Shown here: positions 1 through 64,000 of the stretch, piece after piece | Layout: every line of letters starts with the position of its first letter | How positions within the stretch are numbered: the stretch's first letter is position 1 | NCBI GenBank assembly: GCA_029258795.1 | Contig: JAPDKB010000002.1 | Coordinates: 50,822-114,821, forward strand | Source: an archaeon | GTDB lineage: Archaea > EX4484-52 > WAPT01 | Length of the DNA stretch: 64,000 nucleotides | Direction of reading: 5' to 3' | Notes under the pieces: model-generated | What the model saw: the letters and a program-made list of their open reading frames with translations, nothing else | Databases searched by the model: none | Told to the model about the DNA's origin: nothing | Program-made: the position numbers and the translations under genes

Positions 1-1656
1 AGAATAGTTATAACTGAAATTCCATATCAGGTCAACAAAGCGAGAATGATAGAGCACATAGCAGAGCTTGTGAAGGATGGAGTTATAAGCGGTATAAGAG
101 ACATAAGGGATGAATCGGATAGAGAGGGATTGCGCGTCGTTATAGAGCTGAGAAAGGATGCAGACCCCAACATAGTTCTCAATCAGCTCTACAAGCACAC
201 TCAACTTGAAACCAGCTATTCCATGCTGAATCTGGCTCTGGTTGACAACCAGCCGAAAATCCTCACACTCCGCCAGATGCTGGATGAGTTCATAAAGCAC
301 CGCTTCACCGTCATCAGGAGGAAAGCTTCTTACGAGCTGAAGCTTGCCAGAGACAGGGAGCACATAGTGGAGGGCTTGCTCATAGCTCTGGCCAACATAG
401 ATGAGGTTATAGACCTCATCAAGAAATCAAAGGACAGGAAGGAAGCCATGAGCTCACTCATCTCAAGATTCCAGCTGAGCGAGAAGCAGGCAGATGCCAT
501 CCTAACCATGCAGCTGCAGAAGCTGACCTCCATGGAAGTGGAGAAGCTGAAGGAAGAAAAGAAGGAGCTGGAGGAGAGAATAAAGAAGCTGCAGAAGATT
601 GTGAATGAAGATGATGAAGTTTACAGGATAATGAGAGAGGAGTTTGAGGAGATAAAGAAGAAGTATGGAAGGGAGAGGAGAACGAGAATAGAGGAAAGGT
701 ATGAAAGCATCGATATTGAGGACCTCGTGCAGGAGGAGGAGGTCATAGTTCTCTGCACAAAGGAAGGTTTCATAAAAAGGATGCCCGCAAAGCTTTACAG
801 AACGCAGAGGAGGGGTGGCGCTGGCATAATAGGATTGCGTGCTGGCGATCACGATTACACAAAACATCTGATAGCTTGTTCAACCCACGATATTCTGCTC
901 ATCTTTTCAAACAAAGGTGTGCTCCGCACAATCAAAGCTTACGAGATTCCGGAGGCGAGCAGATACAGCAAGGGAAGGCACATCTCACAGCTTTTGAAAA
1001 TGGGTGAGGATGAGAAGGCGGCTGCAATCATTCCTTACAGAAAATCAAACAATTACAAGTACCTCTTCATGTACACCAAAATGGGCATCGTTAAAAAATG
1101 CGAGCTTGAGCTTTTTGCCAACGCAAAGAGGAGCGGAGTTATAGCAATAAAGCTGAAAGAGGGAGATAAGTTGATGGGTGCAATGCTCACTACAGGAAAC
1201 AATACGATAATGCTCGCAACAAGGAAGGGCATGGCAATACTTTTCAATGAGCAGGACGTCAGACCCATGGGAAGGAGCGCGGTCGGAGTGGTTGGAGTCC
1301 GGCTTGGCAAGGGTGATGAGGTCGTTGCAGGAGCTGTGGTTGATGACGCGGATTACATCCTCACGGTTACATCGAAGGGTTATGTGAAGAAGAGCAGGAA
1401 GGAAGAGTACAGGGTGATCAAGCGCGGTGGAAAGGGTGTGACTAACATAAAGCTGAGCGAGAAGAATGGTGAGGTGGTGACGGCTTTTGGAGTTAGAGAT
1501 GAGGACGAGATTGTTGCGATAACCAAGAGCGGCATGACCATAAAGGTGAGTGTGAAGCAAATTCCATGTCACGGAAGAGCAACCATGGGTGTCAGGTTGA
1601 TCAAACTTAAAGATGGGGATGTCGTGGCGGACGCTGCAAAAATAATTAATATTTAG
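1..1656 (+). CDS. gyrA: DNA gyrase subunit A, C-terminal portion (5' end cut by window edge)
   Basis: Frame-1 translation is open from nt 1 (RIVITEIPYQVNKARMIEHIAELV...) and continuous with ORF 46..1656; repeated beta-pinwheel-like segments typical of the GyrA C-terminal domain; stop TAG at 1654-1656. Confidence 0.85.
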   Translation, partial: RIVITEIPYQVNKARMIEHIAELVKDGVISGIRDIRDESDREGLRVVIELRKDADPNIVLNQLYKHTQLETSYSMLNLALVDNQPKILTLRQMLDEFIKHRFTVIRRKASYELKLARDREHIVEGLLIALANIDEVIDLIKKSKDRKEAMSSLISRFQLSEKQADAILTMQLQKLTSMEVEKLKEEKKELEERIKKLQKIVNEDDEVYRIMREEFEEIKKKYGRERRTRIEERYESIDIEDLVQEEEVIVLCTKEGFIKRMPAKLYRTQRRGGAGIIGLRAGDHDYTKHLIACSTHDILLIFSNKGVLRTIKAYEIPEASRYSKGRHISQLLKMGEDEKAAAIIPYRKSNNYKYLFMYTKMGIVKKCELELFANAKRSGVIAIKLKEGDKLMGAMLTTGNNTIMLATRKGMAILFNEQDVRPMGRSAVGVVGVRLGKGDEVVAGAVVDDADYILTVTSKGYVKKSRKEEYRVIKRGGKGVTNIKLSEKNGEVVTAFGVRDEDEIVAITKSGMTIKVSVKQIPCHGRATMGVRLIKLKDGDVVADAAKIINI

Positions 1657-1681
1657 CGCCATAATACTTTCCCTGTTGCAA

Positions 1682-1803
1682 GGGCCGGTGGTCTAGCGGC
1701 TATCTGCGAAAACCGGAGGGCTCAGCTCTCTCCGGTCTTCCAGACCGAAGATGACGTCGCCCTCACGCGGCGAAGGTCGGCGGTTCGAATCCGCCCCGGC
1801 CCA
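1682..1803 (+). tRNA. tRNA-Val (anticodon CAC, tentative) with ~49-nt intron in the D-loop region
   Basis: Acceptor GGGCCGG pairs with CCGGCCC+A; intact T-arm GGCGG-TTCGAAT-CCGCC; anticodon arm TCGCC-CTCACGC-GGCGA; ~49 extra nt between the D-loop and the 3' D-stem strand form internal hairpins. Confidence 0.7.
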
Positions 1804-2262
1804 TAGAAATTATCCGAATCGCATGTTTACCTAATCGCCAACATAATGCGTTACGAATATCACAAGGAGTGCTATCATCACGTGTTCTGCTATCATGTTG
1901 ACCGGGGTTCATTTTTCATTCTGGCCATTCTGTAACTCAGAAATGAAAGGAGAGACAACTCCCAGAAAACGCTGACCAAAACAGCCTTCTCCAATTCCAG
2001 AAGCAACATGGGCACCAGAAAGCTGAGAGCGAAGATGCTTATTAGGGAGAAGGCTTGCTCTACCGTGGTTCATCACTCCATTAGCTTGTTTGATGAACAG
2101 GTGGAACAAGCCTCCCTATAAATGTTTTGTTATCGGGACAGTATCAAAATTCCGGACATGTCAACTTAAGAACCAATTTCTCCACTCTGGCATAAAAATC
2201 AAAATAAGGGGGCTCAGCATATCTTGATTTTGCAAAACACACCTTAAAGGAGGTGATATACC

Positions 2263-2893
2263 ATGCTGAGCCCCCATATAGATGAAATGTTCTCAAGGAT
2301 ATTTAAAAGAAACAAAAAGCTGAAAGAAAAACAAGATAAAGCCAGTATTGCTTTATTTCTCGGGATTATCATACAGAAAAGCAGGAGATGAAACAGATAT
2401 GAGCCATGAGAACGTGAGAAAGTTATTCAGAAAAACGAAAGAATTTCTCAGGGAAATAAAGCCAGTAAAAAGAAAAACGATAGCAATGGATGAGACGGTG
2501 ATAAAAACAAACGGGAGGAGATGTTACATTTACGCAGCTTACGCATGAGGGCTTATGCAGCAAGAAGTTATTTGGCAGCTCTGGATTTTGTAAAACGGGT
2601 TTTTGGAGTTGGGTAAGAAAATAATCTCCTGTTTGCTGTTGATAAGGCTCCGCGGCATTAGACGGGTTTTTGAAAGACCCGGGTTGAGATATGTGCATGA
2701 GACTTCTGGAATGAGGAATAAAGTGTGGAGGGGGATCTTTTGGTTATTTGAAGCAGGGAAGTGTTTTGTTTTATTCACGACAATTAATGTGAATTTGGGG
2801 TCTGTGTTTGGAAGAATGGATAAAAGGGTTGAGGGATGGAGAAGCTTTGAGGCATCTGAATTTGTTTTTGAAGTTGTTTATGGTTTATTATGA
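2263..2893 (+). pseudogene. Degraded IS6-like transposase (multiple frameshifts)
   Basis: Three consecutive frames together read like one IS6-type transposase: MLSPHIDEMF...ALFLGIIIQKSRR*, then LYFSGLSYRK...MDETVIKTNGRRCYIYAAYA*, then RSYLAALDFVKRV and LRYVHETSGMRNKV; no single intact ORF. Confidence 0.5.
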
Positions 2894-3282
2894 TTGGTTT
2901 GTCAGGAGGTGAGGCTTATCCGGATGCACTCCTTGCACATACCACAAACATTTATATATAACTTTTGCCAAAATATAAAGCCATGATTAAAGATGCAATA
3001 ATGTTGGTTTCTATAATGTGGGGTGGAAGGTCGAAACAATAAGAAAAGAAAGTGGAAAGAATCTTCTTTTGAAATTGACTTTATTTTATGTTGCGCTGGG
3101 TATTGCTATATTTTTTTACTATGTTCGGGACTTTTATGTATATAATCAGGCATTGGATTTTTTGTTCGGTAAAATAGGTGGAACATTCCATACAATTTCA
3201 TTCCTTTCCATTTTCCTCTTCTCCGTAGATATATTTTATTCAGAGAAGTGGAAGAGATAGATATGCTTACTTTCTGGGAATT

Positions 3283-3636
3283 TTGCTGATGACTGTTTTC
3301 GTGATTTTCCTGTGGAACGTAACGTTTGCCAGTGAAATTCAGGTGGTTAAGCTTGATAAGGAGTACGTCGTAACTCACGTTTATTTTCCAGATAAATCCG
3401 AAATGATGCTTTACGTTGTTTTAGTGAGTGTAATATCATTTTTACCTATTCTCTCATTTTTAGCTTACGGAATAAAGGTTCCGGCGAAAAGAAGAAAGGC
3501 TCTAACCTATTGTTTGGGAATAGCCGTTACCGCCTCAGGAACCATGCTTTGCCTCCTTATATCCCCAATACTTGCACGAGTTATGTATCTGCTGGGTGCA
3601 GTCATCTGCTATTATGCTTTCAAAATGAAGAGTTGA
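3283..3636 (+). CDS. Small hydrophobic membrane protein (hypothetical)
   Basis: 117-aa ORF with 3 predicted TM segments, in an AT-rich region; no recognisable family. Confidence 0.3.
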   Translation: MLMTVFVIFLWNVTFASEIQVVKLDKEYVVTHVYFPDKSEMMLYVVLVSVISFLPILSFLAYGIKVPAKRRKALTYCLGIAVTASGTMLCLLISPILARVMYLLGAVICYYAFKMKS

Positions 3637-3640
3637 GGTA

Positions 3641-4114
3641 ATGAACATGACTGTGCTGCGAAAAAAAGAAAGAAGCATATGTATATCCCAGAGAGAATGG
3701 GCGGTGATGACTAAAAGGTTGTATGAAGTTGCAGGAAAGGTTTTTGGTAGAGCGCTCTATGAAGGTGGACAGGTAAAAGGAAAGGAATTGGTAAAAAAAT
3801 ATGGCGTAAAGAAAGACGATTTGAAACAATTGCAAGAAGTAATAAAAAAAGAGGGCCTTGCAAGAAATGTGGAGATACATGATAGAGAAATATTGGTTGA
3901 AGGTTCTTTTGAAGGAGAAGCTCTAAAACCATACACAAGGCCTGTGTGTTTTTATCTCGCAGGGATCATTGCAACCATTTATTCAAAGATAGAAAAGGAA
4001 GATGTAAAAGTTGAAGAAACGGACTGCATCTCCACAGGTAAAAAAGTGTGCAGGTTTGTCGTCAGGCCGCTTGAGTGGTATGAAAAGATGAATGAAGTTA
4101 TGGAAATAATTTGA
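3641..4114 (+). CDS. V4R domain protein
   Basis: 157 aa; C-terminal motif CFYLAGIIATIYS...ETDCISTGKKVCRFVV matches the V4R (4-vinyl reductase) Cys pattern. Confidence 0.55.
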   Translation: MNMTVLRKKERSICISQREWAVMTKRLYEVAGKVFGRALYEGGQVKGKELVKKYGVKKDDLKQLQEVIKKEGLARNVEIHDREILVEGSFEGEALKPYTRPVCFYLAGIIATIYSKIEKEDVKVEETDCISTGKKVCRFVVRPLEWYEKMNEVMEII

Positions 4115-4345
4115 AAAAAGTAAGCATGTTTTGGCTTCGTTTCCTTATATAAAGGGACAAGCAATTGCGACTTACTTATTCATATTATATCGTTTGGATA
4201 GAGGATGCTTGGAACTTTTGAAGTGAGAGGCTTTGGGACACCTATGTAAGCCACCTCCAAACATTTTTATTGGTTATAAGCTATATATCTCTATCGAACA
4301 AACACCTATTCGCGGTCTAAGCCGCAGTATAGCATCTTCGTTCAT

Positions 4346-4419
4346 GGGGATAGGGAAAGCTTAATCAAAATGTCGCAGTCTTAAGCTGCATGTCCCAAGT
4401 CAAGCTTTTCCCTATCCCC
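4346..4419. repeat. 17-bp inverted repeat (GGGGATAGGGAAAGCTT / AAGCTTTTCCCTATCCCC) with ~40-bp spacer
   Basis: Direct reading of 4346-4362 against 4402-4419; additional short palindromes nearby (GCGGTCTAAGCCGC); non-coding stretch. Confidence 0.5.
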
Positions 4420-4562
4420 TAAACATTTCCTTTCTTTTAAGCATGAAGTAAATTGCAATGCATAACTTTCTTGCTGCAGCAACTATTGTTTTGTGTGCTT
4501 CATAAATACCCACGGTGAGAGTCTGGGTCTTCTGGTGGCTATGCCCGACCGGGTTTTTTGAT

Positions 4563-5443
4563 ATGAGAGTGTGCATTGTTGGTCCTGCGAATCCTGGCGA
4601 GACAGAGATAGCTCTCACCGAGGCCGCCAAAAAGCGCTATTCCAAGGTATTGTACGCGCCCTTTTCCCGTCTCAGGATAGAAATGGTTGCCGGAGAGCCG
4701 AGAGCCTTCTACAAGGAATAGACCTTTCAGAGTTTGACATTGTCATACCCCGCGTCAGGAGGAGCGACGCGGATTTCGCATACGTCCTCTTAGGGGTTCT
4801 CGAGGACCTGGGAGTCTATTCTCCAATCTCGAGGGACAGCATTCTCTACGGGTTCAACGAGTATCTCATACCTTTCATTCTCGGGAGGGCTGGGGTCGAG
4901 ACCCTCACAACCCTCCTGGGCTCTACCCGGGCCGCCCTCGAGAAATCGATCTCGAGGCTGAGGTTCCCCGTGGTGGTAAAACTCCCCCACAACAAGGACG
5001 GGGCAATGATAGTGGACAGCGAGAAGATCGCCAGGTGCGTGCTCGACACTCTCGAGAGCCTCGGAGAGCCGATAATAGTCCAGGAGATGCTCGAGGGATC
5101 TGAGAGCTTCAGCATCCTCTATATCGGGGAGAGAACATATTGCATAGAAAAGCACAACGGGACCGCGAGAAAGAGAAAGCTTGGCATAGAAGAAAAGCGG
5201 ACCGCGAGGCGCATGACATCCCTCCTGGGAGCGAGCGTGTGTCAGCTGAACGGAATGATCTCTGGAGATAGGCTCGTGGTCATAGACCTCAACATCAACC
5301 CCTGGGTGCACAGACTCCAGGAGCACTTCAAGACCAACCTGTTCGAAAAGATCCTGGACCACCTGGAGAGCGGGTACTCTTCCTCTCGACGGGGCACTAT
5401 CCTAGACAAGTTCCTGAAATGGTTCGAGGAGATGAGGTGGTAG
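4563..5443 (+). pseudogene. RimK-like ATP-grasp ligase interrupted by a frameshift at ~4715
   Basis: N-terminal part MRVCIVGPANPGETEIALTEAAKKRYSKVLYAPFSRLRIEMVAGEPRAFYKE* (ORF 4515..4721) continues in another frame as GIDLSEFDIVIPRVRRSDADFAYV...PVVVKLPHNKDGAMIV (ORF 4571..5443); junction sits at a GG run; region is markedly GC-rich versus flanks. Confidence 0.6.
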
Positions 5444-5613
5444 AGTGTACAACGTTCTCATTACGGCATCGCCAAGAGTCTTGTGGACTACCCGCCAGCT
5501 TATTGAGGAGGGCAGGAAGAAGTTCAACCTCCACGTTGTCTCTCTATATGTTATCAATATTGAGGTTTCTCCCGGGATCGTCTCGTGCAGGCACAAGCGC
5601 TATTTATAAACGT

Positions 5614-6954
5614 TTAGTTTTTGCGGGAGAATAAGTCCTTATAATGACCCCAGTCCAGAATCTCCTTTAAGAAATCATTTATTTTAGACTCCAACATTAT
5701 GAGCCTTCCATCAGGGTCATAAACCCTTTCCAGAATATTTATGCGCTCGTCCAAAGTATTCCCATTTAAGCCTTGATAAAGAGGAGAGGAAAGAACTTCA
5801 TACAGTTTTTTAAGAATTTGTTCTTCACAAGCAAGAGCTTTACATTCCCGGATTTCCGATTTATATTTTTTAATTTCTTCAACCCTATTCTTCATTATTG
5901 AAATGCTTTCGCTTATTTTCTTCAGTTTTTCTTCACAATCCTCTACTCCCTTTATACTGTATTTCTTAAGCCAGATTTTTAATATCTGTGGCGGGAAAGT
6001 TTTCGGATTCTCTAGTATAATCCCCGAAAGATTTTCATCTCTTACTACCGAATTAATTTCATTGAAGATATCATCTCTGTTTATAACGTAATCCCATTTT
6101 ATTTCTATACCTTCCCGTGTTTTTTTTCCAAATTTATTCAACATATTAACAAAACTTCTCGGCAGATTGTTTGAATGTTTCTCCCACATATACTCTATTT
6201 TTCTGTCAGCTTTCACTCTATAGACTGAAAATAGACACGAAGAAAGTGGAGGTTCTACGCAGATTGGAAGACCTGAGATGTCTTCCAGACCTGAGATCTC
6301 TTCCAGATTTTCAGATTCTATATAACGATTATACTCATAGATTGGGTTTTTTGTTGATATTATAATTCTCTTGCCTTCATCCCGTTGCTCAAGGGCTATT
6401 AATGCAAGTTCATTCATGACAGCTTTTCCTATGTCTCTTGTAGCTTCTCTTGCGACAAGATCTCCTACGTAGTCCCAGTTATCGATGCATACAACCTCTG
6501 CCTCATTTATAAGCTTTTTTGGGTCAGTTAGATCGGCTTTTAGGGTCCATTCCCATTTTTCTCTATTTTCCTCTGAAAGATATATTCTAGGGTCAAATGC
6601 CTTTATATCTCCTGTGAAGATATCGAAATATACTCCTGCAGGAAATATATCTTCTTCCGCTAAAATATTAAACGCAGCTAGAATTCTGGTGGTTTTTCCT
6701 ATACCTCTTGTTCCACGAAGTTCTATATTATCTGACTTGATCCTATCTGCTAATATTTTCGAGTCCAAATAATATACTTTACATTTTAGTATGTCATTCA
6801 ATAGATTATAGTCCATTTCTTCCGCTCTGAGCGGAATATTCGGAGAGTAATCTTCTGATGTCACTTGATTTGGACTTTTAATATCAGTTTCCTTCATAGA
6901 TAGAAATTTTTGACATAAAATTTTAAATAATTTTGGCTCCACGCCATAAAACAT
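5614..6954 (-). CDS. Orphan P-loop NTPase (archaeal ATPase-like), function unknown
   Basis: 446 aa; Walker A LRGTRGIGKTTRIL, Walker B-like VVCIDNWD; coiled-coil-rich C-terminus; AT-rich gene beside IS elements. Confidence 0.55.
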   Translation of the reverse strand: MFYGVEPKLFKILCQKFLSMKETDIKSPNQVTSEDYSPNIPLRAEEMDYNLLNDILKCKVYYLDSKILADRIKSDNIELRGTRGIGKTTRILAAFNILAEEDIFPAGVYFDIFTGDIKAFDPRIYLSEENREKWEWTLKADLTDPKKLINEAEVVCIDNWDYVGDLVAREATRDIGKAVMNELALIALEQRDEGKRIIISTKNPIYEYNRYIESENLEEISGLEDISGLPICVEPPLSSCLFSVYRVKADRKIEYMWEKHSNNLPRSFVNMLNKFGKKTREGIEIKWDYVINRDDIFNEINSVVRDENLSGIILENPKTFPPQILKIWLKKYSIKGVEDCEEKLKKISESISIMKNRVEEIKKYKSEIRECKALACEEQILKKLYEVLSSPLYQGLNGNTLDERINILERVYDPDGRLIMLESKINDFLKEILDWGHYKDLFSRKN

Positions 6955-6978
6955 ATAAAAAACATTTAATTCGGCAAG

Positions 6979-7819
6979 GATTCATAACAAAAACAAGAGC
7001 TTTCTCTATTCCATCATCCAATTAATTTCCCATAAATTCAAAAACGAAGAAAATTTTTTCATGTTCTTAAAACCGCGAAACTTTCTGTATCTGTTCCTGA
7101 GCCATGAGATCAAACCTTCTGCCCTGTTATTGCTAAGAAAATAAATCATACCTTTATGAAAAACAATCTTTTTTTCAAAATGAGCTATAACACGCTTAAT
7201 CTTTCTAATTCTTAACCCCTTTCTCAGGGTTTTACTATCATATCCATACCATCCATCCGTTACTATTATCTCAGGTTTGTATCCCGCATTCTCTATAGCT
7301 TTTCTAAGCAATCTAACAACTTCTTTGCTTTCCCTTCTATCACTAACATGCATTGCCATAATTCTTGATCTTTCATCGCAGCAAACATAAAGATAGTTCA
7401 TTCTTCCCTTAGCTTTAACATACATCTCATCCAAATGCCATACCTCTGCAATTTTTTCAAATTCCTTATTCTTTGCCTTAAGCTCTTTGAGAAACTTTTT
7501 ATCCTTTCCAAATTTATGTATCCAGTTAAGAACAGTTCTTGCAGGAACTCTTATTCCTTTAAATTTTTCCATAATCTTCTCAACATCATAGGTTGAAACA
7601 ACAAATCTTGAGTAAAGCCACAGGCAAAGCATAACAATCTCTTTATCATATCTTATCCTCGCAAATTCGTCCATACCTTTTTCTGAGAAAACGTAGAAAC
7701 ATTTTTTGCATCTGTATCTCTGGTATTTCTTATCTTTATGTTTGTAAAAACCCAGCTTCCATATATCTCTTGATGAGCATCTGGGACATGAAATCTTCAT
7801 GAATTTTTTATTATGAATG
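6979..7819. mobile_element. IS6-like insertion sequence (~840 bp) with imperfect terminal inverted repeats
   Basis: Left end ATTCATAACAAAAA (~6980-6993) versus reverse complement of right end ATTCATAATAAAAA (~7805-7818), 13/14 match, bracketing the transposase ORF 7006..7800. Confidence 0.5.
7006..7800 (-). CDS. DDE transposase, IS6-family-like, with N-terminal zinc finger
   Basis: 264 aa; CPRCSS...YRCKKC zinc ribbon; DDE region WHLDEMYVKAKGRMNYLYVCCDERSR...IIVTDGWYGYD resembles the IS6 DETYVK..G..YL..A.D motif (IS1-like is an alternative). Confidence 0.7.
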   Translation of the reverse strand: MKISCPRCSSRDIWKLGFYKHKDKKYQRYRCKKCFYVFSEKGMDEFARIRYDKEIVMLCLWLYSRFVVSTYDVEKIMEKFKGIRVPARTVLNWIHKFGKDKKFLKELKAKNKEFEKIAEVWHLDEMYVKAKGRMNYLYVCCDERSRIMAMHVSDRRESKEVVRLLRKAIENAGYKPEIIVTDGWYGYDSKTLRKGLRIRKIKRVIAHFEKKIVFHKGMIYFLSNNRAEGLISWLRNRYRKFRGFKNMKKFSSFLNLWEINWMME

Positions 7820-7826
7820 AGGTTAT

Positions 7827-8726
7827 TTATATGTTTTTTGGCGTAGAACCCATTAATTTCTCTATTACTGCCAGAGTTTTCCCTATTAAATTTGTTTTTA
7901 AATTAAGCAAAAATTCGAAAAAGCTTACCCATAAGCTAAGATATTTCTTGCTTATCCCCCTAAACACCCTATACCATGATTTTAAAAAAGAAAATCTATT
8001 CTCTGCATTGTTAATATGAACATTGCCTTCCGCAAACCTTTTCTTGTTATGCGGGATTATTCCATGTTTATAACCTTTTCTCTCTATTTCCTTTGTATAA
8101 ATAGGAAAGTCATCAGTATTTACTATAGAGCCTTTCTCAACATAAGTTTCGAGTAGCTCTAAAACAAGCTCTTCACTTAAGCCTTCCAGAGCTACGAAGA
8201 ATATGCTCTTACCTTTTCTTTCAGTTAAAACTATGACTGGAGTTTTGCCTTCTTTTAGCCCACCTCTACCTTTAATTCCAGTTCCACCCCTCTTCATAGG
8301 CTTTCTAGAAAGCCTTCTATTACCCTTTTCACCAGCTGTTAGATAGGTTTCATCCATCTCAACATTAACTTTTAGCTTGGAAGCTATTTGCCTTGCAAGC
8401 AAATCTTGCTTGATTTTCTTAGCTGCTTTCCAAACATGCTCATATTTTCTACCAAGATCGATTGCTATTGAATAAATGCTTCTTCCAGCCGAATGCTCTT
8501 TTATTATATAAGACCATTCCCAAATCGGTAGCTTTGATTTATCGAATATCGTTTTGGTTCTATTGTTGAAAGTTCTTTTGCATTTTTTGCAAAGATAGCG
8601 TTGAAAGCCTTTCTTATCCTCACCCCTCTTAACAACCTCCTTTGACCCGCAGAAAACGCACCTTACTCCTTCTTTCCATCTAAGCTTTTGGATTATTTCT
8701 ATGCACTTCTCATCACCTGGGGGCAA
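7827..8726 (-). CDS. IS1595-family-like transposase
   Basis: 299 aa; N-terminal zinc ribbon CVFCGS...QRYLCKKCKRTF; DDE motifs VEMDETYLTAGEKG and VNTDDFPIY; C-terminal NAENRFSFLKSWYRVFRGISKKYLSLWVSFFEF typical of IS1595/ISH4. Confidence 0.7.
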   Translation of the reverse strand: MPPGDEKCIEIIQKLRWKEGVRCVFCGSKEVVKRGEDKKGFQRYLCKKCKRTFNNRTKTIFDKSKLPIWEWSYIIKEHSAGRSIYSIAIDLGRKYEHVWKAAKKIKQDLLARQIASKLKVNVEMDETYLTAGEKGNRRLSRKPMKRGGTGIKGRGGLKEGKTPVIVLTERKGKSIFFVALEGLSEELVLELLETYVEKGSIVNTDDFPIYTKEIERKGYKHGIIPHNKKRFAEGNVHINNAENRFSFLKSWYRVFRGISKKYLSLWVSFFEFLLNLKTNLIGKTLAVIEKLMGSTPKNI

Positions 8727-8820
8727 AATCTCTTGCAGTCAGCATACATTGTTATTTTATAGTTTTCTATTTTCGTTATGAGATGTGAGCGAAAGCTTTT
8801 TGTAGTTGATTTTTTGAACT

Positions 8821-9636
8821 TTGTTTATGATGCCCGGTAAAAAAGCTGTGATTCTAATAGGAGGAATGATAATGGTTGTGGCAGTTCTGAGCTTATGCGT
8901 GCAGAAACCGGAAGAAGGGGCACCCACGATTCAGCCAGGAAAGGAATTAAAGCTTTCTGATTTCCCTGAAGTGTTTAGCGAGAGTACTTTGATTGTTGTT
9001 GGAGACAACGCTTCTGAGGTTGAAGTTCAAGCAGCTAATGAAATTGCTGAATATTTGGAGGATGAGACCGGGAATAAACCTTTGATAAAGAAGTATTCTG
9101 AGGTTAGTGAGGAAGATAAGAGAAATTACAACTTGATTATTGTTGGCGCTTCTAATTCTAACCCTATGCTAAGGAAAGTCTCTGAGGAATGTACAAGAAA
9201 GAACTTCAAAAAATTAGAATTTAAGGGAGTTAATAGTTATTGGCAGGGCACAGGTAAAGGATACATACTTATTTTAGAAAACTTATGGTCGACAAGTAAA
9301 TGTATGTTGATTGTTGATGGATATGACAGCAGCGGGCTAGAATCTGCAGTTAGCACCCTTTTAAATACAGATATAATTATGTCCATAAACAATAGCGGTA
9401 TTTTAGTAAAATTAGAGAGTAGTACTCGAATACAAACTCTTCCAGTGTCTAAACTTTCAAAAATAGTGGCTAAAGATATTGCAGCAGAGTATTTGATAAA
9501 ACGATGTCAAACTATTCCTGAGGATAGTTTTAAGCTGAAAGTGTCGGATTTTGGAGATTACTGGCTAATTGAAGGAGGCTGTATCAAACTTCTAGTAGAT
9601 AAAAATAATGGTTTTGTAGAGGAGGTGAAATCTTGA
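8821..9636 (+). CDS. Secreted protein with S-layer-like N-terminal domain
   Basis: 271 aa; N-terminal signal/TM; conserved block TLIVVGDNASEVEVQAANEIAEYLEDETGNKPLIKKYSEVSEEDKRNYNLIIVGASNSN resembles archaeal S-layer N-terminal domains; paralog of the 9757..10685 gene. Confidence 0.55.
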   Translation: MFMMPGKKAVILIGGMIMVVAVLSLCVQKPEEGAPTIQPGKELKLSDFPEVFSESTLIVVGDNASEVEVQAANEIAEYLEDETGNKPLIKKYSEVSEEDKRNYNLIIVGASNSNPMLRKVSEECTRKNFKKLEFKGVNSYWQGTGKGYILILENLWSTSKCMLIVDGYDSSGLESAVSTLLNTDIIMSINNSGILVKLESSTRIQTLPVSKLSKIVAKDIAAEYLIKRCQTIPEDSFKLKVSDFGDYWLIEGGCIKLLVDKNNGFVEEVKS

Positions 9637-9756
9637 AGGCCAATTAATGACCTTCTTTGTATTATTCGTTCTCTTGTGTCCTACTGCATACGACATTCTA
9701 TCATCGAGATACTCTCTAAAATTCTATAGTAGTAACCAACTTTTGAAAGTTCACAT

Positions 9757-10685
9757 TCATGTATTATCACCTCCTACTAACATGGAACCGTCGCTACATC
9801 CTTCAGCCTGGCATGGAACTTTTACATTTTTTAAACCCCAGTCGTGGATCACTACTAAATTTAGACTCTTATTTAGATTAATCACAGCACAACTATGGTT
9901 GACAATATAGTTCAGAGTTGGATAACCTACGAAATAAGTTTCGTTTGATGATAAAAAGCTCTTGTTAACAATTATTCTCCCGTAATATTTATCTTCGCCA
10001 ACCTGGTGTAAAGGTGCTGTAACTATTTCTTTAATCGACTCGAACGTTCTTGTACTTTTATTATATCCGATCAATTGATATAAAGTCACTACTTTAGGTG
10101 GCTCTCCACTTAACTCATATTTTGGATCTGATGGTTCATCTGTTAGAACTAAAACATCTATTCTGATCTTGTCCTTAATGCTTGGAGCAATTACTACACT
10201 GGTTTCATTTTTAATCAGTGCAATCGGGTTTAGTTCAAGTCCCGCACTATACACCCCCACTCATCCCACCCTTCAACCAGTAACATCGCCTTATTTTTAT
10301 TCCAAGGATTCCTCAAAATTTCCAAAACACCCTTACCCTCTCCCGGAAATGTATCATTAACTTCCAAAACATCAACCATAGAATAAACTTCTATCAGCAT
10401 GAGATTGGAATTCGGCGTGCCAACAACAACTAAATTGTGGTTTCTTTTATCTTTCTCCGTGATTTCAGAATATTTTTTTATTAAGGGTTTATCCCCTGTT
10501 TCATTTTCCAAATAAGAGGTAATCTCGTTTGCGGCTTGCAATTCAATCTCAGAAGCATTATCACCAACGATAATTAAGGTATTATTCCCGAAATTTTGCC
10601 AGAGGAAAATGCCTATTATCAAAAGGATTAAAATTACGGTTCCTGCAATAATTAAGATCTTTCTGTTCATCATAATGTTTATCAT
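9757..10685 (-). pseudogene. Frameshifted paralog of the S-layer-domain protein
   Basis: ORFs 10230..10685 and 9757..10260 overlap by 31 nt in different frames; together they align with the 8821..9636 protein (LLVEGWDE then SAGLELNPIALI versus LIVDGYDSSGLESAVSTLL); shift lies in a poly-C run near 10254-10258. Confidence 0.55.
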
Positions 10686-10843
10686 TAAGTCTCATTATGC
10701 TTTTTTAATTATAAAATTTACGGCTCCAAGCGGCTTCGAGACAAAATTCATAGCTTGAGTTTTCGAGCTATGAAGATCAGAACTCCATACCACAAAAATT
10801 AGTTAGCTAAAACATTTCCGTATAAAAAACCATATTATACAGC

Positions 10844-11848
10844 ATGGGGGATAAAAAGAAAAGAAAAATAACAACCGAGGAAATAAGAGACATTACAAAC
10901 AAACTTGATAAAATAATCAAATATTACAAAGAGAAATACGGGGAAGATAAGAGCAGGAGAGACTGGCGTACATATGAGCAGAGAAGAACATTAAGGATGA
11001 AGCAGGCAGGGAGAGAGCTAAAAAATCTTATAGAAAGGGCTGCAGAGAATATAGAAATAGCTAAGGATAACAACAGGGGAAGAAAGCCGAAGCTTACAGC
11101 CAAGGACAAAGCCCTGATCATTCTTATAAAGGAAATATTCGATCTGAGCAACAGAGAACTTGCTGATATGATATTCATCTTTTCCTTAATGGCAGGAGTT
11201 GATGTAAGTTATAAAACCATTGAGAGAGCTTACGATGATGAGCTTGTTAAGTTAAGCCTGCACAACTTATTCGTTCTCATGGTTAAGGAAAAGATTATAG
11301 ATGATGTTGAGCTTGCTGGAGATGGAACTGGATACAGCTTGAGCATTAAGAAGCAATATGCTGATATTGAGGATGAGGGAAAGCAAAGAAAGGATTTCGT
11401 TTATTACTTTGCTCTGCTCGATTTAAGAACAAATCTTTATGTTGGATATGGCTACAGTAAAAGGTCGGAGAGGGATGCTTTTGATAAGGCCATGAAAATT
11501 ATGAGTAAGCTCGGCATTAATGTTAAGAGTGTGAGGCTTGATAGATATTATTCAAGCAACGCTGTGGTTAAAGAATATTTTGATGATAAGGATGTTAAGC
11601 TTTATTTAATTCCCAAGAAGAATGCTTCTGTTAAAGGCTGTAAGAAATGGAAGGAAGTTATGCATGGCTTTGCTGATGATGTTTACGGGTTTTTGCGTGA
11701 GTATTTTAAAAGGAATAAAGTTGAAAGCATGTTTTCCTTTGATAAGCGTAAGTTTTCTTCTCGATTAAGGGTCAGGAAGGATGAGAGAATTGCTACGAGC
11801 TTGCTTGCAAGGACTGTCTTGCATAATTTGTTTTGGTTTTATGGTTAG
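10844..11848 (+). CDS. Putative DDE-type transposase (family uncertain)
   Basis: 334 aa; lysine-rich N-terminus with HTH-like region, LAGDGTGYSL and later acidic motifs; sits among IS elements; family assignment not verified. Confidence 0.45.
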   Translation: MGDKKKRKITTEEIRDITNKLDKIIKYYKEKYGEDKSRRDWRTYEQRRTLRMKQAGRELKNLIERAAENIEIAKDNNRGRKPKLTAKDKALIILIKEIFDLSNRELADMIFIFSLMAGVDVSYKTIERAYDDELVKLSLHNLFVLMVKEKIIDDVELAGDGTGYSLSIKKQYADIEDEGKQRKDFVYYFALLDLRTNLYVGYGYSKRSERDAFDKAMKIMSKLGINVKSVRLDRYYSSNAVVKEYFDDKDVKLYLIPKKNASVKGCKKWKEVMHGFADDVYGFLREYFKRNKVESMFSFDKRKFSSRLRVRKDERIATSLLARTVLHNLFWFYG

Positions 11849-11923
11849 CTATTGGGTTAATTTTGTCCCAAAGCCACCACAACCACAAACTTTATATACG
11901 ACGATCGCAATATTTCTATCTGG

Positions 11924-12952
11924 GTGATTTGGATGGCGGAGAATTCTCCTAATTACCGATATGATCCTCTCATAGGCGAGCTTTACTTGAATAAAATCTC
12001 GTGTGAGTTAACAACCAGAAAGTTTCACAATGACTTGAGGAGGGAGTTCGAGGCCATTCTGGGCGCGGTAGCTAAATCCATGTTCTACACGGTGGGTAAG
12101 GTAACGGGCATGATTGTTGCAAAGTACTTTGATGATATTGATGTGCTTTCGTGGATGGGTTGGGGTGTGCCTCTGGTTAAAAAAGATGGAAGCGTGGAAG
12201 TTAAAAATTCTTACATGACCATGTATCGGAGCGAGATAGGCAAGAAGTCATGCGATATCGTTGCAGGATTTCTGGCAGGGTGGTTCAGTAGGAAGGAAAA
12301 GGATAATGTCGATTTTATAGAATCGAGGTGCGCCTCAACCACTAAGTTCAAGACCTGCAGGTTTGAAAGGGTTGAAAAGAATGTGGCTGTCGAAGTACCT
12401 AAAATCAGGATGAAGAAGCCCAGAGAACACCTGAAAAATGTGAATATAAACCTGAAACCATCCAGTGGTGAGATAATTTATAGGGGAGATTCGTCTCTCA
12501 TCATTCCACGTGGCTTTACCGCGATCTTTCAGAGGGAATTTGAAAGGGTGATCGGGGCTGTTGCTTCCAGAAAAATGTACGAAGTTGTGAAGAAAATAAG
12601 TTATGAGGCAGTTGTGAAGGAGCAGGGGTTCAGGTTTATTGGACTTGCTATTCTTCCCAAATTCATCCGTGCAAAGCTGCTTCTTCATGAAGAGCTTGTG
12701 CAGCTACCCGAAAGAGGTTTTGGGAATGTCAGGGTTTTAAGACTGGATTTGAAGGAAGGGATTCTGCTGGAAATTGATAATTCTTACAACGCATTCACCT
12801 ACGGTAAGGTTGGCAAGCCCGTGTGTCACACGCTTGCAGGAGTTCTTGCGGGAGGTGCCAAGGCGGTGATTGGCGGAGATTGGGAATGCGTGGAGAATAA
12901 ATGCGTTGCTGCAGGAGATGGTGTCTGCGAGTTCGAGTTGAAGCCGGCGTGA
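11924..12952 (+). CDS. Tandem V4R domain protein
   Basis: 342 aa; two repeats ending in V4R-like Cys motifs (CDIVAGFLAGWFS...CASTTKFKTCRFE and CHTLAGVLAGG...WECVENKCVAAGDGVCEFEL). Confidence 0.55.
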   Translation: MIWMAENSPNYRYDPLIGELYLNKISCELTTRKFHNDLRREFEAILGAVAKSMFYTVGKVTGMIVAKYFDDIDVLSWMGWGVPLVKKDGSVEVKNSYMTMYRSEIGKKSCDIVAGFLAGWFSRKEKDNVDFIESRCASTTKFKTCRFERVEKNVAVEVPKIRMKKPREHLKNVNINLKPSSGEIIYRGDSSLIIPRGFTAIFQREFERVIGAVASRKMYEVVKKISYEAVVKEQGFRFIGLAILPKFIRAKLLLHEELVQLPERGFGNVRVLRLDLKEGILLEIDNSYNAFTYGKVGKPVCHTLAGVLAGGAKAVIGGDWECVENKCVAAGDGVCEFELKPA

Positions 12953-13011
12953 AAGTACTGCAAAATTTAAAAGTTAACGCTGTAAAATATTTTTCGTTCT
13001 CCTGCCCGGGT

Positions 13012-13181
13012 GCGGGGGTTGCCGAGCCTGGCCAAAGGCGCTGCCTTGAGGGGGCAGCCGCCGCGGTGTATGAGAGGTGGCGCCGCAGTGGCCCATTCCC
13101 TTAGTGGGTTCGAGGGTTCAAAAGCTTGGTCAAGCCGTCCTCCCTCGGCAGCTTAAATGGCTGGAAGTCCCTCCCCCCGCA
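13012..13181 (+). tRNA. tRNA-Leu (anticodon GAG, tentative) with two non-canonical introns (variable region and T-loop)
   Basis: GCGGGGG acceptor pairs with CCCCCGC+A+CCA; D-arm GCCGAGCCTGGCCAAAGGCG; anticodon arm CTGCC-TTGAGGG-GGCAG; T-stem GAGGG...CCCTC split by ~45 nt; ~40 extra nt before the variable arm (TCCCTTAGTGGGTTC). Confidence 0.6.
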
Positions 13182-13213
13182 CCACCATCATGCTTCATGT
13201 TCCTTACGTTCAT

Positions 13214-13351
13214 GCGGGGGTTGCCGAGCCTGGCCAAAGGCGCGGGGCTTAGGACTCCGTGGCTCAGTGCCTGCGTGGGTTCGAAGGCCGCTGTTCGGTG
13301 GCTGGGTTTTCAAGTCCGATCTTAACGCGGCCGGAACTCCCACCCCCCGCA
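13214..13351 (+). tRNA. tRNA-Leu (anticodon TAG) with T-loop intron
   Basis: Same 30-nt 5' end as the upstream Leu gene; anticodon arm CGGGG-CTTAGGA-CTCCG; long variable arm; T-stem GTGGG...CCCAC interrupted by ~50 nt after TTCGAA; CCA encoded. Confidence 0.65.
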
Positions 13352-13423
13352 CCAGCCCGAACCAGATTTCTGCCAAGAATTCACCATTAATTATATAAAC
13401 GATGAAATCCCCAACCTTTACTC

Positions 13424-15463
13424 ATGAAGAAAGTACCGATCATGAGCGCTCTTTTAATCTCCGTATTTGTTTTTATCCTATTTCTCCCAGCATCCCATGC
13501 GGTTCAGATAATCATAATCAACGAAACTGAGGAATTCGCGCCAGCAAACCTCGAAAAAATGGTTATCAGTGGCGATCTATTTGAGGGCATGCTGTATTTT
13601 AGCGCAGAAGGTTATGCGGCTGAAACCGGAGGGAAGGCAAAGGTTTACATAGCAGGAAAGCCCTCCGACATTCTTGTTGAAAGCGTGACAATCAACGGAA
13701 ATGAAGGAAAGGTGTTTTTTGACGAGCGGGGGTATTTTGTGGTTGTTGATACGCCCTCCTTCCATCTTGAAGGCAGGATAAAAGTGAGGAGCGGCGATAA
13801 CATTCTGTTTTTCCCCGGACCAATAAACAAGCTGGAGTTCCGGCTTAAACATGGCTATGCGATAAACGGTCCGGAGTTTTACGGTGTGGTGAACAAGACA
13901 ATCACCCTCAAGAAAACTTTCGTGGAAAGGTACATCTCTGTTACTGGCTCTGGCAAGATAACTGTCGAAAGCACAAATACTGTAAGGTTCAAGTACGTGT
14001 TCGAGGTTGCGGGATATGGAGGGGTTATAGGCACGCTATCAATACCTCTGAACAACGGCGAGCTTGTTAACATCATTGACGTGGATAACTGCGCTGGTTC
14101 CAGCTGGAACAAGAACGAGGAAGGCATAACCTTCCAGCTGCCGTGCGAGAAGGCAATAATCACGCTGGAAGGTGTGTTCTCCTGCGGGGAATGCAATTCT
14201 ATCCGCTTCACAAACCCGATAGACAGCTATATGAAAGTGATTGTGGAGGCAGTGCCGGAAAAGAAGCTCACAATCAGGACATATGCAACGGAGCTGGATG
14301 TGAGTGAAGCACCATTTCCCATGCAATATCCTAACGGCAGGGTCTTTCTGCTCAGCGGGCATCAAGCCATGACTATTGAGGTTGAGGAGCTTGAGAAACT
14401 TCCTGCTCTTGCCGCAACTATTGATAGGGCAAAATGTACGCAAGCCATAAATAAGGATGGTGCTGCACTGACGAGTTGCGAGTACCGCTACAAGAACAGC
14501 GGTATGGATTTCATAAAGTTTGAGCTGGAAGGCACGCCATTATATGCTGAAGCTAACGATAAGTCGCTCAGGCTTACGGTTGAAGATGATGACCTTTATC
14601 TCGCTTTTCCGAAGAGCAGGTATGGAGGAGATATGGAAATCATGTATTTCACGAGCATGTCAAGAATTCTACCTATTGATTTGATCAGCTTGCCCATCCC
14701 ATCCACAGAAGTTCCAACAACCGAAATGGCTGTCGATGTTTACCTGCCCAAGGACGTTTACGTTCTGGCAGCTTTTGGAGGGGACAGATTTACAAGCGAG
14801 CTTCCTGCTCTTGAGTTTGTTGTGGCGTTCACCATAGCAGTGCTTCTTGTTGGACTCGCGCTGTGGAACGATAAGAGGAAGCTTCTCATGTTTTATGTCG
14901 TTTCCGCAGCCATATACTTCATCTCCCAGCAGCTCTTCCTGATATGGCTTGCAATCTGCCTGCTTCCGTTTGTTAAGCGCAACCTGCCGACGGAGGAAAT
15001 AAAGAAGACGTGGAGGGTTATAAAGTTTCTTCTTGCTACGGGAATTGTCATAGCTGCTCTGTTTTTCGTTATTTCATGGCTGTTTTCCGGAACGGGTAGC
15101 TATATGGCAGCTAAGCAAGAAGCGGCAGTGTATAAAGCTACAGGTGAGCGATTCATTGGAAATATGCCGGTGGTGGAGGAGAAGAGTGTGCAGCTTGGCG
15201 AGGAGGGTAAGGGAACAATAACCATACAGCTGAAGGAGGGAATAAAGCCGGTGAAGATGGAGATACCGCAGCTGGGTAAGGTTGTCTCGCTGCACCGCGC
15301 TCTTGTGACAGCGGAAAGACCGGCAAGCTTTAAGCTGGTTGTGATTGACAGGCTTGTGATCTACATGTTGCTGCTGGTAGCTCTCTATTTCTTCCTCAAA
15401 CTGCTTCCCGATCTCAAGAAAGCGTACATCGATGCATTTCCCTCTCTCAGAAAAATAAGGTGA
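13424..15463 (+). CDS. Large secreted/membrane-anchored protein (hypothetical)
   Basis: 679 aa; N-terminal signal peptide MKKVPIMSALLISVFVFILFLPASHA; several C-terminal TM helices; no recognisable catalytic motifs. Confidence 0.5.
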   Translation: MKKVPIMSALLISVFVFILFLPASHAVQIIIINETEEFAPANLEKMVISGDLFEGMLYFSAEGYAAETGGKAKVYIAGKPSDILVESVTINGNEGKVFFDERGYFVVVDTPSFHLEGRIKVRSGDNILFFPGPINKLEFRLKHGYAINGPEFYGVVNKTITLKKTFVERYISVTGSGKITVESTNTVRFKYVFEVAGYGGVIGTLSIPLNNGELVNIIDVDNCAGSSWNKNEEGITFQLPCEKAIITLEGVFSCGECNSIRFTNPIDSYMKVIVEAVPEKKLTIRTYATELDVSEAPFPMQYPNGRVFLLSGHQAMTIEVEELEKLPALAATIDRAKCTQAINKDGAALTSCEYRYKNSGMDFIKFELEGTPLYAEANDKSLRLTVEDDDLYLAFPKSRYGGDMEIMYFTSMSRILPIDLISLPIPSTEVPTTEMAVDVYLPKDVYVLAAFGGDRFTSELPALEFVVAFTIAVLLVGLALWNDKRKLLMFYVVSAAIYFISQQLFLIWLAICLLPFVKRNLPTEEIKKTWRVIKFLLATGIVIAALFFVISWLFSGTGSYMAAKQEAAVYKATGERFIGNMPVVEEKSVQLGEEGKGTITIQLKEGIKPVKMEIPQLGKVVSLHRALVTAERPASFKLVVIDRLVIYMLLLVALYFFLKLLPDLKKAYIDAFPSLRKIR

Positions 15464-15466
15464 TCT

Positions 15467-16633
15467 TCACTGCTCTCTCTTGCTCCCGATCGTCACCAGC
15501 TCCGTGTTTTCAAGCGCTTTTTCCACAAGCCCTTCAACATCCATATTCTCCTCTATTCTCTTCACAACCTCCAGCTTTGCCCTTGTTTCGGGATGCTTCG
15601 CTATCATGAACGAGCAGCAATCGGGATATGGTTGAATTGAAATTTCGTACGTGCCGATCCTTTTTGCAAGATCTATGGTTTCCTCCTTGTCAAAGCCAGC
15701 TAGCGGTGTGAGCACGGGCATGCCTGTAGCTTCATAAATCGCTGCAAGATTGTCCAGAGTTTGCGATGCTACCTGCGCCACATTGTCTCCGGTGACAAGC
15801 GCGTTTGCTCCCTCCTTTCTCGCTATTTTTTCACCTATCCTCATCATGAACCGCCTGTAGATTATCATTCTGTAGGAGGCGGGCACAACCTTTATTATCT
15901 CGCGCTGCACATCTCCAAAATTCACCATGTAGAGCTTGCTCTCGCCCTGAAATTCTGCAAGCACCCTCACAATGCTCTCGATCTTCTTCCTCACCTCCCT
16001 GCTGTGCAGCGTTTCATTGAAGAAATGGACAAAAACAATTTTGCATCCGCGTTTCATGAGAAGGAATGATGCAACAGGGCTGTCTATACCGCCTGAAAGC
16101 AGGGACACCACCCTGCCGGAAACGCTGACCGGCAGACCGCCAACACCCTCAATTCTTTCCGTGTAGATGTACGCTTCCTTCTCACATATCTCGATGTGCA
16201 CCACAACATCCGGCTCTTTCATCTTCACCTTCTTGCCCAGCTTCTCCACCACCACACTCCCAACCATTCTGTTGATCTCCATCGAGTTGTATGGAAAGGA
16301 TTTGTTTGAGCGTGATGCCGCTATCTTGAACGTGCTGAACTTCATGTCCTGGAGAATGGCTACTGCAGCTTTCTTGATCGCCTCGATATCCAGCTTGCAA
16401 ACCCTTGCCAGCGCGAAATATCTTATGCCCGGAGTTTTGCTGAGCTTCTCCGCAATTTCATCAGCCTTGCTTTCATCTCTAATCTCCACTATTATCCTTC
16501 CAAACCTTCTCCTTGCCAGCGCGCCGGCCCCCTTCACCTTCCTGTTGATGTTCTCCACCAGCTTTTTCTCAAAGAATTCCCTGTTCTCTCCTTTCAACCC
16601 TATTTCGGAATAATGCACAACAAAAACCTTCAT
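15467..16633 (-). CDS. thiI: tRNA 4-thiouridine sulfurtransferase ThiI
   Basis: 388 aa; N-terminal THUMP-like region; PP-loop SGGIDSPVASFLL; overall ThiI architecture. Confidence 0.8.
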   Translation of the reverse strand: MKVFVVHYSEIGLKGENREFFEKKLVENINRKVKGAGALARRRFGRIIVEIRDESKADEIAEKLSKTPGIRYFALARVCKLDIEAIKKAAVAILQDMKFSTFKIAASRSNKSFPYNSMEINRMVGSVVVEKLGKKVKMKEPDVVVHIEICEKEAYIYTERIEGVGGLPVSVSGRVVSLLSGGIDSPVASFLLMKRGCKIVFVHFFNETLHSREVRKKIESIVRVLAEFQGESKLYMVNFGDVQREIIKVVPASYRMIIYRRFMMRIGEKIARKEGANALVTGDNVAQVASQTLDNLAAIYEATGMPVLTPLAGFDKEETIDLAKRIGTYEISIQPYPDCCSFMIAKHPETRAKLEVVKRIEENMDVEGLVEKALENTELVTIGSKREQ

Positions 16634-16679
16634 GGAGAAAAAGTATTGTGAGGAAAGGTTAAAAAGGATGAACCCGGGT

Positions 16680-17261
16680 TTACTTGCCCCTGCCCTGATT
16701 TGCTCTTATGCTCGGCCTTACCTTCTCAGCACCTTTACCCTTGTTTCTCAATCCTCTGGCTTTCTTGCCCGCTGAGGTCAGCCCTCTAAACACCCTGCCT
16801 TTGTGCGCCTTTCCCGCTATCCATCCGAGCTGTTCATCGTTCTTTATGGCCGGATGGTGTGGGTCGAGCATTATCACCTCATACCACACGTACTGTCCGT
16901 CCTCCCCCACATAATAGCTGTTCAGAACTTCGAGGTTTGGATAGTGCCTTGCTGCCCTCTCCTCAGCTATCCACTGCAAGCTTTTCTTCGGACTGAACAG
17001 AACGAAACCGTATCTCTTTGGTCTCCTACCCTGCCTGTGTCTCGGCCTCTCTCTTCCACCCCTCTTAACACGTACCCTGACAACAACCACACCCTGCTTT
17101 GCTTTATAGCCGAGCGATCTTGCCCTGTCTATTCTTGTGGGTCTCTCAACTCTAACCACGGCAGGTTCTCTCCTCCACTTTATCAATCTCTCCTGCCATA
17201 GCTTGCCCAAGCTTTCCTTCGGTCTCTTCCACAGGGTTCTGACGTACTGGTACATGCCCAT
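16680..17261 (-). CDS. rpl15e: Ribosomal protein L15e
   Basis: 193 aa starting [16 protein letters not shown]; basic, with the L15e-type [12 protein letters not shown]... segment. Confidence 0.85.
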
Positions 17262-17362
17262 AGAACATCACTCCATAAACAACTGACAAACTTTCTTCAT
17301 CCTCCGCAACATTTATATATTTAACTGCGCCGACTTCGTGAAGCAGTATGCCCTATACTCAA

Positions 17363-17710
17363 TCACTTTTTCTTGGAAGAGGTGCTTTTCTTCTTGGTTG
17401 TGCTTTTTGCTTTGGTTGCTGTTTTCTTTGTTTTCTTCTCCCCAACCTCGGCTTCAACCTCCTCCAGCTCGGCTTCTTCTTCCTCCAGCAGCTTGTTCAT
17501 CTTGTAATCATCCCACGCTATCCACGCTACAAGCATGCCCATGAAGAACAGGAATGCTCCGAAGACGCCCTCAAACACTATCTTGAGGCTTTTCCAGAGT
17601 GCCGCTCCAAAGTACGGGATGTTACCGATATACCAATAGATGCCAGCAGCCATCAGCAGGATACCTATGACCATCTTAACTCCATTGTTCATCCGACCAC
17701 CTCTAAGCAT
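17363..17710 (-). CDS. Small membrane protein with acidic linker and lysine-rich tail (hypothetical)
   Basis: 115 aa; two hydrophobic helices, then EEEEAELEEVEAEV, then KKTKKTATKAKSTTKKKSTSSKKK; lies in the gap between L15e and the helicase. Confidence 0.4.
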   Translation of the reverse strand: MLRGGRMNNGVKMVIGILLMAAGIYWYIGNIPYFGAALWKSLKIVFEGVFGAFLFFMGMLVAWIAWDDYKMNKLLEEEEAELEEVEAEVGEKKTKKTATKAKSTTKKKSTSSKKK

Positions 17711-17839
17711 TTTTCCAGCTTTTCTGAAATTAGCGAGGGAAATTTTAAAAATCTACCAACCGCGCTCAAAAGGTCAGAGAAACGGGGAGAGTGTAAGCTG
17801 GGTTTTCCTTTCGGCATCCATGTTCTGCTAACCTTAAAA

Positions 17840-19750
17840 ATGTTCCCTCTGCAGTTTTTCAACATGCGCTTCTTCCCGTTCTCAACGATCAGGCCCGGAC
17901 AAAAGGATATGGTGGAAGCTGTAAGGGATGCGTGCGAGCAGGGGAAAGTTCTGCTGGTGCACGCTCCAACCGGAATAGGAAAGACCGCAGCTTCGCTTGC
18001 TCCTTCCTTGGAATATGCGGTGGAGCATGACAAGAGAGTTGTGTTTTTAACTCCGAGGCACACGCAGCACAAGATAGCTATTGATACAGTCAGAAGGATA
18101 AATGCTCGTGCCAACGTGAATCTGAAAGTTGTGGATGTGATCGGTAAGAAGTGGCTTTGCAGGATGGAGGGAATAGAAAAGCTGAGCTCCGCTGAGTTCA
18201 ACGAGTACTGCAGAGCTCTGAAGAGAAACGAGGCCTGCCCTTTTTACAACAACACGTGGAACAGGAGAAGTGGAGGGCTTACCAAGAAAGCTGAGGCCAT
18301 GATAAAAAGCGTGAGGAGAGATGTACTCTATGCGGAAGAGGTCTATGAACTTTGCGATGACCTGTGCCCCTATGAGATCCTCATGCAGGCAGCCAGAAAT
18401 GCCAACCTGCTGATAGGAGACTATTATCATATCTTCCATGAAAGAATAAGGAAGAGCTTCCTCGGCAGGAGCAACACGAAGCTGGAGGATGTTGTTCTTG
18501 TGGTGGATGAAGCGCACAACTTGCCAGCAAGGATAAGGGAACTCATGTCATCATCAACAAGCCTGCTTGCAATGAAAAGAGCTGAGAGAGAAGCGGAGGT
18601 TTTTGGCTACGACGATCTGGCCGAGATCATAGCCACAATCAGAACGCATGTGAAAAAGAAGCTGAAGGAAAAGCTGGAGAAATCCGGAACACCTCAGCTT
18701 TACGTTGGAAGAAGTTTGCTGCTCGATGCAGCTGAAAATAGTGGTGCTGATCTGGAAGAGCTGCTGGACTACATGGAGGAGGTGGCTGACGAGGTCAGGG
18801 AGGAGAAAAAGCGCTCATATGTTGGCGGGTTTGCATCATTTTTGAGGAGGTGGAAGGATGAAGCTCCAATCTACTGCAGAATAGCGGAGAAGAAGCTGAC
18901 CAGAAAGGGCAGAACCAACTATGTTCTCACGCTTCACTGCCTTGACCCCGCTCCCATTGCCTCGGAGGTGTTTAAGGAAGCGCATGCCACAATTCTCATG
19001 TCCGGCACCTTGCTCCCGCTTGAAATGTATGCAGATGTGCTCGGCGCAACGGAACTTGATGCAGTCAGATTGAAACTGAGGTCGCACTTTCCGCGCAGCA
19101 ACAAGCTTGAGATCGTGGTGGATGATGTTACAACCCAGTACAACAGAAGGGAGGAAAGGAACTTCGAGAAAATAGCGAAATACATCATTTCAGTAGTTAA
19201 TGCCACTCCTGACAACGTTTGCGTTTTCTTCCCGAGCTATGAGCTCCGCGACACCATCGCAAGAATGGTTGAGCTCTCGCTTGAAAAGAAGGTGCTTCTG
19301 GAGAAGCAGGGGATGAGCAAGAGCAGGAAAGCGCAGCTATTCCATGAGTTTGTAAGCGCAGCTGAGCAGGGAGGAGCATGCCTGCTTGGTGTGATGGGTG
19401 GCAGCTTCGATCAGGGTGTTGACTTTCCGAACAACGTGGTGAAGTGTGTTATCGTGGTGGGGCTGCCACTCGAAAAACCGGATTTGCTGACCGAAGCGAT
19501 GATAAACTACTATGATGCTAAATTTGGCAAGGGATGGGATTATGCCTACACCTATCCCGCAGTCATAAAAGCGCAGCAAGCAGCTGGAAGAGCCATAAGG
19601 AGTGAGAAGGATAAAGCGGTTGTGGTTTATATGGACAAGCGTTATCTCTGGGCAAACTACAGAAAGTGCTTCCCTGCTGAAACAAGATTCATAGTGTCAA
19701 GAAATCCAGCAGAGCTCATAAAAAGGTTCTTCTCGGATAGCAAGAAGTGA
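17840..19750 (+). CDS. XPD/Rad3-like (DinG family) Fe-S helicase
   Basis: Walker A VHAPTGIGKTAAS, DEAH box VVDEAHNL, four-Cys cluster (CRMEG...EYC...CPFY...CDDLCP); start placed at first ATG after the upstream minus-strand gene (17840 or 17864). Confidence 0.8.
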   Translation: MFPLQFFNMRFFPFSTIRPGQKDMVEAVRDACEQGKVLLVHAPTGIGKTAASLAPSLEYAVEHDKRVVFLTPRHTQHKIAIDTVRRINARANVNLKVVDVIGKKWLCRMEGIEKLSSAEFNEYCRALKRNEACPFYNNTWNRRSGGLTKKAEAMIKSVRRDVLYAEEVYELCDDLCPYEILMQAARNANLLIGDYYHIFHERIRKSFLGRSNTKLEDVVLVVDEAHNLPARIRELMSSSTSLLAMKRAEREAEVFGYDDLAEIIATIRTHVKKKLKEKLEKSGTPQLYVGRSLLLDAAENSGADLEELLDYMEEVADEVREEKKRSYVGGFASFLRRWKDEAPIYCRIAEKKLTRKGRTNYVLTLHCLDPAPIASEVFKEAHATILMSGTLLPLEMYADVLGATELDAVRLKLRSHFPRSNKLEIVVDDVTTQYNRREERNFEKIAKYIISVVNATPDNVCVFFPSYELRDTIARMVELSLEKKVLLEKQGMSKSRKAQLFHEFVSAAEQGGACLLGVMGGSFDQGVDFPNNVVKCVIVVGLPLEKPDLLTEAMINYYDAKFGKGWDYAYTYPAVIKAQQAAGRAIRSEKDKAVVVYMDKRYLWANYRKCFPAETRFIVSRNPAELIKRFFSDSKK

Positions 19751-20063
19751 AGCCAAAAATCCTGTATTCCACACTCCTACGAAGCAACCGTTCTTTCCTA
19801 CTAATTTTCAATTCTTCCTCCATAGCCCTCCTCAAACATTCCATTGATGCGTGAAGATAATTAATGCGATATTTTAGCTTTTCTCGTGGAGTGTTCTGGG
19901 CGAGCTCATGAAAGCAGTCACTTAACCATTTCCAGCCATCTGGATCGTCGGGATGTTCGTCAACATACTTAAGAAAAAGGTCTTTTGCCGCTTTGTAATT
20001 CCCCTCAGCATAAAGCTGCTTTGCTATGTGGTAAGGCGAGGTTATCTCTCTTATCTCAGCCAT
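19716..20063 (-). CDS. Small helical (TPR-like) protein, hypothetical
   Basis: 115-aa ORF convergent with and overlapping the helicase 3' end by 35 nt; helical repeats; weak support. Confidence 0.3.
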   Translation of the reverse strand: MAEIREITSPYHIAKQLYAEGNYKAAKDLFLKYVDEHPDDPDGWKWLSDCFHELAQNTPREKLKYRINYLHASMECLRRAMEEELKISRKERLLRRSVEYRIFGFTSCYPRRTFL

Positions 20064-20201
20064 GAAAATGAAGTAAAAATCCGCAAGTTTTAAATTTTCA
20101 ACAGATATGTTTGGAATAACAGAGTTTTCTTCGCCATCTCCTACCCAAATTCTCTCGCGTTTTCAAAAATTTTGATGGACGTTATGAATAACCTTTTTAA
20201 A

Positions 20202-20223
20202 ATTATGAACATATGTTCATAAT
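20202..20223. promoter_or_regulatory. Perfect 22-bp palindrome ATTATGAACATATGTTCATAAT abutting the operon start codon (candidate operator)
   Basis: Direct reading; extra half-site TTATGAA at ~20182-20188; A/T-rich TATA-like TTTTTAAAA just upstream; ATG of the DUF134 gene at 20224. Confidence 0.5.
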
Positions 20224-20646
20224 ATGCCCCGCAGGAAGAAGTGCAGGATGATAGGAGAGATGCCAGGAGTGCTGTTCTTCAAGCCACGTGGCATTCCAAC
20301 GAGCGATTTGGAAATTGTGGAACTTAGCATGGATGAACTTGAGGCCATCAAGCTGAAGGACATGGTGGGGCTGGATCAGGAGGAATGCGCAGAAAAGATG
20401 GGCATCTCAAGACCAACATTTCATCGCATACTCACAAAAGCGAGGAGGAAAATTGCCGATGCGATGATCAACGGCAAGGCAATAAAGCTGGATGAAAATG
20501 TGAAGCTCATCAACGCGAGAAGATTCAGATGCAGAAACTGTATGCACGAATTCACCATACCGCACGGCAGGAGAGTCGTGGATGTTACTTGTCCATCCTG
20601 CGGGAGCGGCGAGTTTGAATCACTTCACAAAATTGTATGGGGGTGA
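20224..20646 (+). CDS. DUF134-family predicted DNA-binding protein
   Basis: 140 aa; HTH-like core LDQEECAEKMGISRPTFHRILTKARRKIADAM plus C-terminal CRNC...CPSCG zinc ribbon; first gene of the NifX/MinD cluster. Confidence 0.7.
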   Translation: MPRRKKCRMIGEMPGVLFFKPRGIPTSDLEIVELSMDELEAIKLKDMVGLDQEECAEKMGISRPTFHRILTKARRKIADAMINGKAIKLDENVKLINARRFRCRNCMHEFTIPHGRRVVDVTCPSCGSGEFESLHKIVWG

Positions 20647-20652
20647 TGTTTT

Positions 20653-20877
20653 ATGCCTTGGGGGAGAGGTCTTGGAAGAATGCGCGGATGGAGATGTTTT
20701 GGTAGAGGATGGAATTTCGCTTTCTGGAGGGGGAGGGGTAGAGGAATGAGAGCTGGACCTCCGGCTAAATGTGTTTGTCCTAACTGCGGATATGAGGTGG
20801 TGCATGTTAGGGGCAGGCCATGTTCATCAGAAATCTGTCCCAAGTGCGGCAGCAGGATGGTTGGGAAGTGGGAGTAA
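20653..20877 (+). CDS. Small RG-rich zinc-ribbon protein
   Basis: 74 aa; RG/GRG repeats (GRGLGRMRGWRCFGRGW...RGRGRG) followed by CPNCG...CPKCG. Confidence 0.5.
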   Translation: MPWGRGLGRMRGWRCFGRGWNFAFWRGRGRGMRAGPPAKCVCPNCGYEVVHVRGRPCSSEICPKCGSRMVGKWE

Positions 20878-20896
20878 ATTTTGGGGGTGAGGTTAC

Positions 20897-21316
20897 ATGA
20901 AAATCTGTGTTCCAGCAACAGGAGAGGGTCTTGAGGTAAGGATATGTCCTGTATTTGGCAGAGCACCTTACTTTGTTTTTGTGGAGGTGGATGATGGAGG
21001 AAACATAACCTCATGGAACGCGGAAAAGAACCCAGCCGAGTATGCGAGGGGTGGTGCGGGCATAATGGCATCCCAGAAGGTGGTGGATGCTGGCTGTGAT
21101 GCACTCATAACCATTTCAATCGGGCCTAAAGCCTATGATGTGCTGAGAGCATCGGGAGTGAAGGTTTATGCCGGGGTGGAGGCATCGGTAAAGGATAATG
21201 TTGAAAAGCTGGTTAGAAACGAGCTGAGCGAGATGGTTGAAGCTGTGCCTGGAAGGTTCGGAAGAGGATGGAGAGGAGTAAGGGGCTTTGGAGCAGGGAG
21301 AGGGTGGAGATGGTGA
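20897..21316 (+). CDS. NifX/NafY-like (dinitrogenase FeMo-cofactor-binding fold) protein with RG-rich tail
   Basis: 139 aa; MKICVPATGEGLEVRICPVFGRAPYFVFVEVDD...GCDALITISIGPKAYDVL resembles the Nitro_FeMo-Co domain; C-terminal GRGWRGVRGFGAGRGWRW. Confidence 0.65.
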   Translation: MKICVPATGEGLEVRICPVFGRAPYFVFVEVDDGGNITSWNAEKNPAEYARGGAGIMASQKVVDAGCDALITISIGPKAYDVLRASGVKVYAGVEASVKDNVEKLVRNELSEMVEAVPGRFGRGWRGVRGFGAGRGWRW

Positions 21317-22569
21317 AGAACAGACACGCTGCTTTACGTGAGGGAATTAGGGCTATGCGTAACGTTTCCGTAGCTCTATTGCTGCTTGCTGCCCTGAAAT
21401 TTGCAGTTGGAATCATTGCCAACGCTCCCGTGCTTGTAGCGGACTCGCTCCATACCCTTGTGGATCTTTCCGCGGTGCTTGCCGTGCTTTTAGGCATAAA
21501 GCTTGCTACAAGACCTCCCTCGGAAAGGTTTCCGTACGGTTATTACAAGGCCGAATCTCTGGCAGCGCTTTTCGTTTCGGTAATCATAATGTACGGCGCG
21601 TACGAACTGGTTGGTGGGGCATTGCACAGGTGGAAGGAAGGCGCAGCCATCAACATGGTTCCGCTGGCTTCGGTTGTTGCAGCTATATCTCTGGTGCTCT
21701 CTTATATCCTTTCCAAGTATGAGGAAAGGGCAGCATTGCTGACGGGATCGGATGCCATCTCTGCCACCTCAAAAGAAGCATTGCTTGACGTCTTTTCTTC
21801 GGGCATGGTTCTGGTTTCCATCTTGCTCTCGTCAGCAGGACTTGCGTTCGTTGAAAGCGCAGTTACCATCCTCATCAGCCTGCTGGTTTTCAAGCTCGCT
21901 TTTGAAAATGTGTATTCAAGCATCATGGCTTTGATGGATGTCAGCCCTAGCAGGAAGATGGAGCAAAATGTAAGAAAAGTTCTGGAGAGCATGCCCGCCA
22001 TAGTTGGTTATAGGGACATGCGTCTCAGAAAGGCGGGCCCGTTCATATTTGGGGAGGTAACCATAATTACGGATCCAAAGCTTGATGTCGAAAAAGCCCA
22101 CAGCATTGCTGACGAGGTTGAGAGGAAAGTTATGGAAGAGGTGCCGCAGATAGAGCATCTTGTGGTGCATCTCGAGCCGTATGAGAAAGAGAAGTTGAGA
22201 GTTATCGTGCCCGTTACAGGGAATGAGGGAATGAATTCAAAACTTGCAGAACACTTCGGAAGGGCTGAAGGGTTCCTCATCTTTGAGGTTGAAAAAAAGA
22301 AGGGGAAAATGAAATTGCTTGATTTTGTCAAGAACTTGCAAAAACAAAAGAAGGTGAGAGCGGGATTAGCTGCCGCAAAACAGCTGCTGAAAAATGTCGA
22401 GTTTGATGCAGTCATAACTAAAGAGATGGGAGAGATAGCGTTTCATGTCCTGAAGGATGAGGGTAAGGATGTTTACAGGGCAAAAGGCTCTACCGCTGAA
22501 GAGGCTGTGAAGCTTTTCATGAAGGATGAGCTTGAAAAACTGGATACGCCCACAAAGGAAAAGGAGTGA
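21310..22569 (+). CDS. Cation diffusion facilitator (CDF) transporter fused to a C-terminal NifX-like domain
   Basis: CDF signature ADSLHTLVDLSAVL...RPPSERFPYGYYKAESLAALF with multiple TM helices, then LRVIVPVTGNEGMNSKLAEHFGRAEGFLIFEVE (NifX-like); ATG at 21310 overlaps the upstream stop (ATGGTGA). Confidence 0.7.
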   Translation: MVKNRHAALREGIRAMRNVSVALLLLAALKFAVGIIANAPVLVADSLHTLVDLSAVLAVLLGIKLATRPPSERFPYGYYKAESLAALFVSVIIMYGAYELVGGALHRWKEGAAINMVPLASVVAAISLVLSYILSKYEERAALLTGSDAISATSKEALLDVFSSGMVLVSILLSSAGLAFVESAVTILISLLVFKLAFENVYSSIMALMDVSPSRKMEQNVRKVLESMPAIVGYRDMRLRKAGPFIFGEVTIITDPKLDVEKAHSIADEVERKVMEEVPQIEHLVVHLEPYEKEKLRVIVPVTGNEGMNSKLAEHFGRAEGFLIFEVEKKKGKMKLLDFVKNLQKQKKVRAGLAAAKQLLKNVEFDAVITKEMGEIAFHVLKDEGKDVYRAKGSTAEEAVKLFMKDELEKLDTPTKEKE

Positions 22570-22573
22570 GGTG

Positions 22574-22918
22574 ATGCGAATGAAAATTGCCATACCGCTT
22601 GAGGAAAATAAGGGGGTTGATTCAAGAGTTGCGGAGCACTTCGGAAGGGTGAGATTCTTTCTGATATATGATACGGAAAGCGGAAGTTTTGAGGTGGTTG
22701 ATTTTGAGAAGGAGGAGGAAGGAGTCTGCAGCCCTGCGAGCTTTCTCATAGAGAGAGGTGTGCATGCCGTTTATGTGCTTGGAATGGGTTACAAAGCGAG
22801 ATGCATGCTTGAGGAAGCAGGCGTGCAGGTTCTCACAGGAGAGTACACGATAGCGAGAGACATCCTCAAAAATCTCGACCGCTTGAATAAATTTGAGGGA
22901 GGGTGTACTCATCACTGA
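22574..22918 (+). CDS. NifX/NafY-like domain protein
   Basis: MKIAIPLEENKGVDSRVAEHFGRVRFFLIYD...GVHAVYVLGMGYKARCMLEEAGVQV; RBS-like AAGGAGTGAGGTG upstream. Confidence 0.6.
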   Translation: MRMKIAIPLEENKGVDSRVAEHFGRVRFFLIYDTESGSFEVVDFEKEEEGVCSPASFLIERGVHAVYVLGMGYKARCMLEEAGVQVLTGEYTIARDILKNLDRLNKFEGGCTHH

Positions 22919-22942
22919 AGTGGAAAGTGCGGTGTGTGTTCG

Positions 22943-23815
22943 ATGCCCTTTACGATATGTGTTGTTTCAGGTAAGGGTGGTGTTGGCAAGACAACGGTAG
23001 CCGCAGCTCTCTCCAAAATATTGGCAAGAAAGTACAGGGTACTTGCGGTTGATGCGGATGTTGAATGCCCAAACCTCCACATCCTTTTGAAGGCAGGAGA
23101 GCTTGAGAAGGTGAGGGACGTTTGCACCACGCTTCCCGAGATAGATGAGAAGCGATGCATCCAATGCGGCAGGTGTGTGGAAGTGTGCAGAAAAAACGCG
23201 CTTTTCAGGAGAAAAGAAGGAGTTCCTCTCCTAATAGAAGAGCAGTGCAACGGCTGCAAGGCATGCTTCATTGTGTGTCCCACCAAAGCTATAGGGGAGA
23301 AAAAAGTTGTGATGGGAACGATAAGGAAGCGCGTGATCGAAAATGACAGGCTGGTTTTGCTATCCGGAGAGTTAGAGGTGGGACAGGAGGAGCCGACACC
23401 TGTTGTCAGAGAGCTGATGAGGGAGGTTGAAGCTGTAAAGCGTGATTTCGATTTTGTGGTGGTGGATGCAGCTCCCGGCGTGAAGTGCAACGTGGCTGCA
23501 GCTCTCGAGGGATGCGATCACACCTTGCTTGTTGTGGAGCCGACACCTTTCGGTGTTGAAGATGCGAAGCGAGTTGCGGAGCTAATCAAAATTATAGGTG
23601 TGGATGCTCATGTTGTCATCAACAGGTCTGTAAAGCGGGAGGAAGATGAGAAGAGAGTAATGGGTAGCGTACCATTTTCTGTAATCTGTACTTTACCCTA
23701 CTCCACGGAAGCCGTTAGACTCTATGTGGCAGGAGATGTGGAAAAGATGGAAGGTATAGGGGATATCGCAAAAGCTGTGGAGAAGCTTGCGGAGCTTTCG
23801 GGTGAGGAGGGATGA
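22943..23815 (+). CDS. MinD/ParA-superfamily P-loop ATPase with inserted 4Fe-4S ferredoxin domain
   Basis: Deviant Walker A VVSGKGGVGKTT; two Cys clusters CIQCGRCVEVC and CNGCKACFIVCP. Confidence 0.75.
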   Translation: MPFTICVVSGKGGVGKTTVAAALSKILARKYRVLAVDADVECPNLHILLKAGELEKVRDVCTTLPEIDEKRCIQCGRCVEVCRKNALFRRKEGVPLLIEEQCNGCKACFIVCPTKAIGEKKVVMGTIRKRVIENDRLVLLSGELEVGQEEPTPVVRELMREVEAVKRDFDFVVVDAAPGVKCNVAAALEGCDHTLLVVEPTPFGVEDAKRVAELIKIIGVDAHVVINRSVKREEDEKRVMGSVPFSVICTLPYSTEAVRLYVAGDVEKMEGIGDIAKAVEKLAELSGEEG

Positions 23816-24693
23816 AGAAAGTTGTGGTTGCATCCGGAAAGGGAGGGACGGGCAAAACAACCATCGCGTCAAGCCTCGCGGTGACGGCAGCAAAGCATTG
23901 TAAAGTGGTGGTGGCTGACTGTGATGTTGACGCTCCCAACTTGAAGCTGATTCTGGGGAAAGATAATATGGATGGCTTTGATTTTGTGGAGGTCAGCACG
24001 TCGGAGAAGGCATGTGTGGGTGAGCAGCGCTGCATCAACTGCGGGAGGTGTGTTGAAGCGTGTCAGTTTAATGCCATGCAGTGGGACAACAAGAAAAAGC
24101 TACCGAAGGTCAAGAAGATTTACTGCGAGGGTTGCGGAGCATGCCAGCTTGTGTGTCCAGCTGGAGCCATAGAAATAAAGGCTGTTAGAAACGGTAGAGT
24201 GGGGTGGGGAAAGCTAAGCCCAAATCTCTGGCTGGTTTTCGGTGAGCTTTACGTGGGAGAGTCAGCAAGTGGTAAAATAGTGGTGGATGTGAAGAAGAAA
24301 GCTCTCGAGCTTGCAAGAAATATAAATGCTGACCTGTTCATTGTTGATGCTTCCGCAGGTATAGGATGTCCCGTGATAGCATCCATGGCGTTCATGGATC
24401 ACGCTCTCATCGTTGCGGAGCCCACACCCTCAAGCGTCAGCGACATGGAAAGGATGCTCATGCTGGCGGAACACTTCAGGATGGAAAAGAGCGTGGTGAT
24501 AAATAAAGCCGGGCTGAGCGAGAGATGGCGAAAGGAAATAGAGACCATGGCATCGAGATATGATGCGGAAATCATAGCCACAATTCCGCACGACATGAGA
24601 GTTATGAATTCTGTATCAAGGCTCGTTCCTCTTGTTGAATATGAAGCCTCTTATCTTCCTTTATTCGAAAAAATTCTGACAAGATTACTCTGA
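23812..24693 (+). CDS. MinD/ParA-superfamily P-loop ATPase with ferredoxin domain (paralog)
   Basis: VASGKGGTGKTT; CINCGRCVEAC and CEGCGACQLVCP; start overlaps upstream stop (ATGA). Confidence 0.75.
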   Translation: MKKVVVASGKGGTGKTTIASSLAVTAAKHCKVVVADCDVDAPNLKLILGKDNMDGFDFVEVSTSEKACVGEQRCINCGRCVEACQFNAMQWDNKKKLPKVKKIYCEGCGACQLVCPAGAIEIKAVRNGRVGWGKLSPNLWLVFGELYVGESASGKIVVDVKKKALELARNINADLFIVDASAGIGCPVIASMAFMDHALIVAEPTPSSVSDMERMLMLAEHFRMEKSVVINKAGLSERWRKEIETMASRYDAEIIATIPHDMRVMNSVSRLVPLVEYEASYLPLFEKILTRLL

Positions 24694-25173
24694 AAAGAAC
24701 AGCTTCCTGTAATTCTCTGCTAGCTTAACAACCACAACCTTCCCTTCTTTCTCCCTGCTCACCACCCCTCTCTTCTCCAGCCTCTGCACAGCCCTGAAAA
24801 CGCGCAGCTTATCAAGCCTTGCCTGCTTTGCTATCCTTGCCTGTGTACTCTCTCCACCGCTTTCAAGCAAGATCTTCATAACTCTGGCCTCATCATCTCT
24901 GAGCAAGCTAAGCAATAGCTTCTTTTGCTGCGTTTCATTTCTGAAGCGGGGAGAAAGAAGGTAGTAGGTCGTGGTGCCTATGAAAAGGCCGAGCACCCCT
25001 ATGAAAGGAATAAAGAGGTAAACGGGAATGGCACAGGCGCAAATATCTCCTTCGTACACATGTTCCTGCACGTAAAGGGAAGAGAGAGCAACTATAAAAA
25101 CAAAGATGGACAGAATAAGCATTGCAAGTATGATTTTTTTATGGAGAGTTTTGAATGATAACGAGCTGTCCAT
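24685..25173 (-). CDS. Membrane-anchored winged-helix transcriptional regulator (hypothetical)
   Basis: 162 aa; two N-terminal TM helices, then an HTH-like segment ARVMKILLESGGESTQARIAKQARLDKLRVFRAVQRLEKRGVV. Confidence 0.5.
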   Translation of the reverse strand: MDSSLSFKTLHKKIILAMLILSIFVFIVALSSLYVQEHVYEGDICACAIPVYLFIPFIGVLGLFIGTTTYYLLSPRFRNETQQKKLLLSLLRDDEARVMKILLESGGESTQARIAKQARLDKLRVFRAVQRLEKRGVVSREKEGKVVVVKLAENYRKLFFSE

Positions 25174-25231
25174 GTATCTGGCATGAGCGGAGAAAAACTT
25201 TTATATATATCTTTGGGTGCAATTAAAGGTA

Positions 25232-26164
25232 ATGCCCGCAAAAAAGCAGAGCTTTGGAGAATTTTTGAAGGATAATGTGGCAACGTCTTTCAAGCATGCG
25301 ATCCACAGCAGGAGTTTTGTGATAGTTTATCTTTTTCATCTCGTGTTTTTCTCGGCGATGATTTACACAGCATTAAAAATGGTTCCTTCTTTTCTCCAAC
25401 TGAGCATCGCTCAAGAAATGGGGATCGGGCTTGCTGCAGGCACGAACACAGCCGGAATTCTAATGACGCAGTTCGTATACTTGGGAGTGATATTTATCAT
25501 ATACTGGCTCCTCAGCTATGTCATAACGGTTGCAGTGCTGGTGGGATTTGATGAGATGAGACGCACCAAAAAAGAGGGAAGGTTTCTTGATCACTTCGTT
25601 TACGGGTTTTATCGGCTGCCCACATTGATAGGCATAGCTATCGTTTCCGCCTTGCTCATGCTTCCCGGTGCAATACTATCCGAGCTGGTCAAGAAGGTGT
25701 CATTGACTGCCGGAAGCTTTGTTTATGACGTTTATTCCATTGTTCTCACACTGACCATTTTGCTTGCTGTGCCATATGCCGTGCTGAAGAAGGAAGGCAT
25801 CCTGAGTTCCATCAAGAAATCCTACCGTGCCTTTAAGGACAATCCCGTCGAGATTCTGATCTCCTATCTTGTGGGGGTCGCGGTCTCGCTCTCTGTTGTG
25901 CTCGCATTTCTCGTGCCGGTTGGTGTTGTGCTGGTCATGAAGCTCTCTCCAGCCATATCACCACTCTTACAGCAGCTGGGTGGCGCAGCACAACAAAACC
26001 CGCAGCTTATGGTGGGTTCAATCTCCGGAATAGTAACCGCACTTTATCAGCACCGTTACTGGCTCATTGGAGGTTATGTTGTTGGCATTGTGGGTTTCAC
26101 ACTTTCTTACCTTTTCTGGGCTTCTTATCTAGTAGGGTTGTTCAGGAGGTACGGGAGAAAGTAA
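25232..26164 (+). CDS. Polytopic membrane protein (hypothetical)
   Basis: ~310 aa with at least 6 hydrophobic helices; ATG at 25232 within ORF 25217..26164. Confidence 0.45.
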   Translation: MPAKKQSFGEFLKDNVATSFKHAIHSRSFVIVYLFHLVFFSAMIYTALKMVPSFLQLSIAQEMGIGLAAGTNTAGILMTQFVYLGVIFIIYWLLSYVITVAVLVGFDEMRRTKKEGRFLDHFVYGFYRLPTLIGIAIVSALLMLPGAILSELVKKVSLTAGSFVYDVYSIVLTLTILLAVPYAVLKKEGILSSIKKSYRAFKDNPVEILISYLVGVAVSLSVVLAFLVPVGVVLVMKLSPAISPLLQQLGGAAQQNPQLMVGSISGIVTALYQHRYWLIGGYVVGIVGFTLSYLFWASYLVGLFRRYGRK

Positions 26165-26244
26165 TTCGTTGATTGACGGTATTCTCTGAAGGGTGAATTC
26201 TAATGTTTTAAAAATTTAAAGTGTAACTATCAAGCGGTGAAATT

Positions 26245-26874
26245 ATGAATGATGATCGGGTAAATAAAATTAAAATCATGTATGTTTTAATCCCGGTGCC
26301 TGTATCGAAATCTCCATTTATTGAAAATGAACACAAAACCTATTCTGAAAAGAGCAAGTCTGGTGTGATACATCCAGAAATACTTTCTGCTGGTTTTGCA
26401 GCATCCCTTTTTGAGGATAAGCATTTTGAGCGCATTTATAAAAAGGTCGCGCGAAGATTTGGGAATCATTTAGGAAGTAGAACGTATGATGTCAAAAACA
26501 GAGGTTCTCTTCCACTAATGGTCATTGAGGCATGCTCAAAAGCTGTGGGTCTAGATGCTTTGGATCCTGAAGAAATTTATATCCAGAATTTATTGGAATT
26601 CAAAAGAAACAAAGAATATCGAATTCAGGTTTTGAAAGAGTGTTCTGAGATGAGCAAGGGAGCGAGGTACAAAGACAAGTATGTGGAGGTCATACGCCAA
26701 TTCTTGGGCGATATACCTTGGTACAAGAGAATAACGGAGAAATTAAAGGGCAAGCAGGGTGACGATTTTGAGAATATGGAAGGACTGGGTAAAGAGATTC
26801 ATGAACACATTATCGATGGTTATTTCATCTTACATGATTACCTCCAACAAAAATCGTGTGAATGTTACGGGTGA
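26245..26874 (+). CDS. Hypothetical protein (ORFan, AT-rich island)
   Basis: 209-aa ORF, AT-rich codon usage distinct from neighbours; no recognisable motifs. Confidence 0.4.
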   Translation: MNDDRVNKIKIMYVLIPVPVSKSPFIENEHKTYSEKSKSGVIHPEILSAGFAASLFEDKHFERIYKKVARRFGNHLGSRTYDVKNRGSLPLMVIEACSKAVGLDALDPEEIYIQNLLEFKRNKEYRIQVLKECSEMSKGARYKDKYVEVIRQFLGDIPWYKRITEKLKGKQGDDFENMEGLGKEIHEHIIDGYFILHDYLQQKSCECYG

Positions 26875-27971
26875 TGCATATGCAGGCTATGGAGCTTCCA
26901 CCACTATTTAAGGAAACAGAGGAAAAATACGAAGTGCATAGGTTGCCTGAGTATATAATTACTGATAAAGAAGTTAAAGATGAGAAAAAAGCTAACTCAT
27001 ACCGTGATAGCGGATATTTCGTTGTAGAGGGTAAAGTATATTCACTACCTCCAGAAGTTCCGGCAGCAGGACTTGCTTCTTCAAGATGGGATGATGACGA
27101 GATAGTAGAATATTATCTAAACTACCTTATCAGAGATTTTATCCCTAAAGAAAAGAAAAAGTTCGTTGAACACTATATTGATAACCCATTATCTATAGCT
27201 AAAACCTTGGGTCCCGAAAATATAATTTTGAGAGTTTTTGGTAAGGAAAGTATGAAGGATAAAAAAATTTATGAAGAAAAGGTAAAAGACACGGATCAAG
27301 ATAAGCTGCGCGGATTACTTCCTGCTATCTGGGCAGAATATTATTTTCAGAATCCATTTTATCATATGTCCTACAGCCCGTATGAAGAGCTGAAAGAAGG
27401 AACAACGGCTAAAGACATATACCTTCTGTGTATTCACGGATTCCGTGACAATCCTAAATATAAGGAGAAAGCTCTACACACTTGGGGTAAGTGGAGCGAG
27501 CTTGTAGGGCACACGGATGATCCTCTTATCGAGAAATACCGCATTCTCAGTACAGACCCAGAAATGGAGACCAGACTGAGACGTGAGACCATGGAACTTC
27601 TGGCGGCACCTATTGCTGCCGGAACGATTCTCGGTGTCGGAACATTATCCACAGCGCTCCTCGCACAGACAGATGTGCTCAAGTGGGGCTTGAAGGCAGG
27701 ATTTGAAGCTTACAAACACACAGGTGTTACGGGTGCGATTCCAGCACTAGCATATGGAGCGGTCGCGATTCCCGGATTCATAATCGGCGGTACTGCAGGT
27801 TGGCTGGTCTACAACATCCTCGGAAAAATGGGTGGAGAGAAAATAAGTGAAGGAAAAATACGAAGGATAGAGGAGGATAAAAGCAGGGTGAGGACAGAGC
27901 TTGAAAAAGACATGGAAATCTATCAGAATCTTGCAGACAGTTACTACCGGATGTTAAGAGCTTTGGAATGA
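26862..27971 (+). CDS. Hypothetical protein with C-terminal glycine-zipper membrane segment
   Basis: 369 aa; soluble N-terminal part, then AAPIAAGTILGVGTLSTALLAQ...GVTGAIPALAYGAVAIPGFIIGGTAGWLVYNILG, then a charged coiled-coil tail. Confidence 0.45.
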   Translation: MLRVMHMQAMELPPLFKETEEKYEVHRLPEYIITDKEVKDEKKANSYRDSGYFVVEGKVYSLPPEVPAAGLASSRWDDDEIVEYYLNYLIRDFIPKEKKKFVEHYIDNPLSIAKTLGPENIILRVFGKESMKDKKIYEEKVKDTDQDKLRGLLPAIWAEYYFQNPFYHMSYSPYEELKEGTTAKDIYLLCIHGFRDNPKYKEKALHTWGKWSELVGHTDDPLIEKYRILSTDPEMETRLRRETMELLAAPIAAGTILGVGTLSTALLAQTDVLKWGLKAGFEAYKHTGVTGAIPALAYGAVAIPGFIIGGTAGWLVYNILGKMGGEKISEGKIRRIEEDKSRVRTELEKDMEIYQNLADSYYRMLRALE

Positions 27972-27972
27972 A

Positions 27973-30828
27973 TTAAGAGACGGGTAAGGAAGGGTTGTTG
28001 GGCCAGTAATACATGGCATCTATTTGTGCATATGCCCATTCCTCCGCCATACCCATTCCAAATTCTGCCACCGCAAGCCACGCACCAGCGGTAAAGTACG
28101 CTGCCACTACGTTAACCGCAGTCATGAAAGCGCTAACACCCAATTTCAAAGCCTGTTCTTGAAGGGTGCCGCTTCCATAGTAACAGAAGTTGTCAGTGTT
28201 TGTTGGAGCTCGAACAACCGAAACCGTGATTACGGGGTGAGTGGTTTTATCAATTAGCTGTTGAGGCACAATACCGTCTAAAGCACTTGTGAAGATATTG
28301 GGTGGATTACAGCTTCTTTTGACCTTAACGTTAGTCGGGAGGATATCAACATCTTCTCCAAGCCAATGCTTAAAGGAGCTGTAATCATAGAGTTCGTTAT
28401 TGGCACGACCGGTGGGCTCAAAAATACCCCATATCGGATTATTCTCTGGTGTCTTTCCCACACAGTAAACTTCCTCTCTTATGGGTAAGGGCATACCATT
28501 CTCTACTATTATTCCTCCAGCACCAGTAACTTTAGCCACATAAACACAGGATTTAGGCCAAGAGGCACATATGTCTCTTGGAGGTGGTGTGAACGGATTC
28601 ACGAAATCGGTAAACCAACTCCAGTCCGCACCAGAATAAGGTAACAAATTACACATTTGGATTAATGCCGCGCACTCCTCATACATTTTTCGAGTTTCAT
28701 TATTATCATCTTTTGTTACTACGTGGTCGATTACATGGTCTTGATAATATTTTTGGAGGTCATCAAGCACCTCGTCATCAGAGTGTGAGTCATCGAATAG
28801 AACTAATTCAGTATGCGTTTTAATATCTTCAGGAATTTTTTCGGTGTCACAATTAAGCTTTGTTTTGACATATTCCGCACACACATGTCTATCAAATCTA
28901 GTGACAGCACATTCTTTTGTGGCGGTTTTTGAAACCAGCAAGTCCGCTTTGCAGGGAGCGGCAAAATACATTCTTAAACTTGAACCTCCCTTGTCGATCT
29001 CCACAAAATAAGGTCTGACTTCATCCACCAGCTTTATGGTTTGAGTTGCCCTCTCCGGGCTGGCGGAAGCCGTGAGAATGTCCAGCAGGAACACTTTTTG
29101 AGGGGAGTAAACATGAAGTGTGTTATAGTCAGAAGGCAACTCCTTGACTTTGAGTGCCATGTCTATTTGCTGAGTGGTATAGAGGAGTGCAGCAAGAGCA
29201 CAGGTCGAAAATCTCTTGAAAGGTCTACCACTGCCTGTCAGAGCTGTGCACTCATAAGAGTTTTTCGCAACTTGTGCCCAGTAAGAATCTTCCGGTATGA
29301 TCTGATCCGCAAGTCCGGTATCATCAAGCGCTTCCAGCATCCAGAAGGAGAAATGTGCACCTTCTCGGTAAGCCAGAAACTTCATAACCTCCGGGAAATT
29401 CTTCCCCACCCCTTTCCAAAATTCCGGACTTAATTTTCGCTGACCCATGAAGCCATATTGATCGGCTAACTTTCTTATATTATTTTTGAGCGCTTGGTAT
29501 GTAGTTTCATCATTTAGAGCATCCTTGAGTATACCCATCGCCTCTTCTTTACTTCCAGCATTTTTTATCTTCTCCAAGGTTTCTTCCGGTAAGTCCTTCG
29601 CGATTGTCGATGCTATTTTGTTATCTGTTTTTAGAACTACCACTGCCAACTTGCTATCTAACTCACCACTTTTTACCCCCTTAACTATTTCATAGATTCT
29701 TTTCCATTGATCTCCCATTTCTTTTATGCTTAGAGTGTAACCTTTAGTGTTAAGATCTCCAAAAATTTCTCGAAAAACAACACTTCCGTCCTCTCCATTT
29801 CTAATAGCATTTTGCAGCTTTTCGGCTGCTTCTTTGGCAACGTTTTCACTCACGCCTTTATTTTTTAACCACTTTTCAAAACTCTCCGCCAGGATTTCGT
29901 CTCCATCCTTTCGTAGCGTCTTGGCAAATCCTTCCAAGCCCTCAGTACAGCTTTTTAGTGCAATTCTGGATAGAACCTTCCCTTCTCCTCCAAATATTCT
30001 GCCCAAAAAGTTCAGTTTTTTAAGCGCCTTAAAAGCCTTCCCAGCTATACCGCCGCCAACGTTCAAAAATCCCGCAAGCACCATACTTCCGAAGAGGTCT
30101 GCAGCTTCTTCAGACTCGAGCCATGCCTGCTCTTCTCCCTCTGGAAAAGAATTGTAATAAATTATGACATCAGGGTCGTAATATTTTGGTTTGATTCTCT
30201 CACCGAACTCAACTTTCCCGCTTTCATGCTGTTTCAAGTCAAAATTGAACACTTTACACTTGAATTCTGGTGTGTTCAGTTGAGAATAGTATTCAGTTAT
30301 CTTCTCATCCTTGCTGGCGGGATTGCTCCATAAAGCATCTTTTGATAGCAATGTGCTGTTCGCACACACAACAACACTATTACCGAACCTGTAAGCAACG
30401 GGTTTTTCCTCAGCATAGGCAAGCTCGATTCCAAATAATCCTGTTACAATGTTCTCAACCTTTCTCTTAACTCTTTTCATATCCCTTATCATCATCGCCG
30501 TTGGGTTGTTTTTTCCAGCTTCTATTGCATTTATTGCATCATCAAATGTGTATAGAGGCTCTATCGTTACTGATCCTGCATTGTTCGTTATTTCTGAATT
30601 TTCACAGGTATAGTCGTTAATGTATCCTGCAGCCTCACTGTTTATTGCGCAAGCTAACGCTAGAGCTGAAGCCTGGCTTATGGGGTCGATTTTGAACTCG
30701 AGAAGCTTGCTTAAGAATTCATTCAGGCCTATGATGAATGCCACAAGAAGAAACAATATGAAAATGAAGAGAAGTATTCTAAAAATAGGTTCTTCTTTCA
30801 ACGTGGCTTTGGTACGGGAGAGTTTCAT
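27973..30828 (-). CDS. Large (951 aa) signal-anchored extracellular protein, hypothetical
   Basis: N-terminal TM anchor FRILLFIFILFLLVAFIIGL; long Cys-containing C-terminal region; AT-rich; abuts the tRNA-Gly 3' end. Confidence 0.55.
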   Translation of the reverse strand: MKLSRTKATLKEEPIFRILLFIFILFLLVAFIIGLNEFLSKLLEFKIDPISQASALALACAINSEAAGYINDYTCENSEITNNAGSVTIEPLYTFDDAINAIEAGKNNPTAMMIRDMKRVKRKVENIVTGLFGIELAYAEEKPVAYRFGNSVVVCANSTLLSKDALWSNPASKDEKITEYYSQLNTPEFKCKVFNFDLKQHESGKVEFGERIKPKYYDPDVIIYYNSFPEGEEQAWLESEEAADLFGSMVLAGFLNVGGGIAGKAFKALKKLNFLGRIFGGEGKVLSRIALKSCTEGLEGFAKTLRKDGDEILAESFEKWLKNKGVSENVAKEAAEKLQNAIRNGEDGSVVFREIFGDLNTKGYTLSIKEMGDQWKRIYEIVKGVKSGELDSKLAVVVLKTDNKIASTIAKDLPEETLEKIKNAGSKEEAMGILKDALNDETTYQALKNNIRKLADQYGFMGQRKLSPEFWKGVGKNFPEVMKFLAYREGAHFSFWMLEALDDTGLADQIIPEDSYWAQVAKNSYECTALTGSGRPFKRFSTCALAALLYTTQQIDMALKVKELPSDYNTLHVYSPQKVFLLDILTASASPERATQTIKLVDEVRPYFVEIDKGGSSLRMYFAAPCKADLLVSKTATKECAVTRFDRHVCAEYVKTKLNCDTEKIPEDIKTHTELVLFDDSHSDDEVLDDLQKYYQDHVIDHVVTKDDNNETRKMYEECAALIQMCNLLPYSGADWSWFTDFVNPFTPPPRDICASWPKSCVYVAKVTGAGGIIVENGMPLPIREEVYCVGKTPENNPIWGIFEPTGRANNELYDYSSFKHWLGEDVDILPTNVKVKRSCNPPNIFTSALDGIVPQQLIDKTTHPVITVSVVRAPTNTDNFCYYGSGTLQEQALKLGVSAFMTAVNVVAAYFTAGAWLAVAEFGMGMAEEWAYAQIDAMYYWPNNPSLPVS

Positions 30829-30868
30829 AGTTATGGTTTTGATATTAAGTGGTATTTATTGATTTTGG

Positions 30869-30988
30869 TGCGCCGGCCGGGATTTCCTGCTGCGGAACAG
30901 CCGGAAATGTGAGGGAGTTTCTTCCGCAGCAATCGAACCCGGGTCAGCGGCTTGGGGGGCCGCTGTCATACCACTAGACCACCGGCGC
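30869..30988 (-). tRNA. tRNA-Gly (anticodon CCC, tentative) with T-loop intron
   Basis: Reverse complement gives GCGCCGG acceptor pairing with CCGGCGC+A+CCA; anticodon arm GCGGC-CCCCCAA-GCCGC (unusual C at position 33); T-stem CCGGG...CCCGG split by ~47 nt after TTCGA. Confidence 0.6.
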
Positions 30989-31067
30989 ACAATATCCAAT
31001 CTTCTGCAAGAATGTTTTTGCCGGTTCAACCTTTAAATTTATTAATGATGCAACCCACAATTTCGTC

Positions 31068-31583
31068 ATGACTGGAATAACGATTCGCGAACCAGAAATG
31101 AATGATGCCAAGCTTCTTCTTGAGTACTTTAACGAGCTGATGGAGGAGAGAACATATCTGGTTTATGATAGAAAGATGACGTTGCGAGAGGAGAGAAAGT
31201 GGTTGAAGGAACAGCTGGAGAAGATGAAGAAGGGCAAGCTGGTTTTTGTTGTTGCCGAAGCGGACGGGAGGATCGTCGGCACAGCGCGTATAGAAAGAAA
31301 GAATGGTAGAGAGAGTCATCTTGCAGAGTTCGGGATAGCGGTATCCAAGGACTACAGGAGCAAAGGCATCGGAAAAATGCTGTGGAATGCAGGTTATGAA
31401 CGCGCTAAAAAGCTATGGGGCGGAAAAGTGAGATACCTCATTCTGTATGTTTTTGAGAACAATGATATCGCACAAAATTTTTACAGAAAACTGGGCTTCA
31501 AGGAAGTTGCCCGCGTCCCGAATGCCATAAGATGGAACGACGGAAGTTTGATAGATGATATAGTGATGATGCGAGAATTCTGA
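31068..31583 (+). CDS. GNAT-family N-acetyltransferase
   Basis: 171 aa; acetyl-CoA-binding-like motif VSKDYRSKGIGKMLW and the NNDIAQNFYRKLGF block typical of GNAT. Confidence 0.75.
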   Translation: MTGITIREPEMNDAKLLLEYFNELMEERTYLVYDRKMTLREERKWLKEQLEKMKKGKLVFVVAEADGRIVGTARIERKNGRESHLAEFGIAVSKDYRSKGIGKMLWNAGYERAKKLWGGKVRYLILYVFENNDIAQNFYRKLGFKEVARVPNAIRWNDGSLIDDIVMMREF

Positions 31584-31590
31584 TGTTTCG

Positions 31591-32613
31591 TCATTTCCTC
31601 TTCTTTCCACACCACACATGCACCAGCATTTCTTCCCTGCTAATTCCACCATGAGCACCTATAAGCTCAGCACTTTTTTGCCTCTCAAACGGGTAAACGA
31701 ACCTTGCATTATTATCCGCTATTACCACCACATTTCCATACATCCTGTAACATCTTCTGCTTATTCTTCCTTCAAACAATTCGGATAGCGCACATATCTC
31801 CACATATTTATCCTGAGGCTTAAGCGCCTTCGACACAGTATCAACAGTTGTGTCCTTGTAAAAAGCCACTCTGCTACCGCCGACAGGCACACATCCGTCT
31901 ACTTCCGGCAGTTTGATTTTATGTGTGGTTTTTATCAAACCGTGATCGGATAAAATGATCAATTCCGACCCTTCAGGCATCTTTTTCCAGAGATGTTTTA
32001 CGAATACCTTTATCATTGCTCTCTCGACCGTCATGGCATCGTTATCAAAACTCTTGTGAAGTATGCGATCCACACCATCCCAATAGATGAGTGAGAAATC
32101 CGCTTCTCTGAGTGGGAACACCTCAGACAGTTGCTTTATCCCTACGATTTCGGCGTGCTTGCATGTCATTCTCGTGAAAATGCTATCTGGATATGGCGTG
32201 TAGTAGCATGCTTTCAGTCCCATCTCGTATAACATTTGGGATAATGGCTTGAAAGGAAAGACACGTCTTTTAAGAATCTTTTCATCAACTTCTACACTTT
32301 CGGGATAAGCTACGTGCCAAGGAGGGATCTCCATTATCAACTCCTCTCCATAAACTTCAACTCTCGCATACCATTCCAGATAGCCGTGCTGATGTGGATC
32401 CTTCAGTGAATGGAACGAGTATTGAAATGTGGGTGTGGATGACGGAAAGACAGTTCTATATAAGTGCCTTTTCAGGGACCTTAAGCCAAGCTCCCTTGTA
32501 CCAAACCCATCAATAAGAAAGAGTACAGTTGGGTGTTCCTTTGCAATTTCGGGAATATCTCGAATCAAATCCATCAATTTAGGTATCTCTTCATACCGGA
32601 ATGAGCTCCTCAT
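31591..32613 (-). CDS. Alkaline-phosphatase-superfamily protein (phosphodiesterase/pyrophosphatase-like)
   Basis: 340 aa; metal-ligand-like motifs LFLIDGFGT, ILSDHG and GAHGG. Confidence 0.5.
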   Translation of the reverse strand: MRSSFRYEEIPKLMDLIRDIPEIAKEHPTVLFLIDGFGTRELGLRSLKRHLYRTVFPSSTPTFQYSFHSLKDPHQHGYLEWYARVEVYGEELIMEIPPWHVAYPESVEVDEKILKRRVFPFKPLSQMLYEMGLKACYYTPYPDSIFTRMTCKHAEIVGIKQLSEVFPLREADFSLIYWDGVDRILHKSFDNDAMTVERAMIKVFVKHLWKKMPEGSELIILSDHGLIKTTHKIKLPEVDGCVPVGGSRVAFYKDTTVDTVSKALKPQDKYVEICALSELFEGRISRRCYRMYGNVVVIADNNARFVYPFERQKSAELIGAHGGISREEMLVHVWCGKKRK

Positions 32614-32721
32614 AATTTAGTGGGGGGTAAAAAACTATTTAATATAGTGCTCTGTGGAACATTGTCTCGACATCTCAATACACGCGAACCATTTTAAAGT
32701 TTGGTTTTGCTCTTCTAAGGT

Positions 32722-33219
32722 ATGGGCGATTCAATGAAAAATGGATTCGAGGCGGCAAAAGAGGTTTACGATCTCAAGCGCGAGAAATATGGTTTACCTC
32801 CTTTTGAGGTCATCTCAATTCTTTTCGATGTTTCCAATCTCGGAAGGCCGGCACGCTTCATTCTGTACGAGATAGCTCAGTGCATGACTCAAACCGTCAA
32901 CACCATGCTTGCTCTTATCGAAAGCCTGGTTTCAGGGATGAGGTTGGGCTCATCCTACGAGTACAAGATGCTCACGCTGGAGGAGAGAGAAGCGGTGAAA
33001 AAAATGTGGTTCAAGCTCCAGAGCAAGATGTGGATGCTTCACCGCATAAGCTCGAGCTTGGATGAGGAGGAATTGTGCAAGGGTATAAAGGAAGTGTACG
33101 ACTTCTGGGTGAACGAGTTCATACCGTTCAGGGATGTGGTGTTCAGGAAGCTGGAGGAAAGATGGGACAATCAGAAGGTGAAGAAGCTCGGACAGGAGAG
33201 TTTGGAAATATATGAGTAG
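32722..33219 (+). CDS. Hypothetical protein
   Basis: 165-aa ORF with typical local codon usage; no recognisable motifs. Confidence 0.4.
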   Translation: MGDSMKNGFEAAKEVYDLKREKYGLPPFEVISILFDVSNLGRPARFILYEIAQCMTQTVNTMLALIESLVSGMRLGSSYEYKMLTLEEREAVKKMWFKLQSKMWMLHRISSSLDEEELCKGIKEVYDFWVNEFIPFRDVVFRKLEERWDNQKVKKLGQESLEIYE

Positions 33220-33224
33220 CTTTC

Positions 33225-34253
33225 TCACAGCAGCTTGATTAGGATGTAAGGCAGGCTCAAATACGTCACAGGCAGAATGAAGAACATCAGCACAACCTCA
33301 AGCCATTTTCTCGTTTTCACATTGGAAGCCAGAGCAAAGAGGTTTAGAAAAATCACGAATTTAAGGGCGTTGAGACAGAAAGCAAGCACGTCCTTCCTGT
33401 CCATCCTCTTAAATGCTTCTTCAAAATTATATTTCACATGGATGGCTTCATCTACAAACTCCAGATTGATGAGCTTTTCATAGCTGAAGCGGAAAGCCAT
33501 ATCAAGCTCCATGGAGTTGAGGAACCTTGCTTTCAGCTTGACTTTTCTCTCCATGAGCTTCTCAAGCGCCTTCCTGTTCTTCTCCACCCCCACTTTAACA
33601 GGCTTGTCCATGAATAGCAGAGCAGATTCGATGGAATAAAGCACGGCTTTTGATGATAGCTTGAGGCAGAGCTTTGGAAAGAATAAGGCTCCCATCGAGC
33701 TTAGCAGGGTCATGTAGAAGGGTACCATTATGGCTTTGAACTTCTCCCATAGCGTCGGCTTGACACCTATCACCTTCCTTATATCCCTGCCGTACAGCAC
33801 CTTACCTTCTCTTTTCATCTTCAGAAACAGCATGGACTGGGAGGCAACAAGCTTTGCTCCAAGCTTGAGGTCAGGCCTTTTTATCTCCCCGTTTTTCCAG
33901 TCAATGTCCTCTGGACTGAACACCTCGAAGGGCACGTAGAGCTTGGCTTTCTGCAGAGCTTTATCCAGCTTTCCCCTTCCTGCGGTTGAGCAAACCTTGT
34001 GGAACATCGTGCCATGCTTCTTATCAAGCTCCCAGAAGAGTTTTTCAGCATAAACGCGCACGGGCCCAACATCCTCCTTTTTCTTTACTCCAATTATGAG
34101 GTCGACATCGCTTATACCTCGCTTCCACTCACCTCTCGCAGCGCTACCAAAAAGCAATATGAAGTCGATTTTGTCTGGATATTTTTGTGTTAATTCGTCC
34201 ACAAAATCCCTGAGGAAGTTTTCAACCAGCTGCTGTTCGGAAGGGTTCTGCAT
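33225..34253 (-). CDS. Nucleotidyltransferase-domain protein with C-terminal membrane segments
   Basis: N-terminal Pol-beta-type NTase motif LFGSAARGEWKRGISDVDLII; hydrophobic C-terminus. Confidence 0.55.
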   Translation of the reverse strand: MQNPSEQQLVENFLRDFVDELTQKYPDKIDFILLFGSAARGEWKRGISDVDLIIGVKKKEDVGPVRVYAEKLFWELDKKHGTMFHKVCSTAGRGKLDKALQKAKLYVPFEVFSPEDIDWKNGEIKRPDLKLGAKLVASQSMLFLKMKREGKVLYGRDIRKVIGVKPTLWEKFKAIMVPFYMTLLSSMGALFFPKLCLKLSSKAVLYSIESALLFMDKPVKVGVEKNRKALEKLMERKVKLKARFLNSMELDMAFRFSYEKLINLEFVDEAIHVKYNFEEAFKRMDRKDVLAFCLNALKFVIFLNLFALASNVKTRKWLEVVLMFFILPVTYLSLPYILIKLL

Positions 34254-34361
34254 GAACGAAAAATTAGTATGATGTGTATTTATTAATTACTCTTATCGCG
34301 ATAAGCACTTTGATGAAGCACCCAAAAATATATTAATCCCTTTGAACCCAAATTTTAAGGT

Positions 34362-35120
34362 ATGGCGAGAACAAGGATAAGAAGGGTGAAGTTCGGGATT
34401 CCGGGACTGGATGAGGCGCTTGGTGGTGGCATACCTAAAGGAAATGCTGTGGTGCTCTCAGGTCCACCAGGATCAGGAAAGACCATTCTGGGTTTGCAGT
34501 TCTTGATCAACGGAGCAACCATGTTTAAGGAGCCGGGAGTTTACATCACTCTGGAGGAAGAAAGAAAGGATGTTGTGGATCAGGCATCCGTTTTTGGATG
34601 GGATCTGGAAGAACTGGAGAAGAACGGCATGCTTAAGATAGTGGAGCTGAGAAGGGAGGACATTCCGACCTTCCTGAACGGATATCTCGATGAGCTCAAG
34701 AAAAAAATGAATCCCGCCAGAGTTGTTGTGGACTCGATAACCTTTTACTACGCTTACGCGCTCCTCCACACCTACACCAAAGAGTACATAAAGACGCAGC
34801 AGGAGCTGCTTTTACATGATGGGGACCGGATGACACATCCAATGGTGGCAAGAACGACCATAATGGATCTCGTGAGAAAATTGAAATCGATGGGTGTGAC
34901 GTCTTTACTCACTTCCGAAATTCCGGGTAGCTCCCGCTATTACACTCGAGATAAGCTTTCAGAGTTCATAGCAGATGGTGTCATCACACTGCACTCTGTG
35001 GAAGTTGGAGAAAAGAACTTCAGAAGCATAAAGATAGTCAAGATGAGGAAGACGGGTCACGAGTTCGGGTACATTCCATTTGAAATCACATCCAAAGGCA
35101 TAGAGATCAGAAAGATGTAG
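34362..35120 (+). CDS. KaiC-like RecA-superfamily ATPase
   Basis: GIPGLDEALGGGIPKGNAVVLSGPPGSGKTILGLQFL (KaiC/RadA-type Walker A context); Walker B-like VVVDSITF. Confidence 0.7.
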   Translation: MARTRIRRVKFGIPGLDEALGGGIPKGNAVVLSGPPGSGKTILGLQFLINGATMFKEPGVYITLEEERKDVVDQASVFGWDLEELEKNGMLKIVELRREDIPTFLNGYLDELKKKMNPARVVVDSITFYYAYALLHTYTKEYIKTQQELLLHDGDRMTHPMVARTTIMDLVRKLKSMGVTSLLTSEIPGSSRYYTRDKLSEFIADGVITLHSVEVGEKNFRSIKIVKMRKTGHEFGYIPFEITSKGIEIRKM

Positions 35121-35215
35121 GATAGAAGGAATGCAATTTATGAGGTTTATATATTTTCAGAAGATTTAAAACTGTTTGCCACATATCTATATTTCTGTCT
35201 TGGATGATTTGTCGT

Positions 35216-35365
35216 GGGCCGGTGGTCTAGCCTGGAAGGACGTCGCCTTGGCATCACACAGCTTTCACGGCTGTGTGCCAGTATGGCGGAGGCCCCGGGT
35301 TCAAAATGGCTGCTTACGCCGTTTTAAGAATCGGGCAAGCTTTCATGAAAATCCCGGCCGGTCCA
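35216..35365 (+). tRNA. tRNA-Ala (anticodon GGC) with a canonical anticodon-loop intron and a second intron in the T-loop
   Basis: Acceptor GGGCCGG/CCGGTCC gives the G3:U70 alanine identity pair; D-arm GTCT-AGCCTGGAA-GGAC; anticodon stem TCGCC...GGCGG with ~30-nt insert after TTGGCA containing a 9-bp hairpin; T-stem CCGGG...CCCGG split by ~45 nt; CCA encoded. Confidence 0.75.
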
Positions 35366-35403
35366 CCACATATAAATTTTTTTCTCTCCATCTTTAACTC
35401 TCA

Positions 35404-37182
35404 ATGACAAGAAAACTACCAACGATGTATGAGATAAAATCAATAAGGAATGAGACGCCTTCTATAAAGACGTTTTCATTTCACGCTCCCGAGATAGCGA
35501 AGCTAGCAAAACCCGGGCAGTTTCTCATGGTCTGGTTGCCCGATATTGATGAAATTCCAATAAGCGTTGCCTTTGCCGATGAGAAAAGCGGCACGGTGGA
35601 GCTGGCAATTGCAAAAGTGGGGGACTGTACATCCAAAATCCATGAGTTGAAAGAGGGTGATGTTCTGGGTTTGCGCGGTCCCTATGGTAACGGCTTCGAT
35701 ATTAATTATGGGATGGAGGAAGCTTGGCTCGTTGCAGGAGGGTGTGGCGCTGCCCCACTACGCTTTCTCGCAAGCAGGCTGAAGGAAAAGGGAGCGAGTG
35801 TTACAACTTTCATAGGCGCGAGAAATAGGAGTGAGCTTCTCTACCTTGCCAAGTTTAAGGAGATAGGTGAAGTTATGGTTGCCACAGATGATGGAAGCAC
35901 CGGCTACAAGGGTTTTGTGACCGAACTGCTGGAAAACGAGCTCAAAAACTGCAAGCCAGACATGATTTTCACTTGCGGACCCGAGCCCATGATGCGAAAG
36001 GTCTGTGAGGTGGCAGAAAAGGAAGGGGTAAGGGTGCAGGCATCGATAGAAAGGATGGTGAAGTGTGCAAGAGGCGCATGCGGAGCATGCGACATTTTTG
36101 GCTTTAGGGTCTGTAAGGAAGGTCCAGTGTTCGATGGAATGTTCCTGCTCAGGACAGAATTCGGCAGGTGGAAGCGCGACAAGAGCGGGAAGAGGATAGG
36201 GATTGCGGGCAACACAGACCTTTCCTCACCACCCATTCCCGAGTTCAGACCAACCATAAATCCCAAGCTGAGTATGAAGCTCCTCAACATCCAATTCCCG
36301 AATCCATTCATGAATGCTGCTGGTTTTGGTGTGTCCGGCATGCTTCTTTACCGCTACGTCAAAAACGGAGCTGGAGCAGTCGTTACAAAATCCGTGGGGA
36401 AGGAGGAGAGAGGAGGATTTCCCAACCCTACCTTTGGCGAGCTTGAAGATGGCACTTATTTCAACGCTATGGGTCTTCCCAACCCCGGCATAGATAATTA
36501 CCAGCTTGACATTCAGGATGCGAAGAAAGCTAACGTGCCCGTTGTGGTCAGCATATTTGGACAGAGTGAGGAGGAATGTGCTTACGTGGCGTCAAAAGCC
36601 ATTGAATATGGTGCAGATATGATCGAGATTAATGTTTCATGTCCTCATACGGAAATTTCAAGCGTGGAGAACGACCCCGAACTTGTGAAAAGCATAACAA
36701 GAGCTGTGGTTGAGATTGCAGGGAAAAACGGTGTGCCTGTAACCGTAAAACTATCTCCCAACGGTGATTACGTGAGCGTTGCCAAAGCCGCTGAGGAAGG
36801 AGGGGCAAGCGCCATAACCGCCATAAACACTGCACGAATAAGACCCACAATCGAGTTTGATGGCAAGGAGCTCAAAATCCTTGGAAATCCTACCGGCTAT
36901 GGCGGGATGTCGGGCAGGAAGCATAAGGAAACCGGAAAGAAGGTTGTGTACGAGCTTTATGAGGAGATAAGCATACCCATAATCGGCGTGGGAGGTATAT
37001 TCAACGGCAGGGACGCTTTTGAATACGCGGCATGTGGAGCTTCACTCTTCCAGATAGGTAGCGCTATGGTCCACAGAGGCTTAAGCGTGTTTTCAGCCAT
37101 CCAGAAGGAGCTTGAGGAAGAGCTTGAAAAGAATGGGTTTGAGAAGCTGGAGGATGTTGTGGGAGCTTATCACAAAAGGTGA
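35404..37182 (+). CDS. pyrD: Fused dihydroorotate dehydrogenase: electron-transfer subunit (PyrK-like) plus catalytic subunit (PyrD class 1B)
   Basis: N-terminal PyrK-like FAD/NAD and Fe-S region (GQFLMVWLPDIDEIPISVA...CARGACGACDIFG), C-terminal PyrD region (FPNPFMNAAGFGVSG...NPGIDNY...IGVGGI). Confidence 0.8.
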   Translation: MTRKLPTMYEIKSIRNETPSIKTFSFHAPEIAKLAKPGQFLMVWLPDIDEIPISVAFADEKSGTVELAIAKVGDCTSKIHELKEGDVLGLRGPYGNGFDINYGMEEAWLVAGGCGAAPLRFLASRLKEKGASVTTFIGARNRSELLYLAKFKEIGEVMVATDDGSTGYKGFVTELLENELKNCKPDMIFTCGPEPMMRKVCEVAEKEGVRVQASIERMVKCARGACGACDIFGFRVCKEGPVFDGMFLLRTEFGRWKRDKSGKRIGIAGNTDLSSPPIPEFRPTINPKLSMKLLNIQFPNPFMNAAGFGVSGMLLYRYVKNGAGAVVTKSVGKEERGGFPNPTFGELEDGTYFNAMGLPNPGIDNYQLDIQDAKKANVPVVVSIFGQSEEECAYVASKAIEYGADMIEINVSCPHTEISSVENDPELVKSITRAVVEIAGKNGVPVTVKLSPNGDYVSVAKAAEEGGASAITAINTARIRPTIEFDGKELKILGNPTGYGGMSGRKHKETGKKVVYELYEEISIPIIGVGGIFNGRDAFEYAACGASLFQIGSAMVHRGLSVFSAIQKELEEELEKNGFEKLEDVVGAYHKR

Positions 37183-38480
37183 TGGTTATGCACGAGCTTG
37201 TTATCGAGGGCAGGTTTGTAACACTTGATGGTGTGAAATCCGGTTACATCGGGATTGATGGTGACAGGATTTCTGAGGTATCGCTTAGCGCTATAAAAGG
37301 AAAGAACAAAAAGAGGTTTGCGCAGGAGTGCCTCATTTTTCCGGGATTTATCGATATTCATGTTCACCTCCGTGAGGATGAGAGCCGGAAGTGGGTGCAT
37401 AAGGAAGATTTTAAGACAGGGAGTTTAGCAGCCATTAACGGAGGCGTGACCCGTGTTGTTGACATGCCAAACACACCAGCCACAGGCACCACAAGAGAAA
37501 GGATTGAGAACAAGATTGAGCGTGCAAGAAAAGCCAAAATTCCGGTGCAGTTTTATGGCGGTATTGCAACAAACAATCTGGAAGACCTTGAAAAAATGAA
37601 AGATGTTGTGATCGGTTACAAGGGCTTTCTTTGCCAGAGCACGGGTGATATGACCATAAACTATGAGATTCTGGAAAGGGCCATCCAGAAGATCAGAGAT
37701 GCTGGTTTGCCATTAACTCTCCACTGCGAGGAGCAGAGCATGGTTGATGAACTACAGAAAAAATACGCGAACTCCAGTTTGGGTGTGCTTGCTCATCCAG
37801 AAATAAGGGCTCCAGAGACAGAGTATGTTTGCGTGGAGAAGGTGTTGAAGCTTGCGGAAAAATATGATGGTATGCATTTCAACATAGCTCACGTTTCCAC
37901 GCCGGAAGCAATGGAGATGGTTGAGAAAGCTAGGGAAAGGGGGCTTAAAGTTACGTGCGAGGTTACACCTCACCACCTCTTTTTCAGCAAGAGCGCGATG
38001 AAGAAGAAAGGAGCGTATCTCAAAATGAACCCTCCTTTAAGAGACGAGGAAAGGAGGAGGAAGCTTCTGAACATGGTTAAGGAGGGCAAAGCTGATTTTG
38101 TGGCAAGTGACCATGCACCCCACACCATAGAGGAGAAGGAAAGCGAAAATCCTCCGAGTGGGGTTCCGCAGCTTGATACCTACGGTATTTTTGCAGGGTG
38201 GCTGATCAGGGAGGAAAAACTCGACCCAGCCTTGATATTGAAAATGTGTTCCTACAACCCTGCAAGATTCCTCGGGCTTGAGGATGAGGGCAAAATAGAG
38301 GCAGGATGTAGAGCAAACCTGACCGTGCTTGACACGAAGCACAGTATTAAGGTGGAGAATGATATGGTTAAGAGCAAATGCGGATGGACACCATTCGATG
38401 GCTTAACATTTCCATCATGCGTCGCTGCTGTAATGTTGAATGGTGAGGTTCTTGCGGAATATCACGAGCTCTTCATGTGA
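37182..38480 (+). CDS. pyrC: Dihydroorotase (cyclic amidohydrolase)
   Basis: Metal-binding GFIDIHVHLRED, later HCEE and VASDHAPH; immediately follows the pyrK-pyrD fusion; start overlaps upstream stop. Confidence 0.75.
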   Translation: MVMHELVIEGRFVTLDGVKSGYIGIDGDRISEVSLSAIKGKNKKRFAQECLIFPGFIDIHVHLREDESRKWVHKEDFKTGSLAAINGGVTRVVDMPNTPATGTTRERIENKIERARKAKIPVQFYGGIATNNLEDLEKMKDVVIGYKGFLCQSTGDMTINYEILERAIQKIRDAGLPLTLHCEEQSMVDELQKKYANSSLGVLAHPEIRAPETEYVCVEKVLKLAEKYDGMHFNIAHVSTPEAMEMVEKARERGLKVTCEVTPHHLFFSKSAMKKKGAYLKMNPPLRDEERRRKLLNMVKEGKADFVASDHAPHTIEEKESENPPSGVPQLDTYGIFAGWLIREEKLDPALILKMCSYNPARFLGLEDEGKIEAGCRANLTVLDTKHSIKVENDMVKSKCGWTPFDGLTFPSCVAAVMLNGEVLAEYHELFM

Positions 38481-38593
38481 ACGACTTCTGCCGATTGTTT
38501 TGAAAAAAACGGTATAAGGGACGAAAACCTTTATATAATTCCGCATGCCTAAATAAACATAGCTAATCTTAAAACGGTTGAGGGGTGAATTAG

Positions 38594-38890
38594 ATGGCGA
38601 AGAAGGGAAAGAAGAGGTACTTTGTTTTGCTGGATGACAAGGGCAATGAAATCGGTGTCTTTACCGGAAGGCAGCCAAGACAGGCAGCTCTTAAGGCTGC
38701 TACAAGGGGTTACACCAAAATCAGATTGAGAGAGAGGGGAACAAACAAGATCCACATCTATCAGGGTAGTAGGAAGAAGGTGCCTGCTCCAGCCAACGCA
38801 CCAGAATGGATGGGTAAGGAAGTGTGGAAGCCAGTGGTTAAGAAGGTAGGAATCGAGAAGATCGAGAAGAAAAGGAAAAAGAAGAAGTAA
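38594..38890 (+). CDS. Chromosomal protein MC1
   Basis: 98 aa; RYFVLLDDKGNEIGVFTGRQPRQAALKAATRGYTKIRLRERGTNKIHIY closely matches MC1 as recalled from Methanosarcina. Confidence 0.75.
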   Translation: MAKKGKKRYFVLLDDKGNEIGVFTGRQPRQAALKAATRGYTKIRLRERGTNKIHIYQGSRKKVPAPANAPEWMGKEVWKPVVKKVGIEKIEKKRKKKK

Positions 38891-38936
38891 ATTTATTCAG
38901 GCGCTGACAACATAAGATGGTCAGCGCCCCTCTTTT

Positions 38937-40163
38937 CTATTTTTTCCATGCCACAAGTGTTGTTTGCCTTTCTTTAAGTTTGTTGAGGAGCTTGCTTATG
39001 CTTTTGAGATGGAGATTGCACTTCATTTCATTTTCAACGATTTTGATGGCTTGTTCCACACTTTCCATGATTCGTGGTTTCGTTCTCATCGCTTCCCTCA
39101 CAGTTTCCCTGACCACCCACACACCCAAAGGAGCCCAGTAGTCCGGCAGGATTTCCCTCACAATCAGCACACTCGCCTGCCTTTTTATCTTTGCAAGATG
39201 TTCCAGCACGGCAAGACGGGAAGCGTAGTAACCACCAGCGGTCTCATCCACATACTTTTTGCGGGAGGTGAAGTCCTCGTAATCCTTTGTGATGTAATAC
39301 CTCTTTCCAAATTTCTTCCACTCGCCAATCGGGTGGGCTATTTCCACCAGCTCGAATTTCCATGTGGAGGGAAAAAGCAGAACCCAGAATCGATTGCCGT
39401 TGTACTCAGCATAGTGAATCATCACGGAATCCACCACATCATATTGCCTTATCTCATTGATGAAGTGCTTCCCCAGCATGTCATCCACAGCCGTTATGCT
39501 CCACCTCGTGGGAACGAGCTTCCTCTGCTTTTTCACGCCCAGCATGCCAACAGAAAGCACCCTTGAGAGTACGTTTTCATCCACACCTCTCACATAAAGT
39601 TCAACTAAGGCATCGGTTGCTTTCAGGTCGGAATCGTAATATGCTTTCTCCACCCTTCTGTCAACTTTAGGATTTTCCGCGAGCACCATTCTTTTCAATT
39701 TACCCCTCAACCCCACAGGAGAAAAAACGTAGGAAAAGTTAACCTCTATGGATGGTTTTTTCATGAACTCCACTTCTGTTAGCACGCTTCTCCTTGCCAT
39801 CGCAATTTCGTGCACCATCTCCACAAGTTTGGAAGGGGTTTTAACACTTGTTTTGAAAGCGGGATTTATCATGCTCAACCTCTTGGCAAGTACTGAGGCG
39901 ACATCCAGCTTCTGCGTGAACCAGAGGCGTGGAGCATCATAGTATTCAGGAGAGTTATCCTTAACGCCCAGCGCACCAACATTAACAGCAGGATACCCGA
40001 ATCTCCCCACAAAGACAGAAGGAGGGGTGTAGAGCTCATCCCTCTCCTTTATTTGAGTTGCCCTCTCCTTCAGCTTCAGCGCTTCCACGAAGTAGCACGG
40101 CTTTCCGCAGAGGTTTTTACCCTTGCATTTAACACAGAGCGCGGGGTCTATTATCTTGCCCAT
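38937..40163 (-). CDS. Nre-family (NreA-like) protein, putative DNA repair
   Basis: 408 aa; N-terminal Cys motif CVKCKGKNLCGKPC; overall size and pattern recalled for archaeal Nre proteins; not verified. Confidence 0.5.
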   Translation of the reverse strand: MGKIIDPALCVKCKGKNLCGKPCYFVEALKLKERATQIKERDELYTPPSVFVGRFGYPAVNVGALGVKDNSPEYYDAPRLWFTQKLDVASVLAKRLSMINPAFKTSVKTPSKLVEMVHEIAMARRSVLTEVEFMKKPSIEVNFSYVFSPVGLRGKLKRMVLAENPKVDRRVEKAYYDSDLKATDALVELYVRGVDENVLSRVLSVGMLGVKKQRKLVPTRWSITAVDDMLGKHFINEIRQYDVVDSVMIHYAEYNGNRFWVLLFPSTWKFELVEIAHPIGEWKKFGKRYYITKDYEDFTSRKKYVDETAGGYYASRLAVLEHLAKIKRQASVLIVREILPDYWAPLGVWVVRETVREAMRTKPRIMESVEQAIKIVENEMKCNLHLKSISKLLNKLKERQTTLVAWKK

Positions 40164-40255
40164 AGGGAAATGTAGGGCGCGCAGTTTTTAATTAGTAAAA
40201 CCAAAACTAGGACATATCCAAAAATATTTAATAGTGTTATCCCAATTCATCTCCT

Positions 40256-40537
40256 GCGGCAGGGCTAGGCCGGGGAGCTAGCCCCTCCCTGTAACCGCAA
40301 ACGGGCTAACGGCGGGGCCGAAAACCGGGGGGCGGGCGATTGGCGGCTCGCTGGGCAGCTTGCTGCTGAACAATGACTCTCTGCCCCCGAAGGCCGCTGT
40401 ACCGGTGAACCGGGTCAGGCCCGGAAGGGAGCAGCCCTAAGCCGGTACTTCGGTGCTTCGGGATCAGCGGAGAGGAGGTAGGCAGCATCTCTGCCCGCGA
40501 GCTTAGCCGCGCTCCACCCCCGGGAAGCCCTGCCGCG
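40256..40537 (+). ncRNA. Signal recognition particle RNA (7S/SRP RNA)
   Basis: Helix-8 core GGUGAACCGGGUCAGGCCCGGAAGGGAGCAGCCCUAAGCC; 5' GCGGCAGGGCUAGGCCGGGG pairs with 3' CCCCGGGAAGCCCUGCCGC; GC-rich ~280 nt; TATA-like AAAATATTTAA about 30 nt upstream. Confidence 0.75.
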
Positions 40538-40564
40538 TAATTTTGCAAAAGGGTGTGGAGTTGC

Positions 40565-41368
40565 ATGAAGCGCGAGAAAAGGAGTATGACCGCAAGAAGG
40601 GTGGAGATGGTTGTTTTTATTTTGCTTGTGTTCGCTTTCTCACTTGGTCTTATGATGGGAAGCGCAGGTTATCTTGCAGAACTCATGATTAAAAGTGGTT
40701 TGGAGCAGCAAAAAGAGGTTAAGAGTGTGGAGGAGCTGACGGGGAGCAGAGCTTTTGAGGGTAACAACACCGCAAGCGTGACTATACCTGCTGTTATGGC
40801 AAACGATACGGGAGTTTACGCAACTCTCGTTGTAAGGGCCGTGCCTGGAACCGGAAAGATTTTCGTGCAGATGAACAACTTGCTTGTGAATGATGACACG
40901 CAGCAGTCCATAAGGAAAGCGGCACTGGTGGCTTCAAAGCTCGCGGATGTCAATCTAAGCACCGTTGATCTTTATTACGAGATTAACGCCCCAGCCACCG
41001 AGCTTGAAGGAGGGAGTGGAGGAGCAACAATCGCTGTTGCGACTTATGCAGCACTTACCGGCAAGAAGCTTCGAGACGATGTGATGATGACCGGGAGCAT
41101 AAATCACGATGGCACGGTGAGCATAGCGAGCAAGGTGATAGAAAAGGCAAAGGTTGCAGAGAGTTTGGGGATGAAGTACTTTCTCGTGCCCAAAGGCATG
41201 AAAATGCTTTACGATTACAAGCCCACAACTTTTTGCTATGAGTGGCAAGATGGTGTGGAGTTCTGCGATACAGAATACGAGCGCGTCAAAACAGAGCTTT
41301 GGAACTTGAGCGTTGAAGTCGTGGAGGTAAGCACGCTTCGGGAAGCTCTGAAGTATTTTTTGGAGTGA
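40565..41368 (+). CDS. Membrane-anchored Lon-like (S16 family) protease domain protein without AAA+ module
   Basis: N-terminal TM helix; C-terminal EGGSGGATIAVATYAALTGKKLRDDVMMTGSINHDGTVSIASKVIEKAKVAESLGMKYFLVP resembles the Lon proteolytic domain. Confidence 0.6.
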   Translation: MKREKRSMTARRVEMVVFILLVFAFSLGLMMGSAGYLAELMIKSGLEQQKEVKSVEELTGSRAFEGNNTASVTIPAVMANDTGVYATLVVRAVPGTGKIFVQMNNLLVNDDTQQSIRKAALVASKLADVNLSTVDLYYEINAPATELEGGSGGATIAVATYAALTGKKLRDDVMMTGSINHDGTVSIASKVIEKAKVAESLGMKYFLVPKGMKMLYDYKPTTFCYEWQDGVEFCDTEYERVKTELWNLSVEVVEVSTLREALKYFLE

Positions 41369-41457
41369 TAAGTTTTTGCAAGAAATTGCCAATATTATGC
41401 AAAAACTGTGAAATCGAAAACTCAGAACTTTAAACATTCTTGAGATCCATGAATTGG

Positions 41458-41588
41458 CGCCGCGGGCCGGATTTTCACTTCTCAAAGAGCAGGTTTCCTC
41501 TTTTATTCCCAGCTCCGCTTCGAACCGGCGCGCCCTTGCGGGCAGTGGCTCTCGAGGCCACCGCACTACCTGGCTATGCGACCGCGGC
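41458..41588 (-). tRNA. tRNA-Ser (anticodon CGA, tentative) with T-loop intron
   Basis: Reverse complement: acceptor GCCGCGG/CCGCGGC+G+CCA; anticodon arm GTGGC-CTCGAGA-GCCAC; long variable arm TGCCCGCAAGGGCGC; T-stem GCCGG...CCGGC split by ~48 nt. Confidence 0.6.
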
Positions 41589-41641
41589 GCGAAGAATACC
41601 ACTACTCAATTAACATACTATTGGGTGGAGCTTTAAAATCT

Positions 41642-42115
41642 TTACTCCTTGATCTTCTTCTCAAACTCCAGAATCTGGTGTTTGAGCCTCACAAGCACAT
41701 CGGTGGTTTTGCTGAGCGATTCCTTCAACTTCTCCTTTTCTTTCTCAAGCTCTTTTATCTCTTCCTCTAAGGTTGCTTTTTCAGCGGTAAGCTTTGCGAC
41801 TTCATCCTTCAAACTCTTCAGTTCTATCTCCATCTGTTCCTTTTCCTTTGTTAGCTTGCTGACCTTCTGGCTCAGCTCTTTTCTCGTATGCTCAAGCTCT
41901 TCAACCTCAAGCTTCAGCTGTTGCTCTTCCGTGGTAAGTTCCTTCAACTTGTTTTCAAGCCGCTTTTTCTCTTCCTTTATCTTTATTGCTTCTTCTATGC
42001 TTTTTTCAAGCACATCCAGAATGTTCGCGAGCTCTTTCTCATACTCCCCAGACATCTGCGCTTCTTGTTTCTTGGAACCTCCGTTTCCCATTAGCTCACC
42101 TCCATCTGAAAACAC
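41642..42115 (-). CDS. Coiled-coil protein (hypothetical)
   Basis: 157 aa, heptad-rich E/K/L sequence (KRLENKLKELTTEEQQLKLEVEELE...). Confidence 0.45.
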   Translation of the reverse strand: MFSDGGELMGNGGSKKQEAQMSGEYEKELANILDVLEKSIEEAIKIKEEKKRLENKLKELTTEEQQLKLEVEELEHTRKELSQKVSKLTKEKEQMEIELKSLKDEVAKLTAEKATLEEEIKELEKEKEKLKESLSKTTDVLVRLKHQILEFEKKIKE

Positions 42116-42206
42116 TGCCTGAGAATTAAGTATTGTTCACCCCTATAAATAATTTTCGAAAAAATACTCAAAAAATATAATAGGGTGTTTCACCACAAAA
42201 CAACTC

Positions 42207-43193
42207 ATGGAAATTCAGTACACTTACGAGAACCTGAACTGGATAATACTGACAGCAGGGATCATAATCATTCTACACCTTCTCGTGCTGAAAAAAAGCA
42301 GGGAGCGCGTGATTCTCTTTGCAAATTACGAAACGCTCAGAAAGGTTACTGGAGGTGAGCTAATACATCGCAATCTTGTGCCTCTTACCCTAAGAGTTCT
42401 GGCAGTTATATGTCTTTTGCTCGCGATTTCCAACCTAAAGATTATCGTGATAAAGCCGGTTTCCGATGTGGACTTCGTCATTACAATAGATACTTCCCCC
42501 ACCATGCTCAGCTCTGATGGAGGCAATTTCACCCCCAGCAGGTTGGAAGTGGCTAAAATGGCTGCCGAGCAGGTTGTGGATGTGCTGCCCGAAACCACCA
42601 AGGTGGGTGTAGTAACATTTGCGGGCAAAGCCAAATTGAAACTTCAACTCACCAACAATAAAGAAGTCATAAAGAAAACGCTTGATTCCATCTCTCTTGA
42701 GGGGCCTGCGGGCACAGCCATTGGTGATGCAGTAATTGTGGCCTCAATGCTCCTCTCCAACTCAACCAAGGACAAAAAGGTTGTGGTGCTGATCACAGAC
42801 GGTAAATCGAATAAGGGCGTATCTATCAACGAATCCGCAAAGTTCGCCCTTGACCATGGTGTGCGCGTCAACGCTATAGGTGTGGGAAAAAAGAACGTCA
42901 CTGTGCCCTTCAACATTACAGAGCTGAATTTGACCGAGCTAATCAACGAAAATGCCACCATTTATATGGGAGAGGCGCTGGATGAACAAGCCCTGCAGTA
43001 CCTTGCAAACATGACGGGAGGCAAGTACTTCTACGTTCAGAACAGCACGCAGATGCTGGAAGCTTTCAAGGAATCCGTGCTGAAAGCCAATGCCGTTGAG
43101 CTGAATGTGAGAAAGTGGGCCATAATTATTGGCGTCATACTTCTCATTCTCGAATGGGCGCTTGGCGCAACCAAATACAAAACTTTACCCTGA
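42207..43193 (+). CDS. von Willebrand factor A (vWA) domain membrane protein (BatA-like)
   Basis: N-terminal TM helices; MIDAS-like DTSPTMLSSDG, later TAIGDAV and VLITDGKSN. Confidence 0.65.
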   Translation: MEIQYTYENLNWIILTAGIIIILHLLVLKKSRERVILFANYETLRKVTGGELIHRNLVPLTLRVLAVICLLLAISNLKIIVIKPVSDVDFVITIDTSPTMLSSDGGNFTPSRLEVAKMAAEQVVDVLPETTKVGVVTFAGKAKLKLQLTNNKEVIKKTLDSISLEGPAGTAIGDAVIVASMLLSNSTKDKKVVVLITDGKSNKGVSINESAKFALDHGVRVNAIGVGKKNVTVPFNITELNLTELINENATIYMGEALDEQALQYLANMTGGKYFYVQNSTQMLEAFKESVLKANAVELNVRKWAIIIGVILLILEWALGATKYKTLP

Positions 43194-43197
43194 AAAA

Positions 43198-44193
43198 CTA
43201 TAACCCCCTTCCTGCAGCCCACACATCCAGCCAGTGTATAATCGGCTTGACGAAGGGCTCGTCCGTTATGTATTTCAGGAGATGTACTCCCGCCCTGTGA
43301 AATCCTTTCTCTACCATCTTCATTTGCTTTAAGGCCTCTCTCTTGTATTCTTCAGCATACTTATCCAGATCCACCTCCATGACTTTACCTGTCAGCGGAT
43401 CTTTTAATCTATAATAACCAGTACCCTTGGGAAGCTCGATGTCGCGTCGGTCACGCACCATTATGCCCAGAACACCCTCAAATTTGGATGACGCCATCCT
43501 TAACTTATCCTCCCAATCCCCCTGCAAACCGATAAAATCGGAGATGATGAAGAGCATGGTTTCCCTTCTGAGGATCTTCACAGCGAAATCCAGAGCTGAA
43601 GAGAAGTCCTTTTTTCCTTTCCAGTTTCTTCTGTCGAGCATGGCTGAAAGGATGCGGTAATAGTGTGCGCTCTCTTTTAACGGAGGTACAAATCTATTTA
43701 TCTTATCAGAAAACATGATGATCCCGGCATTATCTCCATTCTCAAGCGTGGCGTAGGTAATGGCGCCAGCTATAAGCGTTGCGTACTCACTTTTCAGCCG
43801 TTTAGCGGTGCCAAAAAGCATGGTGGGGGAGGCATCAACCATTACAACTACATCAAGATCACGTTCCTGTTCAAAAACCTTAACGTAAAGCTTTGTAATT
43901 GTGCCACCAGCGTTGACCCTCAGAGTCGATTTCCAGTCGATAAGGGAAGCGTCATCACCTTCCTCATACTGCCTGAGTCCGTAGAACTCAAGACCCTTGC
44001 CCCTGAAAACCACCTTGTACTTCAAAACCAGCCTGAAAATGTCCGCAAGTTTCTTGACTTCAACATCTATTTCCTTAACAAGCTTCTTGACTTCCTCAGG
44101 AACTTCACGCCTTCTTTTTGCTTTTTCCAGCTCTCTTTCCAACTTTTTCTTGTGCGCTTTTCTGTTAACAAGCTTCTTTATTTTTGGGCTCAT
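43198..44193 (-). CDS. DUF58-family protein (vWA-like fold)
   Basis: 331 aa; SLIDWKSTLRV and VVVMVDASPTMLFG motifs characteristic of DUF58. Confidence 0.6.
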   Translation of the reverse strand: MSPKIKKLVNRKAHKKKLERELEKAKRRREVPEEVKKLVKEIDVEVKKLADIFRLVLKYKVVFRGKGLEFYGLRQYEEGDDASLIDWKSTLRVNAGGTITKLYVKVFEQERDLDVVVMVDASPTMLFGTAKRLKSEYATLIAGAITYATLENGDNAGIIMFSDKINRFVPPLKESAHYYRILSAMLDRRNWKGKKDFSSALDFAVKILRRETMLFIISDFIGLQGDWEDKLRMASSKFEGVLGIMVRDRRDIELPKGTGYYRLKDPLTGKVMEVDLDKYAEEYKREALKQMKMVEKGFHRAGVHLLKYITDEPFVKPIIHWLDVWAAGRGL

Positions 44194-44319
44194 GCAAGAT
44201 GATTTGGTTAAGCTTCCCTAAAAAAGTTTCTCTAATTTTGTGGCTCTGAGATTAAGTATCATAACTTCGTTCACCGAAAAATATATATAGAATGTTAATC
44301 CAATTTTAAAGTAATTCGG

Positions 44320-44946
44320 TTGGGTGAGATGAAAATGCCATCTCGTAGAGCAATTAAAGATGAAGAATACGAAATACCCTATGATGATTATGAAGTAATG
44401 CCTATAAATCCGTTGCGCAGACTTGAGAAAAGGTTGGAAGCTCTGGAGGAGTCAAGAACACTCTCCAATCTCGAAAGATTTATAGACAAGATAATCGATA
44501 TGACTGAGCTAAATCAAAAGATTGTTGAGGAGGTTGTAAGGTCTAATCAGGGTTTGAGAGAAGAGATTGAAGTGCTTGTGGGCAAGCTGGATAAGCTTGA
44601 GGAAAAAATAGAGCAGTTCGTGGACATTTTGAAAATGCTTGGTGAGGAGGAAGCCAGAAGTGGTGGAGAGGAAGTCATGATGAAGATTGCAGAGAAATTT
44701 GATGATATCGCCAACAAAATAGCGGAGAGTAACACAAACGTTCTGCAGGCTTTGACATCCATCGATAAGCGTCTGAAGAAGCTCGCGAGTGAAGGGTCAC
44801 ACATCCACGCAATGCACAAGCCGTCCGCACCACCCGCATCTCCGGCACCACACGGAATGGGGTCGGGAATGCCGCCCACTCCATCAGAATTTGGAGCACC
44901 CCAACCAACCTCTCCAGGTCCTACTCCTCCACTCAAAAGAATATGA
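44320..44946 (+). CDS. Coiled-coil protein with proline-rich C-terminus (hypothetical)
   Basis: 208 aa; coiled-coil core and PSAPPASPAPHGMGSGMPPTPSEFGAPQPTSPGPTPP tail. Confidence 0.45.
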   Translation: MGEMKMPSRRAIKDEEYEIPYDDYEVMPINPLRRLEKRLEALEESRTLSNLERFIDKIIDMTELNQKIVEEVVRSNQGLREEIEVLVGKLDKLEEKIEQFVDILKMLGEEEARSGGEEVMMKIAEKFDDIANKIAESNTNVLQALTSIDKRLKKLASEGSHIHAMHKPSAPPASPAPHGMGSGMPPTPSEFGAPQPTSPGPTPPLKRI

Positions 44947-44952
44947 TAAGGG

Positions 44953-45165
44953 GTGATGATGATGGATAAGCAGACGAAAAAAATAATAGAATCGATTGAA
45001 TATTTCGTGCTTCTGCTGGCTCTGGCCATGATAGGTGTGCTGATGGGTATGATGAGTGTTGTGCAGAATCAGCAGGATATGCTCGTGATAATTTCGATGA
45101 TGAATGTGATGGGAATACTGCTTGCGGACATGTTGCTGTTCAAGATTTACAGAGAGAAGAAATGA
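44953..45165 (+). CDS. Small membrane protein (hypothetical)
   Basis: 70 aa with two hydrophobic helices, between the coiled-coil gene and the pilin genes. Confidence 0.3.
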   Translation: MMMMDKQTKKIIESIEYFVLLLALAMIGVLMGMMSVVQNQQDMLVIISMMNVMGILLADMLLFKIYREKK

Positions 45166-45184
45166 TAATTGAGAGGTGGATTAA

Positions 45185-45646
45185 ATGATGAGGAAAGGTC
45201 TGACGCCTATCATAGCGATGGTTTTGCTTTTAATGCTGGCTATAGCCGCAGGAGGTATGCTTTTTGTTTTTGCACAAAAGATGCAGTCGAGTTTACAGGA
45301 AAATGTCCAAAAAGAAATGTTGTCTGAAGCAGAGAGGCAGGCGATGAGGGTTGCTATAGTTAGTGTCTACAAGACAAGTGAGGGTAAAATTGGTGTGGCT
45401 GTAAGAAATATAGGAAGGAAAGATATTCCTACAGATTACATAAGTCTTTATCTAAATGGACAACCCGTATCCGATGTTACCTTCAATTGCGACGGCACAA
45501 TTCAAGTTTTTAAAACCTGTGGATTGAAATTAGACAACATGGACTTTCCGGGAGATGGTGAGCGGTTTACTATCAGAGTGGATGCTCCCGGGAACACTGA
45601 TACTAAAGTATGTAAATCAGAGGGCGGGATGTGCGTTCCTCCATAA
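45185..45646 (+). CDS. Archaeal type IV pilin-like protein (class III signal peptide)
   Basis: MMRKGLTPIIAMVLLLMLAIAAGG: RKG followed by hydrophobic helix is the prepilin-peptidase substrate pattern. Confidence 0.6.
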   Translation: MMRKGLTPIIAMVLLLMLAIAAGGMLFVFAQKMQSSLQENVQKEMLSEAERQAMRVAIVSVYKTSEGKIGVAVRNIGRKDIPTDYISLYLNGQPVSDVTFNCDGTIQVFKTCGLKLDNMDFPGDGERFTIRVDAPGNTDTKVCKSEGGMCVPP

Positions 45647-45658
45647 ACCTTTTATTTT

Positions 45659-46315
45659 GTGGTGTTGAGTATGAGGCCGAAAGCTCAGGTTCAGGCAGTT
45701 TCCTATGTATTGGTGTTGGGAATAATCTTAGCCACGGTATCAGCAACCTATTTTTGGGGGTTACCCCTTCTTCAGAAAGGAGAGGCGACAAGCAAGCTCG
45801 AATCTGCAAAAAATACAGCAATGGAAATAGCAGACACTCTTAATGATGTTGCTACAACTGGCTCTCAGAAAACCCTGACCTTTAATCTTTACGGGATGGT
45901 TAAAATAGATCCAAACGATAATTCCATTTATTACATTATCAGGTCTCAAAAAAGCCCCTATGCCCTGAATGTGTGGATTCCGCTGGGTAGTGATGAACCA
46001 CATGGTGTGAAAGGTACGGAATGGGAAAATTCAACCGCGGTTTTGGGTCAGGATCCACCAGCAACTGTTCTTGTCAGGGCTGAAAGGTATGGTTCAGAAT
46101 ATGTTATTCTCTACAGGATCGCATTTAGAGAACTTTACGATTTGGATAGTGGGGAGAGTTATTATTATAATCTAACAGCAGGAGGTAATACTCAGGTGAC
46201 GGCAGGAAGGGCCACATTAACTCTTACTAAAGGAGAACCAACAAGAAGTGGAAGCAACAGTTTAGGCGGCAAAAGGATAAATGTACCGATCTATGCAGGA
46301 GTGAATTCTGGATAG
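45659..46315 (+). CDS. Pilin-like protein
   Basis: N-terminus MRPKAQVQAVSYVLVLGIILATV fits a class III signal peptide (K-A then Q and hydrophobic stretch). Confidence 0.45.
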   Translation: MVLSMRPKAQVQAVSYVLVLGIILATVSATYFWGLPLLQKGEATSKLESAKNTAMEIADTLNDVATTGSQKTLTFNLYGMVKIDPNDNSIYYIIRSQKSPYALNVWIPLGSDEPHGVKGTEWENSTAVLGQDPPATVLVRAERYGSEYVILYRIAFRELYDLDSGESYYYNLTAGGNTQVTAGRATLTLTKGEPTRSGSNSLGGKRINVPIYAGVNSG

Positions 46316-46332
46316 TTTTTTTTAGTTTTAAG

Positions 46333-46767
46333 TTGGTGAGTGAATTGAAAAGAAAGGGTCAGACTTTAACCCTAGAACAGGTGCTCGTTTTCAGTATAGG
46401 TATTACTATGATTATATCTCTTTTAATTTTAGTTTCCAATATTTATCAGCAGTTGGGGAGAGAAGCCGATGCCGTAATGGGAGAAACAACGCTCATGTAC
46501 ATTTACGCTGCAGCAAGCCAGCTGGATAAAGAATCATTGCAGAATTACATAAAGATTCCACTTCCAACAACTTCCACATTTAGAGATTACCGAATAACAG
46601 GGATGGGAGAACTAGGTATAGGAATAGAATTACCCACCTATTCCATCGGTCTGCATTTATCGCTTCATGGAATTAAGGGCTTTTACGGAGCGGTTGAGAG
46701 TGATGATAAATATGCTGTGATTTCGACTGGTGGGGGTTCTCAATTTGTGGGGATCTCCCCACCATAG
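46333..46767 (+). CDS. Pilin-like protein
   Basis: N-terminus LKRKGQTLTLEQVLVFSIGITMIISLLILV (KG-Q class III signal pattern). Confidence 0.45.
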   Translation: MVSELKRKGQTLTLEQVLVFSIGITMIISLLILVSNIYQQLGREADAVMGETTLMYIYAAASQLDKESLQNYIKIPLPTTSTFRDYRITGMGELGIGIELPTYSIGLHLSLHGIKGFYGAVESDDKYAVISTGGGSQFVGISPP

Positions 46768-46769
46768 TT

Positions 46770-47444
46770 CTATTTAACAATGGAAAGAAGGTCTTCTATG
46801 TCATCGATAATATAGTCGGGCTCAACCTTTCCTTCAAACTTCATCCCCCCATATTTTGCAAAACAGGTTTTCATCCCAACGGCTTTAGCTCCGGCTATGT
46901 CCACTTCTTCTCTGTCCCCGACATAAAGCGATTCTTCTGGATTTACTCCTGCAATTTTTAAACCAAGCATGAATGGTTCCGGAGAAGGTTTTCTCTTTCC
47001 AGTGTCATCCAGCGTGACCACTATCTTGAAAAAGTGATGTAACTTGAGAGTGCACAATCTTATCCATGCTTTGAGGCGCGGAGCATCCGTTATTATACCC
47101 AGCTTGACTCCACGCCTCATTAGCTCAAGTAATGTGGGTATCACGTGTGGATATGGCTCAAGAAAGCTAACCCTTCTTTGTCTGTATGCAACGATGGCAG
47201 CAGCCAGAATTTTTGGATCGGGCGTGTCCATCACTTCCTTAAGGAAATCATCGAAGATGTGTTTGTACTCCATGCCGTGCTTATCATAAAGTTTGTAGAG
47301 GAGTTCCATCGCCTTATCCCTCTCTATTTTCAGCCCTGCATCCACCATCGCTTCCACACTTCCCTCGAGACACATTCTCTTGAATCGCATGAAATCCACA
47401 AGCGTGTTGTCCAGATCGAAAAACACCGCCTTGATTCGAGTCAT
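46770..47444 (-). CDS. HAD-superfamily hydrolase
   Basis: Motif I VFFDLDNTLVDF at N-terminus; later GIITDAP and YVGD motifs. Confidence 0.75.
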   Translation of the reverse strand: MTRIKAVFFDLDNTLVDFMRFKRMCLEGSVEAMVDAGLKIERDKAMELLYKLYDKHGMEYKHIFDDFLKEVMDTPDPKILAAAIVAYRQRRVSFLEPYPHVIPTLLELMRRGVKLGIITDAPRLKAWIRLCTLKLHHFFKIVVTLDDTGKRKPSPEPFMLGLKIAGVNPEESLYVGDREEVDIAGAKAVGMKTCFAKYGGMKFEGKVEPDYIIDDIEDLLSIVK

Positions 47445-47501
47445 AAATTTTTAAGAGTGAACAACATTCTTAAAATTATAATAACTACAGAAAGATAGAG
47501 G

Positions 47502-48077
47502 GTGGATAATGTGGGTCTGCCGTCGGTCATAAAGGTTAAGGGATACAGGTTGGTGAGGAACGACAGTTATGACGAGCCTCTTTACTCTGTAGTTTTGGAA
47601 GCCAGAGCCAAGTCGCTGTCTTCAGCTATAACTAGGTGTATAAGTAAAGCAAAATCAATCGAGGAGATGATACAAGACAGCTACGGCCTTATATACTATG
47701 GATTTGAGGTGCTAACTCAAGTTAAGGATGAGAATTGCTGGCATGCGGTGGTTAGAGCGGACTACATCCCTGATGAATCAATAAATGACGAAAGTGAGGA
47801 GTACGATTACAAGGAATTGTATGATGGGAGGGACGATCTCAGCGTCAAGAAAACCAAGATTGATGTGCGTGGCCAGGCAGATATAGTCGAATCGATGATT
47901 CTTCTCAACATAATCGATGAGCTGGAAATGATATTGATGAGGCCACCACTCATCAGAGATGTTACGCAGGTGGCTAGGGATTTAGGTATCAGGAATGCCG
48001 CATCTAAACTCATTAATTTATCCAAGAAAGGATTGGTAAGTATAAAAAAAGGGAGAGTGTCCAGAGAGAATTTGTAA
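47502..48077 (+). CDS. Hypothetical protein with possible C-terminal HTH
   Basis: 191-aa ORF; acidic central region; C-terminal VTQVARDLGIRNAASKLINLSKKGLV. Confidence 0.4.
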   Translation: MDNVGLPSVIKVKGYRLVRNDSYDEPLYSVVLEARAKSLSSAITRCISKAKSIEEMIQDSYGLIYYGFEVLTQVKDENCWHAVVRADYIPDESINDESEEYDYKELYDGRDDLSVKKTKIDVRGQADIVESMILLNIIDELEMILMRPPLIRDVTQVARDLGIRNAASKLINLSKKGLVSIKKGRVSRENL

Positions 48078-48084
48078 GTTGAGA

Positions 48085-48489
48085 TTATTGTTGCTTCTTC
48101 TTTTTTTCGTACTCCTCAATAAGCTTCTGTAACCCTTCAACAGCCATTTTTGTGCAGTGGACCTTTACTGGAGGCAATCCACCGAGCTCCTTAACCAGCG
48201 ATTCGTACGAGAGTTTCTTCGCTTCTTCAATCGTTTTTCCCTTTGCAAGCTCCGCCAGTATGTCGCTGCTTGCTATGGCTGCAGCACATCCAAATGTTTT
48301 GAATTTGATGTCTTCAATTATCTCCTTATCTCCCTCTTTCCTGACTTTCATTGTGAAGCTCATCACATCTCCACACACAGGATTTCCAACTGTCACTTTG
48401 GCATCTGCATCCTCAATTTCTCCTGTATTTCTGGGATTGCGGAAGTGTTCTATGAGCTTCTCAGTGTAAACATCACTCAATATTATCAC
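48085..48489 (-). CDS. iscU: Fe-S cluster assembly scaffold protein IscU/NifU-like
   Basis: 134 aa; NPVCGDVM and FGCAAAIASSD motifs with conserved Cys. Confidence 0.8.
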   Translation of the reverse strand: MIILSDVYTEKLIEHFRNPRNTGEIEDADAKVTVGNPVCGDVMSFTMKVRKEGDKEIIEDIKFKTFGCAAAIASSDILAELAKGKTIEEAKKLSYESLVKELGGLPPVKVHCTKMAVEGLQKLIEEYEKKKKQQ

Positions 48490-48502
48490 CCCTCTTTATG
48501 TT

Positions 48503-49705
48503 TCACCCTTTCCATAGCGGCGAGATTTCACGCAACTTATTAACGACTTCCGGAAAGACCTCGAGGAAATAATCCACATCCTCATCCGTGTTGAATCTTC
48601 CGGCACTTATTCTGATTGAGCCATGCGCTATCTCCGGCCTCAACCCTATCGCTATGAGGACGTGGGACGGCACGAGCTTGGTGGAAGAGCAAGCGGAGCC
48701 AGTGGATACCTCTATTCCGTACTCATCAAGCATCATGACCGTGCTCTCCCCTTCCACCCCCTCTATTGAAAAGTTAACGTTTCCCGGCAATCTTTTGTTG
48801 AGGTCAGAAGGACCATTGAGATAAACCTTTTCCAATCTGCTTGTAATACCTTCTATTATCCTCTTCTGAAGTCTTCTCAACTTTTCCTTGTCCTTGCTCA
48901 CTTCCTCCATAACAAGCTCTGCGGCCTTCCCCATACCGACTATACCCGCAACGTTCTCCGTTCCTGACCTCCTGCCCTTTTCCTGTCCACCTCCATGCAA
49001 GAGAGGGTCGATTTTCACACCGTTCCTGATGTACAAAGCGCCTATTCCTTTCGGAGCGTAGAATTTGTGCCCGCTTATCGTCATCAAATCCACGCCCAGC
49101 TCTTCAACATCCACCTCCGTCTTACCAATTGCCTGACACGCATCCGTATGGAAGTACGCGTCGCTTTTTTCCTTTACAATCTGGCACGCTTCCTTCACGG
49201 GTTCAAGCGTACCTATCTCATTATTGGCAAGCATTATGGAAACGAGAATTGTATCCTTCCTAAGCGCGTTCTCCAGCTCTTCCAAGTTTATGAACCCTTC
49301 CTTATCCACCTTAAGATACGTGATGTCAAATCCCTGCTTCTCAAGCCACTTGCATGTGTTGAGTATGCATTTGTGCTCTATTGGTGTGGCGATTATGTGC
49401 TTTCCTTTATCCTTATTGGCAAAAGCAACCCCTTTCAATGCCCAGTTGTTGCTTTCAGTACCGCCGCTGGTAAAGTAAACACCACCATCCTTACAGTTTA
49501 TCATCTTCTCCACCTTTTCCCTGGCATCCTCAACAGCTTCTCTGGCTTCCCTTCCCTTTCTGTGAACATTGTTTGGATTACCCCATTTTTCCTTTAGAAA
49601 GGGCAACATAGCATCCAAAACTCTCGGATCAACGGGTGTGGTTGAGTTATTGTCCAGATAAACATATCTGTTCATGGTGAGTTCACCTATAACACTGTTA
49701 TACAA
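48503..49705 (-). CDS. iscS: Cysteine desulfurase IscS/NifS
   Basis: PLP-dependent class V aminotransferase pattern (SGGTESNN, PLP lysine context SGHKFYAPKGIGALY, active-site SACSS); likely start at internal MNRYVYLD. Confidence 0.8.
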   Translation of the reverse strand: MYNSVIGELTMNRYVYLDNNSTTPVDPRVLDAMLPFLKEKWGNPNNVHRKGREAREAVEDAREKVEKMINCKDGGVYFTSGGTESNNWALKGVAFANKDKGKHIIATPIEHKCILNTCKWLEKQGFDITYLKVDKEGFINLEELENALRKDTILVSIMLANNEIGTLEPVKEACQIVKEKSDAYFHTDACQAIGKTEVDVEELGVDLMTISGHKFYAPKGIGALYIRNGVKIDPLLHGGGQEKGRRSGTENVAGIVGMGKAAELVMEEVSKDKEKLRRLQKRIIEGITSRLEKVYLNGPSDLNKRLPGNVNFSIEGVEGESTVMMLDEYGIEVSTGSACSSTKLVPSHVLIAIGLRPEIAHGSIRISAGRFNTDEDVDYFLEVFPEVVNKLREISPLWKG

Positions 49706-49740
49706 AAAGCTTATATCGTAAAAATTTATAAATGTGTGTA

Positions 49741-51300
49741 TCAGAGAAACGCGCTCACATCCTCCTGCTTTTTCTTCTTTTCCTCAACCCATTTTCTGAC
49801 CGCATCTTCCAGCGTGTCCTCAAACAAACTTGCACTGCATTTCCTCTTCCTGATTTTAACGAACACAGGGACATTCACAGCTTCTCCAACCATCACCGCT
49901 TCTCCCGGCTGGAGGGAGGTTATGAGTTCAAGCGCTTCTCTCGTGAGACCTTCCGAACTCTCCTTTATATGATTGAGGTCGTTCGGGTTTGTTATTCTCA
50001 TTATGATGTGTGTGTTGCACTGTGCAAGTGCTGTCTGTGAGAGATAGTAGGGGCGCTGAGACACGAGGCATAGACATGCATAAAACTTCCTTCCCTCCCT
50101 TGCCAGCGTTTCTATGGGCTCCTTTGCCAGCGCTTCATATTTGCTGGCTATAGAAGGGACAAAATTATGTGCTTCCTCCACCACCAGCAGGAACGGAGGA
50201 ACGACACCAGTTACTCTCATCCTGAAAAGCTGCTGTGTGAGGAGCCGCACAATCAGCAGCTTCTTTCTCACGTTTTCCGTATCGCTCAGATCTATCACGT
50301 AGAGATGTGCATGCATTATATCCCTCAGGTTTGGATACGCAACTTTTGAAAACAGGTTTAAGGAAGCAAGAGCGTTCATTATTTCTTCCCCCACTTCTCG
50401 CTCCTTCTTCTCCAACCCCATGGAATCAAGATTTGCAAGCACGTCTTCCACATCATAACTGCCGTGTTCTTTGAAAAACTCTCTTACTTTTGAAATGAAG
50501 GAGGATGCTGCCCTTCTTTTTTTGTCTTTTAAGTCAGGAAAAAGCAGTTTTATGAGCTCGACATCCACCACGTCAGTAAGGGAAAATGACACCTCCCTAC
50601 CTTTAATTACTGTTGTCATTCTAGCATAATTTGCATCTTCCGCATAGACAGTGTATTCTCCGTGGGGGTCCACAACCACCACAGCCGGAACATATCCTCC
50701 GTTTTTAGCGATGTCGAACAATTCTTCTATGATCACACTTACCGTGTGGCTTTTACCAGCTCCAGACATCGCAAGAATCGCAAGGTGTTTCCGAAGCAGT
50801 TTTGTCGGATCAACCACCAGGTCTACCTCAGGCTGGAAAAGGAACTTACCGAGCTTAATCCCCGATTCAGCCGTACCTGTCAGCTTTTTCACATGGTTTG
50901 GTGGAGATGGCACCACTTTATCTCCAGGTATGGGTGGAGAAAAACACTTGACGAGATAAAAATCACCATCTCCTTCTTTTATTTCCCCGATAATTCTGGC
51001 ATTAGCATATACGGATTGCCATCTCTGCAGATAGGAGCTGCTGCTTGAACTCTCATCAAGCATGTCCGTCATAACAACTTTATCTTCCATATAGGGGTTA
51101 TATGCAACTATATCTTCAACAACTGCAACGATTCTATGCCCACGAGAGGTAAGGACCTCCACATACTGATTCTTTCTCACTGTATTCATTTCATCTTCAT
51201 TCTCCTTTATCACGAAAGTAAGGTTTGTGGTGGATGGAGACTTTTCGGCTGACACCACATATCCTATGACTTGATCATCTTGTAACTCTTTCCCTTTCAT
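49741..51300 (-). CDS. HerA-like (FtsK/HerA superfamily, DUF87) ATPase
   Basis: 519 aa; Walker A LAILAMSGAGKSHTV; Walker B VVEEAHNF; no NurA-like nuclease gene adjacent. Confidence 0.65.
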   Translation of the reverse strand: MKGKELQDDQVIGYVVSAEKSPSTTNLTFVIKENEDEMNTVRKNQYVEVLTSRGHRIVAVVEDIVAYNPYMEDKVVMTDMLDESSSSSSYLQRWQSVYANARIIGEIKEGDGDFYLVKCFSPPIPGDKVVPSPPNHVKKLTGTAESGIKLGKFLFQPEVDLVVDPTKLLRKHLAILAMSGAGKSHTVSVIIEELFDIAKNGGYVPAVVVVDPHGEYTVYAEDANYARMTTVIKGREVSFSLTDVVDVELIKLLFPDLKDKKRRAASSFISKVREFFKEHGSYDVEDVLANLDSMGLEKKEREVGEEIMNALASLNLFSKVAYPNLRDIMHAHLYVIDLSDTENVRKKLLIVRLLTQQLFRMRVTGVVPPFLLVVEEAHNFVPSIASKYEALAKEPIETLAREGRKFYACLCLVSQRPYYLSQTALAQCNTHIIMRITNPNDLNHIKESSEGLTREALELITSLQPGEAVMVGEAVNVPVFVKIRKRKCSASLFEDTLEDAVRKWVEEKKKKQEDVSAFL

Positions 51301-51425
51301 AAAGAGAGATGTTGCACGTCAAAATTTTTAAACAGAATATACCCTCTCGACATATTTGCAGTCGCAACTTTTATATATGGGCAAATCCATAAACATCAGT
51401 AAGCTAAGCCCAAAGAGGTGAGTGA

Positions 51426-51854
51426 ATGATGGCAAGGAAAGGTATATCTCCATTGATAGCGGTAGTGTTGCTCGTGGTCTTTACAGTGGGTATTAGTGTA
51501 GTGATATCCAGCTGGCTGAGCAGCTATGCCAAGCAAACCACAGAACAGGCAGGACAGGGCACACAGCAGGCCATAGAGTGTGCAAAAGCTGTGGTTGACA
51601 TAACCGATGCAACGAACAACGGCGTGTTTGTGGCAAATGTGGGTGCTACAGACATAACGGTTACGAGATTATACCTCTACGACGATAACAACAATATCTG
51701 TTCGCAGGATGTGAATCAGAACCTCCAGATAGGAGAAGAAGTGTACATCAACTATAACTTCACAGGATGTCCTGCAGGCTTTAACAGCGCAGCACTAACA
51801 AAGGTCAGAGCAGTGACGAACTGCCCAGGAGTAACAGATGAATACACTTACTAA
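51426..51854 (+). CDS. Archaeal type IV pilin-like protein
   Basis: MMARKGISPLIAVVLLVVFTVGISVVI class III signal peptide. Confidence 0.6.
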   Translation: MMARKGISPLIAVVLLVVFTVGISVVISSWLSSYAKQTTEQAGQGTQQAIECAKAVVDITDATNNGVFVANVGATDITVTRLYLYDDNNNICSQDVNQNLQIGEEVYINYNFTGCPAGFNSAALTKVRAVTNCPGVTDEYTY

Positions 51855-51984
51855 CCGACAAAAATTAGAAAGCAAGATTTTTCCTCTTTTCTTCTTTTTC
51901 ATTTATTTTGTGGAGCATCCCATACGGAGTTTCAAAAACTTTAAATACCTTATTGCAATTATAAGAAATATCATCTTCTGCAGA

Positions 51985-52105
51985 CCCGCCGTAGCTTAGT
52001 CTGGTAGAGCGCTCGGCTGTAGGTCTGTGCCGCGTGGTATGGCGCAGCCACGCAGCCAGTTGCTCAGAAACCGAGAGGTCCCCGGTTCGAATCCGGGCGG
52101 CGGGA
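51985..52105 (+). tRNA. tRNA-Tyr (anticodon GTA) with canonical anticodon-loop intron (~47 nt)
   Basis: Acceptor CCCGCCG/CGGCGGG+A+CCA; D-arm GCTT-AGTCTGGTA-GAGC; anticodon stem CTCGG...CCGAG with CTGTAG then intron; intact T-arm CCCGG-TTCGAAT-CCGGG. Confidence 0.75.
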
Positions 52106-52432
52106 CCAAATTGAAAATGCTAGATTTTTCATAACAAACATGTATTCAAAATCCAATCGGTAATTTTTTATAAGTAAAAATGAACGGATATGAAAGGGGA
52201 TTTGAACACTTCTGACTGTTCAAGAAATATTCTGAAAAAGATTAGAAATATTTCCACCTTATCTATGAGACCACAAAACTTATTAAGCACTTTTTGACGA
52301 ATTATGAGAAAAGCTAGTTATTTAGAAGTGAATAACTCATTTTGTAAAGGACTCCCCACAAAAGAAATTAGAAACACAGAGGGAAAATTAAACATTTTTT
52401 ACAAATGGTCTATTAAGTAATGAATGAGGAAA

Positions 52433-53863
52433 CTACCCAAAGGGTGAGTTAGGAATATTCAGCTTTTTGTACAAATATGCGCAACTTTCTCCTTTACATA
52501 TTTCTTTTATAATTTTTAATGAAGAGTCGTTACACCTGAAAAATGCTATCTTATATTCAATTGGAGATTCTAAAAATTCTTTCTCAGAATATACCACATG
52601 TATCTTTTTATTTGAATAGAATGCAATTGGAGGACAATTTCCAATACAGACAACTTCAGGAATATTAGTGGTGTTGAGATAGAGACCCATTTCTTTAGTA
52701 ACATATCTTAATCCTTGCTCAAATTCTATTTGAGGAGTGTAACATCTTTGGTATTGTGTAATTAAAAAAGAAAATGAAAACAGAATAAAAAATGAAAATA
52801 TAATAAAGAATATTGGGCGATCCAACTTAAAATATTTTCCAAACTCTACAAAAAAATAAGATATGAAACACACTAGAAAAGATACCAGAAGAAGAAAAAA
52901 CCTTTCTACTTCCCAAGGAATTGTAGGAGGCTTCGCAACATTTCTAAAAACTATACTTGAAGAGTATACAAATAGTGTCAAAGAGGCATAGATTAGAATA
53001 AGATTATATTTTCTTTCATATGGAGATAATTGTCTGTTGAATATTTTTTCTTTCATAAAAATAAGTATTCCAAGAAAAGAAAAAAGCACAAAACCAGTTC
53101 CTAGAGAATCGTTAAAAAGATAAACTAAAAAACTAAGCTCAGACTTGTCTCCTTCGGAAATTACATGTGATGCCTTTATGAAGGTATAGAAAGGGTTTCC
53201 AAATTTTAGATAATTGAACAATATATACGGTAACATTCCCATGAAAAAGATAAAAATGAAGAAAAATATCTCTTTTATTTTCTTTCTTCTAATTAATTCT
53301 AGAACTAGTGGCAATATTAGAACCCAAATCAAAAGATTTGTGAATTTCATCAAAACTGCTAAACTCAAGAACAATGCACTTGCATAAATATGTACTGGGT
53401 TTTGGTTTTTTGTTCCATAATACATAAGAATGAAACTCATTAAACCAAGAACACACGCGGGATGATCTGTAAGGACATACCTACTGTGGAGTATGCTAAG
53501 CGGAAATATCGCAATAAGAGAGGAACTAAATCTTGCAACTCTTTCATCAAATAATTTACCTAAATAGTATACAGGAAAAACAATTAAAGAATTAAAAAAG
53601 GCAAGAAACACTTTAGAATATACGAGATAATTTTGTGGAGATAATTTCCATATAATGGCTAAGAATAGAGATATCAATGGAGGCCTTAAAGAGATTTCTT
53701 CATACCCAATTTCTTCCCCTCCAAATAATTTTCCGTGGAGTAAATATACGGCTTCGTCCCATATCACATACGTTGTATCTATAAATGTGAGTCTCAAAAA
53801 TAAAGCTATTCCAAAAATAAATAGGAGGAATGTCACATCCTTTCTGCCCATCTTCAATCTCAT
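52433..53863 (-). CDS. GT-C type glycosyltransferase (PMT/ArnT-like, family 39/83-like)
   Basis: 476 aa, polytopic; N-terminal YVIWDEAVYLLHGKLFGG...RPPL motif typical of PMT_2/ArnT; strongly AT-rich gene. Confidence 0.55.
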   Translation of the reverse strand: MRLKMGRKDVTFLLFIFGIALFLRLTFIDTTYVIWDEAVYLLHGKLFGGEEIGYEEISLRPPLISLFLAIIWKLSPQNYLVYSKVFLAFFNSLIVFPVYYLGKLFDERVARFSSSLIAIFPLSILHSRYVLTDHPACVLGLMSFILMYYGTKNQNPVHIYASALFLSLAVLMKFTNLLIWVLILPLVLELIRRKKIKEIFFFIFIFFMGMLPYILFNYLKFGNPFYTFIKASHVISEGDKSELSFLVYLFNDSLGTGFVLFSFLGILIFMKEKIFNRQLSPYERKYNLILIYASLTLFVYSSSIVFRNVAKPPTIPWEVERFFLLLVSFLVCFISYFFVEFGKYFKLDRPIFFIIFSFFILFSFSFLITQYQRCYTPQIEFEQGLRYVTKEMGLYLNTTNIPEVVCIGNCPPIAFYSNKKIHVVYSEKEFLESPIEYKIAFFRCNDSSLKIIKEICKGESCAYLYKKLNIPNSPFG

Positions 53864-54090
53864 AATAGTTTGTTTTTCGTTCGTTTAAATTAATTATAAT
53901 TATCACGGAAATTATCGACCTGTTCTCTGAAATTCAATTTATGGGATAAATGATATTAATTGAATCTAGATTTTTGGAGATGACAAAATAAAATAAATTC
54001 GTAACGATTAAATCCAAGAGGAGAGGATAAGAGTGCTGGCATTATGATATAATTACCAGAAGTAGGTTTAGAAGCGCCTTCTCATTTTCA

Positions 54091-55515
54091 TCATTCAATC
54101 ATTATCTCAGAACTTCTGGTTCTTATCTTTCTTCTTCCAACCTGTGCTCGCACTTCTACTGGTGGAAGCTTTATTTTGCCCTCCACGTGCAAAAGCGGCT
54201 TTATTTTGTAAGCGAGCACCTTCTCCTCTCCCGGTTTCAAACTTGCGAATCTCCACACTATTCTTGTCTTTCCATGCAATTTTTTGATTTCCACGGGCTT
54301 TCCAGCCTCAAATTCTCTTATCACCTGGAACATTCCGGGCACGTCATCCACGACTTCAACGTTCTTAAGCGTGCGTTTGCCACGGTTTCTTATGGTTACA
54401 TAAACTTTGTGTATGTCCTCATGTCTCCTGTGTTTTTTATGCACACGCGGATATTGCACGACCTCAAAAACAATGAAAAAGATGATAAGTGCAGCCAGAA
54501 TCATGAACAAGAACGGCCAGTAGTTTATTCCGTATCGTATCGTGCATGATTCAAGCGGTTTTAGTTTGCATTCCCACACGAAATAAGTGCTTCCATCCTC
54601 CTCCACAATCTCTGGCTTGGTGATTATTATGTACGCAAAGTCAGGATATCTTTTTGGTTCTTGAATAGTGAATGTTCCTTCCTCATTACCTTTGTTGGTT
54701 ACAGTTATGATTATTTCTTTCTCCATGAACTTTTTCTCCACTGCTTTGGATTTATCCATCACAGCTTTGCTCTCGATGGTAAAGGATGTTCTTTTTTCAT
54801 CCAGCGTGTCACCTATATCATCAACGAGTTTTGCCACCACACTATATTCTCCCTTTGCTTTATACGGATCGAGGGTGAAGTTGAAAGTCAGTAACTTTGT
54901 CTCGTTGACCTTTAGATCAGGCACACGTTTTTTCGCAACTTCTTTGCCAGTTATACCTTCAACCTCAACAACCACGTAGATGTTGTAGCCTTCTGTGCTC
55001 TCAGAACCCTCGTTTTTGACACCCACCATAACCGTTATCGGCTCGCCCATCGAATAAAGTTGCTTGGATGTTTCGAGCTTTTTCATCACGAGCTTTATAG
55101 ATTTTTCCACGTAGACAGTGTCTTTAATTTCTATTTTCTGAGCATGATTATTTTTGTTCCTGACTATAATTATGAACTGGTAAAGACCGGACGGTGTTCC
55201 TTCGGGAGGAGAGATGGTGATGGAGACCTTTTTAGTTTCATGGGGCGCAAGTCGCAGGTATGATGGCTCGACATTATACCACGCGATCTGAGAAGCGCTC
55301 AGAAGCACCTCCAGTTCTAAAGGTGTGTCTTCAAGGTTGGTTATAATCGCGGTGTATTTTACGCTTTCAGGTGGTTTGACAACCTTCACATCCGCTAAAA
55401 TTTTCACCTGAAACGGATTTGTTTGAGAAAAACCAACAGGCATCAGGTTAACTATGAAAATCCCCAGCACCGCGAATAGCAAAATATACCTCTTCACATC
55501 GCTCCCCTCAATCAT
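54091..55515 (-). CDS. Secreted/membrane-anchored protein with beta-sandwich-like repeats (hypothetical)
   Basis: N-terminal hydrophobic signal, TM helix near residue 340, repetitive V/K/E/T-rich segments; start set at internal Met so as not to overlap the upstream small gene. Confidence 0.45.
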   Translation of the reverse strand: MIEGSDVKRYILLFAVLGIFIVNLMPVGFSQTNPFQVKILADVKVVKPPESVKYTAIITNLEDTPLELEVLLSASQIAWYNVEPSYLRLAPHETKKVSITISPPEGTPSGLYQFIIIVRNKNNHAQKIEIKDTVYVEKSIKLVMKKLETSKQLYSMGEPITVMVGVKNEGSESTEGYNIYVVVEVEGITGKEVAKKRVPDLKVNETKLLTFNFTLDPYKAKGEYSVVAKLVDDIGDTLDEKRTSFTIESKAVMDKSKAVEKKFMEKEIIITVTNKGNEEGTFTIQEPKRYPDFAYIIITKPEIVEEDGSTYFVWECKLKPLESCTIRYGINYWPFLFMILAALIIFFIVFEVVQYPRVHKKHRRHEDIHKVYVTIRNRGKRTLKNVEVVDDVPGMFQVIREFEAGKPVEIKKLHGKTRIVWRFASLKPGEEKVLAYKIKPLLHVEGKIKLPPVEVRAQVGRRKIRTRSSEIMIE

Positions 55516-55703
55516 TCTGTGGGCGAGTAGTAGCATCTCTTGGGAACACATACCAATCCTTTCTTTTTAAGCTTGCTCATTATTCTGGACACCTCCTTGA
55601 CTTCCATCCCCGGCATTCTGGCCACTTCTCCCGGTCTAACGGGTTTGCCAGCTTTTTTCATGGCGTCCAGCAACAACTTTTCCTCCTCGCTTATGTTGCT
55701 CAT
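55512..55703 (-). CDS. Small winged-helix DNA-binding protein (hypothetical regulator)
   Basis: 63 aa; KAGKPVRPGEVARMPGMEVKEVSRIMSKLKKKGLV resembles a compact HTH; stop overlaps downstream gene start. Confidence 0.45.
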   Translation of the reverse strand: MSNISEEEKLLLDAMKKAGKPVRPGEVARMPGMEVKEVSRIMSKLKKKGLVCVPKRCYYSPTE

Positions 55704-55852
55704 TAACTCGCCCCCACTTTACATAGAAAATTGCCAGCAAAATGATAAATATGTTTTGTCATGTTTTGAAAGAAGATGAGATTCGAAATATCGGTTAGGA
55801 CCTAAGGCGGGAGTGATGGTCTAAAATTAGGAAAAATCCGTGATATGATTGG

Positions 55853-55973
55853 AGCCCCGGCCGGGATTTTCATGGAAGATTACTCGACCCTTAAAGCGGC
55901 GTCGAGCAGCCATTTTGAACCCGGGACCTCTTCCTTACCAGGGAAGCGCTCCACCAGGCTGAGCTACCGGGGC
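55853..55973 (-). tRNA. tRNA-Thr (anticodon GGT) with T-loop intron
   Basis: Reverse complement: acceptor GCCCCGG/CCGGGGC+T+CCA; D-arm GCTC-AGCCTGGTGGA-GAGC; anticodon arm CTTCC-CTGGTAA-GGAAG; T-stem CCGGG...CCCGG split by ~45 nt. Confidence 0.7.
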
Positions 55974-56034
55974 GTAAATGAAAGACATTTCAACAAACGA
56001 GACGAAATTTTAAAATAGTTTTTATGTTTTTGCG

Positions 56035-56814
56035 TCAGGCTGCAAGGGCTTCTATGAAAAGTGCAGCCAGCATGAATATGGAAAAGGACGCTCCCAAAAC
56101 ATAACTTTCCTTTGCATATTTTTCGGGGTCAAGCAACATTTTGTAAGCACAGTAAAAAAGCACAGCCATAAAAATAGCTCCAACCTTCACATGCACCATC
56201 CCGAACAACTTGACCGGGAGCAGAAGGATTGTTCCGCCCACGAAAAGAAAAATAGAAGCCACCATGCCCGTAATTTTCTCACCGTACAGCGCTGAGAGGG
56301 TCTCATAGCGGTATTTATCAGTATCTAACGACACCTCCCACATGAGTTCCAAAGCCGCGAAAACGAAAAATATGGTAATGCTGAGCAACGCAAGTGTTTC
56401 ATTTATTCCAAAAACAGAACCTCCAGCCAGAAAGATCAGAGCTGCTGCAAAAGAGCGGAGGATGAAAGATAGCCATTTATCTCGGAGCAGAAAGTGAAGC
56501 ATACTCATCACAAAGAGGAGCGAGTATAACAATCCAGATGTTGTGGAGATTGTGAAGAACATGAGGATCATCGCAAATGGAAGGGCGAGTAACGCAATTC
56601 CGGGAACCCATTTGAACTTTTCTCCGTTTCTCATTCTTGAATCCAGAATGATGAGGAATCCTATTGAGATCAGACCCAGCGGAATCACATGCAGCGTGTC
56701 CCTCACACCAATTCCGGAATTTCTTGCACTCACCAAAGCACCAGTAATGAATAAAGAAAGAGCAAGAAGCATCTTTTCTATTGTGTGTCCATTACTGCTT
56801 TCAGCATCGTCCAT
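56035..56814 (-). CDS. Polytopic membrane protein (hypothetical)
   Basis: ~260 aa with at least 7 hydrophobic helices; ATG at 56814 inside ORF 56035..56832. Confidence 0.45.
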   Translation of the reverse strand: MDDAESSNGHTIEKMLLALSLFITGALVSARNSGIGVRDTLHVIPLGLISIGFLIILDSRMRNGEKFKWVPGIALLALPFAMILMFFTISTTSGLLYSLLFVMSMLHFLLRDKWLSFILRSFAAALIFLAGGSVFGINETLALLSITIFFVFAALELMWEVSLDTDKYRYETLSALYGEKITGMVASIFLFVGGTILLLPVKLFGMVHVKVGAIFMAVLFYCAYKMLLDPEKYAKESYVLGASFSIFMLAALFIEALAA

Positions 56815-56847
56815 GATCCCCACTCTTTCCAAATAAAATAGCAGGAA

Positions 56848-57024
56848 TTACTTCTTGGATGCTCCTCTCATCTGTTTCTTCTTCGGTCTTAATCTTTTAG
56901 AACCACATTTCCTGCACTTCGCTTTAGCAGGATTCTTAACCCTGATTCTCGCATTGCACCTCATGCAAACATAAACATTCCTGAACATTCTCTCCTCCAC
57001 AACTTCCGGTCTGGGCGTGGCCAT
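56848..57024 (-). CDS. rpl40e: Ribosomal protein L40e
   Basis: Hand translation of the minus strand: MATPRPEVVEERMFRNVYVCMRCNARIRVKNPAKAKCRKCGSKRLRPKKKQMRGASKK*; C-x2-C...C-x2-C zinc ribbon; below the 60-aa ORF-track cutoff. Confidence 0.75.
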   Translation of the reverse strand: MATPRPEVVEERMFRNVYVCMRCNARIRVKNPAKAKCRKCGSKRLRPKKKQMRGASKK

Positions 57025-57101
57025 GAGACATCACCATCAAAAACTGAACACGGAGTTTGAACACAATTATGCTGTTGTGTAAATTTTATAAATATTTGGC
57101 A

Positions 57102-57689
57102 TTATGGCTGTCCTTTTTCATGTTTCTCATTCCTCACCAGCTTCTCAAGCTCATCGGACCAGCTAACCGATCCAATTTCGTACTCTTCCTCTTTTACCCC
57201 GCGCTCAAGGAGAGCAAGCATAACTTCCACCACGTCATCAGGCGGGGTGGATGTGGTGTCTATTTCGTAAGCCATTTTCCATCTTTTCAAGTGATACGCT
57301 TCTTGAGTTATCACATCCAGTATCTCCGCCTCAACGTTTTCCCTGATTTTTTCCGGACCCCATCCTTTCGCTTCAAGACGTTTTCTAAGTTCATTCGGGT
57401 GGCACCTTAGAATGAAAAGAGCATCGACCTTTATGAAGTGCGCCAGGTGTCCCTCTACCACAACATGTCTGGAAAGGTTAGCCTTTTCCAGCGCGTTTTC
57501 CAGCTTTTCAACATCAACAATATAGCATTTTCTTTTCTTATCATAACCTTCTATTGCTTTAAGTTTCTCAGCAAGCTCATTAACTTCAACTACTTTCCAT
57601 CCCAGCCTTCTTGCAAGTTTTTGGGCAAGAGTGGTCTTACCAGTTCCGGGAGTGCCTGTTATCCCGATGCTTTTTACGTTCACATCCAT
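57102..57689 (-). CDS. Putative adenylate kinase (AK6/Fap7-like)
   Basis: Walker A IGITGTPGTGKTTLAQKLARRLG near N-terminus; ~190 aa; first ATG at 57689. Confidence 0.6.
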   Translation of the reverse strand: MDVNVKSIGITGTPGTGKTTLAQKLARRLGWKVVEVNELAEKLKAIEGYDKKRKCYIVDVEKLENALEKANLSRHVVVEGHLAHFIKVDALFILRCHPNELRKRLEAKGWGPEKIRENVEAEILDVITQEAYHLKRWKMAYEIDTTSTPPDDVVEVMLALLERGVKEEEYEIGSVSWSDELEKLVRNEKHEKGQP

Positions 57690-57697
57690 AGACGTTC

Positions 57698-59911
57698 TCA
57701 ACCTCTTATTGTTTGAAAAATGAGCTTGATGATTGTGTTCAGCTGTTGAATTAATTCAGATAATAAGGTGGAAATGTTTTCTTTCATCTGACCGATGAAA
57801 ATGCGGACCCCATTACCTTTCAATTCTCCCCGCCACACAACTTTTGACCCCACTTCATCAAAACATACAATCTCAGCGTTCTTTCCGGAGAGAGGCGCAT
57901 CTATCATCACTCTGTTATCTCCAGCCAAAAGTTTGTTAGGGATGGGAACATAGTTTTTGCCATCAACCAAAACACTCAGATTGTGACATACATTGTTGAT
58001 GGAAATTAACAGGAATGTTCTGTTATCGCGTGCATACACATCTTTAACTTTCATCTCAGTCTTCTCTATGATCTTGTATACAACGGGTATGGCATCAACG
58101 ACCTCATCATTCATTAGGAGCTTCACCCAAACCATTCTTTCACCAGTTCCTCTGGGTTTGATGTTTGCCTCAAGCTCATTTTTACCATTTTCGAGTTTGA
58201 ATTCTTCAGCACCGATTTTGATGGTTAGATTTTGGGCTTTGGAAGGGTTGAAAATCTCAACTTTGATGGTGATCTCGCTTCCGTTATACACAGTACTGGG
58301 ATGGAACACACTACCAATGTACGGAAGCTTAACATCGCTGGTGGTGTAGCTTAGCACTTGATAACCACCATGTTCATCGAACACAAACATCCTCTGGGAT
58401 GGAGTTTGGGGGAGGTAAAATATTCGAGACTCACTTTGAAGATCATAAGATTCCAGCATGACATCATTACCCACATATAATTTGAGGGGAGTTACACACC
58501 CTTCTGCGTTCACAATAACACCCACATCCGCATTACTTTGCACCTCTTGCCTGAGAAGTGATGCACGCCAGCATTTTGCATGCGGTTTTTGGAGCGGTGA
58601 TACTTTAATTTCAACCGGCAGGGCTCGTGGTTCAGTGTAGTATGTGTTGAGCGTGAGGGGGCAGATGTATTCGTAGTGGGGGTCCAGCTGATTTGAGGCT
58701 TTGACGATCCAGTAGTGGTATGCATTCTTTCCCGCCGCTTCCGTAACATATGCTGTGCTGTCCTCAATTTCCAAAATGCTGGCGCCTTTACATGGCAGAA
58801 GAATGAGTTTATCCACTTTTGTCGTGGTTGGAGTTATCTTAACCCATACAACACCCGAGCCACCAAGAGGTAAGGTTAAAGGGGCAGCGTACAGCGCAAC
58901 ATCATCTCTTGGAAACTGCTTTTCAACCAAGCTTACTTCAAATTGGGGTTCTTCCGAGTTCCAGTTTATATCTCGTATGTTGTACCCTTCCACTTTTATG
59001 TTGTTCGATATCTTGTTGTCCAGATACGATCCCATATATATGTGGGTTGCATCCACATTACCCACTTCAAGCCATAAGACATCCACGGGAATCCATCTAT
59101 CACCCACATAGACCTCTGCTATGGCATGACTTTCCCATCCATTTTTGCCAAAAGCATAAACATGAGCATATCTTGCAGGAATGCCTATTGCTCTTGCAAG
59201 CGCTATGAAAAGGGTTGTATATTCAGCGCACACACCTCTCCTGTTTTTCAGAACCCACAACGCATCTTTGTTTTCATCAGCATATCCCTCATCATACTCA
59301 ACATTTTCGTTTACCCAGATAGCCAACGCTGCAACCTTCTCAAAATCATTTGTGGCATTTTGCGTTAATCTCCGGGCCAGCGATCGGATTTCGGGGGCGT
59401 TGCTTTGAATGTTCTCTGTCGGCAGGAGGTACTGCTGAATTTCTGCAGGATATGCGCTACCGATTAGATTGCTGCTTTCCAATGGGTGTTTCACCTCAAA
59501 GGATTTCGAAACCACATGAAACTTGAGTTCATATCTGTAAGTGTTGGGCGGATTCTTTATTTTCAGGCTGCATATTGTGTTCCCATCCTTATCCTTCAAC
59601 AACTCACATTCCGAAGGGTATGAAATTACGTTCTGCCATTTGTTGCTGTAAGGTATGCTCAGGTTGATTTCGAGAAGTTTACCTTCTCCATGAAAGCTTA
59701 CCTCTCCTTTAAACGTGATCCACGCATCCAGCTCTGACACATACCTTGCCTCAGTTGAATTTAAAACAACATTTTCCCGAGCCAAGGATAAATTGCTCAC
59801 AAAACTCAGGAAAATCATTGCTGCAAAGACGGATAAAATGGAGATGTTAATCCATCTACGGTTCCAGATAACAGATTTAAAAGTTAAGCACTCACTTACT
59901 ATCATACGCAT
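57698..59911 (-). CDS. Secreted transglutaminase-like domain protein
   Basis: 737 aa; signal anchor; catalytic-core-like GVCAEYTTLFIALARAIGIPARYAHVY...HAIAEVYVGDRWIPVD (Cys-His-Asp). Confidence 0.65.
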   Translation of the reverse strand: MRMIVSECLTFKSVIWNRRWINISILSVFAAMIFLSFVSNLSLARENVVLNSTEARYVSELDAWITFKGEVSFHGEGKLLEINLSIPYSNKWQNVISYPSECELLKDKDGNTICSLKIKNPPNTYRYELKFHVVSKSFEVKHPLESSNLIGSAYPAEIQQYLLPTENIQSNAPEIRSLARRLTQNATNDFEKVAALAIWVNENVEYDEGYADENKDALWVLKNRRGVCAEYTTLFIALARAIGIPARYAHVYAFGKNGWESHAIAEVYVGDRWIPVDVLWLEVGNVDATHIYMGSYLDNKISNNIKVEGYNIRDINWNSEEPQFEVSLVEKQFPRDDVALYAAPLTLPLGGSGVVWVKITPTTTKVDKLILLPCKGASILEIEDSTAYVTEAAGKNAYHYWIVKASNQLDPHYEYICPLTLNTYYTEPRALPVEIKVSPLQKPHAKCWRASLLRQEVQSNADVGVIVNAEGCVTPLKLYVGNDVMLESYDLQSESRIFYLPQTPSQRMFVFDEHGGYQVLSYTTSDVKLPYIGSVFHPSTVYNGSEITIKVEIFNPSKAQNLTIKIGAEEFKLENGKNELEANIKPRGTGERMVWVKLLMNDEVVDAIPVVYKIIEKTEMKVKDVYARDNRTFLLISINNVCHNLSVLVDGKNYVPIPNKLLAGDNRVMIDAPLSGKNAEIVCFDEVGSKVVWRGELKGNGVRIFIGQMKENISTLLSELIQQLNTIIKLIFQTIRG

Positions 59912-59941
59912 ATCAATTTATGTTCGCGAGGTGATTAATAA

Positions 59942-60907
59942 ATGTTTGAGATATGGACCGAAAAATACCGACCAAAACGACTGGATGAAGTTATCGGACA
60001 GGAACATGTTGTCTCACGTCTCAAAGCTTTTGTAAAAAGCAAGAACATACCAAACATGCTTTTTGCTGGGCCAGCGGGTGTAGGTAAGACAACATGTGCT
60101 ATCGCCCTCGCAAGAGAGCTTTATGGAGAGGAGAACTGGAAACAGAACTTTCTGGAAACAAATGCTTCAGACGAGAGAGGCATAAATGTTATAAGGGGTA
60201 AGATCAAAGAATTCGCGAGAACAAAGCCCATAGGAGATGTGGGCTTCAAGATAATCTTTCTGGATGAGAGCGATGCTCTCACACAGGAAGCTCAGCAGGC
60301 GTTAAGGAGAACCATGGAAAAATACGCCAACACAACTCGCTTTATCCTTTCCTGTAATTATTCATCTAAGATTATTCCTCCAATACAATCGAGGTGTGCT
60401 GTTTTTCGCTTCAAACCGATAGATCCGGAGAAGATGAAAGCACACCTGAAGAAGATATGCGAATCCGAGGGTATTGAGGTGACGGAGGAAGGACTGGATG
60501 CGGTGGTGAGGGTTTCAGAGGGGGACATGAGGCAGGCGATAAACATTCTTCAGGCGGTTTCCATCACCACCAAAAAGCTTACAGTCCAAAACGTTTACGA
60601 GGTGGCAGCTTCCCTTAAACCAGAGGAAGTAAAGGAGATACTGGAACTTGCTTTAAAGGGTAATTTCACTCAGGCGAGAGATAAGCTCATCGAGGTTATG
60701 GTTGAGCGTGGTATGTCGGGAGTGGATGTGATTAAGGGGATACACAGGGAGATTCTCGGCCTGAACATAGAGGAAAGAGAGAAGGCGCATCTTATTGATA
60801 GACTTGGGGAATATGAGTTCAGAATTGTAGAGGGGGGTAGTGAGGATCTGCAAATTGAAGCATTTCTTGCAGAAGTGGTAGCGCTAAAATCAAAATTGAT
60901 TAGATGA
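59942..60907 (+). CDS. rfcS: Replication factor C small subunit
   Basis: WTEKYRPKRLDEVIGQEHVV, Walker A GPAGVGKTT, DEAD-like FLDESDAL, SRC motif IQSRCAVFRF. Confidence 0.85.
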   Translation: MFEIWTEKYRPKRLDEVIGQEHVVSRLKAFVKSKNIPNMLFAGPAGVGKTTCAIALARELYGEENWKQNFLETNASDERGINVIRGKIKEFARTKPIGDVGFKIIFLDESDALTQEAQQALRRTMEKYANTTRFILSCNYSSKIIPPIQSRCAVFRFKPIDPEKMKAHLKKICESEGIEVTEEGLDAVVRVSEGDMRQAINILQAVSITTKKLTVQNVYEVAASLKPEEVKEILELALKGNFTQARDKLIEVMVERGMSGVDVIKGIHREILGLNIEEREKAHLIDRLGEYEFRIVEGGSEDLQIEAFLAEVVALKSKLIR

Positions 60908-61002
60908 TACTGCTCCTCAAAAGACCTCTTCTTTTCTTTTTAATCTTCGTGTCAAAATAAAATAAAAAGAAAGAGAAATTCAGTGCTTGCCCTTTATCTC
61001 GT

Positions 61003-61467
61003 TTAAGCGTACTTGCCGCTCAAGGTTCCTGTGTTCGCTATATCCTGAGTAAATCCTTCAGGTGTGTAGTATATTGTTGTTTGCAATGTGTAGCACTTTC
61101 CTTCCTTTGCATCGGAAATAGTTGCTGACCCCGAAATAACCGCTTTGCTTCCTGGCTGTAGGTTGGTTCCTCCGTTTATGTTCGTTACCTCAACATCACC
61201 CAGCTTCACTCGGGTGATATTCACCACTCTATCCATTCTGTTTTCCACTTCAATCTGAAAAGTCACTGTACCGGTATTGTCAGCATCCAAGGAAAATGTC
61301 CCTGTAGGAACAACTGCATTCACCATTTCAAAGCCATTCGCTCCTCCCGGTCCACAGGCCCTGTTAGAGAACACTTGGGTATAGAGTAAAGCACCCACTA
61401 TTGCTATCGCTAGCAACGCCCAGCCATACGTCATTAAGTATTCGGTTGCTGCCTGACCTTTTCTCAT
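61003..61467 (-). CDS. Archaeal type IV pilin (class III signal peptide)
   Basis: MRKGQAATEYLMTYGWALLAIAIVGAL: KG-Q cleavage motif with hydrophobic helix. Confidence 0.65.
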   Translation of the reverse strand: MRKGQAATEYLMTYGWALLAIAIVGALLYTQVFSNRACGPGGANGFEMVNAVVPTGTFSLDADNTGTVTFQIEVENRMDRVVNITRVKLGDVEVTNINGGTNLQPGSKAVISGSATISDAKEGKCYTLQTTIYYTPEGFTQDIANTGTLSGKYA

Positions 61468-61561
61468 GCTAACACCTCCTAAGAGCTGCTTAATGTTTTT
61501 ATGCCATAAACCCCTATATAAATCTTTTCCGCGGATATCTTCTCATTCGACAGCCAACTAA

Positions 61562-62611
61562 TTACAATATGATGCTGAATATCTTTTCCATAACCTTTAT
61601 CGTGCCATAATATATGCTGAGCGAAAGGATTATGAAGGGAGGTATGTATTTTATTGCCTCTTTTGCAGAACCGTTCTGAATTATGGAAATCAGTATGCTG
61701 GCGAATATTATGTTTATGACCAAACAGAGAATGGAGAAAATGGAAAAGCTATGGACATCCAGCTGAACAGGTTTCATGGTTATGAACCCTCCTCCCAAGA
61801 ATTGAGACGCTTCCTCCCCTATGGTTACACCACCCCACACAGACGTTGTGGTGGATAACAACACATTAGAAATCGCGAAAAGAAATGGAGCTGCTATGAC
61901 TCCTGCTATGAATATAAACATCATGTACATGGAAACATTCGACCTTATTTCCCGCTGGAGCACCTCAGCAGTCCTTAAATCGTTGGCAGTTTCCTCAAGC
62001 AAATTTGCTATTGTTCCACCTGATTTTATACCTTCAAGCAGCAGTTTTACTGTTCTTTCAAGGGATACAGATTTTACTCTATTAACCAGTTTTTTAAACG
62101 CCGTGCCGACATCCTCTCCTCCATAAATCTCGAATGCGACCTTCTTAAACTCCTGGGCAAGCTCCCCAAACTCGGGACGGGAAGCGAAAAGAATGGCACG
62201 GTCTATGGTAAGCCCTGACTTTATGTTGGCCGCTATCAGCATCAGGATGTCGGGAAGCACCGCTTCCATCCTTTTTCTTCTCCCCTCAGCCATGTAGGTG
62301 AAGAGAAGGTAAGGTAGGTAGTATCCGAAGGGAAGCATGATGAATGAAGGAATCAGGGCAAGATGAATCGGTACATGAAATGTAACGAAAAGAACAGCAC
62401 TTTCTATCAATCCCACGAGCCACATTATGAGAATTAAAGCTCCACAAAAAACACTTTTATCTCCCTCTATCCCCGCATATATTTTTTCTTTTTCAATCTT
62501 TTTCCTGTATTTTCTTGGCAGATAAGAGTAGAAGGTGTACGCTATATCCTTTAAATTCTGTTTTACATTCAATTTCCTTATCTTCCTGTGTGTGAATTTC
62601 AATTGCTTCAT
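61562..62611 (-). CDS. Pilus assembly membrane platform protein (T2SS-F domain, TadC/FlaJ-like)
   Basis: 349 aa polytopic; central cytoplasmic domain AVLPDILMLIAANIKSGLTIDRAILFAS...LLEGIKSGGTIANLLEE. Confidence 0.55.
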   Translation of the reverse strand: MKQLKFTHRKIRKLNVKQNLKDIAYTFYSYLPRKYRKKIEKEKIYAGIEGDKSVFCGALILIMWLVGLIESAVLFVTFHVPIHLALIPSFIMLPFGYYLPYLLFTYMAEGRRKRMEAVLPDILMLIAANIKSGLTIDRAILFASRPEFGELAQEFKKVAFEIYGGEDVGTAFKKLVNRVKSVSLERTVKLLLEGIKSGGTIANLLEETANDLRTAEVLQREIRSNVSMYMMFIFIAGVIAAPFLFAISNVLLSTTTSVWGGVTIGEEASQFLGGGFITMKPVQLDVHSFSIFSILCLVINIIFASILISIIQNGSAKEAIKYIPPFIILSLSIYYGTIKVMEKIFSIIL

Positions 62612-63471
62612 ATTTTCACCGATGGACGTTTACTTCTAACCACCTGAACGAACATGTACTGAAAGACGAGCAGGGTGAACAAACCCACCGCAAGCATACT
62701 CTTATCCACCACCAAACCGACAAATGATGAAAGTATCATGAGGAAAGTTATGCCCAGCGAAGGCACGATTATCCCGAACATCATGTACATCAGGGTCCAT
62801 GGGTTGAGTTCCTGTCCGTATTTCTTTATCGCGATGAGCTGCTCTTTCAAAATTTCATCCACCACTGCTTCAAGCGATTTGGTGAGGTCTGCTCCGGTCT
62901 TCACGGCAGTGAGCAGCTGCCACAGAGCCCTTCTTAAAGGGAGAGACGGATTTTTGGATATGCTGTCCTCAAGCGCTTCCACCTGACTCTTACCGGCATT
63001 TATGTTCTCGATTATATGTCTGAACTCCTTTGACGCTTCTCCATACCCTTCGGAGACGGCAACCATGGCATGGTAGAGAGGCACACCCGCTTTAACCTGA
63101 ATCAGCAAATGCCTCAGAGCGTAGGGGAGATCCTCCTCTATCTTTCTGCCGCGCTTTCTCACGAGGAGTCGTGGATAGTAAAGTGAGGAATAGAAGTTGA
63201 CCAGAAAAAATAGAGGATATGAAATTAACCCCACTTTTATGATGAGGTTATCCTGCATTATAATTCCTCCAAGCAGAATGATGGTGCCAATCATGAATGA
63301 AGTATATACACCTTTGTAAAGCGAGACGGCTATATGCTCAACCAAATTAAGCTTTGATCTGGCTTTGACGAGATCGGCATTGAGATGAAAGAGGGATGGC
63401 TCGAGCTTCTTTGCAAGCGGAAAGAACTTCCTCGCTTTTTTGAGCATTATCTCATCATCGACACGAGGCAT
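62608..63471 (-). CDS. Pilus assembly membrane platform protein (T2SS-F domain, TadB-like)
   Basis: 287 aa; EDLPYALRHLLIQVKAGVPLYHAMVAVSEG...LLTAVKTGADLTKSLE; 4-nt overlap with the downstream paralog. Confidence 0.55.
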   Translation of the reverse strand: MPRVDDEIMLKKARKFFPLAKKLEPSLFHLNADLVKARSKLNLVEHIAVSLYKGVYTSFMIGTIILLGGIIMQDNLIIKVGLISYPLFFLVNFYSSLYYPRLLVRKRGRKIEEDLPYALRHLLIQVKAGVPLYHAMVAVSEGYGEASKEFRHIIENINAGKSQVEALEDSISKNPSLPLRRALWQLLTAVKTGADLTKSLEAVVDEILKEQLIAIKKYGQELNPWTLMYMMFGIIVPSLGITFLMILSSFVGLVVDKSMLAVGLFTLLVFQYMFVQVVRSKRPSVKI

Positions 63472-63477
63472 CGCACA

Positions 63478-64000
63478 TCACAGCGCTATAATTTTGAGTT
63501 CTTCAAGCAGGTCTTCGTCCAGAAGCACTCTTGGGTCTTCATCTTTCTGTGCCATCCTCACTATTTCCTCTTCATTTCTGTAGTATTCTGCCGTTATCTT
63601 GCCTATGGTGTTCACGGTTTTAATTCCATGTTTTTTCAACCACTCCAGAATCATCACTTTCTTTCGTATGTCTTCATCAATTTCTCGCTCAGTTAAGCCG
63701 GTGTAAAGATTTATCTCTCTGTAAATGCGCCAGCATTTGTTGAGCCGCTTAAAGGTATCATTTCCAGCATTCCATCTATAAATCACATTAAGACCAAGTT
63801 CCTTATCACCCGGCATTATCTCAACCATTTCCAGAGTTTTTCTAACTCCCAACCTCCTGTGACGGAACTGCACAACTATCATGTGCAGAGCACTGAGTAT
63901 GGAGGGTGGCAGTTCCATGGGGGGATTTGTGAGTCTTTTCACAACCTCCTCAGCCCTGTCTCCATGGAAGGTGGCGTAAGCGCTGTGACCCGTCCTTATG
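63478..64000 (-). CDS. Type II/IV secretion-family ATPase (FlaI/TadA-like), C-terminal part (5' end beyond window)
   Basis: Frame stays open to the window edge (...TGHSAYATFHGDRAEEVVKRLTNPPMELPPSILSALHMIVVQFR...), matching the C-terminal region of archaeal pilus/archaellum ATPases. Confidence 0.65.
   Translation of the reverse strand, partial: IRTGHSAYATFHGDRAEEVVKRLTNPPMELPPSILSALHMIVVQFRHRRLGVRKTLEMVEIMPGDKELGLNVIYRWNAGNDTFKRLNKCWRIYREINLYTGLTEREIDEDIRKKVMILEWLKKHGIKTVNTIGKITAEYYRNEEEIVRMAQKDEDPRVLLDEDLLEELKIIAL

Follow-up and report, generated by a model that had tools for sequence, protein, structure and literature searches.

Evidence that two tandem archaeal tRNA-Leu genes are ancestral isoacceptors interrupted by BHB introns at positions 43/44 and 59/60

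The two adjacent tRNA-Leu genes described here, found in a stretch of archaeal DNA of 64 kb (the whole stretch that was analysed, hereafter the window), are very likely two distinct and functional class II tRNA genes, which form an ancestral tandem in a thermophilic archaeon of a DPANN-labelled lineage and are interrupted by protein-spliced BHB introns at positions 43/44 and 59/60. [quoted passage not shown]

The first gene, tRNA-Leu(GAG), covers positions 13012-13184 (173 nt) and contains two inserts, and the second, tRNA-Leu(UAG), covers positions 13214-13354 (141 nt) and contains one; both are on the plus strand and encode the CCA end. The original prediction had recognised a tandem tRNA-Leu pair with a common 5′ end of 30 nt and a common 3′ end, and both repeats were recovered exactly twice: the 30-mer GCGGGGGTTGCCGAGCCTGGCCAAAGGCGC at 13012 and 13214, and CCCCCGCACCA at 13174 and 13344, with no third copy of either in the 64-kb window. 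With the preceding T, the exact direct repeat reaches 31 nt, with copies 202 nt apart, and according to our own estimate the chance expectation for a repeat of this length in 64 kb is about 1e-9. The anticodons were also read correctly as GAG and TAG, and are located in the loops TTGAGGG (GAG at 13048-13050) and CTTAGGA (TAG at 13250-13252), while the two inserts of the former gene and the single insert of the latter measure 39 and 45 nt, and 52 nt, respectively. The end of the region, which had been placed at 13351, moves to 13354, where gene 2 with its encoded CCA ends.

The boundaries of the Leu(GAG) exons agree with an alignment to intron-less orthologs. Exon 1 (13012-13057) comprises the 5′ strand of the acceptor stem, the D arm and the anticodon arm, up to position 43; it is followed by intron a (13058-13096, 39 nt), inserted at 43/44, the junction of the anticodon stem and the variable arm, and by exon 2 (13097-13122), which includes the variable arm TCCCTTAGTGGGTTC, the 5′ strand of the T-stem, GAGGG, and the T-loop TTCAAA to position 59. 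Intron b (13123-13167, 45 nt) then interrupts the T-loop at 59/60, and exon 3 (13168-13184) provides T60, the 3′ strands of the T-stem and of the acceptor stem, the discriminator A and the encoded CCA. After a spacer of 29 nt (13185-13213), in which there is neither a TTTAAA box nor an oligo-T run, exon 1 of Leu(UAG) (13214-13285) extends from the 5′ strand of the acceptor stem to position 59 of the T-loop, including the variable arm TGGCTCAGTGCCTGC; the single intron (13286-13337, 52 nt) is again at 59/60, and exon 2 (13338-13354) carries T60, the 3′ strands of the T-stem and of the acceptor stem, the discriminator A and the encoded CCA.

In their interrupted form these genes escape the standard tools. 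In the raw window, ARAGORN does not detect gene 1 and calls gene 2 in the wrong frame, as 13223-13300, and the Rfam tRNA model at its gathering score recovers neither Leu gene. Four ORFs of 60-90 aa overlap the region, three in sense (12901-13104, 13077-13325 and 13126-13398) and one in antisense (13188-13376); none of them has Pfam or protein support of its own, and their tblastn matches are the tRNA exons of relatives and nothing else. It is therefore reasonable to consider them artefacts, as had been proposed, although they had been described as antisense ORFs and this holds for only one of the four.

Both genes were scanned for BHB motifs, defined as a 4-bp helix (H) between two 3-nt bulges, each cut after its second base. 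Motifs of this 3-4-3 type flank all three inserts, and exactly one combination of BHB cuts restores a tRNA. In intron a, the central helix GGGC/GCCC lies between the bulges AG^C and AT^T, with an outer helix h of 2 bp and an inner helix h′ of 3 bp followed by a 6-bp inner hairpin. The two T-loop introns have a strict hBHBh′ motif, in which h is the 5-bp T-stem: in intron b, the bulges AA^A and AG^T flank TTCA/TGGA as H, with GCT/GGC as h′, while in the Leu(UAG) intron H is TTCG/CGGA, the bulges are AA^G and AC^T, and h′ is GCCGC/GCGGC. The intron strand of H, TGGA or CGGA, is located close to the intron's 3′ end, and it pairs with nucleotides 54-57 of the tRNA (TTCA or TTCG). In comparison with its orthologs, the Leu(UAG) exon has changed from A57 to G57, and the first position of the intron strand of the helix (H3) is C instead of T, a co-variation that preserves the pair.

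Once spliced in silico, each gene gives a product of 89 nt, which ARAGORN calls over its full length as Leu(gag) 1-89 and Leu(tag) 1-89; the unspliced forms, and the partly spliced forms of gene 1 in which one intron is removed, are not called. The spliced genes are complete class II cloverleafs with a 7-bp acceptor stem, D, anticodon and T arms, variable arms of 15 nt with a 3-bp stem, and A73 followed by CCA. Their T-loops, TTCAAAT in Leu(GAG) and TTCGAAT in Leu(UAG), show the canonical T54-T55-C56-R57-A58. The failure of one copy to fold after the removal of its introns, which would have marked it as a pseudogene, was thus observed in neither. Furthermore, spliced gene 1 differs by 2 nt, both in the acceptor pair 3:70, from the uninterrupted Leu(GAG) genes of two metagenome loci (L023 and L027), and by 3 nt from the spliced gene of a relative (L011, described below); the Leu(UAG) genes of L011 and of a second relative, L012, are uninterrupted and 2 nt away from spliced gene 2. 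In a MAFFT alignment with the uninterrupted genes the gaps coincide exactly with the predicted introns, L027 serving as reference for the gap of intron a. The splice junctions are therefore independently validated, because uninterrupted genes found elsewhere match the spliced products.

The two types of site place different demands on the folding of the precursor. In the models, the T-loop BHBs are compatible with the cloverleaf, because the T-stem is the outer helix and nucleotides 54-57 are one strand of the central helix. At 43/44, instead, the BHB forms only in a conformer in which the anticodon stem is opened, with h of 2 bp and h′ of 3 bp in the window as well as in L011 and L012, and in nearest-neighbour calculations this conformer is less stable than the one that keeps the anticodon stem by about 11 kcal/mol at 37°C and 5 kcal/mol at 70°C. 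The H3 variants found in the window and its relatives (GCCC, GCTC and GTCC) all pair with GGGC, and those of the relatives fit both conformers equally. Constrained folds were used here, since the unconstrained minimum free energy (MFE) is no guide for tRNA precursors: it is lower by 7-11 kcal/mol than the energies of the cloverleaf-plus-BHB folds, and the unconstrained folds do not combine a cloverleaf with a BHB and are unremarkable in stability (z of -0.8 and -1.3).

The window is archaeal, as indicated by an SRP RNA at 139 bits (Rfam). Its G+C content is 44% and that of its tRNAs 67-71%; the G+C content of structural RNAs correlates with growth temperature, and this difference suggests that the source organism is a thermophile. 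A scan of genomes with the 30-mer found the GAG-UAG tandem also in L011 (identical to L033, GCA_015520605) and L012 (GCA_027038505), two MAGs labelled "Nanobdellati archaeon" (a DPANN kingdom) by NCBI and unclassified within it, and a third relative, L035 (GCA_054011715), came from protein look-ups. Identities to the relatives are 72% for gyrA, 70% for ThiI and 92% for L15e, and the common gene order is gyrA, Val(CAC), Leu(GAG), Leu(UAG) and, further on, ThiI and L15e; the comparison includes three relatives in two species-level groups and 64 kb of the genome under study. Other loci contributed less. For the closest strain (L032, whose ThiI falls in the same cluster of at least 90% identity), the contig stops 254 nt past ThiI, before the tRNAs; two further loci with ThiI 69-71% identical (L030 and L031) have no tRNAs between ThiI and gyrA; the homologs of a downstream ORF of 679 aa sit in other contexts; and a metagenome scan with the Leu(GAG) anticodon arm matched only intron-less genes of other lineages.

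The relatives are informative also on the transcription of the pair. The TATA-box-like element TTTAAAAG (12966-12973, plus strand), a box of the TTTAAA(A) type 46 nt upstream of gene 1, is the putative promoter of a two-gene unit. Boxes of this type are found 41-61 nt upstream of the Leu(GAG), Ala, Tyr and Thr genes of the window and of the Leu genes of the relatives, while upstream of the Val gene there is only an A/T box of the TAATATTT type at -35 (the check in the window covered the Leu, Ala, Tyr, Thr and Val genes). In the relatives, the spacer between the two Leu genes measures 137 nt and contains runs of T5-T6 and its own TTTAAAA box; upstream of gene 2 in the window a TTTAAA box is absent, and the 29-nt spacer lacks a T-run. 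The spacer therefore appears to have shrunk from 137 to 29 nt, with the removal of the promoter box of gene 2 and of the terminator of gene 1. Because promoter box and terminator motifs are absent between the genes, both are probably transcribed together from the box at 12966.

A variant of this model would place a promoter of gene 2 inside the T-loop intron of gene 1, where the candidate CTTAAATG (13152-13159) includes a weak TTAAAT at -61 of gene 2. This is the only A/T box upstream of gene 2, and its distance is that of the TTTAAAA box in L011 and L012. However, TTAAAT is weaker than the other promoters and lacks their A-rich upstream element, A/T-rich central loops occur in all T-loop introns, and read-through from gene 1 is expected anyway with a spacer devoid of a terminator, so we regard an intronic promoter as improbable. 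Returning to the single promoter at 12966, one primary transcript would start about 25 nt downstream of TTTAAAAG and span both genes; RNase P and 3′ trimming would release two pre-tRNAs with their genome-encoded CCA, EndA (the archaeal splicing endonuclease) would cut both 3-nt bulges of each BHB, and an RtcB-type ligase would join the exons into two tRNAs of 89 nt. For splicing at 43/44, the anticodon stem would release nucleotides 38-41, which would then base-pair with the intron's 3′ end.

Co-transcribed tRNA pairs offer a parallel for such a unit in the short spacer (29 nt), the single upstream box and the missing intervening terminator, and in an unrelated, GC-rich archaeal contig (L029) Leu(GAG) and Leu(UAG) lie 35 nt from each other and have no introns. 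The window differs in this from its closest relatives, in which the two Leu genes are separate units, each with its own promoter and terminator, and we infer that the fusion into one transcription unit is specific to the window's lineage.

The common 5′ end and 3′ end of the two genes had been read in the original prediction as the outcome of a duplication followed by an anticodon switch and, in its recent form, this history would comprise the tandem duplication of one tRNA-Leu, the change of its anticodon and then divergent gain or loss of introns. The exact direct repeat of 31 nt and the identical 3′ ends are what such a history would leave. The 30-mer, however, heads tRNA-Leu genes with every anticodon recovered (CAG, GAG, TAG and TAA) in at least six distant archaeal groups (Thermococci, Methanothermococcus, Aciduliprofundum, Methanomicrobia, Nitrosopumilales and DPANN MAGs); to judge from this distribution, it is a deeply conserved module of the acceptor and D arm, and it is no sign of a recent duplication, because it is present in tRNA-Leu across distant archaeal orders. 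Comparison of the mature Leu(GAG) and Leu(UAG) shows 18 differences in 89 positions (9/16 in the anticodon arm, 6/15 in the variable arm and 3/17 in the T arm), all outside this universally conserved module; once the module and the 3′ strand of the acceptor stem are set aside, the differences are 18 in 48, with compensated changes in the anticodon, variable and T stems. Moreover, Leu(GAG) is 3 nt and Leu(UAG) 2 nt from its own ortholog in L011, in the same tandem and in a genome about 70% identical at the protein level, so that the paralogs are not closer to each other than to their orthologs, as recent tandem duplicates would be, and the intron-less tandem of the unrelated L029 points in the same direction. 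A recent duplication is thus very improbable, and the proposed duplication with anticodon switch is not supported at this locus: on these comparisons, the two Leu genes are old isoacceptor paralogs in a conserved ancestral tandem, and any duplication long predates the window's lineage.

The history of the introns is of two kinds. In the relatives, Leu(GAG) has the 43/44 intron alone and Leu(UAG) has no intron; intron a of the window is homologous to the introns that L011 and L012 have at this site (z of 11-14), and by this comparison the 43/44 intron is older than the split from the relatives of about 70% identity. Both T-loop introns, instead, are absent from the orthologs in L011, L012 and L035, and that of Leu(GAG) also from more distant Leu(GAG) genes, such as that of L027. 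The two do not resemble each other (z of 1.2, p of 0.14). Since they are absent in the relatives and mutually dissimilar, the parsimonious reading is that the T-loop introns were gained separately and recently in the window's lineage, in the course of a broader spread of such introns particular to it; the choice of gain over loss is based on three relatives, in two species-level groups, and on the more distant intron-less genes. Of the independent intron gain or loss originally suggested, the part concerning the T-loop introns stands, while the 43/44 intron was inherited and is common to the relatives.

That one or both copies are instead pseudogenes inactivated by insertions, with functional copies elsewhere in the genome, is very improbable, in spite of the facts that standard tRNA finders miss or mis-call both, that the promoter box proper to gene 2 is lost and that the window covers 64 kb of the genome, since a complete BHB bounds every insert and its removal restores both T-loops, all the stems and A73-CCA, the exons are strongly conserved (2-3 differences from their orthologs), G57 of the exon has co-evolved with the H3 position of the intron, and the same architecture is found in 7/7 tRNA genes of the window, a decay of the whole tRNA set being impossible.

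In fact, seven tRNA genes were found in the window and all are interrupted, by nine introns in total, five of which are at 59/60; seven is a minimum count, as the strict-BHB scan missed Val, Tyr and Gly. Besides the two Leu genes, these are Val(CAC) (1682-1803, plus strand), with a 49-nt insert in the D-loop, Gly(CCC) (30988-30866, minus strand), with a 59/60 intron, Ala(GGC) (35216-35368, plus strand), with introns at 37/38 and 59/60, Tyr(GUA) (51985-52108, plus strand), with an intron in the anticodon loop, and Thr(GGU) (55973-55850, minus strand), with a 59/60 intron. The five 59/60 introns have the same geometry, with three of the four central pairs formed in the Gly motif, and a strict BHB was not found around the Val insert. 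Because of these two cases, by analogy with known systems we infer that an EndA of broad specificity, such as those of the (alpha-beta)2, epsilon2 or loop-bearing alpha4 types, would be needed; neither EndA (tRNA_int_endo) nor RtcB was found by Pfam among the approximately 60 ORFs of the window. In the relatives, Val(CAC) and Gly(CCC) are uninterrupted, while the Ala(GGC) gene has only the 37/38 intron in M10 (L040), and the 37/38 intron together with a different 59/60 intron in S144 (L041).

Several of the 59/60 introns resemble each other across tRNA identities and genomes. The introns of Ala and Thr in the window are 81% identical (z of about 18) and lie between identical T-arm exons; that of Gly matches the 59/60 intron of Leu(CAG) of M10 in 13/14 nt at the 5′ end (z of 5.7) and also resembles that of Ala of S144 (z of 5.4). 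For the Leu genes, the intron of Leu(UAG) shares 13/15 nt with that of Ala of S144 (z of 4.0, p of 0.002, borderline after 36 comparisons), and the T-loop intron of Leu(GAG) has a weak match to that of Leu(CAG) of M10 (p of 0.01). The motif GGCUG is present in 6/6 independent 59/60 introns, and none of 5000 interior shuffles matched the sharing observed in the five 59/60 introns then known; GGCUG is accounted for in part by the closing pairs of h′ and by the pairing of UG with the CA of the T-loop. The occurrence of related T-loop introns in different tRNAs and genomes is in keeping with the intron mobility known from Thermoproteales and ARMAN-2.

We tentatively put forward, with rather more doubt than confidence, that the 59/60 introns of this clade could all belong to one family of BHB introns that has a conserved UGGCU(G) core and is actively mobile, and that the window's lineage could be in the middle of a burst. 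In such a family, the intron strand YGRR would pair with the conserved T-loop sequence TTCR, and any tRNA would be a ready target; in our interpretation, the 59/60 site may be favoured since the near-universal TTCR fits YGRR introns with no need of adaptation. The 59/60 site is filled in 5/7 tRNA genes of the window, and is empty in two sister genomes for Leu(GAG), Leu(UAG) and Gly(CCC) and in one of two sister genomes for Ala(GGC). If the mobile family is real, these would be unusually young pairs of filled and empty sites from which to work out how BHB introns move. The mechanisms that have been suggested for the gain of archaeal BHB introns include reverse splicing, recombination between conserved T-arms and an origin as remnants of integrating elements.

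Among the closest known systems are the tRNA genes of Thermoproteales, whose hallmark is that a gene can carry several introns and that related introns occur in different tRNAs (PMC4033280, PMC8450103). The window has in common with them short BHB introns at non-canonical sites, including 59/60, with up to two or three per gene, related introns at the same position across tRNA identities, a presence that varies among close relatives, and intron density: Thermoproteales have 0.84 introns per tRNA gene, against an archaeal average of 0.21 (PMC8450103), and the nine introns in seven genes of the window correspond to about 1.3 per gene. Multi-intron tRNA genes and intron transposition in Pyrobaculum, Thermofilum and Caldivirga are described by Sugahara 2008 and Fujishima 2010, as reviewed in PMC4090602, PMC4033280 and PMC8450103. 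The window's lineage differs in that it does not belong to TACK, its nearest MAGs being placed under DPANN/Nanobdellati, and in that the spread of its introns is concentrated on the T-loop site 59/60, which is a recognised non-canonical position listed as a hotspot (PMC4090602); the 43/44 site does not appear in the position list of the same paper, which is open-ended ('etc.').

Within DPANN, disrupted tRNA genes are common in lineages whose EndA has an L3 loop (PMC5829648), and ARMAN-2 (Ca. Micrarchaeum) offers a close parallel: it is DPANN-affiliated, most of its tRNA genes are disrupted, and it has 59/60 T-loop introns in pre-tRNA-Cys(GCA) and tRNA-Pro(GGG) (PMC3239211, PMC12397907), of which that of pre-tRNA-Cys is cut in vitro by the epsilon2 EndA (PMC3239211). 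However, the 59/60 intron tested in ARMAN-2 is 13 nt long with a relaxed hBH motif, whereas those of the Leu genes of the window are 45-52 nt with a strict hBHBh′, and ARMAN-2 is an acidophile and not a thermophile. The canonical BHB introns at 37/38 (Marck and Grosjean, 2003, as reported in PMC4090602) have the same 3-4-3 geometry and the same cut after the second bulge nucleotide, and EndA and RtcB are presumed in both cases; the outer helix, which there is the anticodon stem, is in the window the T-stem at 59/60 or, at 43/44, a 2-bp helix formed after stem opening.

These features have practical consequences for annotation. Of the seven tRNA genes in the window, at least five are overlooked or wrongly called by tRNA finders at their default settings, and for this reason Leu, Val, Gly and Ala tRNAs would seem to be missing from the genomes of the lineage. 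Thermoproteales and ARMAN-2 are the best-known bearers of intron-dense tRNA sets in which different tRNAs carry related introns; such a set is now found in another uncultivated, DPANN-labelled thermophile, and its clear-cut filled and empty sites, seen between genomes with 70-90% identity at the protein level, are material for testing the ideas on the gain of BHB introns.

Other possible natures and origins of the inserts were considered. A known small RNA encoded by the introns, such as a C/D-box guide, finds no support in Rfam: within 12900-13450 no hit is below E = 2 and those up to E = 10 belong to unrelated bacterial or viral families, and the whole window gives, at E of 0.5 or less, only the SRP RNA and two tRNAs. 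A derivation from tRNA fragments was suggested by eye by the D-loop-like AGCTTGGTCAAGCC in Leu(GAG) and the T-arm-like GGGTTTTCAAGTCC in Leu(UAG), but local alignment of the nine introns with six mature tRNAs gave nothing at p of 0.02 or less. A search by blastn-short for additional copies of the introns in the window and in all the fetched loci returned only the introns themselves and chance matches of 12-13 nt. Finally, 11 kb between Val(CAC) and Leu(GAG) are missing in the relatives; an integrated element using the tRNAs as attachment site is unsupported, as no tRNA-derived direct repeats flank this segment. The only structured repeats at the 11-kb segment are the 29-nt inverted ends of an IS element.

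Closely similar T-loop introns interrupt two tRNA genes of different specificity in the window, tRNA-Ala(GGC) on the plus strand (35216-35368), which is interrupted at position 37/38 of the anticodon loop (35254-35283) and at position 59/60 of the T loop (35306-35351), and tRNA-Thr(GGU) on the minus strand (55850-55973), which has a single 59/60 intron (55867-55913). The two T-loop introns are 81% identical and the T-arm exons around both are identical; judged from the sequences, such alike introns within identical exons of unrelated tRNAs are the signature that intron transfer would leave. tRNA-Gly(CCC), on the minus strand (30866-30988), also carries a T-loop intron (49 nt, 30883-30931), whose central helix pairs at three of four positions, and its orthologs in two related archaeal genomes, M10 (L040) and S144 (L041), are uninterrupted. 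The Gly(CCC) intron is similar both to the T-loop intron of M10 tRNA-Leu(CAG) (contig L002, 6272-6321) and to that of S144 tRNA-Ala(GGC) (L041).

The 59/60 introns compared were those of the window (13123-13167 and 13286-13337 in the tandem tRNA-Leu genes, 30883-30931, 35306-35351 and 55867-55913) together with L002 6272-6321 and L041 ~3902-3950. The motif GGCUG, mostly as UGGCUG, is present in every independent T-loop intron, at a location that varies from intron to intron, and its sharing is far above the shuffled expectation (0/5000, in a test on five introns). The GGCU in the introns is complementary to AGCC, which stands in the D loop of the tRNAs for Leu, Ala and Thr; tRNA-Gly(CCC), although it has a 59/60 intron, lacks AGCC.

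Immediately following gyrA, tRNA-Val(CAC) (1682-1803, plus strand), a gene detected by neither ARAGORN nor Rfam, contains a 49-nt insert in the D loop at about 1704-1752, with a boundary ambiguous by 2 nt. No strict 3-4-3 bulge-helix-bulge motif was found for this insert, which is missing in the otherwise nearly matching orthologs of three relatives (L011, L012 and L035). The distance from tRNA-Val(CAC) to tRNA-Leu(GAG) is about 11 kb in the window (1805-12950) versus about 125 nt in the relatives. Within this stretch lie a pair of V4R-domain genes, S-layer-like ORFs, a RimK-like ATP-grasp gene and two transposases, one IS6/IS240-like (7006-7800) and bounded by inverted repeats of 29 nt at 6935-6963 and 7822-7850, the other IS1595-like (7827-8726). 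The ends of the stretch show no tRNA-derived direct repeats.

In an unrelated metagenome contig of high GC content (Ga0256842_1000095, L029), tRNA-Leu(GAG) and tRNA-Leu(UAG), both free of introns, are separated by about 35 nt (~5868-6080), so this tandem order of the two isoacceptors also occurs outside the DPANN-labelled clade. The two window genes share a 31-nt repeat, and in the Logan assembly of SRR22064148 a break falls inside its second copy (13213-13243; L036 and L001), contig SRR22064148_5244 beginning at window position 13217. Assemblies at k=31 therefore split the locus, and are likely to lose these tandem tRNA-Leu genes.

Among the window tRNA genes, only tRNA-Tyr(GUA) (51985-52108, plus strand), with an anticodon-loop intron of 47-50 nt, gives a clear full-span Rfam match (57 bits). 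An archaeal SRP RNA (40258-40534, plus strand; RF01857, 139 bits) has Nre on one side and a gene with a Lon_C domain on the other. The neighbouring order KaiC, tRNA-Ala, DHODH, amidohydrolase, MC1 and Nre is common to the window, M10 (L040) and S144 (L041); of these two relatives, only M10 has the Lon_C gene next.

Follow-up and report, generated by a model that had tools for sequence, protein, structure and literature searches.

The archaeal repressors MDR1, LrpA, and Phr bind operators that lie downstream of or overlap the TATA box and cover the transcription start, blocking recruitment of RNA polymerase; repressors of this type are often autoregulated and encoded first in their operon. IscR, an autoregulated Fe-S regulator and Cys-liganded repressor, likewise has its gene at the head of an operon for Fe-S biogenesis. 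In B. subtilis DeoR, the DNA-binding domain binds as a dimer to the palindrome TTGAACAAAATTCAA, with TTGAACA half-sites and the two domains about one turn apart; R34 and R39 contact bases, and R39 contacts G4 of TTGAACA (PMC11229326). The orange-protein (ORP) complex of Desulfovibrio, whose composition is described for D. vulgaris, has a NifX-like and MinD-ferredoxin core and is specific to anaerobes (PMC6345978). Its regulator OrpR is a sigma-54 enhancer-binding activator that senses redox state through a [4Fe-4S] PAS sensor and, according to its authors, is seemingly restricted to the delta-proteobacterial species that harbour Orp (PMC8359166). In P. furiosus, the thioferrate Fe-S storage protein IssA carries a cationic, aromatic, and Gly-rich tail (PMC5524996).

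The locus described here lies in a 64-kb window (the whole stretch of DNA analysed, 64,000 nt), for which the nearest genomes are metagenome-assembled genomes (MAGs) of DPANN ('Nanobdellati') archaea. Sequence inspection and a palindrome check confirmed the perfect 22-bp palindrome claimed in the first-pass annotation: ATTATGAACATATGTTCATAAT, at positions 20202-20223, reads ATTATGAACA-TA-TGTTCATAAT, and the DUF134 ORF (20224-20646) follows it directly, its ATG starting with no base in between. We refer to this element, which carries no strand assignment, as the DUF134 box, a candidate operator on the evidence of its sequence and conservation. Our reading, to which we assign a probability of about 0.75, is that the DUF134 protein encoded immediately downstream uses the palindrome as its operator, and that a proposed dimer of this protein would repress its own gene together with the metal/iron-sulfur operon.

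The DUF134/UPF0251 gene (20224-20646, plus strand; 140 aa), the candidate autoregulator, matches Pfam PF02001 at 88.8 bits against a cut-off of 27. It is followed on the same strand by operon gene 2, which encodes a small Arg/Gly-rich protein of 74 aa with a Cys4 zinc ribbon (20653-20877), homologs of which are found after the motif in many loci. Next come an IssA-like, NifX-like protein (20897-21316; Pfam PF02579); a CDF transporter that carries a fused NifX-like domain at its C-terminus (21268-22569; PF01545, PF16916, and PF02579), assigned to the CDF family by NCBIfam with matches of the FieF/MamB/MamM type; and a second NifX-like protein (22526-22918; Pfam PF02579). The operon closes with a MinD/ParA-type P-loop ATPase that contains an inserted 2x[4Fe-4S] ferredoxin domain and resembles Orp3/Orp4 (22934-23815; Pfam) and a second MinD/ParA-ferredoxin ATPase as its final gene (23812-24693; Pfam). 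In all, Pfam places PF02579 three times in the operon and PF01656 with Fer4 domains twice. The CDF-NifX fusion recurs in the orthologous operons L081, L082, and L084; in the window its ORF overlaps the preceding gene by 49 nt, so that translation probably begins at a Met further downstream, at around 21310. Gene order is identical in L001, L002, L081, L082, and L084. A membrane-anchored TrmB/MarR-like winged-helix gene (24685-25173, minus strand) is convergent with the end of the operon.

Judged at the family level, the operon contains the genes that define an ORP cluster, that is, NifX-like proteins and two MinD-ATPases each with two [4Fe-4S] ferredoxin motifs. The tail of the NifX-like protein at 20897-21316, GRFGRGWRGVRGFGAGRGWRW, is cationic, aromatic, and Gly-rich and shares the features described for IssA; by its sequence, this DPANN protein may serve in storage as IssA does.

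The 22-mer at 20202-20223 is the longest perfect palindrome of the 64-kb window, and a perfect palindrome of 22 bp was reached in 3 of 300 first-order Markov random 64-kb sequences (~1%). By both palindrome length and shuffle tests, its dyad symmetry exceeds chance. Searching for other matches to the palindrome with three or fewer mismatches recovered none, either within the 64 kb or among 100 shuffles. A weight matrix derived from the sites of other genomes (foreign DUF134-locus sites) and then run over the window scored this site at 32.4 bits; the runner-up position (44387) reached 10.2 bits, which is at chance level, leaving no second strong site within the 64-kb window. The bare half-site TTATGAAC occurs seven times in the window, twice within the palindrome, against 2.5 expected, and is not clearly enriched. 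Further regulators and sites may exist elsewhere in the genome, beyond the 64-kb window.

Immediately upstream, a TATA-like box, TTTTTAAA, occupies positions 20194-20201 on the plus strand, in agreement with the A/T tract previously noted between an upstream half-site and the palindrome. Its midpoint falls about 26 nt before the A of the DUF134 ATG, and the palindrome occupies the whole interval. Most genes in the window lack a Shine-Dalgarno sequence and are preceded by a TATA-like box, 27-35 nt upstream of the ATG, such that leaderless transcripts appear to be the rule here. The position of the box before DUF134 likewise implies a leaderless transcript, with a predicted start at or next to 20224.

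Comparison with five distinct orthologous DPANN operons, represented by L001 and L002 (81% protein identity), L081 (68%), L082/L083 (64%), and L084/L085 (61%), indicates that this arrangement is conserved. Far from being absent upstream of orthologous operons, the palindrome and TATA box are kept in all five; the A/T box and dyad are equally spaced in each (the box itself in L001, L002, L081, L082, and L084), and the dyad ends 0-1 nt before the start codon. Across the alignment, 19 of the 22 palindrome columns are invariant and three vary, and the invariant block TT-TGAACATATGT-CATAA is conserved to a greater degree than the third positions of adjacent codons. TATA box and palindrome together form the only conserved non-coding block in the five orthologues; further upstream of the box the sequences have diverged, and the upstream genes differ as well.

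A Pacearchaeota relative, the MAG L011, has a degenerate dyad in front of DUF134. The same locus carries a perfect variant of the motif, ATTATGAATATATATTCATAAT, before DUF5320 and ZIP importer genes located upstream of DUF134 (3891-5058), and ATTATGAATATATATTCATAAT is also found in L046 before a DUF5320-like gene that precedes DUF134. By the gene content of L011, the motif is linked not just to the CDF family of the window operon, whose members are usually exporters, but also to a ZIP importer.

The upstream half-site itself did not fare as well. The heptamer TTATGAA is indeed present at 20182-20188, 21 bp upstream of the left-arm heptamer, but it is missing from all of the orthologues (L001, L002, L081, L082, and L084) and, read as a full site, matches at 12 of 22 positions. 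We therefore rejected it as a working site; it is probably a chance occurrence.

Conservation of this kind also bears on whether the palindrome acts as a protein-binding site at all. It might instead be a nucleic-acid structure (a cruciform, RNA hairpin, or terminator) or a functionless, AT-rich chance palindrome: the sequence can fold into a 9-bp hairpin of -6.7 kcal/mol (z = -3.4 against shuffles), and palindromes of 22 bp do arise by chance in the ~1% of random 64-kb sequences of like composition noted above. However, what is conserved across the orthologues, and across two domains, is the sequence beyond its symmetry. A TATA box at about -26 would place the palindrome upstream of the transcript, and the palindrome is not followed by a T-run, does not lie at a gene end, and has an AT-rich stem at a gene 5' end. 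Querying Rfam with the palindrome returned no family match, and the RNA element or terminator was rejected as a candidate, the hairpin being modest and AT-rich. We regard structure or chance as very improbable, and as already effectively refuted by the cross-genome conservation.

The operator reading extends beyond the archaea. A scan based on protein similarity showed that bacterial DUF134 loci share the dyad, with the consensus ATTATGrrCATATGyyCATAAT. In 82 DUF134 loci (905 kb), 81 sites were recovered at 18/22 or better, against about two in Markov shuffles, and 47 at 19/22 or better, against none; when the consensus was relaxed slightly, 59 of 83 protein-found DUF134 loci contained a site matching at 19 or more of the 22 positions, versus 2 of 83 shuffled. 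The bacterial sites lie directly upstream of DUF134 or head NifX-MinD-MinD-...-DUF134 clusters, and there are often two of them, 33-44 bp apart. Such tandem full sites occur in bacteria and in L165 and do not occur in the window.

The reverse test, a metagenome scan by the DNA pattern TTATGRRCATATGYYCATAA alone, recovered at least 120 loci spanning a GC content of 0.28-0.70. Among the 120 metagenome matches listed, 82 have a DUF134 start within 350 nt of the site and reading away from it, with a median gap of about 19 nt in the 53 of the listed loci that were measured; 10 further loci contain NifX, MinD, or small-Zn genes. In 26 of the 120 listed, 10 of them shorter than 2.5 kb, the analysis detected none of the cluster genes. 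Several long loci (e.g., L124 and L103) contain the site and DUF134 without NifX/MinD or other cluster genes, indicating that DUF134 is the constant partner of the site. DUF134 is the only constant neighbour of the site; the dyad is conserved with DUF134 in both archaea and bacteria, and the site is real.

Genes other than DUF134 found directly downstream of sites encode ARMT1/DUF89-like, NifU_N, CGGC, C_GCAxxG_C_C, ZIP, and DUF5320 proteins and a pyridine-nucleotide disulfide oxidoreductase, a set with a metal, Fe-S, or redox flavour throughout. The ARMT1-like/DUF89 gene (MKTYLDCIPCFVRQ...) directly follows the palindrome in L114, L119, L144, L149, and L161, among the metagenome matches listed, and in L114, L144, and L149 it has DUF5320-like, NifX, or MinD genes further downstream; it is likely an additional regulon member. 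In the Firmicutes, a Fur-family gene (PF01475) directly precedes or adjoins DUF134 in L028 (5559-6017), L043, L044, L050, and about 20 other loci, and the clostridial Fur-DUF134 clusters carry a local operator variant, ATAATTAGCAAATGCCAATAAT / ATTATTGGCATTTGACAATAAT.

The DUF134 protein is our candidate for the binder. The family invariants P14, P21, E38, E40, A56, M59, S62, T65, F66, K76, and A78 are all present in the window protein. An AlphaFold2 model (pLDDT 81.9) places helices at residues 36-48, 52-59, and 63-83, followed by a beta strand and a C-terminal zinc ribbon of the form CxxC-N16-CxxC (Cys103, 106, 123, and 126); some family members lack this Cys4 ribbon. A structure search found no solved DUF134 structure. 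Matches of DUF134 to sigma-70 region 4 and other helix-turn-helix models are sub-threshold or borderline. The helix-turn-helix can be superposed at 0.6-1.0 A on the DNA-binding domain of B. subtilis DeoR and on region 4 of ECF sigma factors, and in a search of the PDB with the DUF134 family profile, the sole significant helix-turn-helix match was DeoR (7bhy/8r7y; E 1.6e-5). The two helix-turn-helix regions share 38% identity with an rmsd of 0.7 A over 40 residues. Residues R63 and R68 of DUF134 (SRPTFHR) align with the base-contacting R34 and R39 of DeoR, and the DUF134 half-site includes TGAACA, as does the TTGAACA half-site of DeoR.

Two other structural relationships were considered and rejected. 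A likeness to the MCM N-terminal domain in a whole-model Foldseek search has a TM score of about 0.2 and is meaningless, since only the helix-turn-helix matches. DUF134, at 140 aa, also lacks the C-terminal sugar-phosphate-binding double Rossmann domain of the SorC/DeoR family; its homology to DeoR is limited to the DNA-binding domain, and without the effector domain it does not belong to the SorC family.

The aligned arginine covaries with the DNA. Where the R68 position is Arg, G occupies position 6 of the half-site in 36 of 44 arms; where it is Asn or Leu, as in Clostridia, T does so in 40 of 44 arms (Fisher p 3e-14, a value uncorrected for phylogeny, the Clostridia having both the Asn/Leu helix and the T-type site). 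Beside G-type sites in the metagenomes, DUF134 has Arg in 60 of 61 cases among the matches listed. Constant linkage, the DeoR-like helix-turn-helix, and this Arg/guanine covariation together support DUF134 as the binder of the site, and the earlier proposal that the protein is a candidate autoregulator draws support from the same comparative evidence.

These data also weigh on the identity of the binder, which could differ from DUF134 if the operator is genuine and DUF134 is merely regulated through it. Candidates include the TrmB/MarR-like protein (24685-25173), a Fur-family protein, an ArsR/SmtB-type repressor, or Rex. A TrmB-like winged-helix gene flanks the operon in the window, L001, L002, and L081; however, it is absent from L082, L084, and all bacterial and metagenome loci with the site, and, being conserved only in the three closest relatives, it was rejected as the binder. 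About 25 Firmicutes loci have a Fur-family gene next to DUF134, and in Clostridia the Fur-family protein could be the binder; nevertheless, tblastn found no Fur homolog in the 64-kb window or in the DPANN or Chloroflexota loci, and just 1 of the 120 metagenome matches listed has a Fur-like gene without DUF134. A Fur-family binder was accordingly rejected, the gene being confined to clusters of the Firmicutes type. CDF genes are classically controlled by ArsR/SmtB repressors through dyads of the TGAA..TTCA type, and the operon does include a CDF transporter gene, but no operon protein matches the ArsR family, and the ArsR hit of the TrmB-like neighbour, at 19.3 bits, falls below the cut-off of 55. 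The 7-6-7 layout of the palindrome is also that of Rex boxes (TTGTGAA-N6-TTCACAA), although the conserved motif core here (TTAT, CATATG) differs from the Rex core. Set against the adjacency of DUF134 in the metagenomes (the 82 of 120 matches listed) and the recognition-helix covariation, a different binder is unlikely.

Taking DUF134 as the binder, the position of the sites suggests how it would act. By sequence, the window site sits between the TATA-like box and the ATG, at which we infer transcription to begin, and bacterial sites overlap or abut TTGACA and TATAAT-like hexamers, so that they coincide with the predicted -35, -10, or start site or come just after the -10. In one bacterial architecture (e.g., L086 and L122), a predicted TTGACA-N17-TATAAT promoter has its -10 element overlapping the left arm, and the start region is covered; in a second (e.g., L103, L104, L126, and L142), TTGACA abuts the site, the site forms the spacer, and CATAAT in the right arm would serve as the -10 element. 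Overlap with predicted core promoter elements in both archaeal and bacterial loci points to steric repression, and with DUF134 as the first or closest gene, the protein would act as a negative autoregulator. Along with the apparent prevalence of leaderless transcripts in the window, this predicted overlap in both domains lends support to the first-pass suggestion that the palindrome is positioned as a repressor operator on a leaderless transcript.

In the proposed mechanism, a DUF134 dimer would place one helix-turn-helix on each half-site; the guanines G6 and G6' of the palindrome are 11 bp apart, about one turn of DNA. The archaeal site would take up the 22 bp that separate the TATA box from the leaderless mRNA start, and protein bound there would block RNA polymerase recruitment. 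This block would repress the DUF134 gene together with the co-transcribed genes for the NifX/IssA-like proteins, the CDF-NifX fusion, and the two ATPases of the MinD-ferredoxin type. A metal, Fe-S, or redox signal, perhaps sensed through the Cys4 ribbon or NifX-like partners, would bring about release.

It is conceivable that DUF134 binds the palindrome as an activator, a dual regulator, or a promoter-recognition factor resembling sigma region 4. Its helix-turn-helix fold is most similar to ECF sigma region 4, a reader of -35 elements, and in many bacterial loci TTGACA abuts or falls inside the site. Yet both site and protein also occur in DPANN archaea, whose RNA polymerase uses no sigma factors. 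The archaeal activators known so far have their sites upstream of the BRE/TATA elements, whereas the DPANN site, at -22 to -1, is where the polymerase sits; the bacterial sites, for their part, cover the predicted -10 element, start site, or spacer, which are typical repressor positions. We therefore consider a role other than repression improbable.

Turning again to DUF134 as a repressor, the signal to which it would respond is a matter of speculation. The Cys4 ribbon, the gene content, and a single DUF134-NifX fusion suggest a metal, Fe-S, or redox cue. This natural fusion of DUF134 to a NifX-like domain (PF02579) is the protein P0120 of Carboxydothermus islandicus, and it suggests that NifX-like proteins may be the ligand-sensing partner of DUF134. 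On a broader and more tentative level, DUF134/UPF0251 could be the missing dedicated regulator of ORP/IssA clusters outside the delta-proteobacteria: a repressor that senses Fe-S or redox state through its Cys4 ribbon or NifX-like partners and that has been exchanged, along with its 22-bp operator, between Bacteria and Archaea, so that one protein-site pair would serve sigma-70 as well as TATA/TFB promoters. We hold this extended proposal to be possible rather than probable.

Several features of the window were observed apart from the operon. The XPD/Rad3-type helicase ORF at 17348-19750 encodes 800 aa, as compared with 626 aa in its L081 orthologue, and its first ~170 residues look like a spurious extension; on the opposite strand, a Lys-rich membrane-like ORF (17363-17710) may be the real gene there. 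The second-longest perfect palindrome of the window, AGGCTTTCTAGAAAGCCT (18 bp; 8298-8315), lies in a low-GC stretch at 6-12 kb (GC 0.33-0.36). GC content is lowest in the segment 52001-54000 (0.315 versus ~0.45 elsewhere), which may be foreign or intergenic-rich DNA.

Searches of the literature for DUF134, UPF0251, COG1342, PF02001, or the operator strings found no functional work in the papers searched, though Fievet et al. 2011, on conservation of the orp cluster, might mention neighbours of the DUF134 type. The regulator family, its motif, and the conservation of the pair across domains thus appear to be undescribed, while a palindromic autoregulatory operator as such is classical. DUF134/UPF0251/COG1342 is widespread in anaerobic bacteria and archaea, and the family gains here a concrete predicted function, that of an autoregulator that recognises a 22-bp operator sequence-specifically and would contact bases through an arginine. 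These results also provide a pointer to the regulator of NifX-like/MinD-ferredoxin clusters of the ORP/IssA type in lineages without OrpR and may offer a way into how anaerobes, uncultivated DPANN archaea included, regulate the storage and trafficking of iron-sulfur. A near-identical operator in two domains would represent a regulator-operator module working on two basal transcription machineries.

In its predicted mode of action, the DUF134 system resembles the archaeal repressors MDR1, LrpA, and Phr, which differ from it by family (DtxR, Lrp/AsnC, and ArsR-like winged helix); we know of no operator of that type reported to be shared with bacteria at a sequence identity comparable to that seen here. 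In gene arrangement it resembles IscR, as a small Cys-containing DNA-binding protein encoded first in an Fe-S-related operon with an operator on its promoter, though IscR is a winged-helix protein of the Rrf2 family and some DUF134 members lack the Cys4 ribbon.

With OrpR it shares the role of a dedicated local regulator of an anaerobe-specific cluster that encodes NifX-like ('Di-Nase') proteins and MinD-type ATPases with two [4Fe-4S] ferredoxin motifs (PMC6345978, PMC8359166). Unlike OrpR, the predicted DUF134 regulator is a small helix-turn-helix repressor acting at sigma-70-type or archaeal TATA promoters, and the window operon, as compared with the ORP cluster, has an additional CDF transporter and an IssA-like tail. 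DeoR, the SorC-family regulator of the dra-nupC-pdp operator, remains the closest solved relative of the DUF134 helix-turn-helix, and it is a repressor with a promoter-overlapping operator, as is proposed for DUF134. DeoR alone has a large sugar-phosphate-binding effector domain and binds a 39-bp operator as a tetramer, whereas DUF134 has a short conserved N-terminal segment and often a Cys4 zinc ribbon. The guanines are spaced 10 bp apart in the DeoR site and 11 bp apart in the DUF134 box, and the recognition helix (helix 3) is longer in DUF134 than in DeoR, so that the geometry of binding may differ between the two.

Follow-up and report, generated by a model that had tools for sequence, protein, structure and literature searches.

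The genes at positions 20224-24693 of a 64-kb stretch of archaeal DNA (the window) form a real seven-gene operon, the archaeal counterpart of the 'orange protein' (ORP) cluster that anaerobes carry, together with an iron-type metal exporter and a 20-base putative control site. To the known ORP-type system it adds the fusion of a CDF exporter to a NifX-like domain (CDF-NifX) and a GR-rich zinc-ribbon protein. We propose, with about even confidence, that the system deals with inorganic iron-sulfide species in an anaerobic host, by storage or mobilisation that would be regulated by DUF134 and driven by ATP and electrons.

Seven tightly packed open reading frames (g1 to g7) are present on the plus strand. 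The g3/g4 junction reads ATGGTGA and the g6/g7 junction is an ATGA overlap, GGTGA-type ribosome-binding sites lie 5' of internal genes, and there is no convincing terminator inside the operon (6 sites against 4.3 expected). The same seven genes in unchanged order are found in two related loci (L002 and L085), whose g4 proteins share no more than 62% and 46% identity with this one, indicating that the linkage is more than chance. The operon had been proposed in an initial annotation of this DNA, and is borne out by these reading frames, their overlapping junctions and the gene order in relatives, with small corrections from public gene calls, which start g5 at 22580 (112 amino acids) and g6 at 22943 (290 amino acids). 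Domain searches also upheld its NifX-like and ferredoxin assignments, with every domain call passing its Pfam threshold except for g2, a small RG-rich zinc-ribbon protein that has no model.

The core of the operon is the ORP cluster known from Desulfovibrio vulgaris, which is described as specific to anaerobes (Fievet 2011, as related in PMC6345978 and PMC8359166). Co-purification has been shown for Orp3, Orp4 and Orp8, which can be loaded with Fe-S clusters by MrpORP in vitro (PMC6345978). Given this published complex and its loading, the initial annotation's statement that nothing had been demonstrated for the neighbourhood is not supported, and among NifX-like proteins with a W/G/R tail IssA has been characterised (PMC5524996). 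The annotation's term 'uncharacterised' holds in spirit for the mechanism and physiological function, but not for the existence of the system. In D. vulgaris Hildenborough the genes form two divergent operons, orp5-orp4-orp3 and orp7-orp8-orp9 (DVU2103-2105 and DVU2107-2109), whereas here there is one. Orp3 and Orp4 correspond to g6 and g7, both pairs being paralogous MinD-type ATPases with two [4Fe-4S] motifs each, and both kinds of single-domain NifX-like ('Di-Nase') protein are represented, type I by Orp8 and g3 and type II by Orp5 and g5. Orp7 is presumably the DUF134 protein. Restriction to anaerobes is a further likeness; the CDF-NifX fusion, the GR-rich zinc ribbon and the archaeal host are additional to the D. 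vulgaris system. No Mrp-like reading frame, either MrpORP (Mrp/NBP35 plus Di-Nase) or an Mrp/ApbC carrier, occurs within the 64-kb window. Genuine MrpORP genes do occur in two loci found with the window's ATPase (L011 and L048), their products scoring 510 and 531 bits on the NCBIfam MrpORP equivalog model, whose cut-off is 450.

A census of same-strand neighbours up to 4 kb away compared 42 independent MinD-ferredoxin loci with 36 plain MinD control loci. NifX-like genes were found beside MinD-ferredoxin in 38/42 loci and beside plain MinD in 0/36, so that the genes are clustered elsewhere rather than scattered. Two MinD-ferredoxin genes were present in 38 of the 42 loci, a GR-Zn ribbon in 16 and DUF134 in 15 (1/36 in the controls). 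Iron-sulfur neighbours included NifU_N (11 loci), Fur (4) and FeoB (3), and the recurrent context of NifU_N/IscU, Fur, FeoB, ZIP, IscS and DUF5320 favours the trafficking of metals or metalloclusters that the gene content had first suggested. Fusions found elsewhere join NifX to GR and a Zn ribbon, DUF134 to a Zn ribbon or to a ferredoxin, Mrp to NifX-II, and NifX-I through GR and a coiled coil to NifX-II; together with a fused A-B ATPase, they tie the parts of the system to one another. No description of the CDF-NifX fusion, the GR-rich zinc-ribbon family or the TTATGAACATATGTTCATAA palindrome was found in the searchable literature.

The type I NifX-like protein g3 (20897..21316, plus strand; PF02579, Nitro_FeMo-Co, E 1.3e-20) is of the ORP, MTH1175 and IssA-like kind and ends in a cationic W/G/R tail, GRFGRGWRGVRGFGAGRGWRW, which spans residues 113-139 (27 residues, with 6 Arg, 8 Gly, 3 Trp and 2 Phe; pI 12). 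IssA (PF2025) of Pyrococcus furiosus is an iron-sulfur storage protein whose W/G/R tail is proposed to bind thioferrate, and MTH1175, which served as its structural proxy, has been placed in the IssA clade (PMC5524996). Among PDB matches g3 is closer to MTH1175 (1eo1, E 1.7e-20) than to the ORP of D. gigas (2wfb, E 1.8e-11). As in IssA, the IPR003731/PF02579 globular domain leads into a cationic, unstructured tail in which Trp, Gly and Arg abound, and we consider g3 IssA-like in sequence. Its Gly/aromatic-rich C-terminal tail is, however, shorter than the 70 residues of IssA (PMC5524996) and lacks a proline-rich linker, and IssA, unlike g3, has not been described in a MinD-ferredoxin operon. 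The type II protein g5 (22580..22918, plus strand; PF02579 E 2.7e-18) carries an AEHFGR motif and a C-terminal GGCTHH.

A second cationic segment is found in g2 (20653..20877, plus strand; 74 amino acids), where a W/G/R-rich N-terminus (9 Arg, 10 Gly and 4 Trp in 38 residues; pI 12) precedes a rubredoxin-style CPxCG double-knuckle ribbon (CxCPxCG...CPxCG). No Pfam or NCBIfam model scores g2 above its cut-off. The family comprises at least 3665 clusters at E<=1e-5, with 5 invariant Cys and 1 invariant His in its alignment (A3), and in other loci the GR-rich zinc ribbon either stands alone or forms part of a NifX or DUF134 fusion. It resembles DUF5320 (PF17253) in its glycine/arginine-rich N-terminal MPxGDxTGP...GRG segment and in its occurrence in the same clusters (17/42 loci), but has a four-cysteine ribbon where DUF5320 has a C-terminal coiled coil. 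A Pfam search gave no match of g2 itself to PF17253, and one relative reached E 0.0055 and 18.3 bits, below the cut-off of 27. Some database members of the family are labelled DUF5320.

The exporter g4 (21268..22569, plus strand, with an alternative start at 21310) combines Cation_efflux (E 8.6e-38), ZT_dimer (E 1.3e-18) and PF02579 (E 2.9e-15) domains in Pfam. It scores 203 bits against TIGR01297 (cut-off 82), and its best NCBIfam matches are FieF, MamB and MamM, all with equivalog scores far below the cut-offs. The closest solved structure is YiiP/FieF (E 2.4e-27), and like YiiP/FieF and MamB/MamM the protein has six TM helices and a cytoplasmic alpha-beta dimerisation domain, to which its AlphaFold model (pLDDT 86; 6 TM + CTD) adds an alpha/beta domain. 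The transport-site quartet aligns as H,D / E,D and is conserved in the fusion family, whereas site A of FieF/YiiP is D,D (TM2) / H,D (TM5). To our knowledge the g4 quartet matches no characterised CDF class, so that Fe(II) as its substrate is a guess. The CDF-NifX architecture is found in about 88 clusters and recurs inside such gene clusters in archaea; its neighbours include Rrf2-IscS-IscU (L089), Fur, a ferritin-like protein and ZIP (L090), and ZIP (L091). That the operon holds a metal exporter joined to a NifX-like domain suggests a role in metal homeostasis and not in cell division.

Alternatively, the NifX-like proteins may bind Mo(W)-Cu-S clusters, with the system detoxifying or trafficking the thiometallates of sulfidic habitats, that is, handling copper with thiomolybdate or thiotungstate. 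The homology of g3 to D. gigas ORP agrees with this, as do Orp8 homologues, which hold a non-covalent [S2MoS2CuS2MoS2] cluster (PMC6345978), and cationic tails would fit any anionic metal-sulfide. Native D. gigas ORP carried a Mo-Cu-S and not an Fe-S cluster, which speaks against the iron reading. We nevertheless think thiometallate handling very unlikely: the recurrent neighbours include IscU/NifU_N, Fur, FeoB, ZIP and IscS but no molybdate/tungstate transporter, molybdopterin or copper gene, CDF proteins move divalent cations and not oxyanions, and g3 is nearer to MTH1175, of the IssA clade, than to ORP.

The two ATPases g6 (A-type; 22943..23815) and g7 (B-type; 23812..24693, its start overlapping the g6 stop), both on the plus strand, are MinD-like proteins with a CbiA/MinD P-loop in Pfam, conserved motifs and an inserted 2x[4Fe-4S] ferredoxin domain carrying two CxxCxxCxxxC motifs. 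The A/B orthology is kept in 28-29/31 pairs elsewhere, with the downstream copy B-type in 29/31, and a natural A-B fusion exists (L032), which with the conserved tandem order lends indirect support to a physical complex. Both have the deviant Walker A and the MinD fold; they score only 69-77 bits against the full-length MinD models TIGR01969 and TIGR01968 (cut-offs about 200-213). They differ from MinD and from the NifH, Mrp-Nbp35-ApbC, CooC and HypB SIMIBI ATPases in an insert of about 90 residues after switch I, made up of a beta-arm and the ferredoxin domain, and structure searches found no solved member of this insert-bearing family. The Mrp-type CxxC bridging motif is absent. Beyond the eight ferredoxin cysteines, one further Cys is conserved at ≥90% in each subunit (C182 in A, C186 in B), 7 residues after the Walker B aspartate in switch II; it is a possible counterpart of NifH Cys132. 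A NifH/BchL-type bridging [4Fe-4S] cluster uses two cysteines per subunit. Any coupling of g6 and g7 to electron transfer would be by analogy with NifH-type proteins.

MinD proteins are the best fold and sequence matches of this pair, which might place the division site or segregate cargo such as IssA-type Fe-S particles, with the ferredoxin inserts as redox sensors. The morphological defect of a D. vulgaris orpR mutant and polar MrpORP led the original authors in this direction (PMC8359166, PMC6345978, PMC4672049), and the C-terminal helix of g7 is possibly amphipathic. Against the iron-sulfide reading, the sole phenotype seen in vivo for the homologous D. vulgaris system is a defect in morphology or cell division, not in iron (PMC8359166). 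Yet the eight ferredoxin cysteines are invariant in a 16-sequence alignment (A1) and reach 90% conservation or more in each of the two paralogue sets, so that binding clusters is central to these proteins and no accessory feature; the C-termini of the g6 and g7 families show no conserved membrane-targeting motif; and in the loci examined the pair is accompanied by carriers and scaffolds of metal clusters and by metal transporters, and in no case by MinC/MinE/FtsZ-type proteins. A role in positioning or division is quite improbable on this evidence. Least probable is a maturation set for one complex metalloenzyme (a nitrogenase-like enzyme, CODH, hydrogenase or similar), comparable to NifH/NifX/NafY, CooC or HypB, as the window has no nif, CODH or hydrogenase genes near the operon and no further PF02579 or MinD-ferredoxin paralogues in its 64 kb, no one enzyme family turns up repeatedly next to the cluster across the 42 loci from very different anaerobes, and the cluster is distributed far more widely than nitrogenase.

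The predicted regulator of the operon is g1 (20224..20646, plus strand), a DUF134 (UPF0251) protein in which a helix-turn-helix resembling sigma-70 region 4 is combined with a CxxC...CxxC zinc ribbon at the C-terminus. It belongs to PF02001 (88.8 bits, cut-off 27; E 3.5e-25) and matches Sigma70_r4_2 (E 1.5e-6); Zn_ribbon_8 falls below its cut-off, and a search of solved structures found no homologue. Upstream lies an A/T-rich, TATA-box-like element read from the sequence, TTTTTAAAA (20194..20202, plus strand), with its centre about 26 nt before the g1 ATG, and such an element is found at the same place in three related loci (L002, L085 and L087). From the usual archaeal TATA position we infer that it is a promoter, and the spacing implies a leaderless transcript. 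Between it and the start codon is a perfect 20-bp palindrome, TTATGAACATATGTTCATAA (20203..20222, no strand assigned), a predicted operator which we call the DUF134 box and which is unique in the window at 0 mismatches. The box is conserved from bacteria to archaea: it is kept in archaeal relatives, and in bacterial loci it precedes DUF134 genes or genes of the cluster. A metagenome scan with the box DNA alone found a DUF134 gene directly downstream in 58/80 loci, and DUF134 is the consistent candidate for its binder. The control of D. vulgaris by sigma-54 and OrpR appears not to extend to this operon, which has no adjacent enhancer-binding protein and whose palindrome, set beside an archaeal TATA-like element, is unrelated to the OrpR site GGGCGYRTTTTGCGCCC (PMC8359166).

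In the iron-sulfide system that we propose, a g1 dimer would bind the palindrome in front of its own leaderless gene and so control the whole operon, and the Cys-rich ribbon of g1 may serve to sense metal or Fe-S status. The NifX-like carriers, by homology, would hold anionic metal-sulfide clusters non-covalently, with g3 and g2 supplying Arg/Trp/Gly-rich cationic segments like those proposed to wrap thioferrate in IssA, and g5 possibly offering Cys/His ligands in the manner of the MrpORP Di-Nase domain, which binds Fe-S. As an A/B heterodimeric MinD-class ATPase with two [4Fe-4S] clusters per subunit, to which pairing, ATPase and cluster motifs point, g6 and g7 could couple ATP-driven dimer cycling to electron transfer, and reduction would then assemble the stored material, mobilise it or pass it on. 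The exporter g4 would remove surplus divalent metal, most likely Fe(II) judging by the family, and its cytoplasmic NifX-like domain may either sense the loading of the carrier pool or feed the pump.

Very diverse anaerobes, bacterial and archaeal, carry the ORP-type cluster. DUF134, which is among the oldest families of 'unknown function', DUF5320 and the MinD-ferredoxin ATPases are not known to have been assigned a role. A bolder and rather unlikely possibility is that DUF134 regulates an ancient regulon of Bacteria and Archaea, marked by TTATGAnCATATGnTCATAA, that builds an anaerobic counterpart of ferritin: NifX-like and GR-rich proteins would store iron as an anionic iron-sulfide polymer, the MinD-ferredoxin heterodimer would load, reductively unload or position the store, and dedicated CDF or ZIP proteins would balance the iron pool. 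The W/G/R-rich, IssA-like cationic segments can be recognised as a mobile module of the system, and the sharply defined DNA box predicts where DUF134 proteins bind, and through this which genes make up their regulon, in Bacteria and Archaea alike.

Seven plus-strand genes occupy 20224-24693, as the initial annotation had proposed for this operon, and the domains it had named were borne out by Pfam. g1 is a DUF134 protein (E 3.5e-25); it has a CxxC...CxxC ribbon at its C-terminus and a helix-turn-helix resembling sigma-70 region 4. Nitro_FeMo-Co (PF02579), the NifX-like fold, is found in g3, in g5 and at the C-terminus of g4, which also carries Cation_efflux and ZT_dimer domains (CDF-NifX). g6 and g7 are MinD-ferredoxin ATPases, in each of which two CxxCxxCxxxC motifs break up a P-loop domain of the CbiA/MinD kind. 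For g2, a GR-rich zinc ribbon, no Pfam or NCBIfam model scored above threshold. The AlphaFold models of g6 (pLDDT 94.7) and g4 (pLDDT 86) are both confident; the latter shows an alpha/beta NifX-like domain in addition to six TM helices and a dimerisation domain. Gaps of 6, 19, 10 and 24 nt separate the genes, save where they overlap: g6 and g7 at ATGA, and g3 and g4 at ATGGTGA if translation of g4 begins at 21310; public gene calls start g4 at 21268. Ribosome-binding sites of the GGTGA/GGAGG type lie 5' of the internal genes, and a simple scan of the block for terminators returned 6 sites vs 4.3 expected, no excess over chance.

The window is archaeal, since it holds an archaeal SRP RNA, and genes for ribosomal protein L15e and an XPD helicase lie immediately upstream of the operon. 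The XPD/Rad3 ORF (17348-19750, +) is 800 aa when called mechanically vs 628 aa in the public gene call, and its first ~170 codons overlap an opposite-strand lysine-rich membrane protein (17363-17710, -), a 115-aa ORF called as a 109-aa gene on the same contig. At the other end, a membrane-anchored TrmB/MarR-like winged-helix protein (24685-25173, -) is convergent with g7, overlapping its end by 9 nt, and is followed by a 315-aa multi-pass membrane protein (25217-26164, +). Both show synteny in close relatives (L001-L004) and are absent from the more distant loci L085 and L087; as their synteny is limited to close relatives, they were excluded as members of the system. The same region of the genome also has a conventional Fe-S assembly pair: 48085-49705 (-), ~23 kb downstream of the operon, encodes a cysteine desulfurase of the IscS kind (Aminotran_5, E 8.9e-91) together with an IscU/NifU_N scaffold (E 2.5e-44).

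Elsewhere in the window, two transposase genes at 7006-8726 (-), one IS240-type DDE and one IS1595/ISXO2-like with a zinc ribbon, lie in a low-GC stretch (6001-12000, 33-36% vs ~47% around the operon) that is probably an insertion or island. ORFs at 27973-30828 (-; 951 aa, with an N-terminal transmembrane segment) and 5614-6954 (-; 446 aa) had no Pfam match at E<=1e-5. Rfam reported a 121-nt tRNA at 51985-52105 (+), long enough for an intron, and a weak 56-nt tRNA match at 55918-55973 (-), both absent from the ARAGORN calls; ARAGORN placed a tRNA-Leu at 13223-13300 (+) that the Rfam gathering search did not list. Several small proteins (45185-46767, 51426-51854, 61003-61467) have N-termini that, judged by eye, resemble class III (type IV pilin/archaellin-like) signal peptides, which suggests pilus or archaellum-related loci.

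The operon is a variant of the 'orange protein' (ORP) cluster of Desulfovibrio vulgaris, a known, functionally unsolved system, and is not categorically new. This tie is drawn from three observations: g3 matches the D. gigas ORP structure 2wfb (E 1.8e-11); loci from a Desulfobacteraceae member (L011) and Syntrophus (L048), retrieved with the window's ATPase, encode MrpORP proteins (NCBIfam equivalog, 510 and 531 bits vs a cut-off of 450); and the homologous genes AF2378-AF2380 of Archaeoglobus fulgidus, which are constitutively and highly expressed, were earlier linked to the ORP system (PMC3949148). The D. vulgaris complex is encoded by orp5-orp4-orp3 and orp7-orp8-orp9 (PMC6345978, PMC8359166), Orp3 and Orp4 being paralogous ATPases with two [4Fe-4S] motifs each, Orp8 the orange protein, Orp5 a small Fe-S protein and Orp9 (MrpORP) a fusion of an Mrp/NBP35 protein with a NifX-like 'Di-Nase' domain (PMC6345978). 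Orp3, Orp4 and Orp8 co-purify, and all three receive Fe-S clusters from MrpORP in vitro (PMC6345978). The earlier statement that no function had been demonstrated for this neighbourhood was too strong given this published complex formation and Fe-S loading in ORP homologues; the role of the complex has been called 'still unclear', with a link to cell division proposed from a morphological phenotype (PMC8359166, PMC4672049).

Conservation of the neighbourhood was examined by scanning one genome per species with a MinD-ferredoxin protein alignment and classing the ORFs of the returned loci by profiles seeded from the window proteins. This gave 42 true MinD-ferredoxin loci, with Dehalococcoidia, Bacteroidota, Clostridia, Desulfobacterota, Spirochaetes, Thermoplasmatota and Bathyarchaeia among the phyla, and 36 ordinary MinD loci as a control. 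Clustering was strong, and scattered homologues, the pattern named in the initial annotation as refuting the system, did not arise: a NifX-like gene lay within 4 kb on the same strand in 38/42 loci (two or more in 32/42), vs 0/36 control loci with a NifX or g2-like gene. Two MinD-ferredoxin genes were present in 38 of the 42, an additional Mrp-like ATPase in 21, a g2-like protein in 16 and DUF134 in 15 (1/36 in the control). MAG contigs with g4 identities of 62% (L002) and 46% (L085) carry all seven genes in unchanged order.

By sequence comparison, the two ATPases are an ancient A/B pair. In tandem pairs, all from outside the window's lineage, the upstream copy is nearer g6 in 28/31 and the downstream copy nearer g7 in 29/31, and at L032 (7998-9866) an A-type and a B-type ATPase are fused in a single 622-aa chain. 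Both types retain a deviant Walker A, signature lysine included, together with the aspartates of switch I and Walker B and all eight cluster cysteines. One further cysteine is conserved in both, exactly 7 residues past the Walker B aspartate, a spacing equal to that of the NifH cluster ligand Cys132. Because an hhalign profile alignment of the ATPase family with A. vinelandii NifH covered the first 48 columns only, a 'NifH Cys132-like' switch II cysteine is only a lead.

The NifX-like proteins fall into two types. Type I (g3) is ORP/MTH1175-like, with the motifs VDPRFGR...GGAG...GPNA and, in many cases, a glycine/arginine-rich tail after them. Type II (g5) has xHFG(H/R) near the N-terminus and a Cys/His motif at the C-terminus, the same signature as the Fe-S ligands proposed by the MrpORP authors for the Di-Nase domain. 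Among solved structures, g3 is closest to MTH1175 (E 1.7e-20), which has been assigned to the clade of IssA, the Fe-S storage protein of Pyrococcus furiosus (PMC5524996). In IssA, iron and sulfur are kept as anionic thioferrate, a polymer that the unstructured Trp/Gly/Arg-rich tail of the protein has been proposed to bind electrostatically (PMC5524996). This cationic character is matched by the g3 tail (27 residues, 6 Arg, 8 Gly, 3 Trp, pI 12) and by the g2 N-terminus (38 residues, 9 Arg, 10 Gly, 4 Trp, pI 12). g2 represents a large, unannotated family of at least 3665 clusters at E<=1e-5, labelled 'hypothetical' or 'DUF5320 family'. Its GR-rich N-terminus, frequently starting MPRGDGTGP as in DUF5320, is followed by CxCPxCG..PH..G.PC....CPxCG..M.R, in which five cysteines and one histidine are invariant; since the CPxCG knuckles are of the rubredoxin kind, the ribbon could possibly bind iron rather than zinc. 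Elsewhere, g2-type modules appear as fused C-terminal extensions of type I NifX-like or DUF134 proteins. A protein at L011 (1170-2162) joins type I NifX, a GR-rich segment, a coiled coil and type II NifX; it had been flagged as 'CDF', and inspection found this fusion and no transporter. At L048 (2759-3613), DUF134 is fused to a 4Fe-4S ferredoxin-like domain.

The CDF-NifX fusion is an archaeal addition, specific to an archaeal subset: it was found in 0/42 loci of the ATPase scan, and its relatives were retrieved with g4 itself as query. The architecture is common to ~88 protein clusters; those with names belong to Aenigmarchaeota, Thermoproteota, ANME-2 and Methanosarcinaceae, and their annotation goes no further than CDF transporter. 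NifX-like and DUF134 or DUF5320 genes stand alongside in 8 of the nine lineages examined, and MinD-ferredoxin in 7. One fusion (L089) lies directly 3' of Rrf2-IscS-IscU-MnmA, another (L090) beside Fur, a ferritin-like protein, desulfoferrodoxin and a ZIP transporter, and a third (L091) beside ZIP. The best family matches of g4 are FieF, MamB and MamM, with YiiP/FieF among solved structures. Its transport-site residues align as H,D / E,D, where that type has D,D / H,D, which leaves its substrate uncertain.

Immediately 5' of g1, between a TATA-like TTTTTAAAA and the ATG, lies a perfect 20-bp palindrome, TTATGAACATATGTTCATAA (20203-20222), which occurs once in the window. This box is kept in L002, L085 and L087, amid non-coding DNA that is not conserved. 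An extra half-site, TTATGAA (20182-20188), 14 nt 5' of the palindrome and overlapping the region just before the TATA-like element, is not kept in L002. In bacterial loci (Dehalococcoidia, Zixibacteria, Bacteroidota, Sphaerochaeta) the same box, tTATGAnCATATGnTCATAa, unexpectedly lies 8-75 nt 5' of DUF134 genes, and in two loci with no DUF134 nearby (L022, L023) it precedes the first NifX-like gene. A matrix scan at >=15 bits found 25 sites in ~650 kb of cluster loci and 0 in ~506 kb of plain MinD loci. As an independent test, metagenome contigs were searched by the box DNA pattern alone. Among the 80 loci returned, a DUF134 gene started directly downstream of the box in 58 (median 15.5 nt), DUF134 lay elsewhere in 4 more, 5 had other cluster genes only, and 13 had no cluster gene, several of these being cut by contig ends. 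Some boxes precede a DUF5320 gene (L130 ~2855, L150 ~7618) or a metallo-beta-lactamase-fold gene (L146 ~60) instead of DUF134, which hints at further regulon members.

DUF134, as the only DNA-binding protein consistently present, is the likely binder of this predicted operator. In archaeal loci the box sits between TATA and start, which, by analogy with established archaeal promoter architecture, suggests repression by promoter occlusion. Within the box, GAACATATGTTC resembles the Gram-positive LexA (Cheo) box. A LexA site was rejected, as GAAC/GTTC is missing from variants such as TTATGAGCATATGCTCATAA, archaea are not known to have LexA, and it is with DUF134 genes that the box travels. It differs from the Fur box, with shorter spacing. 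It also differs from the OrpR site (PMC8359166). The open literature searched yielded no description of the site, essentially nothing on DUF134, and nothing relevant on UPF0251, COG1149 or the inserted ferredoxin domain.

The most likely mechanism is a DUF134-controlled system of iron-sulfide carriers, ATPases and an exporter. DUF134 (g1) would control expression, and the NifX-like carriers, with the cationic GR/W segments, would hold anionic iron-sulfide species. The A/B ATPase may link electron transfer with the turnover of ATP, so that the cargo is loaded, reductively mobilised or handed over. The CDF-NifX exporter would trim the metal pool. Domain identities, linkage, fusions, A/B orthology and the association of the box with DUF134 are observed here, and complex formation, Fe-S loading and thioferrate storage are published for homologues; the kind of cargo, a redox function of the ATPases, the substrate and direction of transport and DNA binding by g1 are inferred. 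Other recurrent neighbours in the 42 loci were DUF5320 (17), FmdB-type zinc ribbon (12), NifU_N/IscU (11), metallo-beta-lactamase-fold protein (9), radical SAM protein (9), ARMT1-like (8), CGGC (6), TrmO_N (5), Fur (4) and FeoB (3). This spectrum favours iron-sulfur over handling of Mo/W-Cu thiometallates, an improbable cargo here even though native ORP carries such a cluster. It likewise favours iron-sulfur over a role in positioning or cell division, the original ORP proposal, to which we give equally little weight; were an Fe-S particle the cargo, positioning and storage could both hold. A dedicated maturation role for a single enzyme fits the same spectrum poorly and is less probable still. 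Nitrogenase cofactor maturation was rejected, as the window holds no other PF02579 or NifH-like genes.

The preferred reading remains an iron-sulfide carrier, ATPase and exporter system under DUF134, and the seven genes form a real system whose parts belong together. The transporter fusion and the modular nature of the cationic segments give it value, but its chief contribution is the DUF134 box shared by Bacteria and Archaea, through which regulation can be put to a direct test.
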